In this document: positions 1 to 64,000 of the stretch, piece after piece | Position numbering within the stretch: position 1 is the first letter of the stretch | How the letters are laid out: each line of letters begins with the position of its first letter | Sequence record: MK373784.1 | Source: Escherichia phage vB_EcoM_MM02 | Reading direction: 5' to 3' (one strand) | DNA length: 64,000 bases | Made by a program: the position numbers and the translations under genes | Notes under the pieces: generated by a model | What the model was told of the DNA's origin: nothing | Seen by the model: only the letters and a program-made list of their open reading frames with translations | Database searches by the model: none

Positions 1-2214
1 TTATTTGGCCGCTTCCACGGCCTTCATGAATTTAACGATTTGAGCGACCTGTTCTTTGGAAAGAGTACCACGTCGTCCCATGTAGTCTGACACAATATGA
101 TAATTGGTTTCGAATTCAATAACCATTTTATCATCATTATCGTAAGCATTATCTTTAAGCTTATCGAAAATTTTAGCACACAATTCTAACTTCTTATTCA
201 GGTCTGTATTAGTAGCACCTGCGAATCGATTCCATCCCCAGCGATTATTTACTGTGGAGAGTTTTGCAAAATCTTTACTGATTTCTTTGTTCTTAGAGCT
301 AAAATACTTACTAAGGAAGTTAAGCTCTTCATTACGAGTAATATGGTTTAGATAGGGCTGTGCTCTACGACTTGGTGATACATACTCATCATAATCCACT
401 TTATCAATTAGCGTAATATAGTCATTAATTGATTTTTCGAACAAACATTCTACTTCACCAAGTTTACGAACTTTCTTAGCAATCTGTGGACGGACTACAG
501 TGAACTCTTTAATACCTGACAAATCAGCAATACGGGTCAAGAAATTGGAGTCATAGTTCAACCAACCTTTATCTGCGTCAAGACATTCAGCATTAGAACG
601 ATTACGAACTATAGCATAACCTTGGATTTCATCAGCTTCACTCGCTGGAATAAAAAGGTCTTCTGATACCCAAACATCGTTTTCATTCTTAAAGAACCGA
701 TGAGCACTCGGCGATTTAGGACGAGGCTCATTAGTCCGTTTCCTGACTTCAATCCATGGCTTAACGATTTGTAAAAGCTCTGAAGTCTTGTACATGTTAA
801 TGTTGTCGCCATCAAAGATAACTTTAAGGCGTTCCAGAAGTTTCATTGCATCTTCGTCTGTAGGGTCAACGAATAGTACACTTTTACCAAAACCGCGTGG
901 AACTTTACCAGTTAATTTAACCTCGTCTTTAGACATTTCAATTGAATTAAGAGCTCGCATTAATGGAACGCGTCCCTTAACGTCGTCAATAACAATTTCA
1001 ACATTTTTAATGTTAATGCCAATCAGACTGTTAATTGAAATGGTTGCCGTTGAGCTACCGCTTTCACGAATACGACGAAGACGAGGGGATTCAACGATAT
1101 CATATACAACGCCAAGGTTGCACCATTCAGGTCCCATTTTAAAACGTTTGTACAACTCAGAATAAGTTAGTTGTTCTTTAGAGTATTTCAGTGATTCAAT
1201 ATTAGAACCGGCTTTTTCCATGTATTTACGAGCGGTATAGCCAAGAGAATCAATTTCACGGAACACATGACGCGGGTATTTACAATCAATCCATTTCTTA
1301 GAATCTTCAGCGAACAATTTAGCATCGATTTCTGCAACGCGTTTATGGATATTTGCTACTGTACGTTTATCAAATGACAATGCTTCACGAGACGGGGCTA
1401 CATCTAGTTCACCCATAGGGAATTTAATATAAGCTGTAGTGCATCGTGTCATCATCCATGTTTGTTCTTTAATAACACTTCCGATTGGATATACAATACC
1501 ACCGTAAACAGCCATGATATTACCGCGTTCACCCCATGGAGCTTCCTTGGCCAAATATACATCGTCAAATTCAGGAAAGTATTTGATATCTTTAACACCA
1601 CGAACTTCTGCAATATCGCCGAGAGGACGCATAACATATGCAATTTCAGATGCGAACTTTTCAAAATCTTCTGGGTTAACCGGTACAACTACTTCTACAC
1701 CCGTACGGTCATCAGGGCCCATCTTATCTACAAAGGTTGGCTTAATTTGTGGACCCGTGTCATCTTGGTAGATTACGTAACCACGAACTTCACCGTTGTG
1801 ATAAGACGTAAGGTTAAACGTATCAGTATATGCTAGTGGAGCTTTAGAGCCGAGTCCGAATCCACCAATGAAATCGTTACTTGATGTTTTAGTTGAAGCA
1901 AAATATGAGTTATAGATTCCTGGCTCTTCGTCATTACCTCGAATGGTGAAATCGCTCATACCAGGACCAAAGTCTCGAACTACAAAACGTGGGTCTAAAC
2001 GACCTGGAGCCTGAACAATAAACTTATCAGTGCAACCATTAAGAATTTGTCCATCAATACAGTTTGTGATTAATTCACGTACACAAGCCAATTCTTTGTT
2101 TGTATAAAGGTCATTAGACAAAATCTTATAAACTTTGCTATTGCCTTGAATAGTGAATGCTGTGCTCTTACCGCCTGAACCAATAATCGTTTCTTTAGCC
2201 GTTTCAATAATCAT
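1..2214 (-). CDS. rIIA: rIIA-like protein (membrane-associated lysis-inhibition/exclusion protein) with N-terminal GHKL-type ATPase fold
   Basis: 737 aa, complete (stop at 1-3). N-terminal ELITNCIDG...RDFGPGM...GGFGLGSK resembles a histidine-kinase-like ATPase domain as in T4 rIIA; first gene of the T4 map order, same orientation. Confidence 0.8.
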   Translation of the reverse strand: MIIETAKETIIGSGGKSTAFTIQGNSKVYKILSNDLYTNKELACVRELITNCIDGQILNGCTDKFIVQAPGRLDPRFVVRDFGPGMSDFTIRGNDEEPGIYNSYFASTKTSSNDFIGGFGLGSKAPLAYTDTFNLTSYHNGEVRGYVIYQDDTGPQIKPTFVDKMGPDDRTGVEVVVPVNPEDFEKFASEIAYVMRPLGDIAEVRGVKDIKYFPEFDDVYLAKEAPWGERGNIMAVYGGIVYPIGSVIKEQTWMMTRCTTAYIKFPMGELDVAPSREALSFDKRTVANIHKRVAEIDAKLFAEDSKKWIDCKYPRHVFREIDSLGYTARKYMEKAGSNIESLKYSKEQLTYSELYKRFKMGPEWCNLGVVYDIVESPRLRRIRESGSSTATISINSLIGINIKNVEIVIDDVKGRVPLMRALNSIEMSKDEVKLTGKVPRGFGKSVLFVDPTDEDAMKLLERLKVIFDGDNINMYKTSELLQIVKPWIEVRKRTNEPRPKSPSAHRFFKNENDVWVSEDLFIPASEADEIQGYAIVRNRSNAECLDADKGWLNYDSNFLTRIADLSGIKEFTVVRPQIAKKVRKLGEVECLFEKSINDYITLIDKVDYDEYVSPSRRAQPYLNHITRNEELNFLSKYFSSKNKEISKDFAKLSTVNNRWGWNRFAGATNTDLNKKLELCAKIFDKLKDNAYDNDDKMVIEFETNYHIVSDYMGRRGTLSKEQVAQIVKFMKAVEAAK

Positions 2215-2226
2215 ATTTTTCTCTCA

Positions 2227-2427
2227 TCACAAGTTACGTTTAAAAATTTCTGCTACTTCAAGAAGTTCTTCTTTAGTAGCTGTATCGGTTTGTATTTTAT
2301 ATCGAATTTCTTTAAAGCGTTCTTTAAAGGACTCTGCTGATTCGATATCAAAAAATCTTTGGATAAGCCGGAATTCCCGGAGCACTGCTTTATCAAAAAG
2401 TTCCAAGTCCACGTTATATGTTCTCAT
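2227..2427 (-). CDS. small hypothetical protein (rIIA.1 position)
   Basis: 66-aa ORF immediately upstream of rIIA on the same strand; synteny only. Confidence 0.4.
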   Translation of the reverse strand: MRTYNVDLELFDKAVLREFRLIQRFFDIESAESFKERFKEIRYKIQTDTATKEELLEVAEIFKRNL

Positions 2428-2519
2428 AATATTCTCTTCAGTAGATTCCTAGGGCACTATTACTAAAGACTGTATAATCTATCATCTTATGTGTAATAGT
2501 GCCTCAGGCGATTCAGGAT

Positions 2520-3620
2520 TTACGCTGTGAAGATTTTATCCCACATCGCAACAACTGCATCTCGGTTATACTTCTTCCATACGGCTTCAGCACGTTTAAC
2601 TCGAGCTTCGTATGTGTCAGTGAATTCTAATACAGCTTTTGTGTAAAGCGCAACTACTTCTTTCTTAGGAGTAGAGGAATCAATTTCTACCCGCACAGTA
2701 TCTGGGTCGTATTCGAATGTCGCGTGCGGATAATCCTTAAAAACTAACTGGATTACAGGGACACCTTTAGAGATGGCTTCAATAGAACTATTCTCTACCG
2801 TACCTGTGTCAGGACACGTATTAATAAGTGCTTTAGCTGTTTTAAGACGTTCCATGATTTCACTGTGTGGAGCATCAATAATAACAGGATATTTAGCCGG
2901 TGGTGCCCATTTGCTTGGACAATAACCAATACCATTTTCGCCTAGTGCTTTAATCGCTTCAAGAGCAACATCAGTACGACGCATTTTAGTGTCATAACGT
3001 TGTGCACTAATAATCAGATCCGTCGCCGGAAGAACTTCTGGCTTTTCAGTCAAACAAATAACCGGATAATCTTCGGCTTCAAACAACGGATTTGCTCGCC
3101 AATAATCATAATCAATTTTGTCAGTCAGACCTGAAGTCATATAACAATATTTACGTTCAAATTCACGGAAGGCTTTAGTAGGAGCATAACTCTTACCACC
3201 GTTCTTACGAATTTGAATAGTCTGGTCCCAAATTTGAACAATGCCACGAGATACCGGTTCAAATGGTGTTGCCATAAAATTCTTATGAACTTTAGAGAGA
3301 CCTGCGTCTTTAATTGCCTGAACGGTTAGTTTAGTCGGTTCCATAGTAACAACAAAATCGTATTCATGGATGCCGGCTAGTTCAACAATCTTACGAGCCA
3401 TAGTATAACTCATACCTAGACTGAATTTAGTCAGATGACCAACAGGATGATGATTAACCTTCCAATCACCAAATGTGTCATTATCAAAACCGATATAATC
3501 GATATCAGCACCGATGGACACAAGATATTTCAACACATTTAAATGTACTGCTTCAAGACCACCTTGTACACGTTCTGGGTTAAATGGGACTGCACGAGAT
3601 GGGATAAACATAACTTTCAT
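2520..3620 (-). CDS. putative GT-B fold glycosyltransferase (candidate DNA hmC sugar transferase)
   Basis: 366 aa. N-terminus MKVMFIPSR...GGLEAVHLNVLKYL and C-terminal TGTVENSSIEAISKGVPVI resemble the two conserved GT4/GT-B segments (N-terminal Rossmann start and the E-x7-E region). Not present at this position in T4. Confidence 0.5.
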   Translation of the reverse strand: MKVMFIPSRAVPFNPERVQGGLEAVHLNVLKYLVSIGADIDYIGFDNDTFGDWKVNHHPVGHLTKFSLGMSYTMARKIVELAGIHEYDFVVTMEPTKLTVQAIKDAGLSKVHKNFMATPFEPVSRGIVQIWDQTIQIRKNGGKSYAPTKAFREFERKYCYMTSGLTDKIDYDYWRANPLFEAEDYPVICLTEKPEVLPATDLIISAQRYDTKMRRTDVALEAIKALGENGIGYCPSKWAPPAKYPVIIDAPHSEIMERLKTAKALINTCPDTGTVENSSIEAISKGVPVIQLVFKDYPHATFEYDPDTVRVEIDSSTPKKEVVALYTKAVLEFTDTYEARVKRAEAVWKKYNRDAVVAMWDKIFTA

Positions 3621-3635
3621 AATTAAGCCTTATTA

Positions 3636-3664
3636 AAATTAAAATGAAGCTCCCGAAGGAGCTT
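3636..3664 (-). terminator. hairpin with UUCG loop and U-rich tail at the end of gene 39
   Basis: aagctcc cgaa ggagctt overlapping the gene 39 stop; followed on the minus strand by CAUUUUAAUUUU. Confidence 0.4.
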
Positions 3665-5480
3665 AGGACATCCATTCTTTACGAAGTTCTGAATCATCAC
3701 CCATCAACATTTCAAAGAGTTCTTTCCAATTTTCAGGAAGTTTAACTACGTCGTACACAGGGTTCTGAATCATTTCACGATATTCTGACTTTTCAAGGGA
3801 GCCTAATCCCTTGATGTATCGAATACTATGCTTAGGCAGTGTATCTTTAACTTCTTCATACTCAGCTACAGTATAAAACCATTTTTGAGCTTTGCCAATT
3901 TGTGCAATAATTACAGGTGTTTTAACAAAGCGAATACGTCCTTGTTCAAACAATTCAGGCCAATTACTAAAGAAAGCAAGCAAAGCCGGATAGATACTTC
4001 CAAGACCGTCATGATCGGCATCGGTCATAATTGCAATATTACGATAGTTCGTATTCTCTGCCTTTTCACCAAGAATAAGACCCGTGATAGCACAGATATC
4101 AAAGAGCTCTTTGTTCTTCATCATATCAGCATATGACATACCCCAGCTATTCATCACCTTACCACGTAATGGGAATCCGCCGTGTAGTTCACGGTCACGA
4201 ACATCAATGAGATAACCAATTGCCGAATCACCTTCTGTTAAAAACAATGTCGTATCTGCATCTTTACCACATTGGTTAGCTTTAATATGCTTATGAACCT
4301 TAGCTTTAGTTGCCTTTTTAGCTGCTTTAGTTTCTGCAGCCTTTTCTGCTGCCAATTTACGAGCTAATGCTGCTTCAACAATAGGCATAATCAAGGCTTC
4401 GTTTTTAAGAAGTGCCTGAGCAATTTTCTTAGCATCTAATTGGATATGATTACGAATATCACCATACGTTGACGTTAAACGTTCTTTAGTCTGAGAATCA
4501 AAACGCATGTTGCTCATGTCTCTAATAAACATCAACATTGTGAGACATTCTTTAACACGAGCTTTAGTGACTTCAATACCCTTATATTTCTTTTTAATAC
4601 CAGGCAAAAGATGTTCACAGATATCATCCATTACACATTCAACATGATGACCACCATTTTTAGTATGGATGTTATTCACATAAGTTAAATGACGGAAGCC
4701 ATCTGGTGATGTTGTGAATGCTATAGAGACTTTATCATTTTCTTGAATGATGTTATCTTCACCAAATTGTTTAGCAAATCGTTTAAAATTACCATCAACC
4801 TTTTTACCATTAAATGTGAACTTGATATCAGGATAAACGACTGCCAATGTTTGAAGTCGGTCTAAAGTAATATCTAAATAAATTTGAGATAAATTATGCT
4901 CTTCAAATGAAGAGAAATCAGGAGTGAAGATTACTTTAGTGCCTTTACCTTTAGATTTCTTAGAAGACCATGATTTGTTTTCCATTCCGTTTGAACAGTT
5001 AACAGTGATTTCATTTTCGCCATCTGACGTGATGCCTGTAAACAACGTAGAGAAGATATTAGTTAAACTACTCCCGACGCCGTTCATACCACCAGTCTTG
5101 CGTTCAGAATCATCACCAAAGTTACCACCAGCCTTTGGAATAGTCCAGGCTGCTACAGGTCCAGGAATTTGTTCACCTGTTTGGTCGGTAACTAAACCTT
5201 GAGGAATACCACGTCCGTTATCTTCCACCGAAACTTGATTATTTTTAATTTGCACATCAATTTTATTTGCAAACTTAAATGATGTACGAATAGCTTCATC
5301 AACCGAGTTGTCAATAATCTCATCGATTAATTTAACCAGACCAGGAACATATTCAACTTGTTGATATTTACCAAACAAAAAACGCTCGTGGGCTTCTTTA
5401 GCCGAAGAACCAATATACATACCACTACGTTTCTTAATATGTTCTACATCTGACAATACCTTAATTTCATTTTTAATCAT
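3663..5480 (-). CDS. 39: DNA topoisomerase II large subunit (GyrB-like ATPase + TOPRIM), continuous 39-type gene
   Basis: 605 aa; GHKL ATPase motif VEDNGRGIP, TOPRIM motifs LTEGDSA and IMTDADHDG; single uninterrupted ORF. Confidence 0.9.
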   Translation of the reverse strand: MIKNEIKVLSDVEHIKKRSGMYIGSSAKEAHERFLFGKYQQVEYVPGLVKLIDEIIDNSVDEAIRTSFKFANKIDVQIKNNQVSVEDNGRGIPQGLVTDQTGEQIPGPVAAWTIPKAGGNFGDDSERKTGGMNGVGSSLTNIFSTLFTGITSDGENEITVNCSNGMENKSWSSKKSKGKGTKVIFTPDFSSFEEHNLSQIYLDITLDRLQTLAVVYPDIKFTFNGKKVDGNFKRFAKQFGEDNIIQENDKVSIAFTTSPDGFRHLTYVNNIHTKNGGHHVECVMDDICEHLLPGIKKKYKGIEVTKARVKECLTMLMFIRDMSNMRFDSQTKERLTSTYGDIRNHIQLDAKKIAQALLKNEALIMPIVEAALARKLAAEKAAETKAAKKATKAKVHKHIKANQCGKDADTTLFLTEGDSAIGYLIDVRDRELHGGFPLRGKVMNSWGMSYADMMKNKELFDICAITGLILGEKAENTNYRNIAIMTDADHDGLGSIYPALLAFFSNWPELFEQGRIRFVKTPVIIAQIGKAQKWFYTVAEYEEVKDTLPKHSIRYIKGLGSLEKSEYREMIQNPVYDVVKLPENWKELFEMLMGDDSELRKEWMS

Positions 5481-5543
5481 GTTGTCTCCTCGTTATGAAG
5501 GTATTCTATCATCCGAAATCTAAAGCAAAAAGGGCCGAAGCCC

Positions 5544-5966
5544 TTATTTAAATTTAATTTTCTGAAGTGCATCAATTGCAGCCAAACGCCCTTGTTCACT
5601 TTTAACTGTAATGACCACATCACCTGATACGATCACCGAACCATCAACAAATTCTATAGAGCCTTTTTTGAAATCTACGGCTGTATCTGATTCAGGAACT
5701 TCTTCAAAGAATTTAAATTCTGCACCGTAAATTAGAATATCACCTTGCATACTAATGATTGTACGTCCAGGTCCATCGGTTTCAGCGGCAATCATTGAAA
5801 CACCATAACCAATCATCTCTTCTACAATAAAATCTCTTGATAATAAAACTGTATGCAGAGTAGTGTTAAGACGTTTACCAGTCGTATTAAGAATTCTCAA
5901 GAAATTATCTTCCTGTCCTTTGATAATACGATATTTCTTACCAACTTCAAAACCTTTAAAAGCCAT
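5544..5966 (-). CDS. hypothetical protein
   Basis: 140-aa ORF, co-directional, tightly packed. Confidence 0.4.
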   Translation of the reverse strand: MAFKGFEVGKKYRIIKGQEDNFLRILNTTGKRLNTTLHTVLLSRDFIVEEMIGYGVSMIAAETDGPGRTIISMQGDILIYGAEFKFFEEVPESDTAVDFKKGSIEFVDGSVIVSGDVVITVKSEQGRLAAIDALQKIKFK

Positions 5967-5968
5967 AA

Positions 5969-6148
5969 TTAACCCTTCTTAAGTAAGTCGTAAAAACCAC
6001 CGTTCACATGTTTAGGAGCAGAAACCCGACGAGTAGACAGACGATGACATTCAGGGCAAACATCGTTTTCTCGTTCAGAAATTCTTTTAATTTTTTCATA
6101 TTCATGACCACAATCTTCAGATTGACATTTATAGTCGTATAACGGCAT
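5969..6148 (-). CDS. FmdB-family zinc-ribbon protein (59 aa; not in supplied ORF track)
   Basis: Hand translation: [59 protein letters not shown]; MPxYxYxC..CGH..E start and CxxC...CxxC are typical of FmdB-type zinc ribbons; start overlaps upstream stop (TAATG). Confidence 0.45.
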   Translation of the reverse strand: MPLYDYKCQSEDCGHEYEKIKRISERENDVCPECHRLSTRRVSAPKHVNGGFYDLLKKG

Positions 6149-6579
6149 TATTGTTCCTTAAAGTGAGCTTTCAACATTTGATACAAAGACCATGCCTGGT
6201 CGTTATTTTCGATAGTAATCGTCATCACCGGAAATTCAGACAATTCATCAAGTTCACCAGAATCTTGCTCTTCGGACGCTTGATATGGATTTCCAACTTC
6301 GTCAAAGAATTCTGCTTCATTCGTGGAGAGCCAGATAAAGTTTTCATCAAGGATATCACCGCCTGTTGCGTATCCAACCGTGCCAGTAGATGTCACAATT
6401 TTAGTAGGACGACCAAGATGGTCAACATCTAATACTTTAAATGGTTCCATGCCAAGACGTCGTGCATAAATCCCATTATCAGTGTGGTCTTTAATAAACT
6501 CTTCTTGGGCACGTTTATCTTTAAATTGGTACCATGAGTTAACGCGGAATTTATTAGCCATTAGTAAGTTTCCTTCCAA
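6148..6579 (-). CDS. hypothetical protein
   Basis: 143-aa ORF. Confidence 0.4.
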
Positions 6580-6833
6580 TAAGTTGTACCATTTTCAGTG
6601 ATTTCACGGAAGATACCATAGATAGGCATTTCATCGCCGAGTTTTTCGTAAACGTAAACCACTTCAGTGTAGCATAAAAATTCAGTCCAGTTTTTCTGTA
6701 CAACAACTAAATCAGGATTAAACAGAACATCTTCAAACTCATCGATGTTTGAATCAGTAGTTACGTTTTTAATGATTTGACGTTTCATAATATTCTCCTC
6801 TTGTTTTGATAGGTCTATAGTATCATAGACCAT
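6561..6833 (-). CDS. hypothetical protein
   Basis: 90-aa ORF; promoter-like element just upstream (approx. 6800-6850). Confidence 0.35.
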
Positions 6834-6845
6834 AGTTGTTGTACA

Positions 6846-7370
6846 TCATTTTAGCAAAATAAAATCAACTTGTTCTGCCAATGAACGTCTAAACATTAAT
6901 TGACAACTTCCGAGGATGAAATCAGGTGCTTCATAGACCGCGATGTAGTATCCTTTAGCTTTCAAGAGTTCAACATCCACCTGGTCATCAAACCATGCAT
7001 AAACCGCGTCAACACTTTCAAATCCAAAATAGAACCCTTGAGCCCAATCTTCACTCAATTCAAATGCGTGCTCAATTCTATAGTATCTTAAGATATTTTG
7101 TTCAAGGAGTTTGTCTTCATTTACTGTAGGACGATTAGGGACATTATAGTTGTCGCCGTGATGGTAGAAGTTACCTGAGATTATTCCATGTTTATCAAGG
7201 AACTCCCATGTTTCTTCAGAGTTGTCGGTGCCCGACCAACCGTATGGCGAACGAGGTTCTTTATTCCAAGAGGTTTCCCAAATTCTGACGGCTTTACCGT
7301 CTTCGATAGCAATTCCTGGTAATGATTCACGTTGAGTACAAAAACTACGTTCTACGCGGTAAACTAACAT
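6846..7370 (-). CDS. hypothetical protein
   Basis: 174-aa ORF; GAGGAG RBS and promoter cassette upstream. Confidence 0.4.
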   Translation of the reverse strand: MLVYRVERSFCTQRESLPGIAIEDGKAVRIWETSWNKEPRSPYGWSGTDNSEETWEFLDKHGIISGNFYHHGDNYNVPNRPTVNEDKLLEQNILRYYRIEHAFELSEDWAQGFYFGFESVDAVYAWFDDQVDVELLKAKGYYIAVYEAPDFILGSCQLMFRRSLAEQVDFILLK

Positions 7371-7394
7371 ATTATTCTCCTCTGGTTGATATGG

Positions 7395-7425
7395 TTATAA
7401 TATCAAAACCAGAGGAGAAGTAAAC
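7395..7425 (-). promoter_or_regulatory. sigma70-like early promoter (GTTTAC, 17 bp, TATTAT) inside an inverted repeat
   Basis: Reverse complement of gtaaac at about 7420-7425 and tataata at about 7396-7402; 9-bp inverted repeat (cctctggtt / aaccagagg) flanks the -10 and overlaps the GAGGAG RBS. Confidence 0.45.
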
Positions 7426-7429
7426 TACT

Positions 7430-7849
7430 TTATGCAAAAGATGCTTGGCTATATCCTTTGATTTGGAATTCAGGAACTACCATGAACTGTCCGGCGAAAA
7501 CGATGTTATAAAGCTTAACACCATCTTCAACCCATTGGTCTGAAATAAAACCAGCGACTTGATTCGTTGTCCATGGAGACCCATCAGTTGCGGCAGCAAT
7601 AGTAAATTCATGGTCTTTTACAACTAAAACTGACCTGCACAGTTTCCATTTGAACGCTTTTTCTTCTGGTTCAATGAACTGGCTTGAGACGTAACCAATG
7701 TTACCATTAACATCTCGAACTTTAACTTCGTTACGTCCAAAAACCGGATCACTCACAGAAAGAACTTCAACCAACTTCCCGGCAACTTTAGAGCGAGAAG
7801 CAACAGATACATATACGTAATCACCTGTAGAGAGATTTACAATATTCAT
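7430..7849 (-). CDS. hypothetical protein, member 1 of a tandem paralog triplet
   Basis: 139 aa; C-terminal ...VAGFISDQWVEDGVKLYNIVFAGQFMVVPEF shared with the next two ORFs. Confidence 0.5.
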   Translation of the reverse strand: MNIVNLSTGDYVYVSVASRSKVAGKLVEVLSVSDPVFGRNEVKVRDVNGNIGYVSSQFIEPEEKAFKWKLCRSVLVVKDHEFTIAAATDGSPWTTNQVAGFISDQWVEDGVKLYNIVFAGQFMVVPEFQIKGYSQASFA

Positions 7850-7858
7850 AATAATTCC

Positions 7859-8323
7859 TTAAGCTTTACGAGGAGACACATAGCGAGTGATTTCAGATTC
7901 TTTAACAACTCGGAAGTCACCTAAGAATACGATATTGTATAACTTTTCACCATCTTCAACCCATTGGTCGCTAATGAAGCCACACATAGTACCAGTTTTG
8001 CTTGGATAACCGTATTCATCGATGAAGTCAAATTCTTTATCAGTCTGGAATTCAACACCTTTACACAAGGCCCATTTGAACTGTGTAGTAGGCTCAACGA
8101 TATCGCTTGAAGCAAAGTGGGCACTTACACGAGTTTCCAAGAATTTAGGACTTACATAGGCGAACTGAGTTTCAGTTTTTCCAGAACTGGGAATGATTCG
8201 AACTTTAACTTCTTTAATACGGCCTATGCCATTAGTACGAAGTCCTACCACTTCAACCAGCTTTCCTGCAGCTTTAGAACGAGACGCTGTCGATACACGT
8301 TTAATTTCACCAATATTAATCAT
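7859..8323 (-). CDS. hypothetical protein, member 2 of a tandem paralog triplet
   Basis: 154 aa; C-terminal ...CGFISDQWVEDGEKLYNIVFLGDFRVV; N-terminal ...SRSKAAGKLVEV like member 1. Confidence 0.5.
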   Translation of the reverse strand: MINIGEIKRVSTASRSKAAGKLVEVVGLRTNGIGRIKEVKVRIIPSSGKTETQFAYVSPKFLETRVSAHFASSDIVEPTTQFKWALCKGVEFQTDKEFDFIDEYGYPSKTGTMCGFISDQWVEDGEKLYNIVFLGDFRVVKESEITRYVSPRKA

Positions 8324-8354
8324 ATTTTTTTCTCTCTTTGTTTAAGTTGAATTC

Positions 8355-8384
8355 ATTATACTCCATCCATCCTTGGATGTAAAA
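8355..8384 (-). promoter_or_regulatory. early-promoter cassette, variant copy of the attatactcca...ccttgg...gtaaa repeat
   Basis: attatactccatccatccttggatgtaaaa; -10 TATAAT and -35-like TTTTAC on the minus strand. Confidence 0.4.
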
Positions 8385-8386
8385 TA

Positions 8387-8881
8387 TTAATTAAGAATAT
8401 TAACTACTGCACTACGTGGAACTACACTAAAATCACCTGCGTGAACAACGTTCAGAAGTTCAACACCGTCTTCAATCCACTGATCAGTTACCCATCCACT
8501 CACTGGACCTGCGAATGGACGTCGAATTGAAACAGCTTTACACAACAAATCAGTAGGCTCAATAGGCTTAATCAGAGTACCGTACATACAAGCGATATCC
8601 ATATCAATACAGATGTCTTTAACGGGTTCTACTTCTTCAATCAACAATTCAAAGTCAGTGCTTGGAAGGGCGGTAGTAGAAATTGTACCGTGTGAATTTT
8701 TAATTTCTAAGAATAACCAAGGGCCTTCAGCTTGTTTGATGAAGTTAACAATAGTGAAACTATTACCTTGAGTGGCACCTAAAATTTCACAAAACTTTTC
8801 ATAAGCTCGCACTGAAGCACCGTACCAGTTGATTTGTTTTTCGTCTTTCAGGATGTAAGTAGCCGTAGTATTGATATTCAT
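8387..8881 (-). CDS. hypothetical protein, member 3 of a tandem paralog triplet
   Basis: 164 aa; C-terminal ...SGWVTDQWIEDGVELLNVVHAGDFSVVP. Confidence 0.5.
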   Translation of the reverse strand: MNINTTATYILKDEKQINWYGASVRAYEKFCEILGATQGNSFTIVNFIKQAEGPWLFLEIKNSHGTISTTALPSTDFELLIEEVEPVKDICIDMDIACMYGTLIKPIEPTDLLCKAVSIRRPFAGPVSGWVTDQWIEDGVELLNVVHAGDFSVVPRSAVVNILN

Positions 8882-8912
8882 AATGTTTTTCCTGTTTGGT
8901 TAAGATAGAAAG

Positions 8913-8942
8913 ATTATACTCCAACCATCCTTGGTTGTAAAC
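8913..8942 (-). promoter_or_regulatory. early-promoter cassette, repeat copy (GTTTAC, 18 bp, TATAAT)
   Basis: attatactccaaccatccttggttgtaaac; spacer contains palindrome CAACCA/TGGTTG. Confidence 0.5.
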
Positions 8943-8947
8943 CGGTT

Positions 8948-9625
8948 TTATCGCTGTTTTACACTTAACGGGTCAGGATTCTCAGGGACATCTTCAAGGC
9001 CAAGCGCATAACGCTGAGCATATTTTAACATCAAAATATCTTTAGCACAATCATGAATACTATCATGGGCAACGAATCCTTTTAGCGTACCCATCGGTAA
9101 TGGACACATACTTAATCCTCGTGTCAACGAGTAAGCTTCGATTGCCGTACGAATATCACGTTGAGCCCAGAATTTAACCGGTTCTAATTTATCAGTATCA
9201 ATATCTGGTTCAAGAACACCTTCAACACGATAGAGGTCACGAATCAAATCGACCAAGATCGGGAAGTCAAAGCTCATACCACGGCACCACATCTGTGATT
9301 TCCATTGGTCAACTTTATTAGCTCGACAATAATCTAAAAAGATTTTAATGCCTTCAAGCGTAGTGACATCGTCTTCAGACGGGGCCAAGTTTTTACGTGC
9401 TTCTGCTGATTGTTCTTTCCACCATTTCATAGTGGATTTAGCGAAAACTCGCTTCCCTTTCTGAGAAGCTAAATTAAATTTAATTCGCTTACCTCGTTGA
9501 ACAAGTTCTTCAAATGATTCAACAACTTCAGGGTCGGAATTATATGCAATAACCGCAAGGTCAATAACAGCCGCTTTTGATGTATTGCCGAATGTTTCAA
9601 AATCTATAATAACATCAGTGCTCAT
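8948..9625 (-). CDS. dexA: exonuclease A (DnaQ-like 3'-5' exonuclease)
   Basis: 225 aa; IIDFETFG Exo-I (DxE) motif; size and position as T4 dexA, adjacent to dda. Confidence 0.7.
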   Translation of the reverse strand: MSTDVIIDFETFGNTSKAAVIDLAVIAYNSDPEVVESFEELVQRGKRIKFNLASQKGKRVFAKSTMKWWKEQSAEARKNLAPSEDDVTTLEGIKIFLDYCRANKVDQWKSQMWCRGMSFDFPILVDLIRDLYRVEGVLEPDIDTDKLEPVKFWAQRDIRTAIEAYSLTRGLSMCPLPMGTLKGFVAHDSIHDCAKDILMLKYAQRYALGLEDVPENPDPLSVKQR

Positions 9626-9634
9626 AATTTTCTC

Positions 9635-10948
9635 TCAAATAAAATGGACGTCAAAACGACCACGAGTTGTGCCGACATACAATAACTGTTTAGCTAATTC
9701 TGAATCGGCATAATGGATACACGGTGTATAAACAAAGGCTGTGTCAACAGACATACCCTGGGCCTTATGGAAGGTTGATACAGGTAGTGCCTTCACCTTA
9801 GTGAACATACGTTTAGCATCCCAGAATTCGCTCCATGGAGCTTTACCACCTTTATTCCAGAATTTGTATGTTTCTGCGGTCTTAGCCAAAAACAAATTGA
9901 ATTTATAAAGCTCTTCTTCAGAAGAAATAACCTTTATATCTTCGCGGATGTATTCTTCATCATCCCCATATGTTTCTACTGTAAGATTCCAGTATCGTAT
10001 CATATATTCGCCCGAAACACCACGTGCTTTAACGAATGTAGACGTTTCTACAGCATCTCGAATACGAACGAATTGCCCGTTATTGAAAAGCATTTCGGTC
10101 ATATTTTTACCATCTAGCTTATATGTCTTAGTAAATGGCTCTTGTAGAACAATGACTTCGTCTTTAATAAATGGTTTTTCTGTTTCAAGAAGTTTTCGGC
10201 GAATAATTGAATTTAACTTGTCCACCGACTTATTTGTGAATGCCATCATTCGATTTTCGAAAAGGTCTTCAGGAGTTTTAACGACGTTAAAATAGTTCAT
10301 CATATACGATTTAAGGTCTGTATATCCGTGAACACCGTGTCCATCAACTACTTTATCGTAAATCCATTTGCCATTACGAATATCAGTCGCAACATCAATA
10401 ATTGGTGCATTGCTACGTTTAACTTCTGTAAGGTTGCATTGCACAAAGTCTTTGTGAGTGAAGAAAGGACTTAGATACGCAGTTGATTCGCCTGGGTCTA
10501 CCGGACGAATCTGGCATCGGTCGCCGATTCCAATTACTGTACACCATTTAGGGATACTAGCTAACATTATTTTAAACAGAGAACGGTCGCACATTGACGC
10601 TTCATCAAATAACAGTACACGACACAAGGCTAAGTCGGGAACCTTTTTCTGTTCAAACAATACGTTTTCTTCGTATGTAGTTGGGTTGATTTTAAGAATG
10701 CTATGAATAGTCGATGCTTCTTGACCCGCGAGTTTGCTTAGAACCTTTTTAGCAGCATGTGTAGGGGCTGCTAAAATAATACCTGATTCTCCTGAAGAAA
10801 TAAGAGCTTCAACAATAAATCTAGTAAGGGTTGTTTTACCTGTACCAGCCGGTCCATTAATAGTTACATGATGTTTCTTTTCTTTAATAGCTTCCATAAC
10901 AACGTTGAAGGCGTTTTTCTGGCCTTCAGTCAAATCATCAAATGTCAT
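9635..10948 (-). CDS. dda: Dda SF1B DNA helicase
   Basis: 437 aa; Walker A TINGPAGTGKTT; size and synteny as T4 Dda. Confidence 0.85.
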   Translation of the reverse strand: MTFDDLTEGQKNAFNVVMEAIKEKKHHVTINGPAGTGKTTLTRFIVEALISSGESGIILAAPTHAAKKVLSKLAGQEASTIHSILKINPTTYEENVLFEQKKVPDLALCRVLLFDEASMCDRSLFKIMLASIPKWCTVIGIGDRCQIRPVDPGESTAYLSPFFTHKDFVQCNLTEVKRSNAPIIDVATDIRNGKWIYDKVVDGHGVHGYTDLKSYMMNYFNVVKTPEDLFENRMMAFTNKSVDKLNSIIRRKLLETEKPFIKDEVIVLQEPFTKTYKLDGKNMTEMLFNNGQFVRIRDAVETSTFVKARGVSGEYMIRYWNLTVETYGDDEEYIREDIKVISSEEELYKFNLFLAKTAETYKFWNKGGKAPWSEFWDAKRMFTKVKALPVSTFHKAQGMSVDTAFVYTPCIHYADSELAKQLLYVGTTRGRFDVHFI

Positions 10949-11256
10949 CGTAAAGTCCCTGCAATTGGAATACTAACAATACGGCCTGTGTCCAGGATTC
11001 GTTGATACAATCTTTGCGTCTCCGCATCTAGTTTAATGTGTTTCATTTCAAGCTTATTAAACCAGAACTTACGCGGAGTTTCGACCATTCTTAGAACTCC
11101 CATTTTTAAATCTGTTTTATACTGTGTTTTCAAAGTATCGAAAACTTTATCTGCAATATCCTTTCTAAAAAATACTGCAGGACGATGCTCATCAAGTGGA
11201 ACCGGGACAGTAAATCCTTCCATATCTCGATAAACTATTGCATATACATAAACCAT
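10945..11256 (-). CDS. hypothetical protein (dda.1 position)
   Basis: 103-aa ORF overlapping dda start by 4 nt. Confidence 0.4.
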   Translation of the reverse strand: MVYVYAIVYRDMEGFTVPVPLDEHRPAVFFRKDIADKVFDTLKTQYKTDLKMGVLRMVETPRKFWFNKLEMKHIKLDAETQRLYQRILDTGRIVSIPIAGTLR

Positions 11257-11258
11257 AA

Positions 11259-12005
11259 TTAACCTTTAATCAGTTGGAATAATGATGCGCTAAGTGGTAA
11301 GCCACGTTTCAATTTTAATTTACCAATGAAACCAATCTTTTCAAAACGTTGCAGACCTTGGATAACTTTATCATATGTATCGAAAAGCGATTCAGCGTCA
11401 GTTAATTTAGTTTTAGTTTTCCAGTCAGAGCCTTTAAGAAGAACGTTGAGTTTAGTAAGTTCATGGCCTTCTGCTTGATGTGAGCCATTAATGCGTGCTT
11501 TCAAAGCAACAATTCTAAGTTTAGATTCGTTAGATAAAGGTTGATTTTTCATCATGTTCGCCATATGCTTAACACGATTTTCACGTTTTGCTCGGATTTT
11601 TAAAATAGTATCATAAACCTTTTTAATTTGGGCCCATTTCTTCTCGTCGAGATTAAGTTTCTCTACTTTACGGGCAGAAGGATTAGCGATACGTCTTGCA
11701 ATGGCATCACGTTTCACAATAAGTTCTTCTAATGTTAAATCAGAACGAGCCGTGTTATATTTTTTCTTAACTGGGATAACATTACCTTTAATGTAGCCGA
11801 TATCGTTATTAAAACGTTCTAAGGATAATTTCTCACCTTCAACAGAGTTATTAAAAGATTCACCTGAGTAAGCGCAGACCTTTTGATCAAGAATGTTTTT
11901 AAGGTAATTAAAGTCTAAGTTAAAATCCTTAGAGCGTCTCTTCGCAGAAGCTCTGGTGTGGTCAAGACGACGATTGATTTTGTTAATTTTATTATTTGAT
12001 AACAT
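11259..12005 (-). CDS. hypothetical basic protein (srd position)
   Basis: 248 aa, Lys/Arg-rich; sits where T4 has srd between dda and modA; no motif recognised. Confidence 0.4.
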   Translation of the reverse strand: MLSNNKINKINRRLDHTRASAKRRSKDFNLDFNYLKNILDQKVCAYSGESFNNSVEGEKLSLERFNNDIGYIKGNVIPVKKKYNTARSDLTLEELIVKRDAIARRIANPSARKVEKLNLDEKKWAQIKKVYDTILKIRAKRENRVKHMANMMKNQPLSNESKLRIVALKARINGSHQAEGHELTKLNVLLKGSDWKTKTKLTDAESLFDTYDKVIQGLQRFEKIGFIGKLKLKRGLPLSASLFQLIKG

Positions 12006-12054
12006 AATATTTTCCTCTGTCTTACGGACGTTAGGTCATTTAGCTGATAAGTCT

Positions 12055-12083
12055 ATAATATCATGCCCTCAGGTAGTGTACAC
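12055..12083 (-). promoter_or_regulatory. sigma70-like early promoter (GTGTAC, 17 bp, TATTAT)
   Basis: gataagtctataatatcatgccctcaggtagtgtacac, about 45 nt upstream of the 11259..12005 start. Confidence 0.4.
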
Positions 12084-12157
12084 TCTTTTTTCGTAAAATG
12101 CTTTAATTTTTTATGTGTTATAATGGTTCTGAGTTCCATCCGGTTATTCCAATTCAG

Positions 12158-12766
12158 TCAGTAACTGACAATAGACAGATTCCAGATTGTATAACGTCCA
12201 TCTTGAATAATAGAATCTACACGCAGTGTAGTCCCTATAGGGAGCATAAATTCACATTCGTCGGATATAAGTCTAGCATTAGACCGTCTTGTCGCTTCAG
12301 GGAAAGCTCCATTGAACTCACAAGATGGCGCAGCCAGAATCATGTTAAGCATATGTTCACGGAAGTTGAAAGCAAATGGTGCATCTTTGATGCAGAACAT
12401 ATTAAATGTTCCGTAAAAATTATACGAAGCAAAGTTACGTGCTACACCGAACACTGGGCTGAAGCTCATTACTCTGTCAAATTTAATAATACTATCAATG
12501 CCTTTATCATCAAGTGTGGCCATAGTTTTCTTAGAGATTCCACGATACATTGTCTCAGGAACAGAAGACGTCCAATTTCTACGAACGATTGAACTTAACT
12601 CCTGTTGAATACAGTCTGGCTTGTTTTCCATACACTGCCACAGTACACTTTGTTCAATGTCGCTGAATTGACTATCAATTTCGTACTGCAATACATCTTG
12701 ATATTCGGGGTTTTGAGCACGACGAACCATTTCTTCAATTTCACACTCGTTATACGGCATAAACAT
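12158..12766 (-). CDS. ADP-ribosyltransferase, ModA/ModB family
   Basis: 202 aa; R-S-ExE-like elements (YRGIS..., ...SDECEF); paralog of next ORF; size and position as T4 modA/modB. Confidence 0.6.
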   Translation of the reverse strand: MFMPYNECEIEEMVRRAQNPEYQDVLQYEIDSQFSDIEQSVLWQCMENKPDCIQQELSSIVRRNWTSSVPETMYRGISKKTMATLDDKGIDSIIKFDRVMSFSPVFGVARNFASYNFYGTFNMFCIKDAPFAFNFREHMLNMILAAPSCEFNGAFPEATRRSNARLISDECEFMLPIGTTLRVDSIIQDGRYTIWNLSIVSY

Positions 12767-12823
12767 TTAGGTTTCTCCTGTGGTTGATAAAGGTATAGTA
12801 TCATCATCGGAAGAGTTTGTACA

Positions 12824-13405
12824 CTAAAAATTCAACATTTTCAAATGAATGATTTTGTATAATCGAGATAAAGGGTCATATTCTAAGTCTTCAATTTCCA
12901 CAATCTCAAATCTAGAGATACCTGAGACCATGTACTCTTGTTCAGATTCAATCATATCTAGGACGTCAACACGCGTTTCTTCCATAACATGCTTAGGGTT
13001 CTTTCCGGCGAGTACAATGTTAACCATGTTTTGGTAGTAATCAAAAATGAATGGAGCATTCCTGAGACTAAGAATAGTGTACGTCTGATATTCCCATCTC
13101 CCGGAGAATTGACGAGCTGTACTGAAATCAGTTGTGAACGATGTTACTCGTCCAGGAGACCAATGGCATCCAACAGAAAGAAGGGAAAGACGTTCTACTT
13201 CTTCTGGAGTTACACCACGGTAGAGTTCTACTGGTACTGTAGAAGTCATATGCTTACGAACAAGATGGTCTAATTCATAGTGGAAATCCGGGTCTTCCTT
13301 AGAATCGGTGCAAGCCCAGAGAATGTTTTGTTCTTGGCGGGTGAATTTACTATCAATCAGATTTGTTAGATATTCACGTTCTTGAAGTTCAGATTGACAT
13401 GTCAT
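12824..13405 (-). CDS. ADP-ribosyltransferase, ModA/ModB family (paralog)
   Basis: 193 aa; LYRGVTPEE, FTTDFSTA, ESEQEYM; clear paralogy with 12158..12766. Confidence 0.6.
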   Translation of the reverse strand: MTCQSELQEREYLTNLIDSKFTRQEQNILWACTDSKEDPDFHYELDHLVRKHMTSTVPVELYRGVTPEEVERLSLLSVGCHWSPGRVTSFTTDFSTARQFSGRWEYQTYTILSLRNAPFIFDYYQNMVNIVLAGKNPKHVMEETRVDVLDMIESEQEYMVSGISRFEIVEIEDLEYDPLSRLYKIIHLKMLNF

Positions 13406-13802
13406 GATAGACCTCCATTTAAAGATAAGCCTATCATAACACGAGAGGAGGGAATGTAAACTACTTTTTAAGCTTTCCTACTAAAGGACCATCAGGACCA
13501 GGTTGTTCTAACATGAATAAGGATGCTTTAAAAAGCAATGTCAACCCTTTCACCATTCGATACCATGTCTCAAAGTCTTTTTCCTTGATTTCTAGTAAGA
13601 ATTTCTCTTTCAATTTCTCTTTCATTTCCAAGGGCTCCATGGTGGAGGGTCATCATAATAAGAGGCGAGGTCTTTCAGGACATCTAATGGTAAACTAAAG
13701 CCATGACGCTGTATAATACTATCTAGTTCATCAACAAGTTCACTACGATGCACTTTAGGAGCCTCAACTTCAGGCTCGTCAAACATACTCATAAGGTCCA
13801 TA

Positions 13803-14267
13803 CTATTCACCTAAATAAAAACTAGGCTGCTCGGAGAATGTTTCTAGCGTTACACCTTTTGTCTTAAAAAATTTCCAAATAGCTCGTTGCAAATGGATTA
13901 AATCTGCTAATGATGTAATAAAGTATTTTTTGGCAAAATACGTATGGTCTCGCTTTTCAAACAGGTCTAAACGCTTTTCAGGATTCACATAAACGGCATT
14001 TTCTGTAGATTCATACCCTAAGTCCTTTATGCCTTCTTCAAGACTAAACGGAGAATTTTTAGAATGAGTAATAGCTCCAACTCGCTCTACACGAATTTTG
14101 TAACCTTTAGGAATCTGCAATTTGCAGAATTCTTCTACGATATATTGCGGATTATTTAGACTTTTGTTAATGAGAATAGCTATTTCTAGTGGAGTCTTAT
14201 CTTCTACTGGTATATGTTTAAACGACTTGGCTTCAAGCAAATACATTTTAAATAACATAGCATCCAT
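13803..14267 (-). CDS. hypothetical protein
   Basis: 154-aa ORF. Confidence 0.4.
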   Translation of the reverse strand: MDAMLFKMYLLEAKSFKHIPVEDKTPLEIAILINKSLNNPQYIVEEFCKLQIPKGYKIRVERVGAITHSKNSPFSLEEGIKDLGYESTENAVYVNPEKRLDLFEKRDHTYFAKKYFITSLADLIHLQRAIWKFFKTKGVTLETFSEQPSFYLGE

Positions 14268-14442
14268 TATAATTTCCTCGATGGTTCACCCATATAAAGT
14301 TTTACAATACGTTCGCCTTCATCTTCGACGAGCTTTTCTTCATGTTTCTGGAATTCTTTAGCCATATTCTCTTCAAGAACATCCAGCCAATCTTCTGGAC
14401 CGACACCATCGTCCCAGCTTTTAAACCATTTAACTATCTTGT

Positions 14443-14691
14443 TCATTCGCAGCTCCCTGAGCTTGAACCACAATCAGAATAACTTAACCCAGAATCACCA
14501 GGCCAAGACGATACGTATGAATGATTATAACTTGAAGAGCTTGAAGCATTAACCTGTTTTGTTTTTGGACGAACAACTTCTTCCATCATTCCGTCACCGA
14601 TATATTCCCAACTTTTTTCGTGTGTATCAGGAATAGGCATCATACCTTCGCCTGGTTTAACAGCAAACAACTTCTTCAGTATCGTAAGCAT
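14443..14691 (-). CDS. hypothetical protein (start trimmed to ATG with GAGGAA RBS)
   Basis: Track ORF 14443..14766; internal ATG at about 14691 has an RBS. Confidence 0.3.
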   Translation of the reverse strand: MLTILKKLFAVKPGEGMMPIPDTHEKSWEYIGDGMMEEVVRPKTKQVNASSSSSYNHSYVSSWPGDSGLSYSDCGSSSGSCE

Positions 14692-14884
14692 TAATTGTTC
14701 CTCGAACAAAACGAACACCACCGTCATCCCAGCGGATTTCGGCATTAAATTTGACGTCTTCACCATCCATCATGAATGAGTGTACGACTACATCATCGTA
14801 ATATCCAAGACCGTATTTCAACGAAACTTCTTGAGCAATCAAAGCACCTAATGTGTTATTAGGTTTAATCCAACGATTTAACAT
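14657..14884 (-). CDS. hypothetical protein (start trimmed to ATG with GAGGAG RBS)
   Basis: Track ORF 14657..14953 begins inside the soc terminator; internal ATG at about 14884 has a strong RBS. Confidence 0.35.
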   Translation of the reverse strand: MLNRWIKPNNTLGALIAQEVSLKYGLGYYDDVVVHSFMMDGEDVKFNAEIRWDDGGVRFVRGTINAYDTEEVVCC

Positions 14885-14951
14885 ATTGTTCTCCTCTTGA
14901 GTAAGTAAGAATATCTTAACACAGGTTTTAGTGGTTGTAAACTGTAGAAAC

Positions 14952-14978
14952 AAAAAAAAAGGAATCCCGAAGGATTCC
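14952..14978 (-). terminator. rho-independent terminator downstream of soc (UUCG-loop hairpin + U9)
   Basis: Plus strand aaaaaaaaa ggaatcc cgaa ggattcc; on the minus strand a 7-bp stem with UUCG loop followed by nine U. Confidence 0.6.
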
Positions 14979-14987
14979 TTAAATTAT

Positions 14988-15224
14988 TTAACCACTTACT
15001 GGTGTAGGGGTAAACATTGCAGCGTTCTTAGTTTTCCAGTCAGCTGCATCAGAAACTACAGTAGAATAAGCTGCCTTTTCTGATGGAAAGATTTGGTAAT
15101 GAGAATCTGCAATCCGATGTTCGTTTGAATAAATCTCAAACGGCACAGAAACTTCCATACCTTTAACTTCTTTACCTTCACCAGCAGGATGCGTAAAGGT
15201 TTTGATGTTTACATAACCACCCAT
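14988..15224 (-). CDS. soc: small outer capsid protein Soc
   Basis: 78 aa; GYVNIKTF...HYQIFPSEKAAYSTV matches my memory of T4 Soc; late-promoter motif upstream, terminator downstream. Confidence 0.8.
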   Translation of the reverse strand: MGGYVNIKTFTHPAGEGKEVKGMEVSVPFEIYSNEHRIADSHYQIFPSEKAAYSTVVSDAADWKTKNAAMFTPTPVSG

Positions 15225-15255
15225 AATTAACTCCTTTGTTGTTTAATTACAGGTG

Positions 15256-15263
15256 TATTTATA
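15256..15263 (-). promoter_or_regulatory. T4-type late promoter motif (TATAAATA) upstream of soc
   Basis: Plus strand reads tatttata, the reverse complement of TATAAATA, about 30 nt upstream of the soc start. Confidence 0.5.
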
Positions 15264-15269
15264 ACTTAA

Positions 15270-15791
15270 TCAGTAACCATTATCCTGGCGTTCAAAGTTG
15301 TGTTGGTTTTTCAAGTAGTAAAGTTTGAAGATTTCTTCAGCAGAAAGACCCAGACCTTGGAACATGTTCAGAACGAAGTGCAGAATATCAATCATTTCGA
15401 ATTTAATTTCGAGCTGGTCTTCAGGAGACAGTTCATCAATACGACGATTACGATATTCAGCATGTTGTGCTTTCCATGGCTTCCATACACTGCTGGCAGC
15501 TTTTTCACCGTTGGACATACCACCAAGTGAAGTCAGCAGTTCACGGAATTCATCATCAATATAATCTTTCTGATTACGCAGCCAATCAACAACATCGCCA
15601 GCAGTAGCCAATTCATCAGGATGTTTGTTATGTTCAGGCTTGTCATTTGCCAGACGAACCTGTAAAGATTTCTGCATATCAAGCATTACCTGCAGTGGGT
15701 CTTTATCTTCGTGAATCAGAGCATTAAAATAAGCTTCTTCTGCTTTATCAACACCAGAAATAAGTTGTGAACATTCGTTAAAGTGCGCCAT
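15270..15791 (-). CDS. 56: dCTP pyrophosphatase (MazG-like), gene 56
   Basis: Track start is a TTG 5 codons upstream; ATG at about 15791 has RBS AAAGGAAAAATAATG; about 173 aa; position between soc and 61 as in T4. Confidence 0.65.
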   Translation of the reverse strand: MAHFNECSQLISGVDKAEEAYFNALIHEDKDPLQVMLDMQKSLQVRLANDKPEHNKHPDELATAGDVVDWLRNQKDYIDDEFRELLTSLGGMSNGEKAASSVWKPWKAQHAEYRNRRIDELSPEDQLEIKFEMIDILHFVLNMFQGLGLSAEEIFKLYYLKNQHNFERQDNGY

Positions 15792-15880
15792 TATTTTTCC
15801 TTTCAATTCAGTATAAGAGAGTTTAATTCTAACATTAATTTTATAAAGCGTAATAAATAATAGGTAACTAAGGAGATATT

Positions 15881-16078
15881 ATGTTTAAACTTCCATCGTT
15901 AATCAACGCTATTAAAGGCAATAAAAAGAAAACTGCTATCGCTGCAATAGTTGTAGGTGGCATTATTTCATGGAACTTCGGGATTGCACCATTGTTAGTT
16001 GCCCATGGTATTATAGTTCCTTCTGTTCCATTGGATACTGTAGTTGATTTGGCCTTTGCTATTATAGGGCTTGTTTAA
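15881..16078 (+). CDS. small hydrophobic protein (plus strand)
   Basis: 65 aa; strong AGGAG RBS 6 nt before ATG; predicted membrane helices; only convincing plus-strand gene in the window. Confidence 0.4.
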   Translation: MFKLPSLINAIKGNKKKTAIAAIVVGGIISWNFGIAPLLVAHGIIVPSVPLDTVVDLAFAIIGLV

Positions 16079-17097
16079 ATCTTCGAATAACGAGATAATC
16101 TCATTTTAGCATGCAACCCACTTGAAATATTCTGTTTCATATATTCTAAAATTTCTTGTGGTGTTGCATTTTCTTTCATTACCATATCATTCACATCCTT
16201 TGATCTCCATGGAGCTCGGTCCCAGAACATGACACGTTCGCCTGCATCAACTAATCGCTTCATGCGAGCTATAGTATCCGGATGCCTAGGTTCATTATCC
16301 ATTACCCATACCCGACGTTCTTTAAATGGTACCACATCTAAATCTATTGAGCCGCCTGTAATAGCGATTGCATTGGGTATGAATAAACTATCAATAGGGC
16401 CTTCCATTACCCAGACGTCTCCTTCCTTAACACGTTCAACACCATAAATTTTTGTTGCAGACTCAAACGCTTTAATAGTGATATATTTCTGAGGAGCATC
16501 TTTACGAAGTGCACGTCCTTGGAATGACTCGGCCTTCCCATCTTTATTAAAAATAGGAATAACTAAACGTGGTTCGGGAATCTCTTTCTTATACGTACCA
16601 GGTTGAATCTTGTTGACCAATTTGGGCCATTCTAATGTGAACCATAATCTGTTCCATGATTCTTTAGGAATGCATCTAGACTTAACATATTTAACAATAG
16701 GATGCTCTTCAGGCAACTTGTCCAGACGAGAACAAGACGGCAAAGAATTTATAGTCTTTTTCTCCGGTTCTGGTTTATGTTCAGGAACCTTTTCAATCTT
16801 TGGTTCCATTCTAGCTTTTTCTTTACGAACTTCCATTAGATATTCGCGATAAAGCTCTTCATCATACTCTTTTAAGTATCCGGAAATTGTATTGTGGTAT
16901 TGACAGTTATAGCAATGTACATTACCAGGAGTACCGCCATAATACCATCCGCGAGCTTTCATTGCATCTGTCTGGGAGTCGCCACAAACTGGACATCGAA
17001 ATGTTAATTTAAATGTGCTTGAATTATTGATTTGTCTAAAACGAGGTAGGTGAGAAAACGCACGATAAGCAAATTCATTATCTATCCATTCAGCCAT
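16075..17097 (-). CDS. 61: DNA primase, gene 61
   Basis: 340 aa; zinc ribbon CPVCGD...CYNCQYH; TOPRIM-like region; size and position as T4 gp61. Confidence 0.8.
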   Translation of the reverse strand: MAEWIDNEFAYRAFSHLPRFRQINNSSTFKLTFRCPVCGDSQTDAMKARGWYYGGTPGNVHCYNCQYHNTISGYLKEYDEELYREYLMEVRKEKARMEPKIEKVPEHKPEPEKKTINSLPSCSRLDKLPEEHPIVKYVKSRCIPKESWNRLWFTLEWPKLVNKIQPGTYKKEIPEPRLVIPIFNKDGKAESFQGRALRKDAPQKYITIKAFESATKIYGVERVKEGDVWVMEGPIDSLFIPNAIAITGGSIDLDVVPFKERRVWVMDNEPRHPDTIARMKRLVDAGERVMFWDRAPWRSKDVNDMVMKENATPQEILEYMKQNISSGLHAKMRLSRYSKI

Positions 17098-17136
17098 AGT
17101 ATTCTCCAGAGGCCTTAAATTAATAAGGCCATCTTA

Positions 17137-17631
17137 TCACAACTTATTAATATTTACTTTAATTCGCTTTCTTTTCTTGGAAGGAATTTGTTCGGGACCT
17201 TTATTTACAATTGCACCTGTAGTAGTTCCTGATGCAATAGCTTGAGGACTGCCACCCGAATCGCCAGCAACCATATCCTCAAATAAAGGGAGCTCTTTAA
17301 ATATTTCTTTCTGTTGTTCTTCTGTAATGTTATAGCGTGAAGCTACAGCACTCCAGGCAGACATCATTGAGGCCATTCCATTAAGACCTGGAACAGTGCT
17401 CATCATTCGCTTCATTGAACGAACTGAAGCATGAAAAGGTGTATAAGCCGCTTTCTCTTCAGGAGTAGAAGGACGTTTAAGAACACTTCCACGTTCATCG
17501 ATGATTTTGGCTTCGTATGCTTTCCATTCGGTAAAAGGTTTTTGCATTAGTCGAATAAACTTATATGCGTAAACAGAATCTATTGCAGTGTTAATAATAC
17601 CCATAGGTACCTCCTGAGTATATTTAATCAA
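17137..17631 (-). CDS. hypothetical protein (61.1 position)
   Basis: 164-aa ORF. Confidence 0.4.
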   Translation of the reverse strand: MIKYTQEVPMGIINTAIDSVYAYKFIRLMQKPFTEWKAYEAKIIDERGSVLKRPSTPEEKAAYTPFHASVRSMKRMMSTVPGLNGMASMMSAWSAVASRYNITEEQQKEIFKELPLFEDMVAGDSGGSPQAIASGTTTGAIVNKGPEQIPSKKRKRIKVNINKL

Positions 17632-17821
17632 TTACAAAGATTGCTTTGTCACCATTTATATCTGTGACTTCATATGTAGTGCCTTCATACTGTGGAATAT
17701 TCCAAATTACACCATCATTAGCTTTTACGCTAATATGGCATTGGTGTTTTGAAACAACTTCATAATCTTCAAAACTTGTAAAAACACTAATTTTAGAACC
17801 AGTGCAAATTGCAGTAGTCAT
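17624..17821 (-). CDS. hypothetical protein
   Basis: 65-aa ORF. Confidence 0.3.
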   Translation of the reverse strand: MTTAICTGSKISVFTSFEDYEVVSKHQCHISVKANDGVIWNIPQYEGTTYEVTDINGDKAIFVID

Positions 17822-17822
17822 T

Positions 17823-18482
17823 TTAACCTCGATTCATAAATGCATTAAATATTTGGTCATCAACAGAAATTTCTAATTCGACTTCAATTGCTTCAGCCTT
17901 TTCTTCAGGTGGTAATTCGTATCCACACACTACAATTTTTTCATCGATATCAAAATATATAGAAGCAATACGATTAATGTTATTTTCAGTTAAGTCCAAA
18001 TCAACATCAACATCTTTTTGGCCTACACTTAGAGGATAACTAATACGGGTTATTTTATTATCTTTAACAAAGAGTCCACCAACATACTCTGTACTACGTT
18101 TGAAGTTTACACGTTTCCGAATTGAAAGATATGATACATCTTTACCGTGAGCTCGGCTCATAGGACATAATGAATAGCTAGAATAAGAGATGTCAAATCC
18201 TACACCTTCAATATGAGCCAACGTGTCATGATTAAACCAATTATAATCATATGCCAAATCCATTATATTGTAATATGTGAAAGGCACAGGATTAACATCA
18301 TATGTTGTACCTTTAAAATCTGCCCAGGCAACGATTTCGTTATCTTTAACAATTACAAAAATTACACCAATATGGTATCCGTTATTATTTTCATTCGGCG
18401 TTATATTATAACATTGTGCATTAGGAAATTTACCATATTTAAATGGCGCATTTTTGTGCATATAATAAATCATATTATTCAC
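17823..18482 (-). CDS. hypothetical protein (61.2 position)
   Basis: 219-aa ORF; synteny only. Confidence 0.4.
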   Translation of the reverse strand: MNNMIYYMHKNAPFKYGKFPNAQCYNITPNENNNGYHIGVIFVIVKDNEIVAWADFKGTTYDVNPVPFTYYNIMDLAYDYNWFNHDTLAHIEGVGFDISYSSYSLCPMSRAHGKDVSYLSIRKRVNFKRSTEYVGGLFVKDNKITRISYPLSVGQKDVDVDLDLTENNINRIASIYFDIDEKIVVCGYELPPEEKAEAIEVELEISVDDQIFNAFMNRG

Positions 18483-18768
18483 CTGTGATTTCGGTTACGA
18501 TATCTTTGTTATCGAAATTAGGGTCACAATACAAAACATAGTTGTACTGCATGATACCGCCAGACTTAAGTTGTTCAACAACTTTATTAACCATATTAGG
18601 ACGGTCTCGTTTAGTGATGTTCATGATATCAGAGAAGATTTGTTGTTCAACATCTTCTTGATTTGCAGTCATTGACCACTCACAGAGGTCTTTATCATAA
18701 CCTGCCGTAACTGGAGCCGGTGCACATGATACTGCAAGTAAGATTGCTGCCAATGATAACTTTTTCAT
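18475..18768 (-). CDS. sp: spackle-like periplasmic protein Sp
   Basis: 97 aa; signal peptide MKKLSLAAILLAVSCAPAPVTA; GYDKDLCEWSM motif matches my memory of T4 Sp; same size. Confidence 0.6.
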   Translation of the reverse strand: MKKLSLAAILLAVSCAPAPVTAGYDKDLCEWSMTANQEDVEQQIFSDIMNITKRDRPNMVNKVVEQLKSGGIMQYNYVLYCDPNFDNKDIVTEITGE

Positions 18769-18831
18769 TTTAACTCCTTAGTTGATTTGATAGGACTACT
18801 ATACTATAGTCCATCTATAATGTAAACAAGT

Positions 18832-19080
18832 TTATTCTTTTTCGCGAATAATAATTACTTGTTGAGGCTGCTGAGCTGATTTCTTTTCGGCAACGATAGA
18901 CCAAATTAAAGTTCCAATCCAACCAACCATCGTCCAGTTAAAGAGTAAAGATACAAAGAAGATTGCTGTTGTGCTTTTTGTGCCACGAATAAGTGCGATT
19001 ACCCAAGGCAACATGTAAATGATGATTGAACCAATACCTGCGATTAAAACTGCTACTGAACTAACTACGAATAATTCCAT
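18832..19080 (-). CDS. superinfection-immunity (Imm) family membrane protein
   Basis: 82 aa, two TM helices; YMLPWVIALIRG...AIFFVSLLFNWTMVGWIGTLIWSI resembles the Imm superinfection-exclusion family. Confidence 0.5.
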   Translation of the reverse strand: MELFVVSSVAVLIAGIGSIIIYMLPWVIALIRGTKSTTAIFFVSLLFNWTMVGWIGTLIWSIVAEKKSAQQPQQVIIIREKE

Positions 19081-19141
19081 GTTAATTTCCTCTTGATTTG
19101 TTATGTTTATAGTATCTTGTTTTAACTTTGGCGTAAACCAA

Positions 19142-19510
19142 TTAATTAAATTTGTTTAAACGTTCAATACACTGGACATAGTTATTTGCGATTTGTTTCT
19201 GGGTAGGCTCTTTACCAGTGGTTTCAACATAACGAATGAATGCGATTTCAGTAGCCTGTAAGCAATGTTCTTTAACGCGTTGTTCTTTTGATAATGCTAC
19301 AGTATCAGAGTCACGATAACGTTGAGCATGGGCATCAGCTTGAATCATTCGATTACCTACAGTAACCGGGTCTTCCACTTCAACTTTAGGTTGGTCGTAC
19401 TGTTTAACATTCGGATTGTAAATCAATTGGCCAACGTTATTAGGGATAAAGCCATGGGCACCACATCCGGTTAATCCAAATACCATTGCTAAAGCGATTA
19501 ATTTTTTCAT
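19142..19510 (-). CDS. putative lipoprotein
   Basis: 122 aa; signal peptide with lipobox LTGC. Confidence 0.45.
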   Translation of the reverse strand: MKKLIALAMVFGLTGCGAHGFIPNNVGQLIYNPNVKQYDQPKVEVEDPVTVGNRMIQADAHAQRYRDSDTVALSKEQRVKEHCLQATEIAFIRYVETTGKEPTQKQIANNYVQCIERLNKFN

Positions 19511-19570
19511 TTCAATTTCCTCTGTAGTTGATAGAAAGATAGTAACACAGTATGTGGTGCTTGTAAACAG

Positions 19571-19828
19571 CTATTTTAAACTTTTTCGAAATTTGCGTTT
19601 TTCTTGACGAATCTGTCGTTTAGTCGGACGTACAGCAAATTTAACGAAGTCCACTTTGCCGTGTGGAAACTTTTCAGATGCTTCGCAGTCCATCATTAGT
19701 TCCCATCCTTCCAGAATAAGAGCTTTCCATTGTGTAGTTGATGCAAATTCGTATGTTGATGGTTTAAACACAGTTGAATACATATTATCCTCTGAAATCA
19801 GCTTCAAAAACTTTCTCGTCATTAACAA
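19571..19828 (-). CDS. hypothetical protein
   Basis: 85-aa ORF. Confidence 0.35.
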   Translation of the reverse strand: MLMTRKFLKLISEDNMYSTVFKPSTYEFASTTQWKALILEGWELMMDCEASEKFPHGKVDFVKFAVRPTKRQIRQEKRKFRKSLK

Positions 19829-19976
19829 ATGCTTTAACTAATGCTTTGTTCACTTCAGCAAGTTGTACCGTAACCCACTCGATTTCTTCGCGATCACCTG
19901 ATAACATGATATCTTTAGTGAACATCTCACCGCTTTTAAACCAACCGATAAAAGTAACTTTAGTTAATTTGCTCAT
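19785..19976 (-). CDS. dmd: Dmd antitoxin-like protein (inhibitor of host RnlA/LsoA-type toxins)
   Basis: Track ORF trimmed to ATG with GAGG RBS; MSKLTKVTFIGWFKSGEMFTKDI...AEVNKALVKAF matches my memory of T4 Dmd; position before gene 41. Confidence 0.6.
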   Translation of the reverse strand: MSKLTKVTFIGWFKSGEMFTKDIMLSGDREEIEWVTVQLAEVNKALVKAFVNDEKVFEADFRG

Positions 19977-20290
19977 ATTTCCTCGCAAAATGCCCATTCA
20001 GCGTGATAAACTGTAGCGCCTTTAGTATCATTCATTTGAACTACATCTACCGGAGAAATTACTCGATAGAGACGTGGTTCACCTCCATAAGAGCGTGCTG
20101 CTCGTCCTGCATAAATCTTTGCTAAACCGATATCTTCAGTAAAGAATACACGATCCAAGTTTTTCTTACGTCCAGTTTCAGACAGAACTCCTGTTTCTTC
20201 AGGAGGACAAAGCATGTTTTCGATGTTAGCTGAACTACTTGAACCGTGATAAAAAATCTTAAATTCTGCTTTACAATCGATGGTTTTCAT
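19973..20290 (-). CDS. hypothetical protein
   Basis: 105-aa ORF; RBS GGAG lies inside one arm of a 12-bp inverted repeat. Confidence 0.4.
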   Translation of the reverse strand: MKTIDCKAEFKIFYHGSSSSANIENMLCPPEETGVLSETGRKKNLDRVFFTEDIGLAKIYAGRAARSYGGEPRLYRVISPVDVVQMNDTKGATVYHAEWAFCEEI

Positions 20291-20296
20291 TTTGTT

Positions 20297-20345
20297 CTCC
20301 AGTAGTTGATAGGTCTATAATAACACAACTACTGGAGAAGTAAAC
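20297..20345 (-). promoter_or_regulatory. early promoter with -10 in the loop of a perfect 12-bp inverted repeat that includes the downstream RBS
   Basis: Arms ctccagtagttg (about 20297-20308) and caactactggag (about 20326-20337); -10 ataata at about 20317-20322, -35 gtaaac at about 20340-20345 on the minus strand. Confidence 0.5.
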
Positions 20346-20720
20346 TTAAAAACGTAATTTAGATACATCTGCGTTGATTTCGTTTTGGTTTGCGTCGTAT
20401 GCAATTAAACGAACTGCTTTAGATGGGTCATTCAATGCATAGAAATGATGGAACATTGCTCGAACGATATCACCATTTACGAGTTCTACCTGGATAGGAG
20501 AACCTTTTTCGAGTTGGAAATGTTCATAAGCTTTGATGGTTCGTAGATAATCAAGTTTTTGATTTCCAGCTCCAACTATTTGTACGATACGTTTGCCTGT
20601 GTTTTCCATACGAGATACAATAGTTTTAGGAGCAAGAATAACGTAGGTTGCCAGCGGAGAAACTACTTCAACAGTTGTGTTTTCGGTGATTGCAGTAAAA
20701 ATTGCTTGAGACATATTCAT
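20346..20720 (-). CDS. hypothetical protein
   Basis: 124-aa ORF. Confidence 0.4.
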   Translation of the reverse strand: MNMSQAIFTAITENTTVEVVSPLATYVILAPKTIVSRMENTGKRIVQIVGAGNQKLDYLRTIKAYEHFQLEKGSPIQVELVNGDIVRAMFHHFYALNDPSKAVRLIAYDANQNEINADVSKLRF

Positions 20721-20786
20721 AATGTTTTCCTCTTGGTTGGTATAAGTACATCATATCATGCCTAGAGGAAGATGTAAACCCCGAAA

Positions 20787-20807
20787 GGAGACCGAAGTCT
20801 CCTTTTT
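20787..20807. terminator. GC hairpin (ggagac cgaa gtctcc) with T-run, immediately downstream of gene 41
   Basis: T5 tract follows the hairpin on the plus strand; U-rich but interrupted tract on the minus strand; orientation ambiguous. Confidence 0.35.
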
Positions 20808-20808
20808 A

Positions 20809-22251
20809 TTAAAATTTTAACTCATTGGCTAAGCTATCTAGGTCAGCACGTGTTGCTTTGGCTTTACCTACGCGTTCCGTACGATTCACCTCTGCCTGAC
20901 GCATCTGAGCACCTGCGTTTTCATTTACTGTGTTAGGTGTGTTCATGCCTTCTTGCTCAATCTCAACCCATTTCTGATTGCCTTTACGTACACCCATCAG
21001 GAATTTATTCCACTTATTCTTATCGCCGTATCGTGATTTGATTTGTTTGATAAGTTGTTGTTCAGCTTGGGCAAGTTCTTCGGTTTCAATTACAGCCAAC
21101 ATGAAATCTGCCGTTGCTGGTAAACCTGCTGATTCTGCGATATCACTCATGTTCATGTCTGAAGCATCCCATGCTGCACGTCCTACTTGAGCTGCAGTCC
21201 ATAGAACTGTTTCAGATTCTACTGCTAATGCACGAAGTTCTTCTGCGATAGCTTTAACTAATGTGTAGCTATTTTCAGTGTAAACTCTGATACGACAAGA
21301 CCCACAAATACCTAAGTAATCAACCATGATTACAGATGGCACAAAGTTCTTCTTAAGTTTTAACTCATTAAGCAATGCACGAAATGTATTAGCGTTAGCT
21401 CCACCAGTAGGATACTGTTTAACTACTAAACGTCCTAATGTTGTTTTTGAACGCCATTTTTCCATCTTGGCTTTATATTCAGCATAAGATACGTTACCAT
21501 CATCGATATCATCGAGTGATACGTCAAGCATGTTTGCATCTATACGCTTAGCACAAACTTCTTCAGCCATTTCCATGGAAATATAAAGAACATTATGACC
21601 TGTTTGAAGATAATCTGCAGCAAGTGAACAAAGGCCTAAAGATTTACCGACGTTAACACCAGCCATTAAAACGTTTAGTGTACCTGTTTCTGCGCCGCCT
21701 TTGGTGATTTTATTCAAAATGTTTAATTTGAACGGGACCTTACGTGCTTTATTTAGATAAGAAAGCCAGCGTGCTTCGTAGTCTTCCATCCAGTCATGTC
21801 CAACATAACTATCGAACGAAATTGAAAGTGCTTGACGCATAATATCAGGAATAGCTCCTACGTCAGGCATTTTCTTGTTACGTTGTTCTGGAGGTAGTTC
21901 AGCATTAGACTGAATCTCAATGATTTTGGATGTAGCATTATACATCGCTTTTTGCTGGACATATTTCTCAGTTTCTTTAACCAACCACTCATGGTCTTCA
22001 GGAGTATCAGCCAATTTTTCAATTAGGTCTGAAGTTCCTTTATATTCGGCTTCAGTTAAAGAACTGTTATCTAAAGCCACCTTTAACGCATTGATAGATG
22101 GCATTGCATTATATTCGTTAACGTGGCTCTTTATAATTTTAAAGACATTTTTTGCCGGTCCACGCTCAAAATACTCAGAATCCATATAAGGCCAGACCTT
22201 AGAAAAATAAGCCTGGTCATATACTAGATGAGACAAAATAATTTCTACCAC
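20809..22251 (-). CDS. 41: replicative DnaB-like helicase, gene 41
   Basis: 480 aa; Walker A GVNVGKS; size and synteny as T4 gp41. Confidence 0.9.
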   Translation of the reverse strand: MVEIILSHLVYDQAYFSKVWPYMDSEYFERGPAKNVFKIIKSHVNEYNAMPSINALKVALDNSSLTEAEYKGTSDLIEKLADTPEDHEWLVKETEKYVQQKAMYNATSKIIEIQSNAELPPEQRNKKMPDVGAIPDIMRQALSISFDSYVGHDWMEDYEARWLSYLNKARKVPFKLNILNKITKGGAETGTLNVLMAGVNVGKSLGLCSLAADYLQTGHNVLYISMEMAEEVCAKRIDANMLDVSLDDIDDGNVSYAEYKAKMEKWRSKTTLGRLVVKQYPTGGANANTFRALLNELKLKKNFVPSVIMVDYLGICGSCRIRVYTENSYTLVKAIAEELRALAVESETVLWTAAQVGRAAWDASDMNMSDIAESAGLPATADFMLAVIETEELAQAEQQLIKQIKSRYGDKNKWNKFLMGVRKGNQKWVEIEQEGMNTPNTVNENAGAQMRQAEVNRTERVGKAKATRADLDSLANELKF

Positions 22252-22260
22252 GATAACTCC

Positions 22261-22623
22261 TTAAAAGAATTTAAATTTTTTCTTGGTCCGTTCATTAAAA
22301 GCTTGTTGTACTTGCATTGTAACACATTTTTCAACATGTGGTGCAAGTTCTGCTTTTCTGTCCTGGTCAAGAACTGCAAAGTCCATTACGATTTTACCAT
22401 CAACCCAGTCTAGTTTTGTAATATAGACTATATGATGGGAACCGTCTTCAAGTGTAATCAGAATCTCTTGAATGACATTTTCCATTGCTGAACGGACAAT
22501 TTTAAGAGATTCATTAAACACTCGTTCTTTGCGAATGTCCTCCCCTTCCGAAGAAGGGGATTCATCAACGATTTCTAGATTTAAATCATCGAGATTATTC
22601 ATCGAAATCTTCCATTTCGTCAA
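22261..22623 (-). CDS. hypothetical protein (gene 40 position)
   Basis: 120 aa, between 41 and uvsX as T4 gene 40; no motif. Confidence 0.4.
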   Translation of the reverse strand: MTKWKISMNNLDDLNLEIVDESPSSEGEDIRKERVFNESLKIVRSAMENVIQEILITLEDGSHHIVYITKLDWVDGKIVMDFAVLDQDRKAELAPHVEKCVTMQVQQAFNERTKKKFKFF

Positions 22624-23767
22624 GGTCGTTTTCTATATCTGCTGCAGATGGAGCATCAGAAGTTTTAACCGGAACTTTAGTTGTTGCTTTGCAATTAATA
22701 AGGTCATTAACAGCGTCATCAACTTCTTTAATAGAAGAGATAGCACCTAGTTTATATTTAGTTTCAATTGCGTCACGGAAAGGTTTGTGTTTAAACAAAG
22801 GTCCCCAGAATTCTACACAATCAGTAGCTTTAGCACGCCATGATTTTTCTTCACGAATCATTTCACCTGTTTCTTCGTCAAGGAATTCGCGAGCATACCA
22901 ACCGGCTTTAGGCTTAACTACAAAACCAATTTCAGTTGCCATTTCTAACAAGCCACTGAATGGGTCAATACCGCCATCAAAATTAACCGTGATCGGGAAA
23001 GTAGATTTCTCTTTAACTGTGCGAGATTTTTCTGCTTTCAACGTGAAGTCATAACCGGTCAATTCTGTACCTTCTTTAACCTGACGTTTAGAGATAAAGA
23101 ATACAGTGTTAGCAGAGTAAAGAATACCTGTACCACCACCCATAATCTCTTTAGGATATAGTCCGCCGATTTCCATTGCGGTATGGTTAATTGCAACACA
23201 CGGAATATCTTTAATAGTCAGATACGGGGTCACAATGCGGAACAGAGATTTAAGTGCCTTAGCACGAGACATATCACCTACAACTTTCTCGTTCAACGCA
23301 TCTTCGGTTTCTTTCTTAGATGCAGTATTACCGATTGAATCGATAAAGATAATAACTTTATCACCGCGTTCAATCGCGTCAAGCTGATTAGTCATATCAA
23401 CTTTAAGTTGTTCGACAGATTGAATCGGAGTATGAACTACACGGTCTAAATCAACACCCATTGAACGAAAATAAGATTCTGAAGCACCGAATTCTGAGTC
23501 ATAAAACAAACAGATTGCATCTTTATATTTCTTCATATATGCTGCAACCATGGTCAGCCCAAACAATGTTTTAAAGTGTTTAGAAGGAGCAGCAAAAATA
23601 GTTAAGCCTGATTGCAACCCGGCATTCAGTGCACCACCTAGTGCAATATTCAACATCGGAATACGAGTAGGGACTTCATCACGATTATTAAACAGCTTAG
23701 ACTTAGTCAAGTCTGCAGTCATTTTAGAAGTAGAAGCTTTAATCAGACGAGATTTTAAATCAGACAT
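22595..23767 (-). CDS. uvsX: UvsX recombinase (RecA/Rad51 family)
   Basis: 390 aa; RecA-like core with P-loop GLTIFAAPSKHFKT; size and synteny. Confidence 0.9.
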   Translation of the reverse strand: MSDLKSRLIKASTSKMTADLTKSKLFNNRDEVPTRIPMLNIALGGALNAGLQSGLTIFAAPSKHFKTLFGLTMVAAYMKKYKDAICLFYDSEFGASESYFRSMGVDLDRVVHTPIQSVEQLKVDMTNQLDAIERGDKVIIFIDSIGNTASKKETEDALNEKVVGDMSRAKALKSLFRIVTPYLTIKDIPCVAINHTAMEIGGLYPKEIMGGGTGILYSANTVFFISKRQVKEGTELTGYDFTLKAEKSRTVKEKSTFPITVNFDGGIDPFSGLLEMATEIGFVVKPKAGWYAREFLDEETGEMIREEKSWRAKATDCVEFWGPLFKHKPFRDAIETKYKLGAISSIKEVDDAVNDLINCKATTKVPVKTSDAPSAADIENDLDEMEDFDE

Positions 23768-23865
23768 TGTATTTTTCCATAGGCATCATTATATTTTACT
23801 CATGTTTAAAAGATAAGATGATTATATACTAAGGGTTATACAGCATTTAAAACTTTAAATGGCTC

Positions 23866-24414
23866 TTAACGAGCCCATTTGATAATTTCTGTAATCAAAT
23901 AATTACGTTCGCTTGCATTAAATCCTATAACTTTGTTAGCACCATCATGATTAAGTAATTGATACGTTTGGATTTTGTTATGAATTGCAAACTCTTCAAA
24001 ATGTGAAATGACTGTATTAAAACCGAATGAAGACAAAGTAATAAGGTCGTCTTCAAAACTTTCAGTCATTTCGTTACGTGTTAAAATAATTGTGAACACA
24101 TCATGGTTTTGGCAAAGACGAACATAATCCTGTTCATAAACGTCAAGAACCGAGTCCGTATCTTGTCGAATACGTCCATAAACCCAGTTACTAATATATC
24201 CACGGTCTAACAGATAAATCTTAGTAGGGTCTAAATAATTCAACATCGTTTCGAAGCAGCCAACTTCATTTCGAGACTTAACATCGAAACGCCCATCAAC
24301 TGTTCGTTTAGGGAAATCAATCTTTACATATCTTTCACTAATTTCCATTATGTCATTAATGAAAGTTGTTTTACCAGCATTATCTGGGCCATCTACTAAA
24401 ATAATTTTAGCCAT
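23866..24414 (-). CDS. P-loop kinase (nucleoside/nucleotide or sugar kinase-like)
   Basis: 182 aa; Walker A ILVDGPDNAGKTT and LDRGY motif as in dNK/TMPK or gluconate/shikimate-kinase-type P-loop kinases; occupies the T4 beta-gt slot. Confidence 0.5.
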   Translation of the reverse strand: MAKIILVDGPDNAGKTTFINDIMEISERYVKIDFPKRTVDGRFDVKSRNEVGCFETMLNYLDPTKIYLLDRGYISNWVYGRIRQDTDSVLDVYEQDYVRLCQNHDVFTIILTRNEMTESFEDDLITLSSFGFNTVISHFEEFAIHNKIQTYQLLNHDGANKVIGFNASERNYLITEIIKWAR

Positions 24415-24415
24415 T

Positions 24416-25315
24416 TTATTCCTCGATTACGACATCTTCATATTTAGGTATATTATACGGCGAAGAAATTAAAGCATTAAAGTAGATGAACTCACCAAGA
24501 CCTGGATGGAATACTTCTTCAGGATTTTCGAAATATTGAATCTTCGGACGTCCTTTAAGAATTTGATAGTACTCAGTTTTAGTTGGTTTAAAAATTCGAA
24601 TCAGCGCTTCTTCAGGATACTTATTTCTGTCGAAGCTATTATTTGGATCGGTTATATAAAGCGGTTGACCTAATTGAATTGCGCATTCAACAACTTGTTC
24701 AAAACGATAGCATGGGTCACTAATTCGAAATGGATGAAAAATACCATCTAGATAAATAGGAGCCAAATCACCTACAAGACGCTGCATGATGGAAGGACGT
24801 ATAACTTTCTGCGTTACGATAATCTTATTACCATCTGCACCTGCGTTAACCAGCACTTCTTTTTGACGTTCATTCAACACAGTAGTTTGAAGTGAACGAT
24901 TAACCGACAACATATCAGTTTTTAAGAATTCGTCAATATAAAAACGTGGTTTATTAGGGTCTGCAGTGATATTGAAATTGAATTCCACATCAAAAGCGCC
25001 GTCATATCCAGTGATATCTGTGATTAGAAAATCACAATCATAATAAGCAATTAATGAATCAACTACAAATTCATTTTCAGACCAGAAATATTTACGAGTG
25101 TTATACGCGTTATCTTTATACCATAATGGAACAAACTTAAATTCTGGAAAAAGACGTTCGCATTCTTTAATATCAGATGCATTACGTGGATATGTAATCA
25201 CATCACCCGGATTAGCACGGTGCAAATGAAGTTGGAAGTTGCCATCCTTAAGGATAGCATACTGTCCAGTTTCATAAGACCGCATACTCAAGATTGGTAC
25301 GCGGAAAATAGCCAT
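24416..25315 (-). CDS. hypothetical protein (beta-gt slot, no similarity recognised)
   Basis: 299 aa; translationally coupled with neighbours. Confidence 0.4.
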   Translation of the reverse strand: MAIFRVPILSMRSYETGQYAILKDGNFQLHLHRANPGDVITYPRNASDIKECERLFPEFKFVPLWYKDNAYNTRKYFWSENEFVVDSLIAYYDCDFLITDITGYDGAFDVEFNFNITADPNKPRFYIDEFLKTDMLSVNRSLQTTVLNERQKEVLVNAGADGNKIIVTQKVIRPSIMQRLVGDLAPIYLDGIFHPFRISDPCYRFEQVVECAIQLGQPLYITDPNNSFDRNKYPEEALIRIFKPTKTEYYQILKGRPKIQYFENPEEVFHPGLGEFIYFNALISSPYNIPKYEDVVIEE

Positions 25316-26031
25316 TAGTCAAGGAATCCTTTAACATAATCAAAATCACGTTCAAACACATGGGCACTTACCATGGTATGAGTATAAACACCAACTTCTA
25401 CACCGCATTCGTTAGCGATATAATGAAGTAATTTTCCTTGGAGATAAAAATCCAACTGCATAACAACAGCACAGTTCTGGGAACGCATATGACAGTGGGT
25501 ATAAAGCTTACCATCACGAATATAATAAGTCACTGAGTCAGTACATGGATATTCAAGCGTTTCGTCCGAATCAAGCAAAGCCTGATCAGAACTTTCTAGA
25601 ATTTGGAACACAACTCTTCGAGAGTTAGGCTTCTCTTTAAGTTCTTTTAGAAGAGCTGGTAATTGGGCCACAATGCGAGGACCATAGAAAGTGTTGAAGT
25701 TCGCCGGCAAAACATCTGATTTTGGTTTAGAAATAAATTTAGCGACATTAGGATATGCCTTAAACGCTTCTTCTGCATCAGTACCACCAGAAATCATAAA
25801 CTTCCAGAAGTCTTCGGCATATTCATAAGAGATGCGGTTAATACGTGGGTCGGTCATTTTGAATGATGATGGAGTGTCAACAACTACTGTCATAGACCCA
25901 ATTTCATTACAACGTCCAATACGAGAATCAGTTACGAATTCCGGGTTTTCTAAAATTTCACGATTGACTGCTTTAAATGCGGTTTGAAAATCTGCGGCTT
26001 TGATATATTTCATTGTGTTATGTTTTCCCAT
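25315..26031 (-). CDS. 42: dCMP hydroxymethylase (thymidylate-synthase fold), gene 42
   Basis: 238 aa; TS-family features (...LEYPCTDSV... with candidate catalytic Cys, C-terminal HVFERDFDYV); size and position as T4 gp42. Confidence 0.7.
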   Translation of the reverse strand: MGKHNTMKYIKAADFQTAFKAVNREILENPEFVTDSRIGRCNEIGSMTVVVDTPSSFKMTDPRINRISYEYAEDFWKFMISGGTDAEEAFKAYPNVAKFISKPKSDVLPANFNTFYGPRIVAQLPALLKELKEKPNSRRVVFQILESSDQALLDSDETLEYPCTDSVTYYIRDGKLYTHCHMRSQNCAVVMQLDFYLQGKLLHYIANECGVEVGVYTHTMVSAHVFERDFDYVKGFLD

Positions 26032-26073
26032 GTTTACCTCAATACAATTTATTATATACTCAATTCGTAAAGC

Positions 26074-26313
26074 TTATTTGAATTTCTTGACAATGTTGAT
26101 ATAACGTAAAGCTTCAGCATCGATACTTCCAAGAACACTATGAAGAAATGCATCAGCGTAGTATTCCAATTGAACAGGTTCTTTAATCACTTTAGCCGCT
26201 TTGGTTTCAAACAGGCCCATCAGGGCCTTTTTAAGAATTTGTTCGTTAGTGTTCAGTTTAATAGTCAAAATCTCTTCATTAAGTTGGTGGTTAAAAGTTT
26301 TTCTAGAAATCAT
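26074..26313 (-). CDS. hypothetical protein
   Basis: 79-aa ORF. Confidence 0.35.
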   Translation of the reverse strand: MISRKTFNHQLNEEILTIKLNTNEQILKKALMGLFETKAAKVIKEPVQLEYYADAFLHSVLGSIDAEALRYINIVKKFK

Positions 26314-27488
26314 TCCGGGTACCTCAAAGCGTCATCAGAGTTAGTTATATCAATAATAGATATAGAGTTTTCTGCTAACCCGTTTTTAGACAATTGACGT
26401 TTATAATATCTTTCACAATATGTACACGTCGTCCCGCAGATTTCATTAGCACAATCGAAATCTGGATGTCTGAACCACCTTTTTTCTAAAAAGCCATCTA
26501 ACAAAGAGGTTTCAATATTTACTGTATGTGAAAACTCAGTTTCGTTTTCAAGAGTGAAAATAGTCTCTAAAGGCTTCCACAGTTCTAACAAATTACCTTC
26601 AAACTTTTCAGAAGCGTATGCTTCAAGAACTTTCAAAATGTAGTCTGTGCTACCTGTACGTCCTGAAACTTTGAATTGAGTGATACCAATATCATTATAA
26701 AGTTTCAAATCTTGAGGACGAACAAAACGAGTTCTCAACCAGTTAAATGGGTCTGTATCACGAGCTTTAATACAGTGCTGCATTGGATAACCGTTTAAGG
26801 ATTTAGCATCGTCAGCTGTAACATCAGTACTATGGAAAATATAGCAAGAGTCACGATAGCTACAATGTGTTGTATACCCTTTACCAGCATTAGAACAGAA
26901 CTCATTTACAAGAACTTCAAATATTATATTGTTCTTATTGCAAAACTCTGCTGCACGCTTCAGGAAAGAAACTGAACGGTTCTTATGAATTCCGCAGCAG
27001 ACCTTTTTGATATTATATTGGTCATGCAAGTATTTGATTTGAGTTACAGCATCGACATGTAGAATTGTTGAAACTTCAATCTCAATATCTTTATTGACTT
27101 CACGAACAATTTCCATAACAACAGGGTTAGCGATAGTAATACGCCATACGCCTATTGACCAAAGATACTGAACATAATCCTGAATAGCTTTCTTCTTCCA
27201 CTCAACTAGTTCTCTTTTTGAACCAGGATTTATCGTGTTGAGTGTATAGTTAAAGCAAATACCTAATTCGTTACAACGTTTAACGTAGTCTTCTAACATC
27301 TTTTTGTCAACGTCAGGAAGCCTAAAATCAGGTCTGGCTGCTACAAAAGCCATTTTTCTTGTAGAGCCGTATACTTCGTTTATCAAGCTATTAGGATAAG
27401 TTTTATTGAGCTCTACGATTTTATCAAGAAGAGCTAAATCAAAATTCGTTCCAATTTTAAAAGTATTCATTTTTTTTTTGCATCTCAC
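26310..27488 (-). CDS. Cys-rich protein of unknown function with C-terminal CxxxCxxC cluster
   Basis: 392 aa; cysteines at ...EFCSNAGKGYTTHCSYRDSC... and C-terminal CANEICGTTCTYC; family not assignable from sequence alone. Confidence 0.45.
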   Translation of the reverse strand: MRCKKKMNTFKIGTNFDLALLDKIVELNKTYPNSLINEVYGSTRKMAFVAARPDFRLPDVDKKMLEDYVKRCNELGICFNYTLNTINPGSKRELVEWKKKAIQDYVQYLWSIGVWRITIANPVVMEIVREVNKDIEIEVSTILHVDAVTQIKYLHDQYNIKKVCCGIHKNRSVSFLKRAAEFCNKNNIIFEVLVNEFCSNAGKGYTTHCSYRDSCYIFHSTDVTADDAKSLNGYPMQHCIKARDTDPFNWLRTRFVRPQDLKLYNDIGITQFKVSGRTGSTDYILKVLEAYASEKFEGNLLELWKPLETIFTLENETEFSHTVNIETSLLDGFLEKRWFRHPDFDCANEICGTTCTYCERYYKRQLSKNGLAENSISIIDITNSDDALRYPE

Positions 27489-27529
27489 GTTAATTGATGC
27501 GATGGCTTTTGCAGGTCTTACTTAAATTA

Positions 27530-27931
27530 TTATAGATTAGGTTTATATGATTTAAATGTTTCGAATCCGCCTTTATTCATAAGAGCTTTGAATTCGTCAG
27601 GACGCATAGCTTTGTCGTCGATAATCCAATCATATACTGGTTTATGTGTTAGCAAATTATGGTACTTCAAACCAATGTTTTCCAAGTTCTGAATCAGACT
27701 TGGGAGAATGTCAATTGCTATACGTCCAGGACCTACTGACTTCATACCGCGAGCAGTGTAAAGCGTTATGGTATGCCCTGCATCATACAGGGCATTAATG
27801 GCAGACACCATTTCGACGTCCGGTTTGAAGTTCACGTAATCACGATTGTTATTCCACTCTGTTATACAATCATCGACATCAAAACAAAGATTAAGCATGT
27901 TTTCTACACGGTGCATTAGATTCGTTCCCAT
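27530..27931 (-). CDS. HAD-superfamily phosphatase (KdsC-like small sugar-phosphate phosphatase)
   Basis: 133 aa; motif I FDVDDCIT (DxDx[T/V]), Thr motif ITLYTAR, C-terminal K...DD (HKPVYDWIIDDK). Confidence 0.55.
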   Translation of the reverse strand: MGTNLMHRVENMLNLCFDVDDCITEWNNNRDYVNFKPDVEMVSAINALYDAGHTITLYTARGMKSVGPGRIAIDILPSLIQNLENIGLKYHNLLTHKPVYDWIIDDKAMRPDEFKALMNKGGFETFKSYKPNL

Positions 27932-29601
27932 TGATGAGTGATATCGCCACCGATTGGACGATAGGAAACACCAGTTTCTTTATCAGTTAGTACCCATTTA
28001 CCAGGATTTTTTGTAATCAGAGTAGCCGTTACAGGTTCTGCTACGTCATAACTAATAGAGCCGTCTTGAAGTACACGGCCCATGTTACGTAATTGCTTAG
28101 TCAGAAGTTCCATACCTTTATAATATGCGGCTACCGCTTTAAGTGGATTATTCTTGAAATAACCACCTAATGCAATCCAGATAATTGCTACAGCCAAATG
28201 ATGATACTCGTTAAACGAACTCATCTTTCCATATTTGTAAACTAATGGATTGATGTTAATAGTCACATTACAAGTTGTTTCGTCAATAGTAAACTGTCCC
28301 CAGGTCGGATTAGCGTTGAATTCATCATAACCTGAAACAGCATAAAGCACTTTAGCTTCATCATACAATTTTGGCCCATAAATCTTGGTTTCGCCAAAAT
28401 ATCCACGAGGGTCGATAAACTTGACTTCGCCGTTATCAGTAATCATAGTATTACTGAAGTTCGGGTCACCATGAATAACAGAGTACTGTCCCTGAGAACG
28501 GTTATGATAACGAATAAGGTGTTCTAAAGCTTGTTTCAACATTGGCTTCAGACGTCCAATCTTAGTGTAGTTCACATGTGTGATTTTACCAAATGAATCA
28601 ATCAATGGTTGAATGCTTTCACAACGATCAATAACTTTCGTATAGAATTCTTTAGTGAAATCACGACGAACAGTTTCAGGACTTACAAAATAAGTGTCTG
28701 TGCTGAATTTCAGTGCATCTAAAATTGCATCAACAATTTGTGGACGAGCAAGACTTGATTTGGATTTAATATATTCAAATGCCGGCTTACCTTTAATGCG
28801 TTCCATTTCAAAGTTATTTTCATTAACAGAAACTAACTGAGGAACTGAATCTGATTTCACTTTAAGATACCATGAAATCTCATCTTTCTGAAGAGCTCGA
28901 CCCTGTTCGGTTAATGCGAATTTAGTTACAGTTTCTTCACCAATTTCAACTGCATTAAAACTACGATTAAGTTCACGAACTTCATGAGCTTTTTCAAGTT
29001 TAGGCATATCACCTAAATCAATTAGATTCATAAGCTCTGATTTATTGAATGCGCTGCCGTAAAGGAATTCTACGAAATCGCGTCCTTTGCAGTATTCATG
29101 AATTTCCTCATCGGTAGAACCCATATAGAATTCCCAGTCTTTGAACTGATAAATTCCTACAACATTACCACCTGTTGAACCTACGTTAGTGATATTTTCA
29201 CCGTCGAAATTATATCGACATTCGTCACCCTTAACATAGATTGCGTTAACATTCCAAGACCATGAACCAAAATCGGGAATAATATCACACCAGTTAACAA
29301 TTACATTATGGCCGTCTAAATCTTTGTGTAATTTAGCAAGAGCATAAGCAGAACCGTACGCTTCATCAACTGTACGAATAGTCACATTGAACCCTTCTTG
29401 CTCACAATAAGCTCGAACAGTTTCAGCAAATTTTGAATGAACTACTACAATAATTTCATCTGCGCCAAGGTCAGAATAAATTGTATACAAATTGCTCAGA
29501 ATAGTGTCTTGTTTATAGTTAACAAGCACCTTAGGAATATGATGCGTTATTGGATATAAACGAGTCGCCAGTCCAGCACCAAGAATAACAGCTTTTTTCA
29601 T
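27916..29601 (-). CDS. bifunctional sugar-1-phosphate nucleotidyltransferase / anomeric sugar kinase (APH-like)
   Basis: 561 aa; N-terminal NTP-transferase signature AVILGAGLATRLYP; C-terminal kinase motifs HGDPNFSNTMI...FIDPRG (Brenner HxDxxxxN plus DFG-like), as in AmgK/NahK-type kinases. Confidence 0.65.
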   Translation of the reverse strand: MKKAVILGAGLATRLYPITHHIPKVLVNYKQDTILSNLYTIYSDLGADEIIVVVHSKFAETVRAYCEQEGFNVTIRTVDEAYGSAYALAKLHKDLDGHNVIVNWCDIIPDFGSWSWNVNAIYVKGDECRYNFDGENITNVGSTGGNVVGIYQFKDWEFYMGSTDEEIHEYCKGRDFVEFLYGSAFNKSELMNLIDLGDMPKLEKAHEVRELNRSFNAVEIGEETVTKFALTEQGRALQKDEISWYLKVKSDSVPQLVSVNENNFEMERIKGKPAFEYIKSKSSLARPQIVDAILDALKFSTDTYFVSPETVRRDFTKEFYTKVIDRCESIQPLIDSFGKITHVNYTKIGRLKPMLKQALEHLIRYHNRSQGQYSVIHGDPNFSNTMITDNGEVKFIDPRGYFGETKIYGPKLYDEAKVLYAVSGYDEFNANPTWGQFTIDETTCNVTININPLVYKYGKMSSFNEYHHLAVAIIWIALGGYFKNNPLKAVAAYYKGMELLTKQLRNMGRVLQDGSISYDVAEPVTATLITKNPGKWVLTDKETGVSYRPIGGDITHQWERI

Positions 29602-29782
29602 GTTGAAGTCCTCATTGGTAAGTAGGAGTATTGTACACTATTCTAGTTAAAGCATTCATACTTTGCTTGTAGTCCAATCATAATCCATCCAATTACAAGT
29701 GTTGGAATCATTACTGGAGCCGTTAAGCTCCAGTAGATAGTCATGACAAGCATCAATAGTAAAAGTCCTATTGTTATTGCTT

Positions 29783-30418
29783 TCATTGTTCGCCTCGTAA
29801 CATGGCACCTAGTGCACCGCCTGGATGGAACTTAAGGAAATCATTAGAGGTAAATCCACGTTCAGACGAAAGGTTGATAGCGAACGTATCGATAAGCGCT
29901 AACAACAATGTAGTAGACATTGTCGGAGCTAAAGAGTTCTCGTCAACTTCTACCGCGATACCGGTGCAGAACGTATAATCAAAAAGAGCTTCGTATTCTT
30001 GTGGAATGTCAGGGTTACAATGTAACAGAATCTGTTTAACCTGAGGACGAATCATACGAAGATGTTTAGCAACACCTATCATTTCTTCAGTCTTACCAGA
30101 ACGACTGATGTGAACTAATACATCATTAGGTGCAATAAATCCTGCGTCACCATGAGAATAATGCCCGGTGTTCAAATACATGCTAGGAATACCTAGTGAA
30201 GCAAAAGTCTCGGAAGCTTTAGTTGCGATATTAGCATTCTTACCAACACCTGTAATAATTACCCGGCTTTCATAATTACTAAGTCCAGGGCGTCGAAGAG
30301 TTTCTAGAATAGCATTATAACGAGCAGGGTTTTGACTAATTACTTTAGCCATAGTGGCAAGAGATGAAGCTTGTTTTACGATTGCGTCAATAGCGATAGT
30401 AATAGGAGTAGTTTTCAT
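29783..30418 (-). CDS. SIS-domain sugar-phosphate isomerase (arabinose-5-phosphate isomerase KdsD/GutQ-like)
   Basis: 211 aa; SIS motifs ITGVGKNANIATKASETFASLGIP and HISRSGKTEE; no CBS domains. Confidence 0.7.
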   Translation of the reverse strand: MKTTPITIAIDAIVKQASSLATMAKVISQNPARYNAILETLRRPGLSNYESRVIITGVGKNANIATKASETFASLGIPSMYLNTGHYSHGDAGFIAPNDVLVHISRSGKTEEMIGVAKHLRMIRPQVKQILLHCNPDIPQEYEALFDYTFCTGIAVEVDENSLAPTMSTTLLLALIDTFAINLSSERGFTSNDFLKFHPGGALGAMLRGEQ

Positions 30419-30458
30419 ATTTCTCTCATTTAATTAGTTGGCCGTCCTTGGCATTATA

Positions 30459-33170
30459 TCAAAAATCAAACATATCGAACAGAGATGCTTTCTTCTCGTA
30501 ATCGAGTTTAGCTGCTGATGTGAATCCTTCAAGTGGTTTAATAAATGTCTTCTCAAGGAGAACAGTGTAGTCCATCCAATGAAGTACATCGTCTTTAATT
30601 AAATCTGTGATTTCAGTACCAGAAGGCCATGCGATACATTTATCACCGAATGGGTTTCCTTCACGTAAAGGCAGAACATATACTTTTTCACCTTCTACAA
30701 CTTGTGGTGCATCAATATTACCTTTGATAGCTCGGTTATATGTCAGAATTCCACGAATATGGAACGGACATTTAGGACCAGGGAATCCACCGACATCATA
30801 TTTAGCAATGTTATTCGCAGAAGATACCGACGCGATGCTAATATAATTCAATTGACGGAATTCTTTTTCAAACTCTTTAAAATATTCTTGTAATGATTCT
30901 TCACCTTCTTGAAGCATACGACGAATACATTCTTTAAGAGCTTTCTGTACTGCTTTAGGGGTCGAAGATTTCTGAGTCTCTAGACCCATGATTTTGAGTT
31001 TAGGCTCAGCGTAACGAGTGCCTTCCATATCCCACACGTTTAATGCATAACGTTTCTTACCAGTCCAGAATCCACCAATACCTTTAGAACCGAGCGGAGG
31101 ACCAGCGATAGCTTCTCGGTCCATGAACATTAAGTGTTGTTTATTGTTCATGTATTCACACATTTCACGGAAACCTTTATCAATAGCAGGTTCCATACGT
31201 TCACGTGCAAACTTATCTAAGAAGTCTACCCAATGGTTGGTATCACGGAATTTAGATTCACCAACCTTATCAATAATTTTATCCGCAGATACGTAAATGG
31301 AGTCTGTATCACCATAAAGAACGAAAGCTTCACCTTCTGTACCACAAACTTCATTCAGATATTCATTAACTTTACGTTCAATCCACTGTAAAGCCATTTG
31401 CCCGAATGTTGTGATTGCAGTAGCATTACGCAAATCATAATAACGGAACCAAACGTTGCCAAGTGCACCATAAAGTGAGTTGATGAGCAATTTACGGTTA
31501 ATTTGTGCAGTCATACCTGCAACTTCAGTACGTTGAGCTCTAAACAACATTTCATTAAGAGATTTAGCAGACAACTTTTTAATCTTTTCTTTAATCTCAT
31601 CGCTGAAGTCGAAACGATAATCAACATCTAATGGTTCGTCAACAGAAAGATTAGGATTATGCAATGCCTCTTTAATTATTTCACCATTACGTTGAGCTGC
31701 AAGCATGTAACCTTTATGTTCTTTACGTTGATTAAAGACCTTAGTGATTTCAGTTGGAACTACACCATCACGGTCTTTATAATACATCATGCCGTTAGGA
31801 GAACAACTGTACACATCTGAAGGACGTTCAGCGATTGCGTTAATATAATCATGTAATGGAGCTACTTTAAACGTTCCTGCTATTGTTTCTGGGCTAATAT
31901 TCACTTGGCGAATGATGCTTGGATACAGAGATGTAAGGTCGAAACTCATTACATATTTGTATCGATTTGGAATAGGTTCCTTAACAAAAGCGCCAGGATA
32001 AGGTTGAACCGGGTGAGAACGACCTTGTGGAATCACCTTGTTCTGCTCTTTAAGGCTATTAAAAATAATAGCATCCCATGTTTTAATTGGGCTAAACACA
32101 GATTGAATCTGTATCTTAGCATAATAACCCATGTCCAAACTCAAGTTGATGAACTGACGCTTAGCATCAATTTGCAATACACGATACACATCGATAATGT
32201 TATAAGAAATATATCGTTGGTGATTGCTTTCACGAAGTTTAGAAATAGGGCCGTCATATTTCAGTTTACCAACGTTCAATTCAAATTCTGAAATGTAATC
32301 CAGAGAATACGACGGTTGATTGGTAAAAGAGAATTTTTTGTAAAGGTCAATGTAATCAAGAACAGAGATACCGAACAATGTAATGATTTCACGAGAACCA
32401 TACATGTTTTCGATAACTTTAACACGAGTTTTACGATGCGGCGATAAACGTTTCGCAGTAGATTCGCCAAAAATATTCTTGATTCGGTTATACACATATG
32501 GAATATCAAATGACTCAACGTTCCATCCAGTCAAAATGACAGGAGTTTTCTGTTGCCAGAAGTTGAGATATTCCATCAACAATTCTTTTTCGTTATCGAA
32601 CGGCATATAAATGATTTTATCGATAATTTCAGATGGAACTTCATCACCGCCTTGTTCTTGAAGCTTAGCAGCGATTTCAATAGACCATTCTTCTACATTA
32701 CCATATGGAGAATTCAATAGATCAAATACGTAGAACCTGTCGTCAATTGAGTCATAATGGGTGATAGCATCAATCGGATGTTTTGCTTGTGACGGCTCAG
32801 GGAACCCGTCCGGAGATGTTACTTCGATGTCGAAGTTAGCCACACGAATTTTTGTATGGTCGTATTTGATTTCATAGTTATAAGTGTCAGACAAATACGC
32901 CAATTTGAAATCGTCCATGCCAAGTGCTTCAAGTCCGATATCTTCCATGCGTTTAATCCATTGGGAGGCATCACGCATATTAGCGAACAACTTACGAGTA
33001 CACGGCTTACCGTAGATATCGAAATATTTCGTAGCCTGACTTTCCGGACAATGAGCAAACAGTGATGGTTTATATTCTACTTCACGAGTACGTTCACGGC
33101 CATTAGAATCGATGTAACGTTCAAAAATTGAATCACCAATCTGTTCAACCGTTAAGTAAAATTCTTTCAT
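30459..33170 (-). CDS. 43: family B DNA polymerase with 3'-5' exonuclease, gene 43
   Basis: 903 aa; Exo motifs FDIEV, YNIIDVY; Pol motifs DFTSLYPSII, KILINSLYGALG, YGDTDS; sequence matches my memory of the RB69-type polymerase. Confidence 0.97.
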   Translation of the reverse strand: MKEFYLTVEQIGDSIFERYIDSNGRERTREVEYKPSLFAHCPESQATKYFDIYGKPCTRKLFANMRDASQWIKRMEDIGLEALGMDDFKLAYLSDTYNYEIKYDHTKIRVANFDIEVTSPDGFPEPSQAKHPIDAITHYDSIDDRFYVFDLLNSPYGNVEEWSIEIAAKLQEQGGDEVPSEIIDKIIYMPFDNEKELLMEYLNFWQQKTPVILTGWNVESFDIPYVYNRIKNIFGESTAKRLSPHRKTRVKVIENMYGSREIITLFGISVLDYIDLYKKFSFTNQPSYSLDYISEFELNVGKLKYDGPISKLRESNHQRYISYNIIDVYRVLQIDAKRQFINLSLDMGYYAKIQIQSVFSPIKTWDAIIFNSLKEQNKVIPQGRSHPVQPYPGAFVKEPIPNRYKYVMSFDLTSLYPSIIRQVNISPETIAGTFKVAPLHDYINAIAERPSDVYSCSPNGMMYYKDRDGVVPTEITKVFNQRKEHKGYMLAAQRNGEIIKEALHNPNLSVDEPLDVDYRFDFSDEIKEKIKKLSAKSLNEMLFRAQRTEVAGMTAQINRKLLINSLYGALGNVWFRYYDLRNATAITTFGQMALQWIERKVNEYLNEVCGTEGEAFVLYGDTDSIYVSADKIIDKVGESKFRDTNHWVDFLDKFARERMEPAIDKGFREMCEYMNNKQHLMFMDREAIAGPPLGSKGIGGFWTGKKRYALNVWDMEGTRYAEPKLKIMGLETQKSSTPKAVQKALKECIRRMLQEGEESLQEYFKEFEKEFRQLNYISIASVSSANNIAKYDVGGFPGPKCPFHIRGILTYNRAIKGNIDAPQVVEGEKVYVLPLREGNPFGDKCIAWPSGTEITDLIKDDVLHWMDYTVLLEKTFIKPLEGFTSAAKLDYEKKASLFDMFDF

Positions 33171-33251
33171 TTAATTTCCTTTAGACGAGTTATTGTCTTT
33201 TGTTTGTTGATGAACTTATTATACTCCAAATGGGACCGAAGTCCCATTGCT

Positions 33252-33620
33252 TTAATTACCAATTGTATATTTTGCTTTCAAAGTCCAGTCATCTTTCTGT
33301 TTAAAGGAGATAACACGGAAGTTATTAGTCAGGCCAAACAGATCTTCACGAGCAGAGTCTTCAATAACAATCAATCCCCAGTCTTCAAGCAACTGAGCAA
33401 TCGAATCACGTCGCTGATAGTCTTCACCATCAATATCAACCTGACGTCCGTCCATACGCAGCATTTCTTTAAAGTGGACGATGTAATATTTACCTTGCTT
33501 TTGGAGGATATGACAGGACTGATAAAGAACTTTATCCTTGTTATTAGCGATGCCCATACGGGTCAAAGTCTCTTTGACTTTCAGAAAATCTTCGGGGTTC
33601 TTCAATTTAATTTCAATCAT
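33252..33620 (-). CDS. regA: RegA translational repressor
   Basis: MIEIKLKNPEDFLKVKETLTRMGIANNKDKVLYQSCHILQK...NNFRVISFKQK matches my memory of T4 RegA; start trimmed to second ATG (122 aa); the track ATG 3 codons upstream is also possible. Confidence 0.85.
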   Translation of the reverse strand: MIEIKLKNPEDFLKVKETLTRMGIANNKDKVLYQSCHILQKQGKYYIVHFKEMLRMDGRQVDIDGEDYQRRDSIAQLLEDWGLIVIEDSAREDLFGLTNNFRVISFKQKDDWTLKAKYTIGN

Positions 33621-33622
33621 TT

Positions 33623-34186
33623 TTACCATTCCAATGCTAATTTTTTAAATTGTTTTTGTTCTTTCACATTTTTTGTAACTTCTTTGAGAAACTCATCAGT
33701 GACCATGGCCTTCAGTTCTTTAAGGACTATTGGCAACTTGTTATTTTTTTCAAGGAGCCGCTTATACTCGGTAGCATCATTCATGTTGATTGTGTAACGT
33801 TTCATCAACAGTTTGATAACTAGTAACTCTGAAGTGTCTTCGACTAGTTTAGCCCATTTAGAGAATCGACGACCACGTGGAATTGCCGCCATCATATAGT
33901 TGAAGTGCGCTTCATCACTTAATTCAGAACCGACTAAGTTCATCATGTAAACAGCTGGCATACATTCTGGGAACTGGGATAATGAGTTCTCAACCATAAA
34001 TTTTGAGTAGTCGACCTGAGCAATTGACATAGATTTCTTTTCATTAATAGCATTAATGATTTTAAAGAATTCATTCTCAGGTTTTTCTTTAAACATGTCA
34101 GCACATTTTTGAATCGCATCAGCGTCGTTAGACTTCCATGCAATTTGGTGATCGTTAAGTTGGACGTCATCATCAAATAAGTTCAT
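33623..34186 (-). CDS. 62: clamp-loader small subunit, gene 62
   Basis: 187 aa, immediately upstream of regA and downstream of 44 as in T4. Confidence 0.8.
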
Positions 34187-34187
34187 A

Positions 34188-35150
34188 TTATTTCCAAGTC
34201 AGTTCGCAGGTCAGTTGAAGAAGCATATACATAACATGTAATTCAATATTACTTGCTAATCCATGAAACTTATTATTTTCGCCTGCAATTTCATAAAGCG
34301 AAATAATACTTTTACCTGGTGCAACTTTGTCATAACACTCAGAAACTAATTTATCGATGAACCATGAATAATCTGCGGCATATTTTGGAGCTAACGCACG
34401 AAGCTGTTTGATATCTTTATTTTTCATTGCTTCTATGACATCATCTACCGTGCCACGATCATTGGTTACAATCGACAAAATACCTGCATCAAGAACACCT
34501 TTAGACGAGTACTGGTCTAATTGACCAATTGTACGTCGAAAGTCCGGGAAGTTCTTTTTAACCAGAGCTGCAACAACTTTCATATCAGCGATTTCGATAT
34601 TTTCGTTCTTACAGATTTCAACCATGCGATGAATCATTTTCTTCATCATTGAGATTTTATCTTCTTCGGTTGGACGTCCGAATTCGATAACTCGACAACG
34701 ACTACGTAACGGTTCGATAATTCCATCGATGTTGTTGGCAGTAATAATAATAGAACAGTTACTAGAGAATTCTTCCATGAATGTACGAAGGTGACGTTGT
34801 GATTCAGCGAGGCCACTACGGTCAAATTCATCAATAACAATAACTTTAGGCTTGCCTTCCATTGAGACTGAACGAGCGAATGCAGTTAATGGACCACGCA
34901 CAAAATCAATCTTACAATCAGAACCGTTGACGAACATCATTTCGGCATTGATATCATTACATAATGCTTTTGCTACGGTTGTTTTACCGGTACCAGGAGA
35001 TGGAGAGTGTAAAATAATATGAGGAAGTTTTCCTTTAGATACTAAAGACTTGAATGTTTCATGGTCATACGCAGGCAGAATACATTCGTCAATGGAAGAA
35101 GGACGATATTTCTGTTCTAGAATGTGTTCTTTGGAATTGATAGTAATCAT
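34188..35150 (-). CDS. 44: clamp-loader AAA+ ATPase subunit, gene 44
   Basis: 320 aa; Walker [12 protein letters not shown], Walker [12 protein letters not shown]-like motif SRC. Confidence 0.9.
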
Positions 35151-35225
35151 GTAATTTTCCTCATTATCATTAAACTGGAGGATTTCTCCTCCATAATCGT
35201 ATCACAATAAACGTAAAGCTTTGAC

Positions 35226-35912
35226 TTAGAAGTCGTGAGTAGAATCGGCTTCCATCGCAATAACATAACTTACTTGAGAGCTTTCAAACTTGGCTGCAAC
35301 TTTATCACCAGCTCCCCACAACATTACTTTATAGTTACCTGGCTGGATTTTCATATTAGCCATATTGATTACGAAGTTAAAGTTATTAGAACCATCATAA
35401 TCAGTAAGAGTCAAAGAATACTTAGGACGAGTTAGTCCGGAATCTTCAACTTTATTATAGCCATTGATAACAATTTTACCATCTTTATTTGTAATAGCAA
35501 TTGTATCAATCTGAAGTCCACGTGAAACTCGAAGCAATTGTTGAAGGTCTTCAGCTTTAATTTCAGTAATCACAGAAGCCACTGGGAATTGAATTGGCTT
35601 ATTAGGAAAAACAATGGTGCTCTTGTCAGCGGCAGGCCAATAAACTGTGGAACGTGTATCTGCAATTTTAATATTGCCATCAGTATGCATTGAAATTTCG
35701 GCATCATCAGACACTAGACTCAAAATGCTTAAGAAGCTATTCAAATCATAAAGTGCTACGTCAAAATCAATTTCATCAGAGATATTTGCTTCCGCATAAG
35801 TGGTGCCATTAACTGCACGAGTCATAATAAATTTACCTTGACTCAGCAGAATGCCAGAGTTAATAGAGGCAAAGTTTTTCAGAATAGCGATAGTATCTTT
35901 AGACAGTTTCAT
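35226..35912 (-). CDS. 45: sliding clamp, gene 45
   Basis: Track start is a TTG; ATG with RBS AAAGGAAATAAAATG gives 228 aa beginning MKLSKDTIAILKNFASINSGILL, as T4 gp45. Confidence 0.9.
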   Translation of the reverse strand: MKLSKDTIAILKNFASINSGILLSQGKFIMTRAVNGTTYAEANISDEIDFDVALYDLNSFLSILSLVSDDAEISMHTDGNIKIADTRSTVYWPAADKSTIVFPNKPIQFPVASVITEIKAEDLQQLLRVSRGLQIDTIAITNKDGKIVINGYNKVEDSGLTRPKYSLTLTDYDGSNNFNFVINMANMKIQPGNYKVMLWGAGDKVAAKFESSQVSYVIAMEADSTHDF

Positions 35913-35954
35913 TTTATTTCCTTTCAAGACAATTCAAAGTTTATAACAAATTTA

Positions 35955-36371
35955 TTATGCAACAACCATCTGCTTTTTAATAGCTTCAGGCAGTGATTCA
36001 ATATATTCTGGAATTTTAGAAGCAACAATTTCGCCAGCTGCAATTAGTTGTTCGTCGGCATCAACACAGTAAAAATCTTCAAGGCGTTCAGAACCGTCTT
36101 TATCAAGAACGATTTTAGCACCTGCTTCGATAGAATCTTTATAGTGCTTACGCATCAGATGAATCCACATATCAGATACATCGTTATCAATAAAACCATA
36201 AATCATAAAACGAGTTTCTTGTGGCAAAGATTGGAGTTTTTTAGCACTTGCGTCATCACAATGCAGGACCCATGCTTTACGAACACGATTATGGTTATGT
36301 GGGTTAGCGTCAGTACGGATAGAAGTAACTTTCAGATCAGCAGCAGTGAAACCTTTAGCAGTAGTAAACAT
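35955..36371 (-). CDS. hypothetical protein (rpbA/45.x position)
   Basis: 138-aa ORF between 45 and 46. Confidence 0.35.
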   Translation of the reverse strand: MFTTAKGFTAADLKVTSIRTDANPHNHNRVRKAWVLHCDDASAKKLQSLPQETRFMIYGFIDNDVSDMWIHLMRKHYKDSIEAGAKIVLDKDGSERLEDFYCVDADEQLIAAGEIVASKIPEYIESLPEAIKKQMVVA

Positions 36372-36383
36372 ATTATTTCTCTC

Positions 36384-36584
36384 TTATTCGTAGAAGTCGG
36401 TAACTGTCCATGCGGAATTGCGATTAGACATTATTTTATTATACTCATCTTTAAAAGCAGATTTGAGCATTTGTTCAGTAACAATATGTTCTTCACCTGA
36501 AAACGTATTGGTCAAAACATATTTTTTAATTTCAGGGACAACAAGAAGATGTTGACCGGTTGAATACTCCATGTTGTTCTCCAT
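36384..36584 (-). CDS. hypothetical protein
   Basis: 66-aa ORF. Confidence 0.3.
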   Translation of the reverse strand: MENNMEYSTGQHLLVVPEIKKYVLTNTFSGEEHIVTEQMLKSAFKDEYNKIMSNRNSAWTVTDFYE

Positions 36585-36626
36585 TTAATTTGATGTGGTC
36601 ATTATAACCACATCGTGTTAAAGCGT

Positions 36627-38315
36627 TTATGAAACAGTCATTACAGTAAATCGTCCAACTTTGCTCATTTGAAGATGTTGTCCATAAGCTTGTGGGTCAT
36701 GGTCTCTGTGACTAATTATAAACACGTTTGCATCGGTTAGAGAGTTAAGAATTGTTGAAATGGCTTTAATACCTTCGGAATCAGTCGCGGAATCCATGAC
36801 TTCGTCCATAATTAATGTATTGATTCTAACACCAGAGACCTTTTCAGCAATATCTCGCCACGTAAACAACAATGCGATATCGATACGCGCTTTTTCGCCT
36901 TGACTAAATGAAGCATAACTGAACTCTTCACGGCCACGTGATTTTATAGATTCATTGAATTCTTCATCAATAGAAAACACGTAATCGGCTTCCATGATTT
37001 TAAGATAATGGTTAATCTGCTTGTTGAACAGAGGCACATATTTTTTAATGATAGCACCTTTAATACCAGAATCTTTTAACATATCTGTGATAATACCACG
37101 ATGGTATTTTTCAAGAACGATATCTGATTTTGTTTTAATGATTTTATCAAGTTCTTTTTGAAGCAAAGCTATCTCATCGGCATGGTCGATAAATTCTGCT
37201 GAGGCTTGCTCTATTGCAGCTTTAACTTTCTTAGCTTTATCAATAGTGGCAATCATTGCTTGTTTCTTGGTACGAATATCAGATGCAAGGTCCTGTTTAG
37301 TCTTAACATTAGCTCTATATTCGTCCACTAGGACACTCAGGTTATCTCTGTGACATGTAAGTTGCTCGAATGAGTGATTACATTCGTGAAGCTTATCGGT
37401 AATCTTAGAGACAATAGGGTCACCCTGGTGCAACTGTGATGCGCAAGTAGGACATGTACCGCCATCGTGATACATCTTAATAACTTTGTTGTATGAGTCG
37501 ATTTTAGATTTAATCAAGAATGCTTCTTGTCCTATCTTGTTGAATGCCTCAGTAGGGTCTTCATCAAGAACGATATTAAGTAGTCGCTCATTAGCTTCTT
37601 CGATTTCTGCTTTTAATGAACGAGCTTCTTTGGCTAGGTCGTCATACATATTCTGTAGACGCGCTACATTATCACCAGATAATTTCTTTTGACGTTCGAT
37701 ATTCTCGTTATAAATCTTAATTTGTTGGATAACACCATCTTTCTTAGCATCGAGAACTTGTCCCTGGGAATTAAGTTCTCGAACTTGAGACTTATTGATT
37801 TTATCCATTTCAGCGAGTGTGCCGACTTCTAAAAGGTCTTCGACAAGTTTTCTACGAGCAGGGGTGCTAAGAGCCATGAAAGGGGTATACCCTGCCGTCC
37901 CAAGCACAACGATCTGTTTAAAAGACGCGTATGACATTCCGATGCTACGTTCAAATTCTTCTTGGAAGTCACGACTGCTGGCAGATTCATCGAGACGAAC
38001 ACCGTCAACGGAGATTTCGAAAATATTGGGCTTTTGGCCGCGTCTAATGAAGTATTTTTTATCATCGAATTCCATCCAAAGCTCAACTAAGAGCTCTTTC
38101 TTGTTCGTGCTATTAATGATTTGTCCTTTCTTAACATCACGAAATGGTTTACCGAAAAGTCCGAAAGTAATGGCTTCTAACATCGTAGATTTACCACCGC
38201 CATTTTTACCAGTGATTAATGTCTTTTGGACTTTATCTAATTGGATATCAATAGGATTCCCACCTACCGACATGATGTTTTGATAACGAACACGATTTAA
38301 TTTAAATGATTTCAT
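36627..38315 (-). CDS. 46: recombination endonuclease ATPase subunit (SbcC/Rad50-like), gene 46
   Basis: 562 aa; Walker A GKNGGGKST, long coiled-coil with CxxC zinc hook (CPTC), C-terminal signature/Walker B (LIMDEV). Confidence 0.9.
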   Translation of the reverse strand: MKSFKLNRVRYQNIMSVGGNPIDIQLDKVQKTLITGKNGGGKSTMLEAITFGLFGKPFRDVKKGQIINSTNKKELLVELWMEFDDKKYFIRRGQKPNIFEISVDGVRLDESASSRDFQEEFERSIGMSYASFKQIVVLGTAGYTPFMALSTPARRKLVEDLLEVGTLAEMDKINKSQVRELNSQGQVLDAKKDGVIQQIKIYNENIERQKKLSGDNVARLQNMYDDLAKEARSLKAEIEEANERLLNIVLDEDPTEAFNKIGQEAFLIKSKIDSYNKVIKMYHDGGTCPTCASQLHQGDPIVSKITDKLHECNHSFEQLTCHRDNLSVLVDEYRANVKTKQDLASDIRTKKQAMIATIDKAKKVKAAIEQASAEFIDHADEIALLQKELDKIIKTKSDIVLEKYHRGIITDMLKDSGIKGAIIKKYVPLFNKQINHYLKIMEADYVFSIDEEFNESIKSRGREEFSYASFSQGEKARIDIALLFTWRDIAEKVSGVRINTLIMDEVMDSATDSEGIKAISTILNSLTDANVFIISHRDHDPQAYGQHLQMSKVGRFTVMTVS

Positions 38316-38566
38316 ATGTATTCTCTTCGAATGAAGTCCTCTACATATTTTAACATGTCATCTCTATCAGCAAAATATTCATCTAGTTCCGCATACATAA
38401 CAACACCTGGTGCATACTCGCAAGTAACATACATTGTTCCAAAGAAACGAGGAGTTGATTCCTCGTAATTCTCAGTCCATTCAACGATGCCAATATAACC
38501 GTCACCAATACTAGATTCATGACGATGGATTTCATAATCAGTCTTCGCCATTATACGCATCCTCAA
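38312..38566 (-). CDS. hypothetical protein (46.1 position)
   Basis: 84-aa ORF, translationally coupled. Confidence 0.35.
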   Translation of the reverse strand: MRMRIMAKTDYEIHRHESSIGDGYIGIVEWTENYEESTPRFFGTMYVTCEYAPGVVMYAELDEYFADRDDMLKYVEDFIRREYI

Positions 38567-38795
38567 TACACGCTTCAGCCATTTTAAGAATAGAGCCGGG
38601 AGTATCGTTGTCCATTATATTAAAGCTAAATTCAATAGCCCAGTCGGTGCAGACATGAACTGCTTTAACTTCATTGCCTTCAACGCGTAATGGCTCAATC
38701 CAATACTTGATAGTGTTCTTGAATCCATCATCGTCTTTAACGTCCATTTCAACTTCAAGTCCAAGCCCAGCATTATTAAATTCATCTAAAGTCAT
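38538..38795 (-). CDS. hypothetical protein (46.2 position)
   Basis: 85-aa ORF. Confidence 0.35.
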   Translation of the reverse strand: MTLDEFNNAGLGLEVEMDVKDDDGFKNTIKYWIEPLRVEGNEVKAVHVCTDWAIEFSFNIMDNDTPGSILKMAEACIEDAYNGED

Positions 38796-39811
38796 TGTGT
38801 TGCCTCAATATAAAGTTCGTTGGAATATTTGACCAGCGCTTCTCTGTCTTCGTCTGAGATATCTGGAATCGCGTCAATATATTCTTTAATGATATCTTGA
38901 AGTGATTTAATCTCGATTTCCTGGTCGTCATCAGATTCAACACTGTTATCAACTTTAGAAACCATGCGAAGAGAGTGAACTACTTTTTCAAGTTCAGATT
39001 CAAACTTAGTCAACTCTGAATCAATTTCTGATACTATAACACGTACGGCTAGATTAGTATAATCAGAATAATTGATTTTGCCTTTAAACGGATAAGTGAT
39101 TCGTCGATGCCATGTTGTTTCATTAGGAATAAATTCCATACGTTCAACGTCAGTGTCAAATACCCAGAATCCGCGAGGGTCGTTCTCATCACCTGCAGTA
39201 AGGGTCCATGGTGTCCCAATATATTTGACGTTAGCAGCTTCAGAGATTGTGTGGAAGTGGCCAGACCAGACTTGTTTATAGGTCTTTAAGAAATCAGGTT
39301 CAAGCCCATGAGACTTCATTCCTTTATAGAAATAAAAGCCATTCAGTTCCCAGTGCCCAACACAATACGCTGCGGAAGAAGTCTTGATGTGCTCTAAGAT
39401 TTCACCTGTATTTTCTTCACACATCCATGGAACGATATCAATCAGACATCCGTCAAAATCTACAGTAGTTGGATGCTCGTAAATAGTAAAGTTTTCAAAT
39501 TGAGTCAACAATTCAGAAACAGTGTTAGGTGTTATTGTATTCTTAAACGCCATGTCATGGTTTCCTATCGTGACATGAACGTGAATGCCTGCTTTAGAAA
39601 TCATATCAACAATTTCACGATTGAATTCCATTGTACGATGTGTTATTGCTTTACGGACGTCAAACCAATCGCCGTACTGAATCCAAGTTTTAATCCCGTG
39701 TTTCTTAGAGTATTCAATTGCTTGACGAATACCATCACGTTGAATATCTTGAACCCATGGGTCGTCTTGTTTGACTCCGATATGGAAGTCGCCTAAGTGC
39801 AAAATTTTCAT
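38792..39811 (-). CDS. 47: recombination endonuclease nuclease subunit (SbcD/Mre11-like), gene 47
   Basis: 339 aa; phosphoesterase motifs MKILHLGDFHIG, GDWFD, GNHD. Confidence 0.9.
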   Translation of the reverse strand: MKILHLGDFHIGVKQDDPWVQDIQRDGIRQAIEYSKKHGIKTWIQYGDWFDVRKAITHRTMEFNREIVDMISKAGIHVHVTIGNHDMAFKNTITPNTVSELLTQFENFTIYEHPTTVDFDGCLIDIVPWMCEENTGEILEHIKTSSAAYCVGHWELNGFYFYKGMKSHGLEPDFLKTYKQVWSGHFHTISEAANVKYIGTPWTLTAGDENDPRGFWVFDTDVERMEFIPNETTWHRRITYPFKGKINYSDYTNLAVRVIVSEIDSELTKFESELEKVVHSLRMVSKVDNSVESDDDQEIEIKSLQDIIKEYIDAIPDISDEDREALVKYSNELYIEATQ

Positions 39812-39856
39812 ATTATTTCCTCATTAGTTAATTCATTTTATCATCCGTTTATAAAG

Positions 39857-39880
39857 CAAAAAAGGAACTCCGAAGAGTTC
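39857..39880 (-). terminator. rho-independent terminator upstream of gene 47 (UUCG-loop hairpin + U6)
   Basis: Plus strand aaaaaa ggaactc cgaa gagttcc. Confidence 0.55.
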
Positions 39881-40093
39881 CTATCCACATAGTACACCGT
39901 ACAGAGGCTCATTTGAACTTTTAAATCGAATGGGCTTGTACGTAATAGTTCCTTCGGCTTTAGCTTTATCATAAGACTCTTTAAAATGTCTCATTCTTTC
40001 TGCTTTGCCTTTACGGATTTTATCGAAATTTTCAGAAGTCGGGATGTTCGTCATGCATAAGCACCTCTCAGAAAATGCCTAAATCAATTTCTC

Positions 40094-40315
40094 TCATCGT
40101 TTCCACCATTTCTTAACTTGAAATGAATCGACCCACACGAGTTGTTTTGGGTCTGCCTTTACAATAGGCGGACAAATTTCTGTAATAGAACCGTCGTGAT
40201 ATTCCTTTTCAGAAATTTTAACACAAAGAGGACCTCCCAATTTAAGGGTGAACCCTGCGTTCAGCTTCAGACGTTTAAACTTTGTTTGAACTAGCGCCAT
40301 TAATGATGTCCTCAA
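40094..40315 (-). CDS. hypothetical protein
   Basis: 73-aa ORF in the slot where T4 has alpha-gt. Confidence 0.3.
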   Translation of the reverse strand: MRTSLMALVQTKFKRLKLNAGFTLKLGGPLCVKISEKEYHDGSITEICPPIVKADPKQLVWVDSFQVKKWWKR

Positions 40316-40598
40316 TAGCCTGACGAGTAGTAACCCACTGGATTTTAATTAACTTGTCATTGTATGGTTGTCGTAGAATATCCCGAGATTTCTTAATAGC
40401 ATATTCGTAAGCTTCGAAGTTGTTTTGAATTGCTGCTTCTTGAGCATGAGCATAAAGACGGTTTAGTTCAAAACGATTCTTTTTAAGAATCTTTTCGGAT
40501 TTTTTACGTGCTTCAGCTTCATTTTTCTTTTGGATTTCTTGTAGCATTTTAGCTACTGCATCTTCTGCTTCTTTATTTTCAATAATCTCGGTAGTCAT
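40275..40598 (-). CDS. hypothetical protein
   Basis: 107-aa ORF. Confidence 0.35.
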   Translation of the reverse strand: MTTEIIENKEAEDAVAKMLQEIQKKNEAEARKKSEKILKKNRFELNRLYAHAQEAAIQNNFEAYEYAIKKSRDILRQPYNDKLIKIQWVTTRQAIEDIINGASSNKV

Positions 40599-40599
40599 A

Positions 40600-40893
40600 T
40601 TATCTCATTAAATTAAAATAAAAACGTCCATCCTCTTCAATACAGAACTCATATTCAACTGGAGTCCCGTTTATCGAAAATGACACGTCATGTGGGTTCA
40701 AAGGGTCGATGTCAAAATTAATTTTAAATTCACGACCCAACAGTTTTACCAAATAAGGGATTGCTTCGTCAAAAGGTTCTTCTAAGTAGTTAGAGATGTC
40801 AATTGTCATCCTCATATAAAAAATCCAAACTAGGCGAATCGCTAACAACTTCCTTCTTTTCAGCCCCAGGAGCTTTATAAGCGGATTCTTCAT
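40600..40893 (-). CDS. hypothetical protein (true start probably an internal ATG near 40809-40815)
   Basis: 97-aa track ORF overlapping the 3' end of gene 55. Confidence 0.3.
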
Positions 40894-41374
40894 AATGCGT
40901 CATTTTATCGTAGATGTCTTGAATAAATGTTTCATCTACCAACGCTACCATATCATCGTCATGACTGTCGTAGACATTATGAACGAAGTAACTATATTTC
41001 TTTGCAACTTCCTTACGTTCTTTTTTGATACGTTGGACAAAAGCATTAAAACAAGCTCGAGTTATGTATGCATGTGGGTTATTGTACTTAGTTTCGTCGA
41101 AATTATGAAGTCCCTTAATAGAGGCTTCAATCCCATCTGCAATCATCTCCTGCTTCCAAGACTGGGTATATCCTGAAAAGTTGAAACGTTTGGACAGGCC
41201 TTCGGCGATAAGCATAATTGCTAAACCGATGGTATCATTCTGACGAATAATTTTGTTTGGGTCTTTATTATTTAAGAGCTCCTTTTTCCACTCGATTATA
41301 GCGGCGAGAAGCTCTTTATTATTCACATAGTTATTTTTAGGTTTTTGTTCAGTCATAAGTACCTCTTGGCTCAA
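40799..41374 (-). CDS. 55: late-transcription sigma factor gp55
   Basis: 191 aa; ...[15 protein letters not shown]...[40 protein letters not shown]... matches my memory of T4 gp55. Confidence 0.85.
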
Positions 41375-41428
41375 TTCATAGGTCTATTATATCATAATAT
41401 TTAGAGACCTATCTTAAAGCACGAGATA

Positions 41429-41698
41429 CTATCGGAGCAAACAATAAGCCTGAAACACTTTTTCCATTAAACGTTTGAACTCATGGATATCGATATAAAG
41501 CTCAGTAAGACCGGCATTATAAAGAAAATCTAAAAAGTTCTCATGTGTTTCGTTATAGTCGCCTTCGTTTAATTGAGATACATGAGTTTCCCAAAAACCA
41601 ACACCTTTAACGAACGGAAAATACGTGACTTTCATGTATTCGTCAACATAAAATTCGCCCAGCTTTTCTTCAGTTATACTGATTCGAGTTAATTTCAT
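41429..41698 (-). CDS. hypothetical protein
   Basis: 89-aa ORF. Confidence 0.3.
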   Translation of the reverse strand: MKLTRISITEEKLGEFYVDEYMKVTYFPFVKGVGFWETHVSQLNEGDYNETHENFLDFLYNAGLTELYIDIHEFKRLMEKVFQAYCLLR

Positions 41699-41922
41699 TC
41701 TAGTTCCTTTGCTGCTTCAAGAGCAGCATCCAGCGAATCAAATTGGTCAACGAAATCAATATTCAACGCATCGTCAACCGTAGCATATAACCACCATTGT
41801 TTGAATTCGTATTCTAGAATAAATCCAGGACCTTCAATCTGAGGAAGACCTAGACTATTTGTACCAACTTCGTAACCAGCTAGACGCAGGTCATTAATCA
41901 AAGTTTCTGTTAATACGCTCAT
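41695..41922 (-). CDS. hypothetical protein
   Basis: 75-aa ORF, coupled. Confidence 0.3.
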   Translation of the reverse strand: MSVLTETLINDLRLAGYEVGTNSLGLPQIEGPGFILEYEFKQWWLYATVDDALNIDFVDQFDSLDAALEAAKELE

Positions 41923-42299
41923 TTTACCGCCTTAACAATTTTAAGGTCAACGAATTTTTTCTTACGTTGATTTTTCATACGACGGATAGTCTTTTCAGAG
42001 ATTTCATGTTTCTGATAAGCTTTAGATTCAACACCAAATGCAGCAACGTCAAATTCAGAAAGAATATATTGTACTAGAATTTCACGAATAGAATTACGTC
42101 CAATTTTCTGGTCGTGTTTTTGCATGATTTCATAAAGACGGAATTCCCACGCATCAAGAACTTGAGGAGTAACAACATTGCCAGATTCCAGAAGAGCAAC
42201 AACTTTATCGAAAGCGAAAGAATTAACTACGTTTTTGATTTTAGTAGACATATTATTTTCCTCGGTTATTTTATTATCCAACGAGAGAATTATACTCAT
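41919..42299 (-). CDS. hypothetical protein
   Basis: 126-aa ORF, coupled. Confidence 0.35.
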   Translation of the reverse strand: MSIILSLDNKITEENNMSTKIKNVVNSFAFDKVVALLESGNVVTPQVLDAWEFRLYEIMQKHDQKIGRNSIREILVQYILSEFDVAAFGVESKAYQKHEISEKTIRRMKNQRKKKFVDLKIVKAVK

Positions 42300-42317
42300 C
42301 TCTCAAGAGTTTGTATA

Positions 42318-42557
42318 CTATTTTTTAAGCATGAAAAGTAAGTAATTTGTATCACGTGGAGTAATATCAACACCCATATCAAAGATGCCTTTATAGATTG
42401 GGTATTTGTTTTCTGTTGTATCGAAGCTGAAACTATTTCCATCACAACTAACAGTAATAGCATCTGTTAAAATGTCATACTCAATCCTAACAATTGAATC
42501 ACCAATTTTAACGTCGAGGTGTTTTTTGAATTTGATAAAATCTAATTCTTGGGCCAT
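42318..42557 (-). CDS. hypothetical protein
   Basis: 79-aa ORF; perfect 11-bp inverted repeat with -10-like loop just upstream (approx. 42561-42592). Confidence 0.3.
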   Translation of the reverse strand: MAQELDFIKFKKHLDVKIGDSIVRIEYDILTDAITVSCDGNSFSFDTTENKYPIYKGIFDMGVDITPRDTNYLLFMLKK

Positions 42558-42620
42558 GATATTTTCCTCATTTTAAGACGATAGGAAGATAATAACATGT
42601 CTTCCTATCGTTGTACATTA

Positions 42621-42821
42621 TTAACCGAACTTTTTAGCGCCTTTCCAGCCTTCGTACATAACTGCACAAGTCAGTAGTACAGCGTGCTGGCATTCTTTGT
42701 ATTTGTAAATCCAGAACCAGCGTAAGAAGTCTTCATCCTCAACGCCGTTGAGTTTCATATTGGCAAAGAATTCGGCACGTTCTTCACGAAGCTTTTGCGA
42801 TAACATAGATTCAGGATTCAT
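42621..42821 (-). CDS. hypothetical protein
   Basis: 66-aa ORF. Confidence 0.3.
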   Translation of the reverse strand: MNPESMLSQKLREERAEFFANMKLNGVEDEDFLRWFWIYKYKECQHAVLLTCAVMYEGWKGAKKFG

Positions 42822-42959
42822 TTTGTGTTCCAGGCCCCATTTTCATCGATGAACTTAATCCAGTCATTTACAGACCATTTAGTTGTATCACCCTTTGGAT
42901 TAACATTTAAAGTATATAATCCCTGCTTAAAAAGCATTCGTTTGATATTCATAATTTCC

Positions 42960-43280
42960 TCAACTGTAACGATAACATTCGTTAGCTTTACGTTTGGCTT
43001 CAGTATGAGAAGTATTATAATCATACTCTTCTTTACTGTAAACATCTTTTTTCAACTTACGAACTTCTTTGCGGAGTTGTCGATTCATTTCATTCTTGAC
43101 TTCAGAATCAACGCCTTTCATACGTTTCCATTTATCTGAGCGGAAAATGTTTTCAACCATGTCTTTGTGGCTAACACCGTCAGGAGCTTTACGCTTACCA
43201 AAATAGTCATAATCGCGAACTTTCAAATCTTTACGACGATACGTTTTACCCATAAGTACCTCAGAGGTTGATTGATACAA
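42960..43280 (-). CDS. hypothetical basic protein
   Basis: 106-aa ORF, Lys/Arg-rich. Confidence 0.3.
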   Translation of the reverse strand: MYQSTSEVLMGKTYRRKDLKVRDYDYFGKRKAPDGVSHKDMVENIFRSDKWKRMKGVDSEVKNEMNRQLRKEVRKLKKDVYSKEEYDYNTSHTEAKRKANECYRYS

Positions 43281-43509
43281 CGCGTTTGATAAAATTCACT
43301 TCACTTACTGAAAGGTCTTTAAGACCGATTGATTCTAAACGCTGAGTAAGCGTCAACATCGGGATATAATCCCAATGAGTTTTATTTGCTTGATAAGTAC
43401 GAACGCCATTAGCAATTTCAACATGCAAATCGGAAATGGTAACGAATACCGGACGTTCGTCATTAACTTTAAGGGTTAGAACAACTTTCTTTGAATCTAA
43501 ACTAATCAT
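43261..43509 (-). CDS. hypothetical protein
   Basis: 82-aa ORF. Confidence 0.3.
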   Translation of the reverse strand: MISLDSKKVVLTLKVNDERPVFVTISDLHVEIANGVRTYQANKTHWDYIPMLTLTQRLESIGLKDLSVSEVNFIKRVVSINL

Positions 43510-43850
43510 GACTTAATTTCCTTCGCAATTGAACAGAAGATACCACGGTCACAAAGCATTTCACCAATTTCTGGATATTTGATTGAACGGTACCAAACAT
43601 CCAGGCTTGAAACTCTGGTTATCTGTATGGCATTACCATTGACAGAATAGTACTGGTCAACCTTAATTTCTTTATCTTCAATTGTCATTTTATTTTCCTC
43701 TATAGTAGATGGTTTAATCTTAACACATCTATTGAGGATGTAAACTGTTTTATGAAAATATTTTTTGATTTGAGAGGGGCACAAGGAGATAGTGAAGTGA
43801 AGATTCCAATGGATTATATTAGAAATGAGATAAAGAAGACCAGGCGGCAC
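43506..43850 (-). CDS. hypothetical protein
   Basis: 114-aa ORF. Confidence 0.3.
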   Translation of the reverse strand: MPPGLLYLISNIIHWNLHFTISLCPSQIKKYFHKTVYILNRCVKIKPSTIEENKMTIEDKEIKVDQYYSVNGNAIQITRVSSLDVWYRSIKYPEIGEMLCDRGIFCSIAKEIKS

Positions 43851-43854
43851 CTGG

Positions 43855-44307
43855 TCAATCTTCTATGATATCAGAGTCATATCCTAATGAAATCAAGGAC
43901 TTTTTAAACTCTGCAATATTCTTTTGTTTCTTATCATTTAAAAATATGACAGGATAACGAATATTAAGTGAAGTGAATCCTGCACGTTTAGCAAGAGATA
44001 CGATTAAAGGACGGTCATATTCAATCTTACCATTATTAGTGAGGACTTTATAAAATGTATAAGGAGCATTGAGATCCTTTAAAAGTTTTGTAACAGCATA
44101 ACATCCTGGACAACGTCCTACTTCTTCAGGGATGCCATAGATTTCAATCTTGTTCTTTAAGTTCGAGTTTTGTTCCACGAGAAATAATTCCTTGGTAAGC
44201 CCAATAAGGAGGATTAACAGAATCCTCGCCAGAGTTTTCTTCAGGAAAATAAACCTGGATAACAAATCCAGATTCATCAAAGGTAAAATAAACCGTAGGC
44301 AATTCAC
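43855..44307 (-). CDS. glutaredoxin/NrdH-like redoxin (start uncertain, probably near 44200)
   Basis: C-terminal about 95 aa contain IEIYGIPEEVGRCPGCYAVTKLL (CxxC thioredoxin-fold active site); track ORF extends upstream across another ORF. Confidence 0.5.
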   Translation of the reverse strand: MNCLRFILPLMNLDLLSRFIFLKKTLARILLILLIGLTKELFLVEQNSNLKNKIEIYGIPEEVGRCPGCYAVTKLLKDLNAPYTFYKVLTNNGKIEYDRPLIVSLAKRAGFTSLNIRYPVIFLNDKKQKNIAEFKKSLISLGYDSDIIED

Positions 44308-44461
44308 CTAACAATTCGGCACGAGCATTAATTTCTTCTAGATCTCGTTCACGTCCAGCCCAAAAACTAGGATTTAGATTACATTCGTAAAAATAATAGT
44401 CATTACCGAACATATCAAAACCCTTCCAACTCTCTACCACATACCGCTCAAAACTAATCAT
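44144..44461 (-). CDS. hypothetical protein
   Basis: 105-aa ORF. Confidence 0.3.
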   Translation of the reverse strand: MISFERYVVESWKGFDMFGNDYYFYECNLNPSFWAGRERDLEEINARAELLGELPTVYFTFDESGFVIQVYFPEENSGEDSVNPPYWAYQGIISRGTKLELKEQD

Positions 44462-44463
44462 AA

Positions 44464-44679
44464 TTAAGCCTTTTTATCAAGAACAGAATTCAGTTTATTA
44501 GTAATTTTGTCCAAACGTTCATTGAATTCGCTGGAGGATAAACCCTTTTCTGGAGAAATTAAACTAATCACGAAAAATACACCAGTAAAAGGAATAAGAA
44601 AAATAGCTCCAACTGCCATAAACAAAAAGAACGTTACAGTTGTAAGAAAATCAGCTAAACCTTTACGAAATTTGTACAT
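44464..44679 (-). CDS. small membrane protein
   Basis: 71 aa with two hydrophobic helices. Confidence 0.3.
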   Translation of the reverse strand: MYKFRKGLADFLTTVTFFLFMAVGAIFLIPFTGVFFVISLISPEKGLSSSEFNERLDKITNKLNSVLDKKA

Positions 44680-44789
44680 ATTTACCCTTAATTAACTAAG
44701 CATTGATAATCATTAAACTATATTGCGAATAAAATTCTGGACCAAAACGAAAAATCATATCATTTATAGTATCCATAATGTAATTCAAT

Positions 44790-45260
44790 TTAATCATGTT
44801 TCCACACCCCATCGCTATTTGACCAAAGTCGCTGATTATCTGATCCTCGCCAAAGCTTTTTAGTCGGAAGATTTTTCTCATACTTCCCATCAATAATAAC
44901 ATCAACATATTTAAGCATTTCTAGTTGTTTAATATCTTCAAACTTATATCCTGTCCACAACCAAATGCTTTTATTGGGATAAAGATTTTTTACTGTTTGA
45001 GCAATGCGATGAATAACATCTCGGTTATCAGGATAGAGAGGGTCTCCTCCGGTTATAGTTAATCCTTCTATATAATCATTATTCAAACATTCAATCAATT
45101 GTTCTAGTGTCTCTCCAGTGAATGGAGTACCATTTCTAGCATTCCATGTTGATTTATTATAACACCCTTCACATTTATGCAAACAACCTGTAACGAAAAG
45201 AACGACCCTGCATCCAGGGCCATTCACAAAATCGCAAGGATAAAATCTATCATAATTCAT
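44790..45260 (-). CDS. nrdG: anaerobic ribonucleotide reductase activating protein NrdG (radical SAM)
   Basis: 156 aa; CxxxCxxC in VTGCLHKCEGCYN. Confidence 0.85.
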   Translation of the reverse strand: MNYDRFYPCDFVNGPGCRVVLFVTGCLHKCEGCYNKSTWNARNGTPFTGETLEQLIECLNNDYIEGLTITGGDPLYPDNRDVIHRIAQTVKNLYPNKSIWLWTGYKFEDIKQLEMLKYVDVIIDGKYEKNLPTKKLWRGSDNQRLWSNSDGVWKHD

Positions 45261-47074
45261 TGGTGTTTAACCCTATGCATGATTTCTTTATTTTTACCGA
45301 GATTAAATCCGCGCTCGTTCGGATTTCCCAAATAGCCGCATGTTCTTCTTATAGTGTTCATCTTTTTAGGATCAGTTTCTCCACAAACTGAACAAACAAA
45401 TCCGTTTTCAGTAGGAGTCATCTCATGGGTACTTCCACATGTAAAACATTTATCTACTGGCATATTAACACCAAAATAATCTAAATGTTGTGCAGCATAA
45501 TCCCAGACAGCCTCGAGTCCCTTTAAATTGTTTTTCATATCAGGAAGTTCAACATAAGAAATGTGACCACCTGTCGCAATGAAATGATATGGCGCTTCAC
45601 GAGAAATCTTTTCAAACGGAGTAATATTTTCTTCTACTGAAACATGGAAACTATTAGTGTACCAGCCTTTATCGGTAACATCCTTTACATTTCCATATTT
45701 TTCTGTATCGAGTTTACAGAAGCGATAACAAAGGTTTTCAGCAGGAGTAGAATACAAACTAAAAGCAAATCCAGTTCTTTCGGACCACTGTTTAAGATGA
45801 GCATTCATTTTAGTTAAAATTTCTTGCCCAATATCACGACCGACAAGAATATTCAATTCGTGAATACCAATGTATCCTAAAGACACTGAACTTCTACCGT
45901 TTTTAAATAACTCAATTATGTCGTCATCAGGTTTAAGACGAACCCCGAATGCACCTTCTTGGTAAAGAATAGGAGCAACAGTAGCTTTAACTCCTTTTAA
46001 GGAACTAATTCTACACATCAAAGCTTCAAAACATAAATCCATTCGTTCATTGAATAATTCAACAAATTTCTGTTCGTTAAATTGCGTTCCAATATAAGAA
46101 TCTAACGCGATGCGAGGAAGATTCAATGTTACAACACCAAGATTATTGCGACCATCAAGAATTTCATTACCGGTCGAATCTTTCCATACGCTCAAGAAAC
46201 TACGGCAGCCCATTGGAGAAACAGGAACTGAAGAACCGGTAATAGCTTTATTATTCTTAACCGAAATAATGTCAGGATACATTCTTTTGCTTGCACATTC
46301 TAACGCAAGTTGTTTAATATCATAGTTCGGATCATCTTTATAAAGATTAACACCTTCTTCAACAAACATAACAAGTTTAGGAAAAATAGGAGTTATTCCA
46401 TCACGACCAAGACCTTTAATGCGGTTTTTAAGAATTGCCTTCTGAATCATTCGTTCGGTCCAGTCAGTTCCCGTACCAAATGTAATTGTTACAAAAGGCG
46501 TTTGTCCGTTTGAACTAAAGAGAGTATTTACTTCATATTCATAAGCTTGGAATGCATCGTATACATCTTTTTCTGTTTTGGATTGAGCATAATTCAACGC
46601 ATCAGCGATTTGCCATTTTTCTGCATCCTCAATATGTTTAGCGTATGTGCGTTTAACATAAGGAGAAAGAACTTTATCTACATTCGCAAATGTAGTTCCG
46701 CCATACTGGTGTGAAGCAACTTGTGCGGTAATTTGTGCCATAATTGCAGTAGCAACGCCAATAGATTTAGGCGTTTCAATTTGAGCATTGCCTAATTTAA
46801 ATCCATTCTCAAGCATTCCTTTTAAATCTACTAAACAGCAATTAGTAAAAGGCAATGATATACTGTAATCTAAATCATGAAAATGAATTAATCCAACATT
46901 ATGGGCATTTACAATATGACTTGGAAGAATACGACAAGCGATATGTTTAGAAACAATACCGGCCATTAAATCTCTTTTTGTTGGAAAGACACGAGAATCT
47001 TTGTTGGCGTTTTCGGTATTTAATTCTTTATCTTTATTTGAAATAAAATTTAAAACATCTTTCTCTAAAGACAT
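45257..47074 (-). CDS. nrdD: anaerobic ribonucleoside-triphosphate reductase NrdD (glycyl radical enzyme)
   Basis: 605 aa; C-terminal Zn site CFTCGS...CSVCG and glycyl-radical motif RRTCGYLG; uninterrupted. Confidence 0.9.
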   Translation of the reverse strand: MSLEKDVLNFISNKDKELNTENANKDSRVFPTKRDLMAGIVSKHIACRILPSHIVNAHNVGLIHFHDLDYSISLPFTNCCLVDLKGMLENGFKLGNAQIETPKSIGVATAIMAQITAQVASHQYGGTTFANVDKVLSPYVKRTYAKHIEDAEKWQIADALNYAQSKTEKDVYDAFQAYEYEVNTLFSSNGQTPFVTITFGTGTDWTERMIQKAILKNRIKGLGRDGITPIFPKLVMFVEEGVNLYKDDPNYDIKQLALECASKRMYPDIISVKNNKAITGSSVPVSPMGCRSFLSVWKDSTGNEILDGRNNLGVVTLNLPRIALDSYIGTQFNEQKFVELFNERMDLCFEALMCRISSLKGVKATVAPILYQEGAFGVRLKPDDDIIELFKNGRSSVSLGYIGIHELNILVGRDIGQEILTKMNAHLKQWSERTGFAFSLYSTPAENLCYRFCKLDTEKYGNVKDVTDKGWYTNSFHVSVEENITPFEKISREAPYHFIATGGHISYVELPDMKNNLKGLEAVWDYAAQHLDYFGVNMPVDKCFTCGSTHEMTPTENGFVCSVCGETDPKKMNTIRRTCGYLGNPNERGFNLGKNKEIMHRVKHQ

Positions 47075-47886
47075 AATTCTAATTTATCCTTTTGAAATTC
47101 TTCGTCTAAATATGGGTTCCAACCCATTTTAAACCTTTTGATGAAATTATCAATTCTAAATTTCGGTAAGTTTAAATCCGCAAAAATAGATGATTTACTT
47201 TTAAAATCTGGACCTAAATAATCATATAAAATTTCTGCGTATTTTAACCATAATATACAAGTACCGGATTTAATTGCGTTCGGAGTTTTCCAAGGTTTTA
47301 CACCATACATCGGATTTCCACTTCCTTTATGCCTGATAGAAGATGAAATTCCAATTTTAATTTTAGCTTCCTTTGTATGCGAAAATCCACGATGCGGATT
47401 TTCTTTCCAGTATTTTTTAGAAGCTTCTGATATTTTCTTTCTGGCTAAATTAGTATGATGCTTTCCATAAAATCCATTATTTTTGCCTTTATTACGATTT
47501 CTTTTAATCATGGTTATTGATTGCTTTTCTCTAGTTTCTTTAGAAGGAGAAATACCATATGTCGTAAATTTGCCATCAGCATATGCTAAATTAAAATACT
47601 CTTTATTCCATACATCTTTTTCTATATTCTTTTGAAATTCAGCTTCAATGCTAGTTATTTGTTCATCTCCGACTAATTGAAAATATAATATTTCAACTTT
47701 CGGCGTTTCTTTCAATAAGGCTTTTTGAAATTCGGAAGATGACGAAGACGAATAATAAAATTTACCATTTTTATCAATAATATTCGTTCCATCAAAAGTG
47801 CAATTGGTTTTACTTCCAATGTAATAATATGGTGGGGTTTTAGCATTAATTCTATTAATAAATGATAGTTTATATACTACATTCAT
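47065..47886 (-). mobile_element. free-standing GIY-YIG homing endonuclease gene (Seg/I-TevI-like) with NUMOD3 repeats
   Basis: 273 aa; GIY-YIG core VYKLSF...PPYYYIGSKTN; NUMOD3-like repeats GKHHTNLARKKISEA, SHTKEAKIKIG; overlaps nrdD start by 10 nt. Confidence 0.7.
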
Positions 47887-48356
47887 TTTAAACTCTTTCT
47901 AAGCTGCTTTTTGAATGAAGCTATTAATTGTGTTTTAGTATCAGATTCATTATATTCAAATCCTCTTTGAAGCATCTCAGCCATCATTTCCTCTTTACCT
48001 AGTCTTGAGAACTCTTTAGTTTTGTCTGGAACAAAATTAGGATGGATATTATTATCAGAATAATCTTGTTTCAAATAAGCAAGAAGAGCTTCAAGCCATT
48101 CGAGGTAATCAACGTTTTTACCTTTAAGACCAGAACGGTTGAACTTATGCTTCATTTGGCCTTCTGCTGCGTTGCACAGAGAACAGAGTAACCCACGAAC
48201 TCTACCGGCTTTTGGCCCGTTTAATTCGTGGTCGTGGTCAAGATGGTTACCTTGAACATCAGGGTCTAATTCACGGTGGCAAATAGGACACTTACCATTC
48301 TGTGCATCATAAAATTTTTGTTTTTCTTCTTTATATTTTGCGCCTGATAATAACAT
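47883..48356 (-). CDS. 49: endonuclease VII (Holliday-junction resolvase), gene 49
   Basis: 157 aa; CPICHRELDPD...HLDHDHELNGPKAGRVRGLLCSLCNAAEG matches my memory of T4 endo VII. Confidence 0.9.
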   Translation of the reverse strand: MLLSGAKYKEEKQKFYDAQNGKCPICHRELDPDVQGNHLDHDHELNGPKAGRVRGLLCSLCNAAEGQMKHKFNRSGLKGKNVDYLEWLEALLAYLKQDYSDNNIHPNFVPDKTKEFSRLGKEEMMAEMLQRGFEYNESDTKTQLIASFKKQLRKSLK

Positions 48357-48391
48357 GATAAACCCTTACCTTAAATAGATAAGGGTATTTA

Positions 48392-48817
48392 TTAACTTAA
48401 ACGTCTTTCTAAATATTCAATGTATTCTGCGGCTGCTTGCATCAGGTTACCTTCATAGCCGTCGTTATTTTCTTGTCCGGCTAATTTAGCTAATGCATAA
48501 GAAATTCGTTCACCTTCGAATTCACCAAGTTTACTACCTAGCACATCCGCAATATCAGCCGAATCAATTTCTTCGAGTTCATCTATTGAATGGGATTCCC
48601 AGAAGCACCAAAGAGAAGTATCACGGTCATAGATGCAAAGTTTCTCACCTGTGTTCAACATCACTTCAATAATGCCATGGTCGCCATAACCATCTTCGGT
48701 AGTAGTACCAATTACCTTGATGATCGTATCTTTCTTTAATTCAGGAAACTTGACTTGTAGTTCTTCATCTTCTTTAACAATCTTGAACCATTTACCGCGA
48801 GTTTCAGAAATATTCAT
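48392..48817 (-). CDS. hypothetical acidic protein
   Basis: 141-aa ORF. Confidence 0.4.
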   Translation of the reverse strand: MNISETRGKWFKIVKEDEELQVKFPELKKDTIIKVIGTTTEDGYGDHGIIEVMLNTGEKLCIYDRDTSLWCFWESHSIDELEEIDSADIADVLGSKLGEFEGERISYALAKLAGQENNDGYEGNLMQAAAEYIEYLERRLS

Positions 48818-49117
48818 ATCAATATTCTCTATAAAAGTTACGATGAGAACGTTTAGCTTTGCGAAGCTGGCGTTTAGTAGGACGAACCGTAAATGGTCGT
48901 CCGGAGAAAAAATTTGGTTCAGTTTTAATCAACACATACCAATCGTGTTCGCCACTTTTTAATAAACGGTATAACAATTTAACTTGCATAATAATCTCTT
49001 CCCATTTCCAAATCAATCATATCGTTTACTGTAGGTTCATCATAACACGTTTCTTCGTCGTTGTAAACTGTTTCGACGTCTGGCTCGACAGTTTCCCATC
49101 GAGCGACATACCATGGC

Positions 49118-49426
49118 TTAACGGTCACACCAATAGCTCGATACTTCAAAATCGGGTTCATCATCATTCCAGGACCAGGGACCAATAGGAATCCATTTAC
49201 CGTCATCAGTGACGTTATATTCTTCAGGTTCTAGTCCAACGTATTGCCATTGGACTTCATAAGCAGTGCCACCAATTACGACGGTGTTTTCACCCCAGTG
49301 GTTAGCAACGGCAAAGTCAATACCTTCTTCCTTTGCCAGTGAAACCATGTATTCATAGAGTTTATATTCCAGGTCGTCTTCATTACCGTCACCCAGATAA
49401 ATTGTTTGTCCACTTAATTCTATCAT
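49118..49426 (-). CDS. hypothetical protein
   Basis: 102-aa ORF. Confidence 0.3.
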   Translation of the reverse strand: MIELSGQTIYLGDGNEDDLEYKLYEYMVSLAKEEGIDFAVANHWGENTVVIGGTAYEVQWQYVGLEPEEYNVTDDGKWIPIGPWSWNDDEPDFEVSSYWCDR

Positions 49427-49612
49427 AATTCCGCCATAAATTCGTCAATCATTTAAAGTTCCAGAATGAAGCACCGACCAGAAATAAAGGCCAACAAATC
49501 ATAGACGTCAGCCACCAACAAAAATCACCTGCACCGAAATCATCTAATTTAGCTAGGGTCTTAGCATAGCCAATACCAATGATAAGATACAAAACACCTA
49601 ACATTAATTCAA

Positions 49613-49876
49613 TCATTTGAAATATTCTCGCAACTCATTAAAACCGCCAATATGACTTCCGTCAGGAGCAAACACTTGAGGCATAGTCAATCCGACTTGT
49701 GATTCACGTCCAAGCTTAACCAGAAGCTCAGCAATTTTCTCATCATCAAAAACACCTTTTTCTGGCATAACGTTAATGAATTCGAATGGCTGTTTCTTAA
49801 TAGTCAGCAATCGTTTCGCATTATCACAATAAATGCATTTATGAATAGTAGAGTCATACCCGTACACTTTAAACAT
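49613..49876 (-). CDS. nrdC: glutaredoxin/thioredoxin NrdC
   Basis: Trimmed to ATG with RBS (87 aa); MFKVYGYDSTIHKCIYCDNAKRLL... with CIYC active site matches my memory of T4 NrdC. Confidence 0.85.
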   Translation of the reverse strand: MFKVYGYDSTIHKCIYCDNAKRLLTIKKQPFEFINVMPEKGVFDDEKIAELLVKLGRESQVGLTMPQVFAPDGSHIGGFNELREYFK

Positions 49877-50282
49877 TATTTTTCCTTTCATCGATTAAAT
49901 ATGCAACGCCAAATACAATACATGTAATAAAACCTGTGATACAGATAGAAACCAACAACACCGTACCAAAGAACCAAATCAAGTTATCTTTAGTAGTTTG
50001 TTTGATATCCATCTCACGAATTTCTATAGCTATAGTATCACCTTTATTCAGAAGCGTATAAAACGACGGTGATACATGCCTGTCAAAAACTCGTCCTTGC
50101 TCATCTTTATAGACGGCAATAAATTCTAATTTAGAATATTTTCCTGTAGATTGACCTGAAATTAATTCCACTACCTCCACAGGAATTACTTTAGTTTCCA
50201 TGTAAGTATTTTGGCTGTTCCAAATGAATGGAATAATAGCAAAAACTAAAGCTGCGATAAAACAACGAAGGCTATATCTCAT
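49869..50282 (-). CDS. membrane protein
   Basis: 137 aa; N- and C-terminal hydrophobic helices. Confidence 0.35.
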   Translation of the reverse strand: MRYSLRCFIAALVFAIIPFIWNSQNTYMETKVIPVEVVELISGQSTGKYSKLEFIAVYKDEQGRVFDRHVSPSFYTLLNKGDTIAIEIREMDIKQTTKDNLIWFFGTVLLVSICITGFITCIVFGVAYLIDERKNNV

Positions 50283-50587
50283 TATAATGTTCTCTCAAAT
50301 TTGTGGAAGCATTTACGGCATTTCAATTTCAAGTTATCACTGGTCCAGTTAACCAGTTGGACTTGGATAGTTCCACATTCCGGGCATGGATGTTTTGCTG
50401 CCGATTTGGCAGCATTTTCACGTCGTTCAACCATTTTCATTATTTCGTTCCATGCTGGAGGAACGAACTCTTCTTCACCATGAATTTTATCTCGCTGGAC
50501 AAATTCAATCTTTGAACTATCATCAATAAACTTAACTAAGCCATGATTAGTGCTCATATCAATATCCTCTAGAAGACGTAGGTTCAT
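50282..50587 (-). CDS. zinc-ribbon protein
   Basis: 101 aa; CPECG...CRKC. Confidence 0.35.
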   Translation of the reverse strand: MNLRLLEDIDMSTNHGLVKFIDDSSKIEFVQRDKIHGEEEFVPPAWNEIMKMVERRENAAKSAAKHPCPECGTIQVQLVNWTSDNLKLKCRKCFHKFERTL

Positions 50588-51537
50588 TATAACACCTCAA
50601 TGGCATTTCGTAAACCATCCGCTTTCGCGTTCAGAGCTTTTAACGATTTAGTTTGTTCTGCAATCTGGGCTTCGACTTCTTTCAGACGAGATTTGAGATA
50701 TTCGCGTTCTTCTCTTAAGTTATCAACTTTTTCTGCTTTAGGCTCTTTAATAGGCTTAGGCTTATACTCGTTAGGGTTCTTCAACTTAATTTGAATGCGA
50801 GAACTGTATAACATTGAACCATTATCTTCGGTTTCATCATACATTTCTACCACGTCCATGATTCTTAACATCATGCGAAGTTTATAAGACAGCGAACGAA
50901 TGGTTTTATTGTGCTTCTTAATTTCTTCAGCTTTCATGGTGCCGAGATTACGTGAGTAATAATAAGGAACCTGAATATCAATTGATAATGATGCGGTACC
51001 ATTACCGGTTGGTTTGAACACTGCAGTAACCCAATCTTTAGCATGAACTGTATTTGTACGATCATCGCCGCCTGTGAATAATTTACGAGAATGTTTAAAA
51101 AGCATATTCACTTGGTTATTGAATTCACAAGCAAATTTATCAGCAAATTTAGTTTCAGGAATGGTAGTTAACCAATCAGCCAAATGAGTCTTTTTAACAT
51201 CATTAACAATAGTGAATTCAACCAAATCGGTTTTAGATGTCACAGATTTAATAAAGCTCGGCTTCATAAAGTTTTTAATGTTATCGCGAGCTACAGTAGA
51301 AGATAATAAACGAGAACGTTTGAACCATTGAAGCAGTGTCCCTAATGAATGAGAATATGCATTTTGAGTATCTTTACAGATATGATTTTCTTGGCCTATG
51401 TATGTACCAAAATCGCGAAGAATACCACTTACTACATCTCGGTGTGGAACATCAAATCCTAGTACACCAGAAGCACGTTGGGCATGAACGTTAGCGATAA
51501 GACCTGCAAAGTATTCAATGTAATGTGAACGTGTCAT
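50587..51537 (-). CDS. hypothetical protein with C-terminal coiled coil
   Basis: 316 aa; preceded by repeated promoter element. Confidence 0.4.
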   Translation of the reverse strand: MTRSHYIEYFAGLIANVHAQRASGVLGFDVPHRDVVSGILRDFGTYIGQENHICKDTQNAYSHSLGTLLQWFKRSRLLSSTVARDNIKNFMKPSFIKSVTSKTDLVEFTIVNDVKKTHLADWLTTIPETKFADKFACEFNNQVNMLFKHSRKLFTGGDDRTNTVHAKDWVTAVFKPTGNGTASLSIDIQVPYYYSRNLGTMKAEEIKKHNKTIRSLSYKLRMMLRIMDVVEMYDETEDNGSMLYSSRIQIKLKNPNEYKPKPIKEPKAEKVDNLREEREYLKSRLKEVEAQIAEQTKSLKALNAKADGLRNAIEVL

Positions 51538-51565
51538 AATATTTTCCTCTCGTTAAGATAAATTC

Positions 51566-51595
51566 ATTATACTCCAACCATCCTTGGTTGTAAAC
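51566..51595 (-). promoter_or_regulatory. early-promoter cassette, repeat copy
   Basis: Identical 30-mer attatactccaaccatccttggttgtaaac. Confidence 0.5.
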
Positions 51596-51599
51596 TGAT

Positions 51600-52559
51600 T
51601 TATGATTTTAACGCATTCATTGCGTTAAAAAGTTTAGAGTACTGCAACTGGAGCTTGGTAACTACTTGTTGAGCATCACGAAGCTTAGCTTGTGCTTTGT
51701 CAAGTTCAACAGACAGTTGGTCCATAGTGGCCTTGATTTGATTATAATGGTAATCTTCGACCGGAAGAAGGTCATTAGAAACATTTAGTTTTACTGCAGA
51801 CAGTTTGCACACATTTGGCAAACCTTTAAACATTGATTTACCCGAAGTAGAATAAGCACTTAGGACTTCGGCCTGTTCAATTGGGGTTGCAGTAATTGAC
51901 GCTTCGAACGTTGCATTTTCCTTTTTAAGATTTTGATAGTATTCAGAGTCTTTGTGCCACCATGGCGCAGGAACCTTTTTACCAATAGATACACGAGCCT
52001 GGATAGCGATATGGCCCTTATTCTTGATAGTGTTGATAATATTAAGCTCACGAGAATAAATTGCTTTAATCTGGTGGATATTATCACCTAAAACTTCCAA
52101 CGCTTGGTGGAATACACGAGCAACGTTATCATTCTTAGGTTTATACGTAAGAGTGAACTCGTTCTCACTGATAACCATGATTTCTAACTTATCGTAAGTA
52201 TATTTCAAATGTTTCATGTTAATTGCTTGAGGACGAATACGAGAAGCAATGGCCATCAGATTGTTAAGGTTATTCCGGAACTGCTTAGCGAAATATTGTC
52301 CTTCACCGCCAATACAAAAATTACGAAGTTTCTGTTTGGCCAATAAACGGCTGAACTCGCCATTTTTAATGAACTCTTTAACGGGTGTGTTAGTAACGCA
52401 TTCAAATTGAGTAAACTTACGAGAAGTAATACCATAATATGAACAGACTTCCTCAATCTCTTCAGGAGTCTTTACAGGCATACGGATAGGATTAGGTCCT
52501 GGAGTATATGCGTTCGAGGTAAATTCTTTGATAAGTTCTCTACGTGTAATAAAAGCCAT
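51600..52559 (-). CDS. hypothetical protein with C-terminal coiled coil
   Basis: 319 aa; preceded by repeated promoter element. Confidence 0.4.
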   Translation of the reverse strand: MAFITRRELIKEFTSNAYTPGPNPIRMPVKTPEEIEEVCSYYGITSRKFTQFECVTNTPVKEFIKNGEFSRLLAKQKLRNFCIGGEGQYFAKQFRNNLNNLMAIASRIRPQAINMKHLKYTYDKLEIMVISENEFTLTYKPKNDNVARVFHQALEVLGDNIHQIKAIYSRELNIINTIKNKGHIAIQARVSIGKKVPAPWWHKDSEYYQNLKKENATFEASITATPIEQAEVLSAYSTSGKSMFKGLPNVCKLSAVKLNVSNDLLPVEDYHYNQIKATMDQLSVELDKAQAKLRDAQQVVTKLQLQYSKLFNAMNALKS

Positions 52560-52585
52560 TTTATATTCCTCATGTTGAAAAATTT

Positions 52586-52615
52586 ATTATACTCCAACCA
52601 TCCTTGGTTGTACAT
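52586..52615 (-). promoter_or_regulatory. early-promoter cassette, repeat copy (-35 variant GTACAA)
   Basis: attatactccaaccatccttggttgtacat. Confidence 0.45.
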
Positions 52616-53610
52616 CATTCCTTAAGAAGTTTTACTACTTGAATAAGATTAGCTCGTTCTGTTTTATTTTTACCGTTTAAGCCTGCTAATCGTGAGATTT
52701 CATCGTCAGTCTGTTGAATAGTTACATTAAGTTCGTTAATCAAAGCTTCAAAGTATTTGATTTGCTCGGCATGTTTTGATTCAAATTTCTGAACAGGAAT
52801 AACGTCTTGGTTCAGTTCATCAATAAGGTCTTTAAGAGCATCTTCTTGGTTGATATCATATTCAACTTCTTTTATTTCTTCAACGAGCTCGTCTTTATAT
52901 CTAACGTCTTTTAGTCCTGGTGCTGGTCCTGAAATCTCTTCTTTAAGAGTACAAACATATCCAATACGGTATCCAATGCCGTCTCGCTTGATATCAACTT
53001 CGTCGATAAATCCACAATGTTTAAGTCCAGAGCCGATTATGTCAAAATATCCTTGACGTCGTCCTTCAAACGTTACACGAACTACTAAGACAGTTTTGCC
53101 ACCGACCTTTTGAAGCTCACATTTATAAAAGTTTGTTGAACCTGAATAACATGGATGAGTTTTAAAGTTCATCTGACGATCTAGGCCCATTTGTAAACGT
53201 GCTGTTACGGCCATAAAACGTGTTTGGTTCTCGTTAAGATGAGCAACAATCCATTTCAAAGGCATTTTACCCTGTTCACGGCCGAACAAATCAGTACGTC
53301 CTAGATTACGCAGGATGTTGTTAGAGTTAATCATCGACAGAACGTTAAGTTTATTCAGCGCGCTGAAGATTCCATCAGCCATTGATTTTCCATAACCTTT
53401 ACACGCTTTAATAAGTGCTCGCGGCAGATTAGTATAGATTTCAGACGGCATATGAAAATCAAATTTACTAGTCAGTAATTGATGAACTTGGATAGCAATT
53501 TGCTCATAATTAAGTGCTCTGCGATCGTTATGGTCTTTAAACCATACTTTAATCTGTGAAGCACATAAACCGTTAATTTCATGTTTTACCGCATCAGATG
53601 TAATGCTCAT
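52615..53610 (-). CDS. hypothetical protein with C-terminal coiled coil
   Basis: 331-aa ORF. Confidence 0.4.
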   Translation of the reverse strand: MSITSDAVKHEINGLCASQIKVWFKDHNDRRALNYEQIAIQVHQLLTSKFDFHMPSEIYTNLPRALIKACKGYGKSMADGIFSALNKLNVLSMINSNNILRNLGRTDLFGREQGKMPLKWIVAHLNENQTRFMAVTARLQMGLDRQMNFKTHPCYSGSTNFYKCELQKVGGKTVLVVRVTFEGRRQGYFDIIGSGLKHCGFIDEVDIKRDGIGYRIGYVCTLKEEISGPAPGLKDVRYKDELVEEIKEVEYDINQEDALKDLIDELNQDVIPVQKFESKHAEQIKYFEALINELNVTIQQTDDEISRLAGLNGKNKTERANLIQVVKLLKE

Positions 53611-53672
53611 AACTATTTCCTCAGATTGAATTGGAACTCAAAACCATTATAACCCGTCCTTGGGTAAAGCGT

Positions 53673-54200
53673 TTATGCGTGAACCGTCTTTAAACGTTCT
53701 TCAAATTTCCGAAGAGTACTAATACGTTCTGCTTTCTGTTTTGTATAGTTTGCAATACGTTCTGAAGTGAGAGCGTATCGTTCGTTTACTGATTCTTTCA
53801 TGAAGTCAGGGATTTCACGAGAAGCTTTAATTTCATCAAACTTATCGAGTACTGCCTGGTCTTCAGCGATTAAATTTTCGTACATCTCGATATCTTTCTT
53901 GATAAACTCGATATCTTCCTGGGTTACTTTGGATAAACGAGATGCTTTATCCTTTTTGTACTGCTCGTTAGTTTCACGAGACCAGAATAATGTACGTTTT
54001 TTGTTAGTGTTTTTGTAGACTTCCACAATTCCAACTGAATCGATGATAACAATCCAATTCCAGCGAGATTTGAAAATCTGGCCTCCGTCCACGGTAATCT
54101 CGTTACCATAAGCAATGTCATTAAAGAACTTACTTTGTGCTTCAGATTTAAATTTACCGTCGTTATAATTTACCAGGTTGAAAATATCTTTAGCGTTCAT
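53673..54200 (-). CDS. hypothetical protein
   Basis: 175 aa; GGAGGT RBS; promoter cassette upstream. Confidence 0.4.
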   Translation of the reverse strand: MNAKDIFNLVNYNDGKFKSEAQSKFFNDIAYGNEITVDGGQIFKSRWNWIVIIDSVGIVEVYKNTNKKRTLFWSRETNEQYKKDKASRLSKVTQEDIEFIKKDIEMYENLIAEDQAVLDKFDEIKASREIPDFMKESVNERYALTSERIANYTKQKAERISTLRKFEERLKTVHA

Positions 54201-54227
54201 GTTTTACCTCCAGTAGTTGATAGGTCT

Positions 54228-54256
54228 ATAATAACATAACCATAGACCTTGTAAAC
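54228..54256 (-). promoter_or_regulatory. sigma70-like early promoter (GTTTAC, 17 bp, TATTAT)
   Basis: gataggtctataataacataaccatagaccttgtaaac; 8-bp inverted repeat aggtctat/atagacct around the -10. Confidence 0.45.
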
Positions 54257-54258
54257 AA

Positions 54259-54546
54259 CTAAAAGAAACTTTTTTCGGTATTTTTTCCACTGAACCAAAC
54301 AGACTTCGGGATTTTTTGTAATTTTTCAGATTTAAGTTTCTCTTCCTGTTCTTTCTTATATACACCCTTGTCGTACTGGAGCATCTCTATGGCATTCTTT
54401 TGCAAACGATCTAAGGTAATTAAGGCTTTAGTTTTTCCTTTCAAGGAAGAGTCCTGGCGAACCTCCTCGCTATATTGCATAGTAGAACTAACCATACGAT
54501 GAGCATAGAGTTCGACTGCGGCTTTAATTTTTTGCATAAAATCCAT
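54259..54546 (-). CDS. hypothetical protein
   Basis: 95-aa ORF. Confidence 0.3.
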   Translation of the reverse strand: MDFMQKIKAAVELYAHRMVSSTMQYSEEVRQDSSLKGKTKALITLDRLQKNAIEMLQYDKGVYKKEQEEKLKSEKLQKIPKSVWFSGKNTEKSFF

Positions 54547-54683
54547 AACATATCCTCTTTGATTTGTACATCATTATTTTAAATATTTCTATGCCCTCAG
54601 TAGGTTCCTGGTGTCCTTCTTTGAGGTAAGCCATATGATTATTCATCTTTATGGCTTTTGTTACCTCAGAACTTCCTATAAGC

Positions 54684-55664
54684 TTATTTCAGTAAAGTAA
54701 CTTCCGAGATTTCCTCCCAACCATCTTTATCAGTTGAAATAAAATCTGCTACATAAAGAGCCGTACGTAATGATACATTGCGAAGACGAGATACGTTAGC
54801 CTTCATCCAGGACAATGCTTTATACGTTTCTGCATCAGTCAGACCACGTTTCTGCATCATGTCAGTAGATAATATTACATCTTCAACTCGAACCATAATC
54901 TCTTCATTAGAGTGTACTCCAAGGTCGAGATACACTGAACGAGATACTAAAGCTTGAAGGTGTGGAGCAAGTTTCGAACCCCGTTCTAACTCTTTATCGA
55001 TATCAACGTTTGTAATGAAAACGATAGTACCTTCAAACTCAAATTCTTTATCAATACCCTTATCCTCGAGATAAGATGACGCAGTGCTCCAACAAACTTT
55101 GCGTTTATCTCCGGTGTCTAATGCTGCTTTAAGAAGATTCAAGATGTCCATATCTGAGAATACGTCAACGTCGTCGATTAAGAGAACGCTGTCTGCATCA
55201 CGGTTGAGCCAAAGTTGTTCGTAAAGGCCAATACCAGAGATTTTACCATTAATGCTTTTGTATTTGATGAAACCGTTATCATTAGCATTATTAAGTGCTT
55301 TATCCAGAGAATACGTCTTACCAATACCGGCTGCACCTGAAATAATGAGTGAACGAATTTTGCCATCGATAATGCCATTCGTCATCATGTTCATTACTTT
55401 AAAGCGTTTGTTGATACGAGTTTTCATATCTTCAGTGCTTTCAACAACTGCAACTGGTGATGTCTCAACTCCTTCCATTACGATGTCTGATTTGAAGACC
55501 CATACTCCACGTTCAGAACCATCAATCATAACGAAAATTTTACCATCACCTAAGTGGGAACATTCAGGATTAAGCTTTGCCGGGAACCAGGTCTTTGTGG
55601 CAACATAAGAACCAGAGATTTCGTTATTACGATAGATACCTTTTTTGATTTGAATGTTGAACAT
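54684..55664 (-). CDS. P-loop (AAA-like) ATPase of unknown function
   Basis: Walker A ISGAAGIGKT, Walker B VLLIDDVD; start trimmed to ATG with GGAG RBS (track start lies within the promoter leader). Confidence 0.5.
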   Translation of the reverse strand: MFNIQIKKGIYRNNEISGSYVATKTWFPAKLNPECSHLGDGKIFVMIDGSERGVWVFKSDIVMEGVETSPVAVVESTEDMKTRINKRFKVMNMMTNGIIDGKIRSLIISGAAGIGKTYSLDKALNNANDNGFIKYKSINGKISGIGLYEQLWLNRDADSVLLIDDVDVFSDMDILNLLKAALDTGDKRKVCWSTASSYLEDKGIDKEFEFEGTIVFITNVDIDKELERGSKLAPHLQALVSRSVYLDLGVHSNEEIMVRVEDVILSTDMMQKRGLTDAETYKALSWMKANVSRLRNVSLRTALYVADFISTDKDGWEEISEVTLLK

Positions 55665-55782
55665 TTTATTCTCCAATTTACTCATTTCGTTTCGATAGGT
55701 CTATAGTATCATATCCTAAAAGCATGTACACTACTTTTTAAAAATATTTTAACCCCCTAAAGGGACCCGAAGGTCCCCACAT

Positions 55783-56049
55783 TTACTTATCGCACTTAGC
55801 AACATAATTAGGCATATCACAGAATACGGAGCGAGTAACTACTCGTCCCTTTGACCATGCTTCAGTTGCTTGTCCGGCCGTGCTATTAATATAGCTTGAT
55901 TTGATATTCTCAATACCCTGAGAATGTGATGCATTTACCGAACCGTTGGAAGGCCCAGAAGACTGGTTACCACCAGCTCCTGTACCTGTGGTAGCACCAA
56001 CAGAGAATGCCATCATTACTGCGAATAAACCAATTACTAATTTTTTCAT
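55783..56049 (-). CDS. small secreted Gly/Ser-rich protein
   Basis: 88 aa; signal peptide MKKLVIGLFAVMMAFSVGA. Confidence 0.4.
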   Translation of the reverse strand: MKKLVIGLFAVMMAFSVGATTGTGAGGNQSSGPSNGSVNASHSQGIENIKSSYINSTAGQATEAWSKGRVVTRSVFCDMPNYVAKCDK

Positions 56050-56080
56050 ATTTACCTCAAGTTAAGAGTTATTTATCTAC

Positions 56081-57067
56081 TTATTTATAGTAAGAATTAT
56101 GATTTTCGAGATAGACTTGCTCAAGGAAATCATCCCAGAAACTCATATCTACTTTTTGTTGCATACCGTTCTTAGCGGCTTGTTCTGATGCTTGTTCTAC
56201 CTGGTCAACAATGTCTTCCAGGAATTCTTGTACAGTTTTAAACGTATGTTTACCAAGCTTAACATCGAGAATAAATGGAGCATCCTGAAGTGGGTAAACC
56301 AGGTCGCCGGTTTTGTAAATTTCCAATAATTGAAGTCCACCACGACATGCATGACTCAATGCTTTCCAGTCAATACCTTCGTTAGCTTCTGCCTTACGAG
56401 CACGTTCACCATAGTTCTCTTCCAGTTTAACCAGGATGGCATTGAACTCTTTATTGGTTAACGTATCTTGGAATTTACGGTCTAACAGATTATAGAATGT
56501 TTGCTTACCTGTTTTCTCGTTTTCGGTTTCAACCCACGAAGCAAATTCACCTACAGGCAGAACATTCTTCATATGTGATAAACGAATTACTGCACCATTA
56601 TCAAAGTATTGTCCCCATTCATTAGAACGTTTAAGGGCTTGACGAAGAACAGCCAGTCGAGAACCCTTGACGCCGTATTTAGAAGCTTGCTTACGGACAT
56701 ACCCTAAATAAGATTTCATGTTAGTGGTATAGAAACGAGACCTGTTATCTTGAATATATTTCCATACATCAGGCAAATCAGATTTAACTACTAGACTTTG
56801 TGGAGTGTGAAGCATATCTAATGCGACGGTTTCACCATCCGCAGCTAGTTTAAAGAAATATTTGAGACTATACAACTCATGGTCCACGTCGTCTTTTGTG
56901 TTCTTAGAAGATGTGTTATTCGTGTTCTTGCTCATGTGTTCTTTAACGTTACCAGTCAAGATATCACGAGCATGAGGGACATAAATTTCTTTAAAATCGA
57001 CGTCAGATTCGGGAGTAGACGTTCCGTAAAGGTGGCTACCAAAGTAAGCCTTAACAATCGTTTTCAT
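56081..57067 (-). CDS. nucleotidyltransferase, pol-beta superfamily
   Basis: 328 aa; N-terminal GS-x(9)-DVD motif (YFGSHLYGTSTPESDVDF). Confidence 0.5.
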   Translation of the reverse strand: MKTIVKAYFGSHLYGTSTPESDVDFKEIYVPHARDILTGNVKEHMSKNTNNTSSKNTKDDVDHELYSLKYFFKLAADGETVALDMLHTPQSLVVKSDLPDVWKYIQDNRSRFYTTNMKSYLGYVRKQASKYGVKGSRLAVLRQALKRSNEWGQYFDNGAVIRLSHMKNVLPVGEFASWVETENEKTGKQTFYNLLDRKFQDTLTNKEFNAILVKLEENYGERARKAEANEGIDWKALSHACRGGLQLLEIYKTGDLVYPLQDAPFILDVKLGKHTFKTVQEFLEDIVDQVEQASEQAAKNGMQQKVDMSFWDDFLEQVYLENHNSYYK

Positions 57068-57540
57068 TATTTAGCCTTATATTCAAGAGTAGGACAGACT
57101 TTTTCTTTACGAGCTTTAAGGTATTCACCTATTAATGATTTCTTACGTTCAATAGGCTCAAGTCCATTTTTAATTCGTTCTTGGTTTTGTGCAATGAGCT
57201 CAATTTCTTTATAATATTTTCTGTCGGTATATTTGTCTAACAACCAAGACGGACCAATTACCAACCCGGTAGCAATAAAAGCCATGACTGCTACCATTAA
57301 AATGCCTACACCAATTGAGGCTGGAACTAATGTCCATAGACTGCTAAAAACAAAGAATTTAGTTAAAATTTCCTGGCCAATGATTGTGACTGCTGCTAAA
57401 ATCGCAAATCCAATAATTGAAACAGCCAATACAGGGATTAACGTTTTCCAAAAATAAGCACACAACGTTTTCGGACGATTCCATGTACTATTGAACGCGG
57501 CATAAATTTTAAAGTGCCAAGAGTTTTCATTGATAATCAT
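57067..57540 (-). CDS. integral membrane protein
   Basis: 157 aa; 3-4 predicted TM helices. Confidence 0.4.
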   Translation of the reverse strand: MIINENSWHFKIYAAFNSTWNRPKTLCAYFWKTLIPVLAVSIIGFAILAAVTIIGQEILTKFFVFSSLWTLVPASIGVGILMVAVMAFIATGLVIGPSWLLDKYTDRKYYKEIELIAQNQERIKNGLEPIERKKSLIGEYLKARKEKVCPTLEYKAK

Positions 57541-57550
57541 AATAATTTCC

Positions 57551-58096
57551 TTATTTCAAGGTTGGGATAATAGAATCAAGATAAGCTTTAAGAGCAACTG
57601 CTTCATCTTTGTCTAATGTAATGATATGTTGACGAAGGTCATCAATTTGGCGAATAACTACGACATCACCATCTTCATAAGAAGGATTAACGCCTAGGAC
57701 TGTTGTATAGTCAGGGCGGTCCTGATTTGTAATAAAAGCATTACGGCATTTAGCCCATTGAAGTTTGGCCTTTTTGGCTGTTTCAGATTCCATTAATTCT
57801 TTCACCTTAGTGACGAATGTTTTCCAATTATTAATAGAAAAACATTCGTCTTCAGTTTCGATATTGGCCGCGTTGTAAAGACCAGGATAAAAACGAACTT
57901 GGAGGTCTTCACCAATGTTAATTACCTCTCGACGACGTCCAGACGGATTGAGTTTCAAAATCTTATCCAGTTCCATAGGAAGAATAGTAGCAGCATCATC
58001 TTCTTGTGTCAGAACATACACATAACCACGTTTTTCGATACATAAATCACCGAACAACTCGGTTGTTTCAATTACAGTTTTCATATTATTCACCAA
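57551..58096 (-). CDS. hypothetical protein
   Basis: 181-aa ORF. Confidence 0.4.
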   Translation of the reverse strand: MVNNMKTVIETTELFGDLCIEKRGYVYVLTQEDDAATILPMELDKILKLNPSGRRREVINIGEDLQVRFYPGLYNAANIETEDECFSINNWKTFVTKVKELMESETAKKAKLQWAKCRNAFITNQDRPDYTTVLGVNPSYEDGDVVVIRQIDDLRQHIITLDKDEAVALKAYLDSIIPTLK

Positions 58097-58429
58097 TTAA
58101 AGTTTCAACAAAATTCACCAAAGCATTCTGGCAAGCGTCAACCTGATTTTCATAAAAATCTCCGTTATCATTTACCGCATGATAAGCTACGTCATTCAAA
58201 TCTGAATCAGCTTCACGTAAGTCACGGATAAGGTCCATCAATTTATTAGCTTGTTCACGGGTCATTTTACCATACTCGTTTCAATAAGATTCACTATGCC
58301 GTTTACCATGTTATAGGTAAACATCGGATAATTGTATTGTACTACAACATAAGCGATAAGCAAAAGTTTCATTTTGTTCTCCGTTTGTTTTGATAGGACT
58401 ACTATAACATAGTCCTACCAAGATGTAAA

Positions 58430-58663
58430 CTACCGATTGTGTTTTAAATGTTGATAAAGTTCTTCAACTTGTTTTGGGTCCAAAACAATTAGGTCATTTT
58501 CTTGGCGAAGATAAATCCATCCATTATCCCCAGGACCATTTTTACAAAACATCACCACCATATCATCATCTTCAGCGCTTTCAGGTAAAAGTTCAAGTAC
58601 ACCGTCTTCAGATTTTCCAGTATAATCGTAAAGCATAATATCCTCACATAATCTCGTTAACAT
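58430..58663 (-). CDS. hypothetical protein
   Basis: 77-aa ORF. Confidence 0.3.
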   Translation of the reverse strand: MLTRLCEDIMLYDYTGKSEDGVLELLPESAEDDDMVVMFCKNGPGDNGWIYLRQENDLIVLDPKQVEELYQHLKHNR

Positions 58664-58823
58664 ACATTTGCAATTCGGTGTGGGCTTCAGCCATCTTTTT
58701 CATAGCTCTGTTAATGTCGATGTCTCCATCTTCGCAACCATGAGCATTTTCCCAATCGGATACAGAATTAGCATACTCTTCAATCAAAAACATCAACTTA
58801 GAAATCTTTTCTTTACGTGTCAT
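58644..58823 (-). CDS. hypothetical protein (start trimmed)
   Basis: Track ORF begins inside the promoter; ATG at about 58823 follows RBS GAGGAGAA. Confidence 0.3.
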   Translation of the reverse strand: MTRKEKISKLMFLIEEYANSVSDWENAHGCEDGDIDINRAMKKMAEAHTELQMYVNEIM

Positions 58824-58924
58824 AACGTTCTCCTCTAGTAAGTAAGGACTACTATAACACAACCTGAGGAGAAGTAAACTGATAGATGCCAAAAAGCCCC
58901 AACCATAAGGAAGGGGCTAGTAAA

Positions 58925-59227
58925 TTAGATAGATGTAGGCTCTAATTTTATTTTCATGAACTCGGCAAATTGTCTGGCAGTTTTTATGCCTTGTTCATGA
59001 CATTCAAATGCATCATCACAGGGACTATTTTTGTAATGCTTTGCCATATACTTATAGAATTTTTCAGAATTCTCGACATTTTGAATTTCAAACAAAGTAT
59101 ATACGTTTTTAATCCCTGATTCCATAAAGTTATCAAAATATGGGTCGATATGTGCAGTACCAACGATAGGAGTTGTTGCTGCAAAAAACCCCAGCATCGC
59201 TATGACAGCTATCGCTCTTAAGGCCAT
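58925..59227 (-). CDS. small secreted protein
   Basis: 100 aa; signal peptide MALRAIAVIAMLGFFAATTPIVG. Confidence 0.35.
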   Translation of the reverse strand: MALRAIAVIAMLGFFAATTPIVGTAHIDPYFDNFMESGIKNVYTLFEIQNVENSEKFYKYMAKHYKNSPCDDAFECHEQGIKTARQFAEFMKIKLEPTSI

Positions 59228-59239
59228 ATAGGCCTCCTG

Positions 59240-59452
59240 TTAATTTTGGCCAGTATTTATTTTTCGCCTTTGGACGGCCTTAACATCTGCGAGGTATTTT
59301 TCCAGCTTGCGCTTGCGTGTATAATCAGCTTTAGAACCAGTTTGACGGATATCCTCGTTTAAATGAGAAATAGAATGTCCTAATTCTCTTCGGATTTCAT
59401 CTAATTGGGTTACAGTAAGATTACGAAGTTGTCTTTCGTTTAATTGCTGCAT
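59240..59452 (-). CDS. hypothetical protein
   Basis: 70-aa ORF. Confidence 0.3.
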
Positions 59453-59479
59453 ATATACCTCTTGGTTAGATATTAGTAT

Positions 59480-60061
59480 TTATAACAACCCTGTCAAATC
59501 GTTCCAATGCTTCCGGCATAATGACACATATCTATCGGTATCACCAATTTCAATTTGACTGCCATCTGTAATTGGAAGTCCGTCTTCCGTGACTCTAGCT
59601 ACCATTGTGGCCTTTTTACCACAATGACAGACACCTTTAAGTTCAACAAGCTTATCGGCAATAGCCATTAATGCTTGAGAACCTTCAAATAGATTACCTT
59701 TAAAATCTGTTCGTAGTCCATATGCCATTACCGGCACATTGTATACGTCAACAATACGACTAAGTTGATACACCTTTTCAGTAGTTAAGAACTGAGCTTC
59801 GTCAACAAATACGCAGTGAATATCCTTTTGTGCTGCAGCCCATTTATAGAATTCAAAGATATCCATGTCTTTTGTAATTATATTGGCGTCCTGACGAATA
59901 CCAATACGAGAGACTATTTCACCTTTTGAATCGCGAGTATCAATAGCCGGTTTAAGAACTAATACACCCATGCCACGTTCTTTATAGTTATGTGCGGCAG
60001 TAAGTAATGAAGCAGACTTACCAGCGTTCATAGCGGCATAGGTAAAAATTAAACTAGCCAT
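59480..60061 (-). CDS. tk: thymidine kinase
   Basis: 193 aa; P-loop AAMNAGKSASLL, C-terminal zinc-ribbon Cys; matches my memory of T4 Tk. Confidence 0.85.
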   Translation of the reverse strand: MASLIFTYAAMNAGKSASLLTAAHNYKERGMGVLVLKPAIDTRDSKGEIVSRIGIRQDANIITKDMDIFEFYKWAAAQKDIHCVFVDEAQFLTTEKVYQLSRIVDVYNVPVMAYGLRTDFKGNLFEGSQALMAIADKLVELKGVCHCGKKATMVARVTEDGLPITDGSQIEIGDTDRYVSLCRKHWNDLTGLL

Positions 60062-60249
60062 AAGAGTCCCTTATAGTGAATTCACGTAGTCAATGAGTTC
60101 TTGTTCTTTCCTGTCAAATGATTCCATCAATGCTTGATATTCTTCGTCCGTCAAAGGAGCATATTCATCGTACGCATTGGTGGCTGCTTGCTCATCCAAT
60201 AGGTCATGGATAAGTTCGAACAGTTTAGTTTTCTCTTCTTTAGTCAATT

Positions 60250-60477
60250 TCATTTAGGTTCACCTTCTTTAACGAAATCTGGGTAAGGGTAAAATCCTGA
60301 GTAAAACCCTTCACCTTTATGATTGCTACAACCTTTGTTCGAACAGTAACACCAATAATCAAAATCACAAGCCATTTCGTCATTGCATAAAGCAAAAACT
60401 ACAGGCCATTCGCATTTTTCGCATTTAGCACCTGTAAGAATTTTTGTTTGACTCATAGCCATGTCACCTTTAAGCAA
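60250..60477 (-). CDS. small Cys-rich protein
   Basis: 75 aa; CEKCEW...CYCSNKGC. Confidence 0.3.
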   Translation of the reverse strand: MLKGDMAMSQTKILTGAKCEKCEWPVVFALCNDEMACDFDYWCYCSNKGCSNHKGEGFYSGFYPYPDFVKEGEPK

Positions 60478-60661
60478 TATTCTTCTACATGTTGTTTACG
60501 GCCTTTCTTATCAATAAAGGTATATTCAACGAATGTTCCGATGTAGTCTTTATCTACATCATGTGGACTATTAATTGGACATTTGGTACGACAAATGCGT
60601 TCCCATTGACGAATAATTACTGCCTTATTCTTTGGGTCATATGGATGTGGATAATGTATAT

Positions 60662-61159
60662 TCATAATAACGGTTCCCAATCAACAATCACAATTTCTAG
60701 TTTAGTAGAATACGTATCTAAAATCTCTTCGATGACATCCCAGTTTCCACCACCAATACCTGCACCAATTCTTGGCATATAAATTACAGGCTTTATTATC
60801 TTATTCTTTCCGAATTCATTTAATTCTATTATACAATTCATTAAAGCAGAGTACTCAAAATTAGGTCCCGGCTCAAACTGTGTATAAAGATTAAAGCAAT
60901 AAGCTTTATGGGTCTTAAAATATTTTTCATAAACCGAATAAGTCCCTAGTTTAGACTCGTCTCCGAATTCGGTTTGAAGTTTATCGGCTTCCAGAATTTT
61001 TGGATAAGCCTTTGCTAATTGTCCTGCCACACCCGCGCCCATTGTATGAAAACAATTACACCCATGAGCAATATTATTACCTTTAGAAAACAGGGCGACA
61101 ATATCGCCCTTGATATAGTTTTTAATCACTTGCTGCAAGTCCTCTATTATAAGAGTCAA
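60662..61159 (-). CDS. macro-domain protein (TARG1/DarG-like ADP-ribosyl hydrolase family)
   Basis: 165 aa; AHGCNCFHTMGAGVAGQL and PRIGAGIGGGNW resemble the two signature loops of TARG1-type macro domains. Confidence 0.55.
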   Translation of the reverse strand: MTLIIEDLQQVIKNYIKGDIVALFSKGNNIAHGCNCFHTMGAGVAGQLAKAYPKILEADKLQTEFGDESKLGTYSVYEKYFKTHKAYCFNLYTQFEPGPNFEYSALMNCIIELNEFGKNKIIKPVIYMPRIGAGIGGGNWDVIEEILDTYSTKLEIVIVDWEPLL

Positions 61160-61469
61160 CTAGACGGTCCACCATAGAATTGCATGCTGCCTTATCTTTA
61201 GGTTCCGCCACCGAGCATTCTAATATTTGCCATTTTTTATAGTATCTTTTAATTAAGGTAGACGCCTTGAACCTACTAGACGCCCCATCTTTTTCTCCGT
61301 CTTTATACGCGTATAACAATTTTTGTGAAAAATCTACTTTACACTCTTGACTTTTACCACAGTAATCAGACGCCGTTCTGTTTGTATACTCCGTTACATC
61401 AGTATATGTAGTATTAGCAAAAGCGTTAAATGAAACCAAGCCAACTATTAAAGCCAACATTTTGGTCAT
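61122..61469 (-). CDS. small secreted Cys-containing protein
   Basis: 115 aa; signal peptide MTKMLALIVGLVSFNAFA. Confidence 0.35.
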   Translation of the reverse strand: MTKMLALIVGLVSFNAFANTTYTDVTEYTNRTASDYCGKSQECKVDFSQKLLYAYKDGEKDGASSRFKASTLIKRYYKKWQILECSVAEPKDKAACNSMVDRLVDSYNRGLAASD

Positions 61470-62008
61470 TCTTTTATTTCCAGTAGTTTATTTGATTTAA
61501 GGTAATTAGCCTTTTCTAGGACTTCAGAAGCATATTTACTTCCAGCACTTGTCTTCCATCCCGCATTATATGAGGATATAGCTTTTCTTATATCCCCGTT
61601 ATGTATATTTAACCAATAAGAAAATTCGATATAAGCCCATCTGGCTGAATTAGACCGCTTAGATAGCATTTTCTTAATTTGGGCATCAGTCATATTATAA
61701 CCAAGTTGGTTAATTCTTGCCCTCATCGTTGGTAGATAATTTTGGAACATTCCATACGCATGGTGACCTTTCTTATCTTTAAGATTAATACCGGCTGATG
61801 ATTCCTGCCATAGTATTGCGGCCATTATGTATCCAAGTCCTTTCTTATGCATATTTTCATGCGTTTTAAATTTTCCATCCTTAGAAAACTGTTCCCCAAA
61901 CTGATAAGCATAATTCAAGTTATCGAGTTGGACATTACTAAAAGTATGCTCGGAGCTATGTGCTGATAATGAAAGAGCAAATAGACCAGCGAGTAGTGCT
62001 TTTCTCAT
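61466..62008 (-). CDS. secreted lytic-transglycosylase-like (SLT domain) protein
   Basis: 180 aa; signal peptide; SLT motifs WQESSAG (E-S), GMFQ, YNAGW. Confidence 0.5.
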   Translation of the reverse strand: MRKALLAGLFALSLSAHSSEHTFSNVQLDNLNYAYQFGEQFSKDGKFKTHENMHKKGLGYIMAAILWQESSAGINLKDKKGHHAYGMFQNYLPTMRARINQLGYNMTDAQIKKMLSKRSNSARWAYIEFSYWLNIHNGDIRKAISSYNAGWKTSAGSKYASEVLEKANYLKSNKLLEIKE

Positions 62009-62016
62009 GTTTACCT

Positions 62017-62475
62017 CTAGATTTTAATCACTGCTTTAGAAGCTTTTCCTGGTAGTCGTTTATTGTTAATAATAGCCATTCTGCATTGAAGAGTCTTCAT
62101 TTTGAATGCCGGATTTTCGCGACAAACTGTAAGTCCTAACCAAAGATTTCCGTCAGTTATTTCTAAACGGCCTGGACGATACTCGACACCTTCGACAAAA
62201 TCTTCATCAACATCTGGACGTGCCGGCATTGATAAAAATTCTGCAACTTCTTTAACGTGATTTTTTACTTTATGAAATAATTCAAAAACGTAATTCTCAT
62301 CTATTTCTCTCTGGATGGCACGATCTAAGAGATGTTGAGAATACTTGATATGAAAGCCTGGTAGTCCAAGAGACTTTGCAGCATCTTTTATACCGACATT
62401 TATTTTGCGGAACTCCGTTTCAAAGATTCGACGGAGTTTATTACGGCGGATAAAAACTTCCGAATTGATAGTCAT
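62017..62475 (-). CDS. regB: RegB sequence-specific endoribonuclease
   Basis: MTINSEVFIRRNKLRR...KYSQHLLDRAIQREIDENYVFELFHKVK... matches my memory of T4 RegB; start trimmed to ATG preceded by GAGGAGA. Confidence 0.85.
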   Translation of the reverse strand: MTINSEVFIRRNKLRRIFETEFRKINVGIKDAAKSLGLPGFHIKYSQHLLDRAIQREIDENYVFELFHKVKNHVKEVAEFLSMPARPDVDEDFVEGVEYRPGRLEITDGNLWLGLTVCRENPAFKMKTLQCRMAIINNKRLPGKASKAVIKI

Positions 62476-62481
62476 TTTGAT

Positions 62482-62532
62482 TTCTCCTCTAGTTGACAAG
62501 TCTATAGTAACACAACTAGAGGAGAAGTAAAC
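62482..62532 (-). promoter_or_regulatory. early promoter upstream of regB with -10 in the loop of a perfect 13-bp inverted repeat that includes the regB RBS
   Basis: Arms tctcctctagttg / caactagaggaga; -10 (rc of atagta) at about 62504-62509; -35 gtaaac at about 62527-62532. Confidence 0.5.
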
Positions 62533-62831
62533 TACTCTTTGAAAGGAATTAACTTTTTAACTGCTTTAGATACTTCGTCACGAACCTGATGGAAGTTCTT
62601 GAGCTGTTCAAGGCGTTGTTCGTAATACGCAATCTCATCTTCTTCAAGACAATCGTCAGCGTCTTCTTTCAGATATGCCTTGTACTCATTAAAGAGGGCC
62701 CATAGGCGGTTCTCAAAGTCATCAAGGCTTTGAATTTTCTTGTGCTTCAGAACAAGGCCAAAAGGATTGCTTTCAGTTATGCGTCTAGATGCTTCATAAT
62801 GAGTTCCAAAGCCTGATAGGATTTGAGCCAT
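62532..62831 (-). CDS. hypothetical protein
   Basis: 99-aa ORF. Confidence 0.35.
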
Positions 62832-63265
62832 TAGTATTTTTCCTCAGGTCGAAATACTGCACGACATGCCCACATGCTGGCTTCTTTTAGATGTTGCTTA
62901 GCATACTTAAGAGCCTGCACTGCATCCATATCTTCTTTGGTTTGTTGCTCTGTTTCATTTTCTTTCAAGATATATGCTTCTTCAATCAGAGCATCAAACA
63001 ACAATCCAAGACGGACTTCTGCATCTTTAATAGCGTTCACTTTACCGATTTTATCATCGGTATGCGGCTTGTAGCCTTTGATGTCTTCAATCGACATAAG
63101 GAATTTCCTCATCTGTGGCAAGGTCATATTCGACCAATTGGATAGGCTCATTAATACCATATCCACGTACAGTGATATCAGTTGTCGGATAGTTTCCAGT
63201 AATATCACCCATTCTAAATGATTCAATGAATGATTGCTCGCCTGAGCAACTAAACCAGGCGGCAA
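62831..63265 (-). CDS. hypothetical protein
   Basis: 144-aa ORF. Confidence 0.35.
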
Positions 63266-63310
63266 AACATTTTAAAACATCTTCAGACCCTTCTATAAAC
63301 AATTTAGCCA

Positions 63311-63673
63311 TTATAGACTCTCAGTAAAGGTGCGAGCGATAACGTCACGCTGCTGTTCCGGAGTTAGAGAGTTAAAGCGAACTGCATAACCGGATACACG
63401 GATGGTCAGCTGCGGATATTTTTCCGGATGCTTAACTGCATCTTCTAGAGTTTCACGACGCAGAACGTTAACGTTCAGATGTTGTCCACCTTCAATTTTA
63501 ACTTTAGGTTGATGTTCAATTTCAATTTCACGGGCATTCAAACCGTAGAAAATTTCTGGGTCTACAATAGCGTCTTCTTTAAAAGTCTTAGAGACAATAA
63601 TCCGGGCTTGAGTACCGTCTTCAAAATAAATAGTGCCTTTGTGTGTGCCTTCAAGAATTTGATATGCTTTCAT
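63311..63673 (-). CDS. GrcA/YfiD-like autonomous glycyl-radical cofactor protein
   Basis: 120 aa; C-terminal ...[60 protein letters not shown] carries the RVSGY glycyl-radical motif and matches my memory of E. coli GrcA; 3' half has host-like GC and codon usage. Confidence 0.7.
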
Positions 63674-63679
63674 ATAACC

Positions 63680-63988
63680 TCAATTAGAAAATAAATTTAT
63701 CCAAGTTTTTTCTTTAATCAAAAATGGGTCGGAATTAAACGCCATTAAACTTTGAGTGATTAATCCCTTAAATGGCCCATCAATAAATTCCATTTTGAAA
63801 TGCGGAATACTAGTCATCAACCGTGCATTAGGAGCAGTACAAAGAACCTGCTGCCCTGCGAACGGACCTTTAGTCAAACGATATCGTTTAGGTTTAAAAT
63901 GGTAAATCTCGTAATTTTCTACAAGGGCCCTTTTATTGCATACTGGGCTGTTATAACAATATTCAAAAACTTCAATAGTGGTCATCAT
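63680..63988 (-). CDS. hypothetical protein
   Basis: 102-aa ORF. Confidence 0.35.
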   Translation of the reverse strand: MMTTIEVFEYCYNSPVCNKRALVENYEIYHFKPKRYRLTKGPFAGQQVLCTAPNARLMTSIPHFKMEFIDGPFKGLITQSLMAFNSDPFLIKEKTWINLFSN

Positions 63989-64000
63989 TGCATTCCAATC

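Follow-up and report, generated by a model that had tools for sequence, protein, structure and literature searches.

The gene that lies between rIIA.1 and gene 39 in Escherichia phage vB_EcoM_MM02 raises the question of which sugar its product transfers, and onto which acceptor. The stretch analysed here (the window) comprises 64,000 nucleotides of sequence record MK373784.1. An earlier inspection of the letters and their open reading frames, the sequence-only reading, had named a 366-residue ORF in this slot, GT-B-like, as the best candidate for the enzyme that puts the non-glucose sugar on hmC DNA. The ORF listing shows this ORF, with an ATG start, at 2520..3620 on the minus strand as the sole ORF at these coordinates, flanked by rIIA.1 (2227..2427, minus strand) and by gene 39, which encodes a 605-residue topoisomerase subunit (3663..5480, minus strand). 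Both segments that had been singled out, the N-terminal MKVMFIPSR...GGLEAVHLNVL and the C-terminal TGTVENSSIEAISKGVPVI (residues 272-290), are found in it. The ORF matches PHROG 8302 over its full length (residues 1-366, E 2.5e-221), has full-length homologues in Acinetobacter phages and metagenomes (34-43% identity) and differs from its orthologue in Shigella phage JK45 by 25 synonymous and four non-synonymous codons, which together argue that it is a real gene and not a chance frame. The substitutions relative to JK45 include E16D, N56T, R138H and I231V, with none at an invariant family position.

The gene is co-oriented with the surrounding early-gene block. A consensus scan predicts an intergenic signal upstream of it from the pattern of the letters: a hairpin with a UUCG-type loop, AAGCTCCTTCGGGAGCTT (3647..3664, minus strand), overlaps the stop codon of gene 39, and an AAGG ribosome-binding site comes next, some 8 nt ahead of the ATG at 3620. 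The equivalent slot in T4 holds gene 60, 60.1 and mobA, and the observation that T4 does not use it for a glycosyltransferase is thus borne out. Gene 39 is a single ORF of 605 residues here, whereas T4 divides the subunit between genes 39 and 60, which are separated by 60.1 and mobA; the transferase gene sits where T4 has the gene 60/mobA insertion.

The gene is already known from the literature, from GenBank annotation and from the PDB: it was nominated in 2018 and crystal structures have been solved. Some 160 Mosigvirus (RB69-like) genomes match the window region at 95-99% identity. By identity and position the ORF belongs to the Mosigvirus gp3/RB69 ORF003c orthologous group (PHROG 8302), the members of which have at least 95% protein identity in 155 Mosigvirus-type records; the position between rIIA.1 and gene 39 is conserved in the records inspected. 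Its orthologues include RB69 ORF003c/gp3 (NP_861693.1), Bas46_0103 and the phage HY126 glycosyltransferase. Thomas et al. (2018; PMC6024577) used custom HMMs, HHpred and Phyre2 to describe the 366-residue RB69 ORF003c as a likely arabinosyltransferase with a GT-B fold, and named G20, R207 and E281 as residues that bind the donor. In the GenBank record of Bas46, bas46_0103 appears as a 'putative hmC-arabinosyltransferase'. Lee et al. (2026; PMC13326640) proposed that RB69 gp46:47 is the first (alpha) transferase and that gp3 is 'beta-arabinosyltransferase 2'. There is no direct assay of the window protein or of RB69 gp3 in the literature accessible to us, which excluded He et al. (2026) and Mahler et al. 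(2025). A preprint on transposon mutagenesis of Bas46 gives the chemistry, but gene-level essentiality data for the 366-residue gene are absent from it.

Two related records have unusual forms of the locus. JK45 (NC_054940.1; locus L006, 621-1031) has a tandem duplication of about 500 bp that corresponds to window positions ~2412-2912 and creates an extra ORF of 136 residues, in which the first five residues of rIIA.1 (MRTYN) are fused to residues 237-366 of the transferase. The duplication may be genuine or may stem from the assembly; the record is classed as Tequatrovirus and the locus is Mosigvirus-like. In Escherichia phage LH01 (PP434429.1; locus L007, 301-1400) a deletion of one nucleotide splits the transferase gene, which is annotated as ORFs of 274 and 58 residues; the split reflects either natural loss of the second-sugar step discussed below or a sequencing error.

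The fold of the protein is demonstrated. The ORF is 97-98% identical to PDB entries 9IQZ and 9IR0 ('phage HY126 glycosyltransferase', apo and with UDP, respectively; release date 2025-07-16); the paper behind these entries is He et al. (Nat Chem Biol 2026). UDP binding is demonstrated for the 98% identical orthologue in 9IR0 and is, by this analogy, strongly if indirectly supported for the window protein. The AF2 model (pLDDT 90.4) has two Rossmann-like alpha/beta domains with a nucleotide-sugar site in the cleft between them, as expected for GT-B, and Foldseek found GT-B neighbours; besides the HY126 entries, all of the structural neighbours are nucleotide-sugar GT-B enzymes. The GT-B assignment of the sequence-only reading thus stands, and the non-GT fold that would have spoken against it was not seen. 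The chain label 'H' in 9IQZ had suggested a hetero-complex, for example with a defence protein. This was discarded, as chain A of both entries is among the Foldseek matches and the titles mention the glycosyltransferase alone.

The placement of the protein among the GT-B enzymes was less direct. The ORF has no Pfam match at E <= 10 and no NCBIfam match, and among 11 family members a single one gave a weak GT4-conflict match to the curated GT4 models (E 0.0028), so that curated sequence models do not place the ORF in GT4. After these direct family scans had failed, a link to GT4 emerged from an exhaustive profile search plus hhalign. The family profile found weak full-length matches (E 1e-14 to 1e-5), eight of the ten scanned having both Pfam Glyco_transf_4 and Glycos_transf_1, and hhalign of the family profile against GT4-type proteins (A2 versus A4) gave a probability of 99.8% (E 2.6e-30) over 357 co-linear columns; homology to GT4 is thus found through profiles and intermediates. 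The family itself is small: clustering at 90% identity leaves ten clusters, and at E <= 0.001 there are 26 representatives among 1.84 billion proteins. The protein is predicted to be a soluble, two-domain UDP-sugar glycosyltransferase and a very divergent offshoot of the GT4-type enzymes.

In the hhalign alignment G20-G21-x-E23 falls on the GT4 'GGxE' loop, R208 and R214 on the Arg/Lys pair of the GT4-type relatives and E281 on the second Glu of the GT4 E-x7-E motif, which reads E-TFGxxxF-E in the relatives. The position of the first Glu is taken by T272/G273. The invariant E276 aligns with the Gly of 'ETFG', three to four residues past T272/G273 and five residues before E281, and the invariant His of the relatives aligns with T118. 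The mapped residues are invariant in the window ORF, in DLP3 gp77 and gp76 and in two metagenomic relatives. The C-terminal segment had been described as resembling E-x7-E; the second Glu of that description is kept, but the first is replaced, and since only the second half of the motif is conserved in the alignment the segment is really E-x4-E (E276, E281).

A sugar-nucleotide module near gene 43 had been part of the argument for a non-glucose sugar, and the Pfam scan and ORF positions locate it between gene 43 (30459..33170) and uvsX (22595..23767), with all of its genes on the minus strand. Reading from gene 43, it contains a SIS-domain arabinose-5-phosphate isomerase of 211 residues (29783..30418; RB69 gp55; Pfam SIS, E 8.2e-10; assignment from PMC13326640), a bifunctional NDP-sugar pyrophosphorylase/sugar kinase of 561 residues (27916..29601; RB69 gp52:53; Pfam NTP_transferase and kinase-like matches), which is analogous to HY126 AfhE and is assigned the making of UDP-arabinofuranose (PMC13326640), and a HAD-like sugar phosphatase of 133 residues (27530..27931; RB69 gp51; the analogue of HY126 AfhF; NCBIfam capsule-biosynthesis phosphatase, E 2.2e-13; PMC13326640). 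These are followed by a peptidase-U32-family protein of 392 residues with a C-terminal Cys cluster (26310..27488; RB69 gp50; Pfam U32, E 7.7e-11), a 79-residue ORF that corresponds by position to RB69 ORF049c (26074..26313), a thymidylate-synthase-family enzyme of 238 residues (25315..26031; RB69 gp48; Pfam Thymidylat_synt, E 4.5e-15), a second GT-B glycosyltransferase of 299 residues (24416..25315; RB69 gp46:47, which is intact here, and DLP3 gp79) and a nucleotide-kinase-like protein of 182 residues (23866..24414; RB69 gp45, DLP3 gp78; weak dTMP-kinase match; PMC13326640, Table 1). The 299-residue transferase, which the sequence-only reading had missed, takes the place that beta-gt has in T4, immediately downstream of the gene 42 homologue, and is proposed to be the first, base-proximal (alpha) arabinosyltransferase.

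The product chemistry is demonstrated in near-identical phages. The closest genome, vB_Eco_NicPhage, is 98.5% identical to the first 25 kb of the window, and the similarity is informative because its DNA has been chemically analysed: 5-arabinosyl-dC and 5-arabinosyl-arabinosyl-dC occur in it in a ratio of about 1:4, the sugar being bonded to C5 directly via oxygen (PMC13390438). The RB69 base is arabinosylated 5-hydroxycytosine, not hmC, and its 5-hydroxyl is introduced at the level of dCMP by a ThyA homologue that depends on flavin and O2 (Lee et al., 2026; PMC13326640). Alignment with T4 gp42 shows that the ThyA homologue of the window and DLP3 gp80 have an Asn at the position of T4 gp42 Asp171 ('RSxD' motif) and share with T4 gp42 the Asp at T4 D179. 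T4 D171 is presumably the equivalent of E. coli ThyA D169, judging from the conserved motif and from the ThyA numbering. The Asp-to-Asn change (D169N in E. coli ThyA) is regarded by the NAR authors as a predictive signature of 5hodCMP synthases, and DLP3 gp80 is an experimentally confirmed one. The combination of Asn at D171 with Asp at D179, as in DLP3 gp80, therefore predicts that the base in the window phage is 5-hydroxycytosine rather than hmC.

The U32-family gene of the module (26310..27488) is conserved at 80% identity or more in all 221 phage records that match it (82% in Shewanella phage Thanatos-2), and the listed hosts of these phages are all Enterobacterales or Shewanella. The cluster lacks the gene in the two Acinetobacter phages inspected, and there is no Acinetobacter record among its 221 matches. 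Between the U32 gene and the ThyA homologue, 56 related phages encode a type II chorismate mutase (that of Entb_45 matches Pfam CM_2 with 40.9 bits; the comparison locus for the U32 gene and its neighbour is L010, 5013-6421). The 79-residue ORF of the window, its positional counterpart, was considered as a chorismate mutase like that of Entb_45 and rejected, as it has no similarity to it and no Pfam match. The phage U32 protein has a C-terminal CX5CX3CX2C cluster and a weak match to UbiU. E. coli needs RlhA, another U32 protein, to form 5-hydroxycytidine in its 23S rRNA, and RlhA relies on prephenate and Fe-S clusters (PMC5727448). The conservation of the U32 gene, the neighbouring chorismate mutase, the chemistry of RlhA and the Cys cluster together suggest, by analogy, that the U32 protein may provide an O2-independent, prephenate-dependent route to 5-hydroxycytosine, which would complement the O2-dependent ThyA-like enzyme in phages of facultative anaerobes. 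The accessible literature calls the gene only a 'sugar or heterocycle reductase' and does not link it to an RlhA-like 5-hydroxycytosine route; in the Bas46 record, a gene at this locus, apparently the U32 gene, is a 'putative enzyme involved in UDP-arabinose biosynthesis'.

With two GT-B enzymes and up to two arabinoses, the question becomes which enzyme adds which sugar. Tracing the distribution of the gene across phage records had been proposed as a check on the sequence-only reading; we ran it with tblastn (E <= 1e-3), and it gives the 366-residue family a distribution nested within that of the 299-residue transferase, although counts of co-occurrence such as these are correlational and at the sequence level. 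The 299-residue transferase occurs in 348 records, in no fewer than 138 sequence clusters, from phages of Escherichia, Klebsiella, Serratia, Enterobacter, Proteus, Yersinia, Edwardsiella, Shewanella and Acinetobacter. The 366-residue family is found in 211: about 155 Mosigvirus, 55 Acinetobacter phages (in two places each) and one Tegunavirus. The DNA of Thanatos and LC53 has one arabinose. The 299-residue transferase is present in Thanatos and in six records with Serratia sp. ATCC 39006 as host, which is also the host of LC53 (a match at the level of the host), and the 366-residue family was not detected by tblastn in any Shewanella or Serratia record of the phage collection. RB69, Bas46 and NicPhage, with up to two arabinoses, have one copy of the family, and DLP3, with three, has two. 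This pattern agrees with that expected of an elongating transferase, which would occur only with more than one arabinose and always in company with the base-proximal transferase and the 5hoC/UDP-Araf module, although it is again a correlation.

The family is also met in other genomic settings. In DLP1 and DLP3 the two paralogues directly follow the kinase of the cluster, and in a metagenomic phage the homologue overlaps the start of a gene of the 299-residue family (a GT#1 homologue with 48% identity). The homologue in the record named 'Tegunavirus' has less than 60% identity, and other Yersinia-type phages have the 299-residue transferase only. The most distant member (394 residues, 34% identity; JGI metagenome contig Ga0489998_000752, locus L003, 3040-4224) follows the DNA ligase and DsbA-like genes of a T4-like phage, and this third genomic location suggests that the gene moves between plasticity regions.

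The biochemistry comes from DLP3. Together, purified DLP3 gp76 and gp77 extend the sugar on RB69 DNA in vitro by a third arabinose, taken from UDP-Araf, whereas each is inactive alone and no single DLP3 transferase is active alone in vitro (PMC13326640). The joint elongating activity of these paralogues is thus demonstrated; that of the window protein is putative, by analogy with proteins 40-43% identical to it. The two Acinetobacter paralogues share 58% identity with each other, against 40-43% with the window ORF. Their closeness to each other indicates that the duplication is lineage-specific, and, as they have no one-to-one orthology with the ORF, their specific linkage cannot simply be transferred to it; as gp76 and gp77 needed each other, the ORF product may require a partner. 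The likely reaction of the 366-residue enzyme is defined by the RB69 product, determined by NMR as beta-D-Araf-(1->3)-alpha-D-Araf-O5-dC (PMC13326640). With the first sugar alpha, the second beta and one donor for both, one of the pair has to be a retaining enzyme and the other an inverting one; the fold neighbours of both the 366-residue and the 299-residue transferase are mostly retaining enzymes.

Three independent lines, the nested distribution, the number of genes against the number of sugars, and linkage together with biochemistry, point to the second sugar. We infer that the 366-residue protein carries out this step and acts alone; in the proposed pathway it quite probably adds a second arabinofuranose, beta-(1->3), to the first, which is carried by 5-hydroxycytosine. 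The phage would use 5-hydroxycytosine in place of cytosine, with the ThyA-like enzyme (25315..26031) producing it at the nucleotide stage, and the module beside gene 43 would supply UDP-D-arabinofuranose. The 299-residue transferase (24416..25315) would then put the first arabinose (alpha) on O5 of the base, the 366-residue enzyme would complete the disaccharide found in RB69, and the second sugar would strengthen the protection of the DNA against host nucleases. Deletion of 'Aat' in Bas46 is reported to give a viable, defence-sensitised phage, which fits an accessory step if 'Aat' is the 366-residue gene. Of the original proposal of a transferase for a non-glucose sugar on hmC DNA, the GT-B fold and the pathway hold, while the base is 5-hydroxycytosine and the step is probably that of the second sugar.

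On another reading, the 366-residue protein is the primary transferase that puts the first arabinose on the modified cytosine and the 299-residue protein has another role; this was the view of Thomas et al. (2018) and of the sequence-only reading. The protein was the sole candidate that HMM methods gave in 2018, it has a GT-B fold of canonical size with UDP bound in the 98% identical orthologue, and no single DLP3 transferase, including gp79 of the 299-residue family, was active on 5hoC-DNA in vitro. Against this, the family goes undetected in once-arabinosylated phages such as Thanatos and in Serratia, Klebsiella, Proteus and, the one 'Tegunavirus' aside, Yersinia phages, all of which have the 299-residue transferase; its copy number of 0, 1 and 2 tracks sugar numbers of 1, 2 and 3, and the DLP3 paralogues act on DNA that is already arabinosylated. 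We regard this reading as unlikely. A similarly low probability attaches to a protein that is competent only in a complex, for example with the 299-residue transferase or as a homo-oligomer on DNA. DLP3 gp76 and gp77 show no activity unless combined, although the di-arabinosyl acceptor is already present in RB69 DNA, and the HY126 crystal entry has at least eight chains (chain H), but several chains in a crystal do not prove a functional oligomer, the PDB titles name one protein, and Mosigvirus has one member of the family, 21 kb from the 299-residue gene.

A more speculative arrangement, which we consider doubtful but somewhat less so, keeps the order of the sugars and changes the timing: the first arabinose would be added at the nucleotide level, leaving the 366-residue protein as the only true post-replicative DNA glycosyltransferase of the phage. 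The 299-residue transferase would act on 5-hydroxy-dCMP, the adjacent kinase would phosphorylate the product and the polymerase would incorporate the sugar-bearing nucleotide; the lost first Glu, the shifted E276 and the Thr in place of His would then be adaptations to a furanosyl donor and a DNA-borne sugar acceptor. According to the authors of the RB69 and DLP3 work, it cannot be told whether the first sugar is added before or after replication (PMC13326640). It is very improbable that, like its closest structural neighbours, the protein glycosylates a target other than DNA (host lipopolysaccharide, cell wall or a protein).

The hypermodification of DNA by arabinosylated 5-hydroxycytosine has been clarified only recently. 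It protects T4-like phages, among them many candidates for phage therapy against E. coli and Acinetobacter, from the action of restriction enzymes, CRISPR-Cas and DNA glycosylases, and exposes them to type IV systems. Since the number of sugars affects the protection of the DNA, assigning genes to sugars lets the modification state be predicted from the genome. For the 366-residue ORF this knowledge is largely in the literature and the PDB already; the present analysis corrects the reading from 'hmC transferase' to, probably, second transferase on 5-hydroxycytosine, and documents the relation of the family to GT4.

Among known systems, the enzyme is closest to the HY126 glycosyltransferase, RB69 gp3 and Bas46_0103, from which a handful of substitutions separate it. 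DLP3 gp77 and gp76 are family members too (42.6 and 40% full-length identity, the key residues all being kept) and use UDP-Araf and arabinosylated DNA. They differ in being two tandem paralogues within the cluster, whereas the window phage has one copy 21 kb away, and in making a third sugar, beta-(1->5), that Mosigvirus DNA does not have. The T4 enzymes are much further removed. The window contains no sequence homologue of T4 alpha-gt or beta-gt (tblastn, all E > 1), as had been noted, and sequence similarity does not place the ORF in GT72 or GT63. It has 9% sequence identity to the T4 alpha-glucosyltransferase (GT72; PDB entry 1Y6F) and no BLAST similarity, and its gene occupies a different genomic slot, in agreement with the earlier remark that the two would be unrelated by position. 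The T4 enzyme transfers glucose to the hydroxymethyl group of hmC; the 366-residue enzyme is predicted to transfer arabinofuranose, most likely to O3 of the DNA-borne arabinose. Compared with the bacterial GT4-type retaining enzymes (BshA, PimA, MshA, WaaG and sucrose-phosphate synthase), the ORF is missed by the Pfam and NCBIfam models, lacks the first Glu of E-x7-E, has the family-specific E276 and T118 in place of the His, and is predicted to have DNA as its acceptor.

Follow-up and report, generated by a model that had tools for sequence, protein, structure and literature searches.

A repeated early-promoter element with a putative spacer hairpin bounds recurrent gene loss in Mosigvirus phages

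Background

The repeated promoter cassettes of T4-type phages known as PeSLs (promoter-early stem-loops) have been put forward as agents of modular shuffling in RB49/phi1, T4/PST and KVP40/nt-1, and this has in part been demonstrated (PMC2839356, PMC4122927). Their stem-loop is a terminator located just upstream of the promoter (PMC4122927, PMC2839356). A further trait is the formation of excised mini-circles by recombination between neighbouring copies (PMC2839356, PMC4122927). The genome pairs of the PeSL papers exclude the lineage of the Mosigviruses and Dhakaviruses.

Two other kinds of described site are relevant here. The SELEX consensus of CsrA is RUACARGGAUGU, with the GGA in the loop of a short, weak hairpin (≤ 4 pairs), the repeats of CsrB read CAGGA(U/A/C)G and RsmE binds an ANGGAN hexaloop (PMC7652899). 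One study reports stabilisation of CsrB in the course of T4 infection (PMC9697503). The MotA box, (a/t)(a/t)(a/t)TGCTTtA, is located 12 ± 1 bp from the -10 element (PMC2988021).

This work describes a 30-bp promoter element that is repeated in the window, i.e. the whole stretch of 64,000 nucleotides of Escherichia phage vB_EcoM_MM02 (MK373784.1) that was analysed. We report its copies, the genes that are lost between them and the hairpin that its promoter spacer may encode, and we weigh several explanations of this arrangement.

Results

The window and its relatives

Region 7000-10000 matches 294 phage records, with Escherichia phages NicPhage (99.0%) and APCEc01 (98.6%) and other Mosigviruses as best matches. 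The relatives of the window are Mosigviruses (RB69-like T4-type phages) with 96-99% identity, and we identify the window as the early region of a Mosigvirus. Its coordinates follow the usual rIIA-first scheme, almost every gene lies on the minus strand and the A+T content is ~63% on average. The gene order at 6.5-11 kb is dda, dexA, three MotB-family genes and cef; the nrdC cluster at 50-54 kb comprises nrdC.8, nrdC.6, nrdC.5, nrdC.3 and nrdC.2, and regB is found at about 62017-62475.

Copies of the 30-mer and their spread

The 30-mer ATTATACTCCAACCATCCTTGGTTGTAAAC occurs exactly as copies 1 and 3, with two mismatches as copy 4 and with three mismatches as copy 2 (Table 1), which bears out the four positions given in the first-pass annotation. 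Shuffled sequence contained no match (0/100 shuffles) and no copies are expected by chance. Two of the three mismatches of copy 2 form a compensatory pair. The likeness between the copies runs past the 30 bases to about 50 nt (around copy 1 to about 8899-8948), and this 30-50 bp unit is present as direct repeats spaced by 558 bp and 1020 bp. Despite a separation of 43 kb and unrelated neighbour genes, copies 1 and 3 agree fully over 30-44 nt.

Table 1. Features of the repeated promoter element, the flanked genes and related sites (loops in square brackets; T4 sites are given by gene junction)
Feature	Coordinates	Strand	Description
Copy 1	8913-8942	-	GTTTAC-N18-TATAAT, spacer hairpin CAACCA[AGGA]TGGTTG; between dexA stop codon and motB.1-like gene
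Copy 2	8355-8384	-	TTTTAC-N18-TATAAT, compensated hairpin CATCCA[AGGA]TGGATG; between motB.1-like gene and motB
Copy 3	51566-51595	-	Identical 30-mer; between nrdC.5 stop codon and nrdC.3
Copy 4	52586-52615	-	Same core, -35 ATGTAC; between nrdC.6 stop codon and nrdC.5
Cassette 1	8387-8881	-	motB.1-like gene, 164 aa, PF17613, phrog_2333; flanked by copies 1 and 2; absent in at least 17 related genomes
Cassette 2	51600-52559	-	nrdC.5, 319 aa, DUF7235; flanked by copies 4 and 3; absent in 21 related records
MotA-box-like variant	53646-53670	-	CGCTTTA, 13 nt, TATAAT; hairpin ACCC[AAGGAC]GGGT; between nrdC.8 and nrdC.6
Half copy	33218-33247	-	regA stop codon, UUCG-loop hairpin ATGGGAC/GTCCCAT, TT-GGAG-TATAAT; upstream of gene 43
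Stand-alone hairpin	30441-30452	-	GCC[AAGGAC]GGC, 6 nt past gene 43 stop codon; outside any promoter spacer
Second-family example	7375-7437	-	GTTTAC-TTCTCCTCTGGTT..TATTAT..AACCAGAGGAGAA-ATG; spacer matches, as reverse complement, the Shine-Dalgarno region of the same gene
T4 early promoter 50.0	nrdC.5/nrdC.4		CCACA[AGGA]TGTGG
T4 middle-type promoter	nrdC.8/nrdC.7		TACCA[AGGA]TGGTA, overlapping -10
T4 decayed hairpin site	nrdC.4/nrdC.3		

BLAST with the 30-mer found 209 phage records, all of which are Mosigviruses (2-4 places per genome) or Dhakaviruses of the JS98 group, the latter with a single place adjoining an nrdC.3/4-like gene. A genome holds 4-7 copies of the element. The complete relative WFL6982 has two further hairpin-bearing early promoters beyond the range of the window, after rnlA and in the gene 30.x region, and a third extra site with an AUGGAU loop after alt. 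A dimorphism at +1 to +8 (CTTTCTAT versus GAAT(C/T)TAT) is found in different genomes at both the dexA/motB.1 and the nrdC.5/nrdC.3 copies, which hints at a possible exchange of sequence between copies that are 43 kb apart.

Promoter anatomy

On the minus (gene) strand, the 30-mer reads GTTTAC-AACCAAGGATGGTTGGAG-TATAAT (GTTTAC-N18-TATAAT). Framed as a sigma-70 promoter, i.e. TTTACA-N17-TATAAT, it matches at 11 of the 12 positions, and the palindrome CAACCA-AGGA-TGGTTG occupies positions 6-21 of the 30-mer within the -35/-10 spacer, as had been claimed for both features. The copies at 8913 and 8355 are the two best promoter-like sites of 6000-10000 in a promoter scan. Each copy sits in a gap of 55-65 nt between two same-strand genes. 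The element starts 4-10 nt past the stop codon of the upstream gene in all copies; downstream of it come a Shine-Dalgarno sequence and, at 55-58 nt from the -35, an ATG (4/4 copies). The 25 nt upstream of the -35 have an A+T content of 64%, 84%, 76% and 68% in the four copies (compare the window average given above).

The orthologous site of T4 is the annotated early promoter 50.0, which has the same design (GTTTAC-TTTG-CCACA[AGGA]TGTGG-TATAAT). Based on this homology, the 30-mer is predicted to be an active T4-type early (sigma-70) promoter; its use in this phage, and read-through across the element from upstream, are likewise presumed from sequence.

Related sites and a second promoter family

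The partial copies that the first-pass annotation placed near 33205-33235 and 53650-53680 are real sites of a different nature. The former is a half copy with a UUCG hairpin (33218-33247) that has in common with the 30-mer family only GGAG-TATAAT and the beginning of the transcribed stretch (22 of 25 bases shared with the 52586 copy). The latter (53646-53670) resembles a middle-type promoter with a MotA box: it reads aaaCGCTTTA, with C where TGCTT has T, at 13 nt from TATAAT. Its counterpart in phage SA35RD is annotated as a middle promoter, by pattern only, and T4 and the Dhakaviruses have counterparts as well. The WFL6982 ortholog of the stand-alone hairpin at 30441-30452 is TGTC[ATGGAC]GGTA.

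A second family of at least ten members had also been claimed, and GATAGGTCTATAATAACA with ≤ 3 mismatches indeed occurs 10 times, versus 0.14 expected. Its copies share 60-80% mutual identity.

The spacers of these early promoters merit a separate observation. The Shine-Dalgarno region of the downstream gene itself recurs as its reverse complement within the spacers of ~7 of 23 early promoters, with the -10 in the loop. The z-scores of the resulting duplexes range from -2.8 to -6.5, and the design is also present at dexA/motB.2 and nrdC.9/nrdC.8 of T4.

Gene loss between copies

Aligned against related phages, as the first-pass annotation had suggested, the indels at the motB.1-like gene and at nrdC.5 are bounded by the 30-mer, and a single chimeric element is left at each. 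In phages F2 and WFL6982, nrdC.6 is joined straight to nrdC.3 via one element that takes its -35 from copy 4 (ATGTAC) and its downstream flank from copy 3; of 155 matching records, 21 have the F2 junction as a contiguous match. Since T4 and RB69 both carry nrdC.5, loss of this gene is the likelier direction, and the reading of the event as a probable deletion rather than an insertion depends on its presence in these two phages.

For the motB.1-like gene, an artificial chimera was used as junction query, to which copy 1 contributed its upstream flank and core and copy 2 its downstream flank. This chimera has contiguous, full-length 100% matches in 19 records, which represent 17 phages; the annotation of JK42 has dexA directly followed by motB. 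Copies 1 and 2 differ in the first base, the compensated stem pair and both flanks, and the crossovers were mapped on these parental differences. One class lies within the -35 (phi25-307 and RPN187) and a second within the hairpin, where JK42 has been left with the mismatched hybrid CAACCA..TGGATG. In AV114, S143_2 and ST2 the crossover is located between the stem and +1, and in JK45 in the 5'UTR. The junction of AV109 is complex and has two hairpin cores 27 nt apart. All four combinations of presence and absence of the two cassettes exist among the genomes.

The junctions are hybrids of two parental copies, which means that the deletions arose by recombination between the repeats, several times, and the crossovers in four separate intervals of the repeat indicate that these events are recurrent and homology-driven. 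The alignments thus show repeat-bounded gene loss by recombination inside the 30-mer.

The first-pass annotation had proposed more broadly that the repeats delimit variable cassettes. This applies to the motB.1-like gene (at least 17 genomes without it) and to nrdC.5 (21 records without it). Within the paralog triplet at 7430-8881, only the motB.1-like gene lies between a recombining pair and the other two genes do not; among the three nrdC genes at 50587-53610 the same is true of nrdC.5 only. The second family bounds none of the seven other indels. These seven were scored by comparing the whole window with WFL6982, with the first 50 kb against JK45 adding to the list, and none is bounded by any repeated promoter, so that the second family finds no support as recombination repeats among the indels checked against these two relatives. 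The other differences comprise a GIY-YIG-like ORF insertion (47065-47886), I-TevII, a 187-bp gene, two replacements, a 503-bp tandem duplication and deletions at 19591-19795, 59200-59277 and 60261-60672; by kind, they are homing-endonuclease insertions, microhomology deletions, a tandem duplication and the two replacements. At the deletion ends, the clearest shared stretches are 5-6 bp long (GAACC at 60261-60672 and GATTTC at 19591-19795), with no repeated promoter. The effect therefore belongs to near-identical repeats of 30-50 bp and not to promoters generally. Recombination requires homology only, and a role of the hairpin itself in promoting crossover is without support.

The spacer hairpin

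The stems found across the sites include CAACCA/TGGTTG, CATCCA/TGGATG, CTTCCA/TGGAGG, CCACA/TGTGG, GCCA/TGGC, TACCA/TGGTA, ACCC/GGGT and CACCA/TGGTG, and CTTCCA/TGGAGG pairs through U.G on the sense (gene) strand only. The Dhakavirus stems (CATCCA/TGGATG, CATCC/GGATG and CTTCCA/TGGAGG) came from a collection scan in which the stem bases were left free; the IMG/VR scans returned 12 and 5 loci, which served to obtain the Dhakavirus variants and are too few for statistics. In the nrdC cluster of T4, a hairpin scan located the same hairpin core in three promoters (Table 1).

When nine distinct sequences are aligned at the loop, 90.7% of the stem cells are paired, versus 65% in shuffles and 18-44% with slid partners, and four of the six stem pairs change on both sides. 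The stem thus covaries across Mosigvirus, Dhakavirus and T4. The core C-A-A-G-G-A-N-G (CAAGGA(U/C)G) is invariant across the aligned hairpins, although this invariance is partly built in, as the scan pattern fixed AGGA and the T4 sites came from the hairpin scan. WFL6982 has ~10 kb of intergenic sequence flanked by minus-strand ORFs, in which hairpins with an ANGGAN loop number eight in sense and zero in antisense orientation, against a shuffle expectation of 1.07 ± 0.99 (maximum 4 in 500 shuffles), and several of the eight are copies of one element and hence not independent. The distance from hairpin to -10 varies from 3 to 10 nt across sites and the hairpin at 30441-30452 stands outside any spacer; hairpin and promoter hexamers are thus separate modules.

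When the 86-101 nt surrounding each copy in the window are folded, the structures are no more stable than those of shuffles (z -0.03 to -1.1), and for copy 1 the minimum-energy fold favours another pairing. Stability alone consequently gives no support, and the case for the hairpin is made by covariation and strand bias, from which we infer that the palindrome acts as a strand-specific RNA hairpin. Because the start site of the promoter itself is downstream of the hairpin, the latter would exist only in read-through RNA. An Rfam search of the entire window gave no family at gathering score, and a sub-threshold Y_RNA near the element was taken as chance. A mini-ORF starting from the loop (AUG GUU GGA GUA UAA) was considered and rejected, as it has no spacing from AAGG and its AUG is lost in the GGAC variants.

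Discussion

A probable explanation of the element

We consider it probable that the element combines an early promoter in a gene gap, an RNA-level hairpin encoded by its spacer and repeat-driven deletion. The early promoter would be packed into a short gap, just past the stop codon of one gene and ahead of the ribosome-binding site that serves the next. Its spacer would encode a sense-strand hairpin that is carried only by RNA from promoters further upstream. As the 30-50 bp unit is present as direct repeats, the homologous recombination system of the phage would cross over between neighbouring copies, taking out exactly one promoter-plus-gene unit and leaving a working chimeric promoter.

Alternative explanations

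Were the element a canonical PeSL, its stem-loop would be an intrinsic terminator or attenuator that halts upstream transcription before a new early promoter. PeSLs are by definition promoter plus stem-loop cassettes flanking variable ORFs, including the 43-51 kb regions of T4 and PST (PMC2839356, PMC4122927), and classic PeSL layouts do occur in the window, with a UUCG hairpin or a U-run just upstream of GTTTAC at 20779, 14942 and 58879 and with a stable UUCG hairpin followed by UUU at the regA/43 site. The hairpin of the 30-mer, however, lies between -35 and -10 and not upstream of an AT-rich block, it has 4-6 pairs with few G-C and it is followed by GGAGUAUAAU in place of a U-run, an absence that argues against an intrinsic terminator. 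A scan of 6000-10000 reports no terminator at the 8355 or 8913 copies. Moreover, a fixed loop on a freely covarying stem suggests a factor that recognises the loop, which would be superfluous for a terminator, and we regard termination as quite unlikely. The first-pass annotation, which had read the element as a stem-loop promoter cassette of the T4-type PeSL kind, thus holds for the early promoter with a stem-loop and fails on the anatomy, as the loop is in the spacer and has no U-run. Cleavage of read-through early mRNA by RegB/S1 is also unlikely: cutting at the GGAG directly 3' of the stem, which is followed by UAUAAU, would part the two cistrons, with the hairpin remaining to protect the 3' end. 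Here the GGAGUAUAAU(C/G/A) of the element departs from the RegB consensus at positions 10 and 11 (U and C/G/A, in place of the preferred A), the first G of GGAG forms part of a stem pair, and the hairpin is retained without GGAG in T4 early promoter 50.0 and in the middle-type copies. Set against this, RegB is known to cut GG^AG in intergenic regions of early mRNAs, with consensus GGAGRAYARAA (PMC3014915, PMC1702504), the regB gene is encoded in the same window, and the T4 motB leader GGAGUAUAAAA, which serves as model substrate of RegB, shows homology to the GGAGTATAAT of the 8355 copy and its downstream leader. RegB cleavage could also coexist with the probable explanation given above. The loop GGAU was tried as a RegB site and rejected; 28 of 30 intergenic GGAU in T4 are RegB-resistant and the two that are cut are found elsewhere.

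An inverted repeat within a promoter spacer could be an operator that a dimeric regulator, for instance a neighbouring MotB-like paralog, binds as double-stranded DNA in order to switch the promoters off. Two copies are indeed located upstream of MotB-family genes (PF17613), and the paired change of the 8355 copy could mean a paralog-specific site. Yet the AGGA centre is asymmetric and always on the gene strand (the eight sense and zero antisense hairpins), and one variant pairs via U.G on the sense strand only; strand bias, U.G pair and asymmetric conserved centre argue against a double-stranded operator. The spacing to the -10 (3 to 10 nt), the position of 30441-30452 outside any spacer and stem bases that vary freely, which a sequence-reading protein would not tolerate, add to this, so that an operator is highly improbable. 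Least probable of all in our assessment is that the copies are leftovers of tandem gene duplication, with a functionless palindrome and a coincidental position at indel boundaries. This reading is already contradicted by the hybrid junctions with crossovers in four intervals. Copies 1 and 3 are, besides, identical over 30-44 nt at 43 kb distance beside unrelated genes, and a stem that covaries around a fixed loop across three genera likewise speaks against it, even though the flanked genes belong to paralog groups (the MotB family and three nrdC genes of similar size) and the copies are just 4-7 per genome, confined to Mosigvirus and Dhakavirus.

A tentative link to CsrA

Within the preferred explanation, in which the spacer encodes an RNA hairpin, a possible though doubtful function is that of a binding site for host CsrA, which together with the GGA of the ribosome-binding site would silence downstream translation on read-through RNA only. 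CsrA tethered at the hairpin and at the GGA of the downstream ribosome-binding site would then block translation of read-through transcripts. The proposal was made from sequence comparison: the hairpin core CAAGGA(U/C)G, on stems of 4-6 pairs, matches the CsrA consensus, and the one core position that varies (U or C) corresponds to the N in ANGGAN. T4 early promoter 50.0 contains ACAAGGAUGU, from which the Mosigvirus form CCAAGGAUGG differs only by the swap of an A-U for a C-G pair. Copies 1, 3 and 4, as well as the 53646 copy, carry a GGA at the ribosome-binding site, 34-38 nt away from the loop, and copy 2 (8355) lacks it; this second GGA is not specific as a CsrA site, GGA being common in the ribosome-binding sites of T4-type phages. 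No paper tying CsrA to T4 mRNAs was found in a literature search.

More speculatively still, T-even-type phages might embed CsrA-binding hairpins (ANGGAN loops) in the spacers of some early and middle promoters, so that the downstream gene is silenced on polycistronic read-through RNA and transcripts from the gene's own promoter escape, with the second family reaching the same outcome protein-free via its anti-Shine-Dalgarno spacer. If true, both families would form a general class of 'promoter-embedded translational insulators', and the host Csr system would be directly linked to T4-type gene expression for the first time.

Significance

The natural cases of gene loss described here, with crossovers placed to 5-10 bases, indicate that genes are lost precisely and repeatedly through short promoter repeats in a phage genus that is well sampled (about 150 Mosigvirus genomes). 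Each deletion leaves the neighbouring gene with a predicted working promoter. The recombination result is as expected from the PeSL work, though unusually well resolved; the unexpected part is the conserved hairpin, CsrA-like by sequence. The idea of promoter plus stem-loop extends to the RB69 lineage and its parts may be nested, which widens the search target. The conserved loop offers a concrete hypothesis (CsrA, else RegB) for a post-transcriptional signal that may be shared by T4, RB69-like and JS98-like phages, with T4 early promoter 50.0 as an immediate experimental handle on the hairpin.

Comparison with known systems

Two T4 promoters with the hairpin, early promoter 50.0 and the middle promoter at nrdC.8/nrdC.7, occupy orthologous or paralogous positions in the nrdC cluster and share the hexamers and the CA-AGGA-UG core with the 30-mer. 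They differ in stem sequence, in a hairpin that is 4 nt nearer to the -10 and in the lack of GGAG. The T4 copies are not near-identical repeats and are therefore poor recombination substrates.

The hairpins bound by CsrA/RsmE (the E. coli glgC leader and the CsrB repeats; PMC7652899) resemble the element in having GGA in the loop of a short, weak hairpin, and CA(A)GGA(U/C)G matches both CAGGA(U/A/C)G and ACARGGAUGU. As in glgC, a second GGA is present at the ribosome-binding site within bridging distance, the comparison with CsrA sites being one of sequence. The 30-mer hairpin differs in its position upstream of the gene's own start site, which would confine it to read-through RNA, and no phage example was found in the literature searched.

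The sequestered ribosome-binding sites of T4 e, soc, 49 and I-TevI (PMC3014915) are similar in that a promoter lies inside an RNA structure and only transcripts from this promoter are translatable. This logic applies directly to the second family, whose spacers are predicted to pair with the gene's own Shine-Dalgarno sequence. The published cases are late promoters with stable helices, whereas early promoters are involved here, and the hairpin of the 30-mer family, unlike those cases, does not itself pair with the Shine-Dalgarno sequence.

The closest system remains the PeSL. Both have a repeated unit that consists of a sigma-70-type early promoter, a stem-loop, a Shine-Dalgarno sequence and a start codon; both are found in variable early regions where they flank small, non-essential genes, and in both copy-copy recombination deletes or exchanges the flanked ORF. 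A crossover in RB49 was mapped to the loop, as in JK42 here. In contrast, the stem-loop of the 30-mer is nested in the -35/-10 spacer, while that of the PeSL is upstream of an AT-rich block; the 30-mer hairpin has neither a G/C-rich stem nor a U-run, is not terminator-like by sequence and has the conserved ANGGAN as its loop. The family is also small (4-7 copies per genome). The 30-mer thus recombines like a PeSL and has most of its parts, but one defining feature does not hold: as its stem-loop sits within the spacer and does not resemble a terminator, we count the element as a compact PeSL variant and not as a member of the PeSLs.

Alleles and junctions of the repeated promoter

The first eight bases transcribed from the copies of the 30-mer promoter element in the dexA|motB.1 and nrdC.5|nrdC.3 gaps were compared with those in other genomes. 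Two alleles, CTTTCTAT and GAAT(C/T)TAT, recur at both copies in different genomes, and because the two sites have these alleles in common, the comparison suggests that sequence may have been exchanged between copies that lie 43 kb from each other. At the dexA|motB junction of the related phage AV109 (L035, ~125-190), the hairpin core is present as a tandem pair, 27 nt apart, with the arrangement GTTTACAACCAAGGATGGTTGGAG-ATGTT-GTACATCCAAGGATGGATGGAGTATAAT. This double-core junction resembles the outcome of slipped or secondary recombination.

Positions of promoter-associated features, hairpins and indels (window coordinates unless a genome is named)
Feature	Position	Strand	Remark
First 8 transcribed bases, dexA|motB.1 copy	8905-8912		compared with loci L001, L002, L003, L004, L009 and L017
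First 8 transcribed bases, nrdC.5|nrdC.3 copy	51558-51565		compared with the same loci
Stand-alone hairpin GCC[AAGGAC]GGC	30441-30452	minus	6 nt past the gene 43 stop codon, also past a TATAAT
Further ANGGAN-loop hairpins	WFL6982 118656, 124490, 133134, 137069	sense	beyond the range of the window
Classic PeSL-like arrangements	20779-20805, 14942-14965, 58879-58900	minus	
Promoters with spacer complementary to the Shine-Dalgarno region	62476-62532, 20291-20345, 7371-7425, 43689-43745, 58824-58879, 20721-20779	minus	
273-aa ORF, GIY-YIG-like N-terminus (..PPYYYIGSK..)	47065-47886	minus	nrdD/gene 49 gap
Gene-sized or small deletions in WFL6982 or JK45	60261-60672, 59200-59277, 19591-19795		

Indels relative to related phages

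No repeated promoter was found at the junctions of the three deletions in the related phages WFL6982 or JK45. The clearest stretches in common at the deletion ends were GAACC (60261-60672) and GATTTC (19591-19795); an early promoter lies ~25 nt downstream of one end of the latter deletion. The 273-aa ORF, situated in the part of the window with the lowest GC content, is missing from both WFL6982 and JK45 by genome comparison and probably represents the insertion of a Seg-type homing endonuclease. JK45 also carries a 503-bp tandem duplication (L022 2412-3420, corresponding to window 2412-2912), so that an additional ORF separates rIIA.1 from the gene that follows, and its nrdD is interrupted by an I-TevII insertion.

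Hairpins and spacer complementarity

The stand-alone hairpin downstream of gene 43 has the loop motif of the promoter-embedded hairpins; in its WFL6982 ortholog the stem is altered and the loop reads AUGGAC. Three of the four further WFL6982 hairpins sit within the spacers of early promoters (one after alt, one after rnlA and one in the gene 30.x region), and the fourth lies in the nrdA/nrdB gap. An Rfam match to Y_RNA within the motB.1-like coding sequence (8639-8732, minus strand) scored 28.2 bits, below the gathering score of 38, and was taken as chance.

Of 23 early promoters, ~7 have a -35/-10 spacer that is reverse-complementary to the Shine-Dalgarno region of the very gene they precede, and pairing of the two gives a hairpin whose loop holds the -10 box. 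Complementarity of these stems is kept despite sequence differences among the promoters. The 5' arm would be missing from transcripts of the promoter itself.

Comparison with T4-type systems

The PeSL-like arrangements comprise a UUCG-loop hairpin or U-run directly upstream of the early-promoter GTTTAC. The spacer/Shine-Dalgarno design of the window promoters is also seen in T4, at dexA|motB.2 and nrdC.9|nrdC.8. The T4 motB.1|motB gap (L036 1642-1792) contains an early promoter, and the loop of a hairpin, GGGACC..GGTCCC, holds its -10. Next in the motB leader comes GGAGTATAAAA, known from the literature as the model RegB site. This site aligns with GGAG-TATAAT of the Mosigvirus copy at 8355; bases that belong to a leader RNA site in T4 thus form a -10 box in the Mosigvirus copy.

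Follow-up and report, generated by a model that had tools for sequence, protein, structure and literature searches.

The window analysed here is a stretch of 64,000 nucleotides of Escherichia phage vB_EcoM_MM02 (MK373784.1), and in its left part two genes lie side by side on the minus strand; we refer to these as W202 and W193, after the lengths of their products. An earlier note, made from the sequence alone, had placed two neighbouring paralogues at positions 12158-13405, and these coordinates correspond exactly to two minus-strand open reading frames, whose products share 33% aa identity over 147 aa (BLASTP, E 4e-26). A third gene, which codes for a macro-domain protein, had been reported in the same note and is equally real, with a Pfam Macro match above cutoff (Table 1).

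More than 140 sequenced T4-type phages of the RB69-like genus Mosigvirus, vB_Eco_mar005P1, JK36 and NBG1 among them, match the 3.1-kb stretch around W202 and W193 at 98-99% identity. Position 1 of the window is the start of rIIA, as it is in the near-identical Mosigvirus genomes, which makes the window the first 64 kb of such a genome. The genes around the pair are all on the minus strand in the order dda, dda.1, srd, W202, W193, several small open reading frames (modA.2) and an mrh-like gene (PF24070, 6.6e-38), which matches the equivalent T4 order (dda-dda.1-srd-modA-modB-modA.2-modA.3, mrh); the pair thus has the tandem position of Mod-family genes, between srd and modA.2/mrh in the early region. 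Relatives of W202 and W193 are present in 1080 and 1058 phage records respectively, with copies of at least 90% identity in 152 and 136 records, and in the near-identical phages W202 is labelled 'RNA polymerase ADP-ribosylase' and W193 'ModB'. An antisense open reading frame at 12113..12592 on the plus strand (159 aa) was considered and rejected as a gene; none of the annotated genomes calls a plus-strand gene there. No RNA family was found in an Rfam search of the whole window.

Table 1. Features of the Mod-family locus and the macro-domain gene in the window
Feature	Coordinates	Strand	Description
W202	12158..12766	-	202 aa, Mod-family R-S-ExE mono-ADP-ribosyltransferase; T4 modA position, adjoining srd
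W193	12824..13405	-	193 aa, Mod-family R-S-ExE mono-ADP-ribosyltransferase; T4 modB position
Ribosome-binding site before W193	~13412..13416	-	GGAGG; sequence inspection
Promoter-like site upstream of W193	13433..13460	-	TTTACA-16 nt-TATGAT, with TG and a preceding A-run; sigma-70/T4-early type
Macro-domain protein, T4 Tk.4/AdfM orthologue	60662..61159	-	PF01661 Macro, 2e-6, 28.2 bits (cutoff 22)

The Shine-Dalgarno sequences of the pair are strong, W202 having its own ribosome-binding site (AGGAG), and the promoter-like site upstream of W193 matches 10 of 12 consensus positions in a consensus scan and has an extended -10 element. This putative promoter fits the T4 early promoters by consensus only, and over the whole region 9 such sites are found against 8.3 expected from shuffled sequences, which is no excess.

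Both proteins belong to the phage Mod family. Matches to PHROG 832 ('RNA polymerase ADP-ribosylase') have E-values of 5e-37 for W202 and 6e-38 for W193, and BLASTP aligns W202 with T4 ModB (30% aa identity, 102 bits, E 5e-32) and T4 ModA (31%, 73 bits, E 8e-21), and W193 with T4 ModB (38%, 92 bits, E 5e-28) and T4 ModA (42 bits, E 8e-10). Similarity to PHROG 832 and to T4 ModB at these E-values is far beyond chance and extends over the full length of the T4 enzymes, even though identity to these characterised proteins is only 26-38%. The family is also represented by PF26816, which is listed in precomputed annotation for all 12 of the close homologue clusters, and the source names of these clusters include 'NAD--protein ADP-ribosyltransferase'. 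No model in NCBIfam or in the copy of Pfam-A that was searched matches W202 or W193; the one Pfam line, DUF6597 at 13.6 bits, is below its cutoff of 27 and was set aside as noise. A word-indexed homologue search found only the 12 close clusters, and when 1.84 billion representative proteins were searched exhaustively with a profile, just 62 Mod relatives were recovered; the family is therefore small and phage-restricted. It is also fast-evolving, with about 30% identity between genera.

The catalytic elements of R-S-E ADP-ribosyltransferases (ARTs) are readily located in the two proteins. In W202 they are Y74-R75-G76, S101-F-S103 (within VMSFS) and E170-C-E172-F, and in W193 they are Y62-R63-G64, S89-F-T91 (within VTSFTT) and E155-Q-E157-Y. 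The catalytic Arg (R75 or R63) is on strand beta-1 (predicted strands 72-76 and 60-64), the S-x-S/T (STS) motif is on strand beta-2 (predicted strands 100-103 and 88-91), and the E/Q-x-E motif at the ARTT loop has the form ExE in both. The beta-1 Arg of R-S-E ARTs binds the NAD+ phosphate, and ExE is the arginine-specific form of the E/Q-x-E motif. Alignment of the two proteins with T4 ModA and ModB, which the earlier note had put forward as a check, shows the catalytic R/S/E residues to be present in both; the invariant columns include R75-G76, S101, E170 and E172 (W202 numbering), in which W202 R75/S101/E170/E172 align with R73/S99/E171/E173 of ModB (NP_049636), R72/S96/E163/E165 of ModA (NP_049635), and R63/S89/E155/E157 of W193. 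The note had named R-S-ExE elements in the pair, and its Arg and ExE assignments are right for both proteins, but the Ser element was misplaced: the 'FAS' taken as the W202 motif is residues 112-114, in the next helix, rather than S101 in VMSFS, and there is no literal 'STT' in W193, where the element is TS89FTT.

The same residues are conserved across the family. In an alignment of 44 members, which are representatives of 50%-identity clusters drawn from the profile-search relatives, R75, G76, E170 and E172 are invariant in all 44 and S101 is conserved in 43, with the third STS position being S or T in 43 of the 44. Two of these columns have been mutated in T4: ModB R73, equivalent to W202 R75 and W193 R63, was changed in the catalytically inactive R73A/G74A protein (PMC10468400), and ModA E165, equivalent to W202 E172 and W193 E157, was changed in the catalytically inactive E165A protein (PMC11404850). 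By the T4 paradigm and the ExE form of the motif, W202 and W193 would be arginine-directed, NAD+-dependent mono-ADP-ribosyltransferases.

No solved structure of a Mod protein was found in the PDB by sequence or, among the Foldseek matches listed, by fold, and fold comparison with predicted models was therefore used. A profile of the four Mod sequences gave nothing significant against PDB sequences (the best match was a glutathione reductase, E 0.14), with a weak match to XopAI at the ExE region. With the 44-sequence alignments as input, AlphaFold2 gave models with pLDDT values of 97.2 (W202) and 94.2 (W193), and each protein is predicted to be a single domain of about 200 residues, with an N-terminal helical region followed by an R-S-ExE ART core. 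The modelled layout, in which two consecutive strands carry the Arg and then the Ser, and the ExE immediately precedes a strand, is that of the canonical ART core. Foldseek comparison of the W202 model with the PDB gives 101 matches at E <= 0.001, and the best 50 of these are all R-S-E ARTs; those among the matches listed include C3 exoenzyme, XopAI, Tre1, Vis, HopU1, iota/CDTa and Certhrax. The predicted models thus have the fold of R-S-E mono-ADP-ribosyltransferases, although bacterial toxins of this type (C3 exoenzyme, Serratia Tre1, Vibrio Vis, VIP2/iota/CDTa, and HopU1) have only 10-18% sequence identity to the Mod proteins, which differ from them in having their own N-terminal helical region and in being intracellular phage early proteins rather than secreted toxins. 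With PHROG 832 membership, intact catalytic residues, the ART fold and T4 synteny in agreement, the description of both genes in the earlier note as ModA/ModB-like ADP-ribosyltransferases holds, and W202 and W193 are Mod-family R-S-ExE ADP-ribosyltransferases, encoded by genes that were already annotated.

The macro-domain gene is the orthologue of T4 tk.4. Its product is 85% identical to T4 Tk.4 (E 5e-105) and matches PHROG 335 at 2e-66, and the gene sits in the tk-vs interval in a T4-like order (tk-tk.1-3-tk.4-vs-vs.1-regB). The alignment with T4 Tk.4 begins at residue 11, a GTG at 61129, so that translation probably starts there and yields 155 aa. The NCBIfam DarG model (NF048014) matches over its macro part (E 3.7e-8, positions 4-146 of 338), but the 33 bits are far below the equivalog cutoff of 250 because the second domain of DarG, the C-terminal DarT-binding domain, is missing; the product is thus not a full-length DarG antitoxin but a stand-alone macro domain related to DarG. 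Its sequence relatives in the PDB are Bt_1257 (the best match, E 8e-11), Poa1p, SCO6735, DarG and TARG1, all but Poa1p belonging to the ALC1-like macrodomain class, in which it is placed. Substrates of the ALC1-like relatives are thymidine-ADP-ribose DNA or Asp/Glu esters, and what unifies Bt_1257, SCO6735, DarG and TARG1 is the ability to reverse thymidine-linked ADP-ribosylation of DNA (PMC9411070). The residue equivalent to DarG K80 and SCO6735 Q85 is tentatively Gln94, whose alignment with a Gln of Bt_1257 depends on low gap penalties. An A1pp/macro domain has been known in tk.4 orthologues of T4-type phages since 2006 (PMC1524935). In a 2025 preprint, transposon screening and a clean knockout showed T4 tk.4 to be an anti-DarTG2 factor, needed only in hosts with DarTG2, and the gene was renamed adfM; AdfM is proposed to strip thymidine-linked ADP-ribose from DNA (10.1101/2025.11.20.689424). 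The CmdTAC paper draws no link to the T4 macrodomain.

The earlier note had presented W202 and W193 as paired ModA/ModB-like enzymes, and while membership of the family stands, the one-to-one labels are supported neither by the scores nor by the phylogeny. Synteny would make W202 ModA, with which it shares its length class and its place immediately ahead of srd in the direction of transcription, and W193 ModB, which has the same genomic position; sequence cannot confirm these assignments, and the labels follow gene position only. W202 and T4 ModB are mutual best matches by score (102 bits, against 73 bits and 31% identity to ModA), and ModB is the best T4 match of W193 as well (92 bits). The two window proteins resemble ModB in size and share with it an N-terminal 'F(T/S)xxEQxxLWxCxxxK' helix motif; relative to ModB, W193 has 14 fewer residues and no 'YEDTDGL' insertion ahead of the ExE helix. 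Isoelectric point and net charge were compared for a ModB-like signature and are uninformative, because every member is acidic. Neighbour joining of 32 family members (100 bootstraps) gives a star-like tree whose deep nodes have no support; the clades with 100% support are W202, W193 with family member P0013, T4 ModB, and a long isolated branch of T4 ModA with family member P0027, and no node with support of at least 60 groups a window protein with a T4 protein. With identities of 26-38%, a protein at the modA position that scores higher for ModB, and a star-like tree, the T4 targets therefore cannot be assigned gene by gene, and since the orthology signals conflict, RNA polymerase alpha, S1 and RNAylation specificities in Mosigvirus are extrapolations.

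Could the Mosigvirus pair then differ in function from T4 ModA and ModB, with both enzymes ModB-like or diverged to other host targets, and the T4-ModA type of enzyme, which modifies Arg265 of RNA polymerase alpha, restricted to Tequatrovirus? T4 ModA is indeed Tequatrovirus-confined, with at least 90% identity in about 500 phage records and then, abruptly, no more than 35% in any other phage, and its branch with P0027 is long and isolated. The scores point the same way (102 bits to ModB and 73 to ModA for W202, 92 and 42 for W193), as does tblastn, in which the best W202 match in Tequatrovirus genomes falls on modB. Yet W202 occupies the exact place of modA and is the best Mosigvirus match of T4 ModA, the higher ModB score may be due only to more rapid change in the lineage of T4 ModA, the deep nodes of the tree are without support, and no target-determining residues are known for Mod enzymes. 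We consider a functionally distinct pair possible but rather unlikely; its milder form, that the two enzymes might have host targets other than those of T4 ModA and ModB, is a tentative suggestion. That one or both genes are decaying, catalytically dead paralogues kept only as binding proteins is a proposal to which we give almost no weight. In the laboratory T4 can do without modA and modB (PMC2988021), and the family evolves fast, with about 30% identity between genera; however, both open reading frames are full length with every R-S-ExE residue intact, the models are very confident, and both genes persist at 90% identity or above in 136-152 phage records.

A further alternative joins the two loci. 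The earlier note had cast the macro protein as a potential eraser of Mod-placed marks, and in full this would be a writer-eraser system, in which W202 and W193 place ADP-ribose (or RNA) marks and the macro protein takes them off again, in a timed, reversible cycle. All three genes are in one genome, macrodomains are generally ADP-ribose hydrolases, and arginine-specific macrodomains do exist, but these form a separate MavL/DUF4804/Larg1 class, and for the MacroD, PARG-like and ALC1-like classes there is no evidence of arginine de-ADP-ribosylation (PMC10951314). The macro protein does not fall in the arginine-specific class: its PDB relatives are ALC1-like rather than MavL or Larg1, and a Pfam scan at E-values up to 0.1 returned PF01661 and no other family, DUF4804 included, on the assumption that the DUF4804 model is in the copy of Pfam used. 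The marks left by T4 ModB are arginine N-glycosides, which are removed by ARH1 (PMC10468400), whereas the knockout phenotype of Tk.4/AdfM is sensitivity to DarTG2, a defence that ADP-ribosylates DNA thymidine; the two loci are moreover 48 kb apart in separate early-gene clusters. AdfM orthology, the ALC1-like class, arginine marks that are removed by ARH1, and the distance between the loci therefore leave the link unsupported, and such a cycle is very unlikely. The same low probability attaches to the idea that a Tk.4/AdfM-type macrodomain, besides countering DarT2, might remove Mod-placed arginine-linked ADP-ribose or RNA chains. If it did, T4-type phages would have an internal, timed write-erase cycle for the RNA polymerase and ribosomal proteins of the host, and this would be the first ALC1-like macrodomain having arginine activity.

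Our preferred reading, to which we assign a probability of about 85%, is that the locus consists of two early genes for Mod-family ADP-ribosyltransferases in a T4-type phage of the RB69-like kind (Mosigvirus) and that the macro-domain gene belongs to a separate tk.4/adfM counter-defence module. T4 ModA modifies Arg265 on both alpha subunits of RNA polymerase, blocking UP-element and activator contacts, and T4 ModB targets ribosomal protein S1, EF-Tu, trigger factor and L2, and can also attach NAD-capped RNA ('RNAylation'). Published work on T4 documents ModA action at Arg265 of RNA polymerase alpha and ModB action on proteins of the translation apparatus including S1 and L2, both of which are RNAylated (PMC2988021; PMC10468400). 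By the T4 paradigm, host RNA polymerase would transcribe W202 and W193 from early promoters after infection, and their products, to judge also from the ExE form of the motif, would bind NAD+ and move ADP-ribose to arginine side chains of host proteins. Their joint effect would be to help turn transcription and translation in the host to the use of the phage, and possibly to help evade host defences; a HIDEN-SEQ preprint flags Alt and the ModA orthologue of Bas37 in evasion of Mokosh type I. The macro protein is predicted to act apart from the pair, clearing DarT2-made thymidine-ADP-ribose from phage DNA.

The Mod pair and the macro gene were previously known, and this is an ordinary finding. 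For two decades T4-type phages have been known to carry homologues of modA, modB and tk.4, and with the genes annotated as such in more than 100 near-identical genomes, the finding matters little as it stands. It does carry a caution for annotation, in that beyond Tequatrovirus it is gene position by which proteins receive the labels 'ModA = RNA polymerase ADP-ribosylase' and 'ModB'. Given some 30-38% identity and a star-like tree, the T4 host targets and RNAylation can be carried over to the Mosigvirus enzymes as predictions only, and a comparison of targets across genera could reveal how fast the specificity of phage ARTs evolves.

The gene at the modB position, encoding the 193-aa Mod-family ADP-ribosyltransferase W193, occurs as at least two allelic types across otherwise similar phages, with 136 records matching at 90% identity or more and a further 51 records at 60-80% identity (e.g. 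KIT01, 64%). For W202, the 202-aa ADP-ribosyltransferase encoded at the modA position, 152 records with at least 90% identity are followed by a group at ~57%. It follows that the Mod genes evolve as discrete lineages that diverge fast.

The macro-domain ORF (60662..61159, minus strand), the orthologue of T4 Tk.4, is listed with a TTG start at 61159, but the alignment with Tk.4 begins at residue 11, a GTG codon at 61129, and the gene product is thus likely to be 155 aa long and to start at this GTG. With this start, the beginning of the gene shares 8 nt with the end of vs. In the 165-aa ORF, we tentatively suggest that Gln94 (motif NLYTQF) may be the counterpart of Gln85 of SCO6735, a related ALC1-like macrodomain in which this essential residue stands in for the catalytic lysine of DarG and TARG1. 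Alignment with the relative Bt_1257 places Gln94 on a glutamine at low gap penalties only, a placement that implies a mobile loop five residues shorter. A RegB endoribonuclease gene is located three genes away from the macro gene; in T4, ribosomal protein S1 serves RegB as a cofactor and ModB as its main target.

Features of the window
Feature	Coordinates	Strand	Remarks
modB-position gene	12824..13405	-	W193
dCMP hydroxymethylase gene	25315..26031		one flank of four-gene cluster
Four-gene cluster	26310..30418	-
Peptidase_U32-like protein, 392 aa	within 26310..30418	-
133-aa protein	within 26310..30418	-	'phosphoheptose isomerase' in JK45 annotation
NTP_transferase/'GlmU'-like protein, 561 aa	within 26310..30418	-
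SIS-domain 'arabinose 5-phosphate isomerase', 211 aa	within 26310..30418	-
DNA polymerase gene	30459..33170		other flank of cluster
RegB endoribonuclease	62017..62499	-	PF10715, E 7e-69

A search of both strands of the window (1..64000) against Rfam returned zero families at the gathering score. Phage JK45, otherwise 98-99% identical, has an additional annotated gene of ~410 bp after rIIA.1 (2520..2930 in JK45; compared with 2215..2520 in the window). Because the genes downstream lie ~500 bp earlier in the window than in JK45 (a 366-aa ORF is at 2520..3620 versus 3023..4123), a small indel difference between the two genomes is suggested.

Four genes are clustered between those for dCMP hydroxymethylase and DNA polymerase, a position at which T4 is not known to have any such cluster. 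Since RB69-type phages arabinosylate hydroxymethyl-cytosine, these genes probably provide a sugar-nucleotide pathway for this modification.

What the first reader, a model, noticed from the sequence alone, without database searches (positions are those of the whole stretch)
15789..15806. Three genes share an almost identical translation-initiation region (GAAAGGAAA(A/U)AUAAUG)
Seen in sequence: gene 56 (dCTPase), gene 45 (clamp) and nrdC all start with the same approximately 18-nt context UUGAAAGGAAA(A/U)AUA AUG, at about 15789-15806, 35910-35927 and 49874-49891. This is why the ORF track shows the same spurious MKGKIM N-terminus for each. Established knowledge: RegA (33252..33620) represses translation of a set of early mRNAs, including gene 45, by binding near the start codon. 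Inference: the shared context may be a common RegA operator or other shared translational control.
Basis: partly seen in the sequence, partly recalled or inferred. Interest (0 to 1): 0.4.

Follow-up and report, generated by a model that had tools for sequence, protein, structure and literature searches.

The report
Three look-alike ribosome-binding sites, RB69-type phage
Three genes of this RB69-like phage (dCTPase 56, sliding clamp 45, thioredoxin nrdC) start with nearly the same ribosome-binding site. It is one of several common start-site types in the genome, the repressor RegA is already known to bind it on gene 45, and it is not a special signal unique to these three genes.

Summary
The sequences are real and lie on the minus strand:
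- Gene 56: UUGAAAGGAAAAAUAAUG
- Gene 45: UUGAAAGGAAAUAAAAUG
- nrdC: AUGAAAGGAAAAAUAAUG

Gene 45 differs at two spacer positions, so its false N-terminus is MKGNKM, not MKGKIM.

The window is an RB69-type phage (Mosigvirus). All three start regions are identical to those of RB69.

Each is an ordinary, unstructured translation-initiation region: an AAGGA Shine-Dalgarno, a 6-nt A/U-rich spacer and AUG.

Among 109 gene starts in the window, the trio is one of 28 equally tight triples. Four triples in a GAGGAGAAYAWU family are tighter.

The SD-to-AUG segment, G-A(3-5)-U-(A/U), is the kind of stretch that RB69 RegA is reported to protect on genes 44 and 45. It occurs in 26 of 109 starts. RegA control is therefore established for gene 45 and plausible but untested for 56 and nrdC. 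The 16-nt identity itself is not diagnostic.

Comparison with other phages adds one point. UUGAAAGGAAAWAWA-AUG recurs in the gene 56 and gene 45 leaders across many T4-like lineages. In T4 both leaders are short and follow mapped middle promoters. The nrdC copy is specific to the RB69 group and lies inside the C-terminal coding sequence of the upstream gene.

Interest is low to moderate.

The parts
15789..15806 (-). Gene 56 (dCTPase/dUTPase) translation-initiation region, UUGAAAGGAAAAAUAAUG. SD AAGGA at 15798-15802, spacer AAAAUA, AUG at 15789-15791. The candidate RegA-type segment GAAAAAUA is at 15792-15799. The in-frame UUG at 15804-15806 is a mechanical ORF start only.
   Evidence: The start matches T4 and RB69 gp56 (MAHFNE). 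Unstructured: MFE -0.2 kcal/mol, z +1.76.
35910..35927 (-). Gene 45 (sliding clamp) translation-initiation region, UUGAAAGGAAAUAAAAUG. SD AAGGA at 35919-35923, AUG at 35910-35912. GAAAUA at 35915-35920 is the segment between the SD and the AUG, which the review says RB69 RegA protects.
   Evidence: Identical to RB69. Review PMC3014915. MFE -2.9 kcal/mol, z +0.74.
49874..49891 (-). nrdC (thioredoxin/glutaredoxin) translation-initiation region, AUGAAAGGAAAAAUAAUG. SD AAGGA at 49883-49887, AUG at 49874-49876, GAAAAAUA at 49877-49884. The whole region lies inside the coding sequence of the upstream nrdC.7 homologue.
   Evidence: T4 NrdC starts MFKVYG. MFE -4.6 kcal/mol, z +1.10.
49869..50282 (-). 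nrdC.7 homologue (137 aa, membrane-protein-like). Its last codons, ...D E R K N N V stop, encode the nrdC SD and spacer. Its UAA (49869-49871) overlaps nrdC codons 2-3, an arrangement typical of translational coupling.
   Evidence: The C-terminal tail is 4 aa longer than, and unrelated to, that of T4 NrdC.7.
15270..15791 (-). Gene 56 coding sequence (173 aa).
   Evidence: Pfam dUTPase_2. 72% identical to T4 gp56 and 97% to RB69 gp56.
35226..35912 (-). Gene 45 coding sequence (228 aa).
   Evidence: Pfam DNA_PPF plus gp45-slide_C. 100% identical to RB69 gp45.
49613..49876 (-). nrdC coding sequence (87 aa, counted from the SD-preceded AUG).
   Evidence: Pfam Glutaredoxin. 89% identical to T4 NrdC from residue 1.
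33252..33620 (-). regA, the translational repressor (122 aa). It is the candidate trans-acting factor.
   Evidence: Pfam PF01818, full length, E 4.5e-60. 79% identical to T4 RegA and 100% to RB69 RegA.
15826..15850 (-). Putative MotA-dependent middle promoter of gene 56: MotA-box-like CGCTTTA (15844-15850), a 12-bp spacer, and the -10 element TAGAAT (15826-15831). The predicted transcript start near 15819 gives a leader of about 28 nt.
   Evidence: The same architecture is conserved in many gene 56 loci. T4 P56 start is mapped at 16813, a 28-nt leader (PMC2988021 Table 1).
35940..35964 (-). Possible counterpart of T4 P45: a degenerate MotA box TGTTGCA (35958-35964), a 12-bp spacer, and TATAAA (35940-35945). 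If active, the leader would be about 20-25 nt.
   Evidence: T4 P45 start is mapped at 32626, a 23-nt leader. The box is weak in the window; close relatives have TGCTGCA.
33168..33183 (-). Gene 43 (DNA polymerase) initiation region, UAAAGGAAAUUAAAUG. It is the fourth member of the AAAGGAAA start-site class, at two mismatches from the pattern.

Best explanation
The three sites are ordinary, open translation-initiation regions of one recurrent T-even sub-class. Each has a 5-nt Shine-Dalgarno AAGGA, which pairs with the UCCUU near the 3' end of 16S rRNA. A 6-nt spacer made only of A and U follows, then AUG, all within an unstructured purine-rich leader. They look alike because they use the same ribosome-binding solution, not because they carry a private signal.

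The SD lacks GGAG, so these mRNAs are not expected to be cut by the phage nuclease RegB.

The stretch from the last SD G to just before the AUG reads GAAAUA in gene 45 and GAAAAAUA in genes 56 and nrdC. This is the type of sequence that RegA occupies to compete with the 30S subunit.
- For gene 45 this is published for RB69, whose site is identical.
- For genes 56 and nrdC it is an inference. They are likely members of the broad, consensus-poor RegA regulon.

The three contexts differ.
- Gene 56 sits about 28 nt downstream of a MotA-type middle promoter.
- Gene 45 sits downstream of a degenerate, uncertain counterpart of the T4 P45 promoter.
- nrdC is initiated from inside the preceding gene, probably with translational coupling.

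Shown: the sequences, their spacing, the lack of structure, their frequency in the genome, their conservation pattern, and the presence of RegA. Inferred: RegA repression of 56 and nrdC, RegB resistance, promoter activity and coupling.
For: - Sequence and spacing.
- True starts fixed by homology to T4 and RB69 N-termini.
- Start-site census of 109 genes: GAGG 34, GGAG 19, AAGGA 12 (including 43, 45, 56 and nrdC), weak 39, none 5.
- The trio is one of 28 comparably tight triples. Start sites as a whole cluster into families: 19 pairs at 13 of 16 or better, against 1.1 expected from column shuffles.
- All three leaders fold less well than shuffles. There is no Rfam family anywhere in the window.
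- RegA is present and identical to RB69's.
- The review says RB69 RegA protects the region between the SD and the AUG on genes 44 and 45. It also says the sites are A+U-rich, unstructured and without a clear consensus, and number about 30 mRNAs.
- G-A(3-5)-U-(A/U) is present in 26 of 109 starts. These include the homologues of the classical T4 targets rIIA, dexA, 44, 45, 62 and rpbA.
- Genes 56 and nrdC score 8 of 9 against the RB69 SELEX UAA repeat, in the top 6 of 109.
- T4 middle-promoter start sites P56, P45 and PnrdC are mapped.
- A MotA box plus -10 element is conserved upstream of gene 56 in many lineages.
Against: - No binding or expression data for the 56 or nrdC leaders were available.
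- The SELEX-type score does not separate the proven targets 44 and 45 (6 of 9, rank 75 of 109) from non-targets, so it predicts poorly.
- The element shared with RegA sites overlaps what any good SD plus A/U spacer would contain. Ribosome-driven and RegA-driven selection therefore cannot be separated from sequence alone.
- The upstream UUGA, shared by 56 and 45 and conserved across lineages, is not explained by SD pairing.
Confidence: 0.7

Rival explanations
1. The extended 15-16-nt block UUGAAAGGAAAWAWA-AUG is a discrete, specific operator or enhancer, recognised by RegA or another factor. It would define a co-regulated subset (45, 56 and, in the RB69 group, nrdC), distinct from the bulk of start sites.
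For: - The block recurs in both the gene 56 and gene 45 leaders in many T4-like lineages whose gp56 is only 65-85% identical. Sequence just upstream of it diverges.
- In 10 of 26 distinct genomes the two leaders share 12 of 16 or more. In one they share an identical 16-mer.
- Mean 56/45 identity is about 9 of 16, against a mode of 5 of 16 for random start-site pairs in the window.
- A -6 and A -3 are invariant in 44 distinct gene 56 leaders.
Against: - nrdC has the block only in the RB69 group.
- Many lineages have clearly different 45 leaders (GGUAAUUAA, GGAAACAUU) while the 56 leader is kept.
- 56/45 similarity within a genome is not significantly higher than between genomes: 9.3 against 8.7, permutation p = 0.057. 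There is thus no sign of co-evolution with a lineage-specific factor.
- The review states that RegA sites have no clear consensus.
- The 5-mers of UGAAUUGA are not significantly enriched upstream of the SDs of the window's 109 starts.
Confidence: 0.17
2. The resemblance has no regulatory meaning. The three sites are independent arrivals at a good SD plus A-rich spacer, and RegA acts on gene 45 only.
For: - There are 28 equally tight triples and several other start-site families in the same 64 kb.
- The T4 counterparts are less alike: 56 UUGAAAGGAAAACUAAUG, 45 UUGAAGGAAAUUACAUG, nrdC AUUAAGGAAUAAUAUG.
- The nrdC site varies freely among lineages.
Against: - Genes 56 and nrdC have the same SD-to-AUG element as the footprinted gene 45 site, and they score highest against the RB69 SELEX motif.
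- RegA represses about 30 mRNAs, mostly DNA-metabolism genes of this class.
- From memory, not verified here: early regA (SP62) work reported overproduction of dCTPase.
Confidence: 0.25
3. The 17-nt identity between genes 56 and nrdC (UGAAAGGAAAAAUAAUG) reflects a recent sequence transfer or patch recombination between start regions in the RB69 lineage, not selection.
For: - The nrdC junction is rearranged relative to T4. nrdC.7 precedes nrdC instead of nrdC.1, and NrdC.7 has a new 4-aa-longer tail that encodes the site.
- The identity stops abruptly at both ends.
Against: - The identical block is only 17 nt long, with no flanking homology.
- Four unrelated gene pairs reach the same 14 of 16.
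- No intermediate forms were seen in the 19 nrdC loci.
Confidence: 0.08
4. For gene 56, conservation of the purine-rich leader serves DNA replication. In T4 the P56 middle transcript is annotated as the primer RNA of origin oriA, so the leader could be selected for R-loop formation rather than for translation control.
For: - The T4 record annotates oriA at 16763, inside gene 56, with 'primer RNA same as transcript for genes 56...'.
- The gene 56 promoter and leader are conserved across lineages.
Against: - The same motif occurs at gene 45 and nrdC, where no origin is annotated.
- The conserved positions are exactly the SD and spacer.
- No origin data exist for RB69-type phages in what I could read.
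Confidence: 0.05

Closest known systems
RegA translational operators of phages T4 and RB69 (genes 44, 45, rIIB, dexA, regA and others)
   Same: - Single-stranded, A/U-rich, unstructured sites at or just 5' of the AUG.
- The gene 45 site here is base-for-base the RB69 gene 45 site, which RB69 RegA protects between the SD and the AUG.
- Genes 56 and nrdC carry the same kind of G-A(n)-U-A stretch at the same position.
   Different: - No binding or repression data exist for the 56 and nrdC leaders.
- RegA operators have no agreed consensus, so sequence alone cannot establish membership.
- The element is present in about a quarter of all starts in the window.
Canonical Shine-Dalgarno translation-initiation regions of T-even phages
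   Same: - SD complementary to the 16S 3' end, with the two SD guanines at -9 and -8. This is the modal G position in this genome's own start-site profile.
- An A/U-rich spacer, with A at -3.
- No secondary structure.
   Different: The sites use the less common AAGGA form (12 of 109) rather than GAGG (34) or GGAG (19). Genes 56 and 45 share an extra UUGA 5' of the SD that SD pairing does not explain.
RegB endonuclease targets (GGAG Shine-Dalgarno sequences of early mRNAs, consensus GGAGRAYARAA)
   Same: Also a family of near-identical start sites with a purine-rich, A-rich 3' flank. This window has such a family (CAAGAGGAGAAYAWU).
   Different: The three sites have GGAA, not GGAG. The defining tetranucleotide is absent.
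Gene 43 autogenous translational operator (DNA polymerase binds a hairpin plus its own SD)
   Same: The gene 43 start site here, UAAAGGAAAUUAAAUG, belongs to the same AAAGGAAA class.
   Different: Gene 43 has a hairpin immediately 5' of the SD. Genes 56, 45 and nrdC have no such structure.
Translationally coupled overlapping genes (stop codon of the upstream gene at the downstream AUG)
   Same: The nrdC start region lies inside nrdC.7, and the nrdC.7 UAA overlaps nrdC codons 2-3.
   Different: This applies to nrdC only. Genes 56 and 45 are preceded by intergenic DNA with promoter-like elements.

Membership tests
Shine-Dalgarno-led translation-initiation region | Purine-rich SD complementary to the 16S rRNA 3' end, 5-9 nt upstream of the start codon. 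| tested here: met
   AAGGA lies 6 nt upstream of the AUG in all three sites. The SD guanines at -9 and -8 fall on the genome-wide profile's G-rich positions (-10 to -7, peak at -9).
Shine-Dalgarno-led translation-initiation region | The start codon is the true N-terminus of the protein. | tested here: met
   T4 gp56, gp45 and NrdC align from residue 1 to the SD-preceded AUGs. The upstream UUG or AUG has no SD, and in gene 45 it is not conserved in frame in T4. No protein-level data were available.
Shine-Dalgarno-led translation-initiation region | The site is accessible, that is, not sequestered in secondary structure. | tested here: met
   MFE -0.2, -2.9 and -4.6 kcal/mol over 60 nt, with z +1.76, +0.74 and +1.10 against shuffles.
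RegA translational operator | A regA gene is present in the same genome. | tested here: met
   PF01818, full length, E 4.5e-60. 100% identical to RB69 RegA.
RegA translational operator | A/U-rich, unstructured site overlapping or immediately 5' of the initiator AUG. | tested here: met
   The criteria are taken from review PMC3014915.
RegA translational operator | Demonstrated RegA binding or protection of this exact RNA. | tested here: met
   Gene 45 only. The site is identical to RB69 gene 45, which the review reports as protected by RB69 RegA between the SD and the AUG. This rests on the literature, not on a test run here.
RegA translational operator | Demonstrated RegA binding or repression for the gene 56 and nrdC leaders. 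| not testable with these tools
   No data were found in the papers I could read. The primary papers (Sengupta 2001, Jozwik and Miller 1992, Dean 2005) are not held.
RegA translational operator | A sequence signature that separates targets from non-targets. | tested here: inconclusive
   - G-A(3-5)-U-(A/U) occurs in 26 of 109 starts.
- On the SELEX UAA-repeat score, 56 and nrdC are in the top 6, but the proven targets 44 and 45 rank 75 of 109.
- The review says no clear consensus exists.
RegB cleavage site | GGAG (or GGAU) in the SD region. | tested here: not met
   All three read AAGGAAA. GGAG-type SDs occur at 19 other starts.
MotA-dependent middle promoter immediately upstream (short-leader middle transcript) | MotA box (a/t)(a/t)(a/t)TGCTTtA positioned 12 +/- 1 bp upstream of a TAtaaT -10 element. 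| tested here: inconclusive
   - Gene 56: met, with CGCTTTA-12-TAGAAT, conserved in relatives.
- Gene 45: only a degenerate TGTTGCA-12-TATAAA.
- nrdC: none within 150 nt, although T4 has mapped PnrdC promoters.
- Promoter activity was not tested.
Translational coupling | The upstream ORF terminates within a few nucleotides of the downstream start codon. | tested here: met
   nrdC only. The nrdC.7 UAA at 49869-49871 lies 3 nt 3' of the nrdC AUG at 49874-49876. Functional coupling was not tested.

The most novel reading that the evidence does not exclude
UUGAAAGGAAAWAWA-AUG may be a discrete leader module that has been kept for a long time at the 5' ends of the short middle-mode mRNAs for genes 45 and 56 across Tevenvirinae. 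In the RB69 lineage it would have been recruited a third time, for nrdC, written into the C-terminal codons of the upstream gene. The module would be read by a specific factor, either high-affinity RegA binding or something else that recognises the UUGA-plus-SD context. That factor would set a common translational timing for the clamp, the dCTPase and the thioredoxin.
Probability: 0.15. Interest if true: 0.45.

Novelty: new member of a known kind. Interest (0 to 1): 0.22.

Why it matters
RegA is a classic translational repressor, and its regulon has never been reducible to a consensus. If the gene 56 and nrdC leaders of RB69-type phages bind RegA, they would add two natural sites that are almost identical to each other and close to the footprinted gene 45 site. 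That would give a clean natural series for defining which bases RegA reads.

In practice the result mostly corrects expectations:
- The look-alike starts are one of several start-site families in this genome.
- The MKGKIM extensions are artefacts. RB69's database entry for nrdC appears to include one.
- Sequence similarity alone cannot assign a gene to the RegA regulon.

Tried and rejected
- **Rfam scan.** The whole window gave no hits at gathering thresholds, so no known structured RNA element is involved.
- **Generic sigma-70 promoter and terminator scan.** Around genes 56 and 45 it found nothing above the shuffle expectation. T4 middle promoters lack a -35 element, so I used a MotA-box plus -10 scan instead.
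- **SELEX-motif scoring as a RegA predictor.** Rejected, because it ranks the proven targets 44 and 45 at 75 of 109.
- **Concerted evolution of the 56 and 45 leaders within genomes.** Within-genome identity is 9.3 and between-genome 8.7 of 16, p = 0.057. Not supported.
- **k-mer enrichment upstream of the SDs.** UGAAUUGA is not a general motif. The enriched words belong instead to a family of early promoters and leaders.
- **Distant gp45 homologues.** Homologues at 30-40% identity, from environmental T4-likes, have unrelated start sites, mostly GGAG-type, and were uninformative.
- **First gp45 locus search.** It returned only 2 loci. A degenerate DNA pattern was needed to recover 58.
- **Primary RegA papers.** Sengupta 2001, Jozwik and Miller 1992, Phillips 1996 and the 2003 T4 genome review are not held. 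Footprint coordinates I remember (-8..-3 GAAAUA on RB69 gene 45; -9..-3 GAAAAUU on gene 44) are memory only, though consistent with the review. Literature searches for RegA sensitivity of 56 and nrdC found nothing usable.
- **Upstream UUG or AUG as real starts.** Rejected. They have no SD, the T4 homologues start at the downstream AUG, and the in-frame relation is lost in T4 gene 45.

Full report
**What is there**

Reading the three coordinates shows that the genes are on the minus strand.
- Gene 56 (15806..15789): UUGAAAGGAAAAAUAAUG
- Gene 45 (35927..35910): UUGAAAGGAAAUAAAAUG
- nrdC (49891..49874): AUGAAAGGAAAAAUAAUG

Genes 56 and nrdC share a 17-nt identical run. Gene 45 differs from them at two spacer positions.

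The mechanical ORF lists begin five codons upstream of the real start: at UUG 15806, UUG 35927 and AUG 49891.

The degenerate 16-mer has 3 exact matches, against 0 in shuffles. With two mismatches allowed, the only extra hit is the gene 43 start, UAAAGGAAAUUAAAUG. The core AAAGGAAA is not itself over-represented: 7 observed against 6.3 expected. All 7 are on the coding strand and 4 are at gene starts.

**What genome this is**

The window is about 98% identical to a group of Escherichia and Shigella phages. Its proteins are 50-90% identical to T4 proteins and mostly 94-100% identical to RB69 proteins. It is therefore an RB69-type phage (Mosigvirus).

The start regions of genes 56, 45, nrdC, 43, 44, 62 and regA are base-for-base those of RB69. 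Pfam confirms the dCTPase/dUTPase family, the sliding clamp, a glutaredoxin-fold protein and a full-length RegA. RB69 literature therefore applies directly.

**Is the resemblance exceptional?**

I mapped 109 gene starts from the RB69 annotation, corrected with T4 homology where the two disagreed.

Over positions -16..-1:
- 56/nrdC share 14 of 16. That is tied for top with three unrelated pairs among 5886.
- 56/45 share 13 of 16. Fifteen pairs score exactly 13 and nineteen score 13 or more.
- 45/nrdC share 12 of 16.

The trio is one of 28 triples in which every pair reaches 12 of 16. Four triples in a CAAGAGGAGAAYAWU family are tighter.

Start sites in this genome fall into a few families far more than independent columns predict: 19 pairs at 13 or more, against 1.1 expected. 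The trio is a real cluster, but one of several.

By SD type the 109 starts divide as follows:

| SD type | Starts |
|---|---|
| GAGG | 34 |
| GGAG | 19 |
| AAGGA | 12 |
| weak | 39 |
| none | 5 |

The AAGGA class includes 43, 45, 56 and nrdC.

**Anatomy and likely mechanism**

Each site has AAGGA six nucleotides upstream of the AUG, with the two SD guanines at -9 and -8. That matches the G-rich positions of the genome-wide profile, which peaks at -9. The spacer contains only A and U.

All three 60-nt leaders fold worse than their shuffles: MFE -0.2, -2.9 and -4.6 kcal/mol, with z +1.8, +0.7 and +1.1. These are open, standard initiation regions. Rfam finds nothing. None contains GGAG, the tetranucleotide required by the phage nuclease RegB, so I infer that they escape RegB.

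**RegA**

The review by Uzan and Miller (PMC3014915) makes these points:
- RegA competes with the ribosome at about 30 mRNAs.
- The sites are A+U-rich, unstructured and without clear consensus.
- RB69 RegA protects the region between the SD and the AUG of genes 44 and 45, but not the AUG itself.
- RB69 SELEX gives AAUAAUAAUAAnA.

In the window that region reads GAAAAUU for gene 44, GAAAUA for gene 45, and GAAAAAUA for genes 56 and nrdC.

The same G-A(3-5)-U-(A/U) element sits between the SD and the AUG in 26 of 109 starts. These include the homologues of the classical T4 targets rIIA, dexA, 44, 45, 62 and rpbA, and also 43, 47 and uvsX.

A SELEX-like score puts 56 and nrdC in the top six but ranks the proven targets 44 and 45 at 75 of 109. 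Sequence therefore cannot decide membership. The 16-nt identity goes beyond anything RegA is known to need.

**Context differs among the three**

- *Gene 56.* It is preceded by CGCTTTA-12 bp-TAGAAT, a MotA-box plus -10 arrangement, which predicts a 28-nt leader. The MotA-box consensus and the 12 +/- 1 bp spacing come from PMC2988021. The same review maps T4 P56 at 16813, which is also a 28-nt leader. The promoter architecture is conserved upstream of gene 56 in many lineages.
- *Gene 45.* T4 P45 is mapped at 32626, giving a 23-nt leader. The window keeps TATAAA but has only a degenerate box, TGTTGCA.
- *nrdC.* I found no MotA-type promoter within 150 nt. The whole start region lies inside the nrdC.7 homologue. 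The last codons of nrdC.7 (D E R K N N V stop) spell the SD and spacer, and its UAA overlaps nrdC codons 2-3. That arrangement suggests translational coupling. The NrdC.7 tail is four residues longer than, and unrelated to, the T4 tail.

**Comparison with relatives**

In T4 the three sites are less alike:
- Gene 56: UUGAAAGGAAAACUAAUG
- Gene 45: UUGAAGGAAAUUACAUG
- nrdC: AUUAAGGAAUAAUAUG

Across 44 distinct gene 56 loci (gp56 55-100% identical), the leader stays in the family (U)GAAUUGAAAGGAAA(A/U)A(U/A)A-AUG. A at -6 and A at -3 are invariant. Mean pairwise identity is 0.55 for -18..-1, against 0.36-0.38 further upstream and 0.44 at third codon positions.

Gene 45 leaders recovered from the same contigs belong to the same family in many lineages. 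In 10 of 26 distinct genomes the 56 and 45 sites share 12 of 16 or more, and in one they share an identical 16-mer. Some lineages carry, at gene 56, exactly the window's gene 45 sequence.

Within-genome similarity is not significantly above between-genome similarity (9.3 against 8.7 of 16, p = 0.057). So I see a shared, long-lived start-site type rather than co-evolution or gene conversion.

nrdC is different. Its start site varies freely and has the GAAAGGAAAAAUA form only in RB69-group contigs.

**Verdict**

- RegA at gene 45 is known.
- RegA at 56 and nrdC is a fair prediction.
- The near-identity is best explained by use of one common ribosome-binding solution. For 45 and 56 it is retained over long evolutionary distances. 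For nrdC it arose within the RB69 lineage.

One residue remains unexplained: the UUGA immediately 5' of the SD, shared by the 56 and 45 leaders in many lineages. Neither SD pairing nor the reported RegA footprint accounts for it. That is the basis of the more novel reading, to which I give about 15%.

Noticed in passing
window 49874-49891; RB69 record NC_004928 49029-49307 (L004/L005): The RB69 database entry starts nrdC at the upstream AUG, giving MKGKIM... (92 aa). That AUG has no Shine-Dalgarno. T4 NrdC (87 aa) and all other homologues start at the downstream AUG, so the RB69 annotation is probably five codons too long. RB69 regA is likewise annotated three codons upstream (MVKMIE...) of the T4-homologous start at window 33620.
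   Followed up: partly
window 33184-33200 (minus strand), just 5' of the gene 43 start site at 33168-33183: A small hairpin (GACA...UGUC-type stem, AGACAAUAACUCGUCU) sits immediately upstream of the gene 43 Shine-Dalgarno. T4 has CAAGAGCCUAAUAACUCGGGCU at the same place, downstream of the mapped P43 start. This is where the DNA polymerase's own translational operator is expected.
   Followed up: partly
window minus strand near 62506, 54230, 20319 and 6819: Near-identical blocks of 25-30 nt, GTTAYTATAGACCTATCAAC(TAC), precede GGAG or GAGGAG Shine-Dalgarno sequences at several genes, including regB. The words ATAGA, GACCT and ATCAA are the most enriched 5-mers upstream of starts. This looks like a family of early promoters and leaders with RegB-type sites, and it is tighter than the trio under study.
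   Followed up: partly
window 35958-35964: The MotA-box-like element upstream of gene 45 reads TGTTGCA in the window but TGCTGCA in closely related contigs (L159, L171). This single-base difference falls in the conserved CTT core of the box and could weaken a gene 45 middle promoter in this phage.
   Followed up: no
window 15804-15811 and 35925-35937; loci L006-L053 and L157-L230: The sequence just 5' of the Shine-Dalgarno, UGA(A/U)UUGA, is shared by the gene 56 and gene 45 leaders in many T4-like lineages. Its distance from the -10 element varies from 3 to 15 nt. It is not enriched at other genes, and I have no explanation for it.
   Followed up: partly
window 49869-49900 (C-terminus of the nrdC.7 homologue): The NrdC.7 homologue ends ...AYLIDERKNNV, four residues longer than T4 NrdC.7 (...RVIGKIE) and unrelated to it. 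These extra codons are exactly the nrdC Shine-Dalgarno and spacer, so the protein tail seems to be dictated by the downstream gene's start site. Gene order also differs from T4, where nrdC.1 precedes nrdC.
   Followed up: partly
whole window, 109 mapped gene starts: Start sites cluster into a handful of near-identical families far more than position-independent composition predicts: 19 pairs at 13 of 16 or better, against 1.1 in column shuffles. Part of this is the shifting register of the Shine-Dalgarno, which the shuffle does not preserve.
   Followed up: partly
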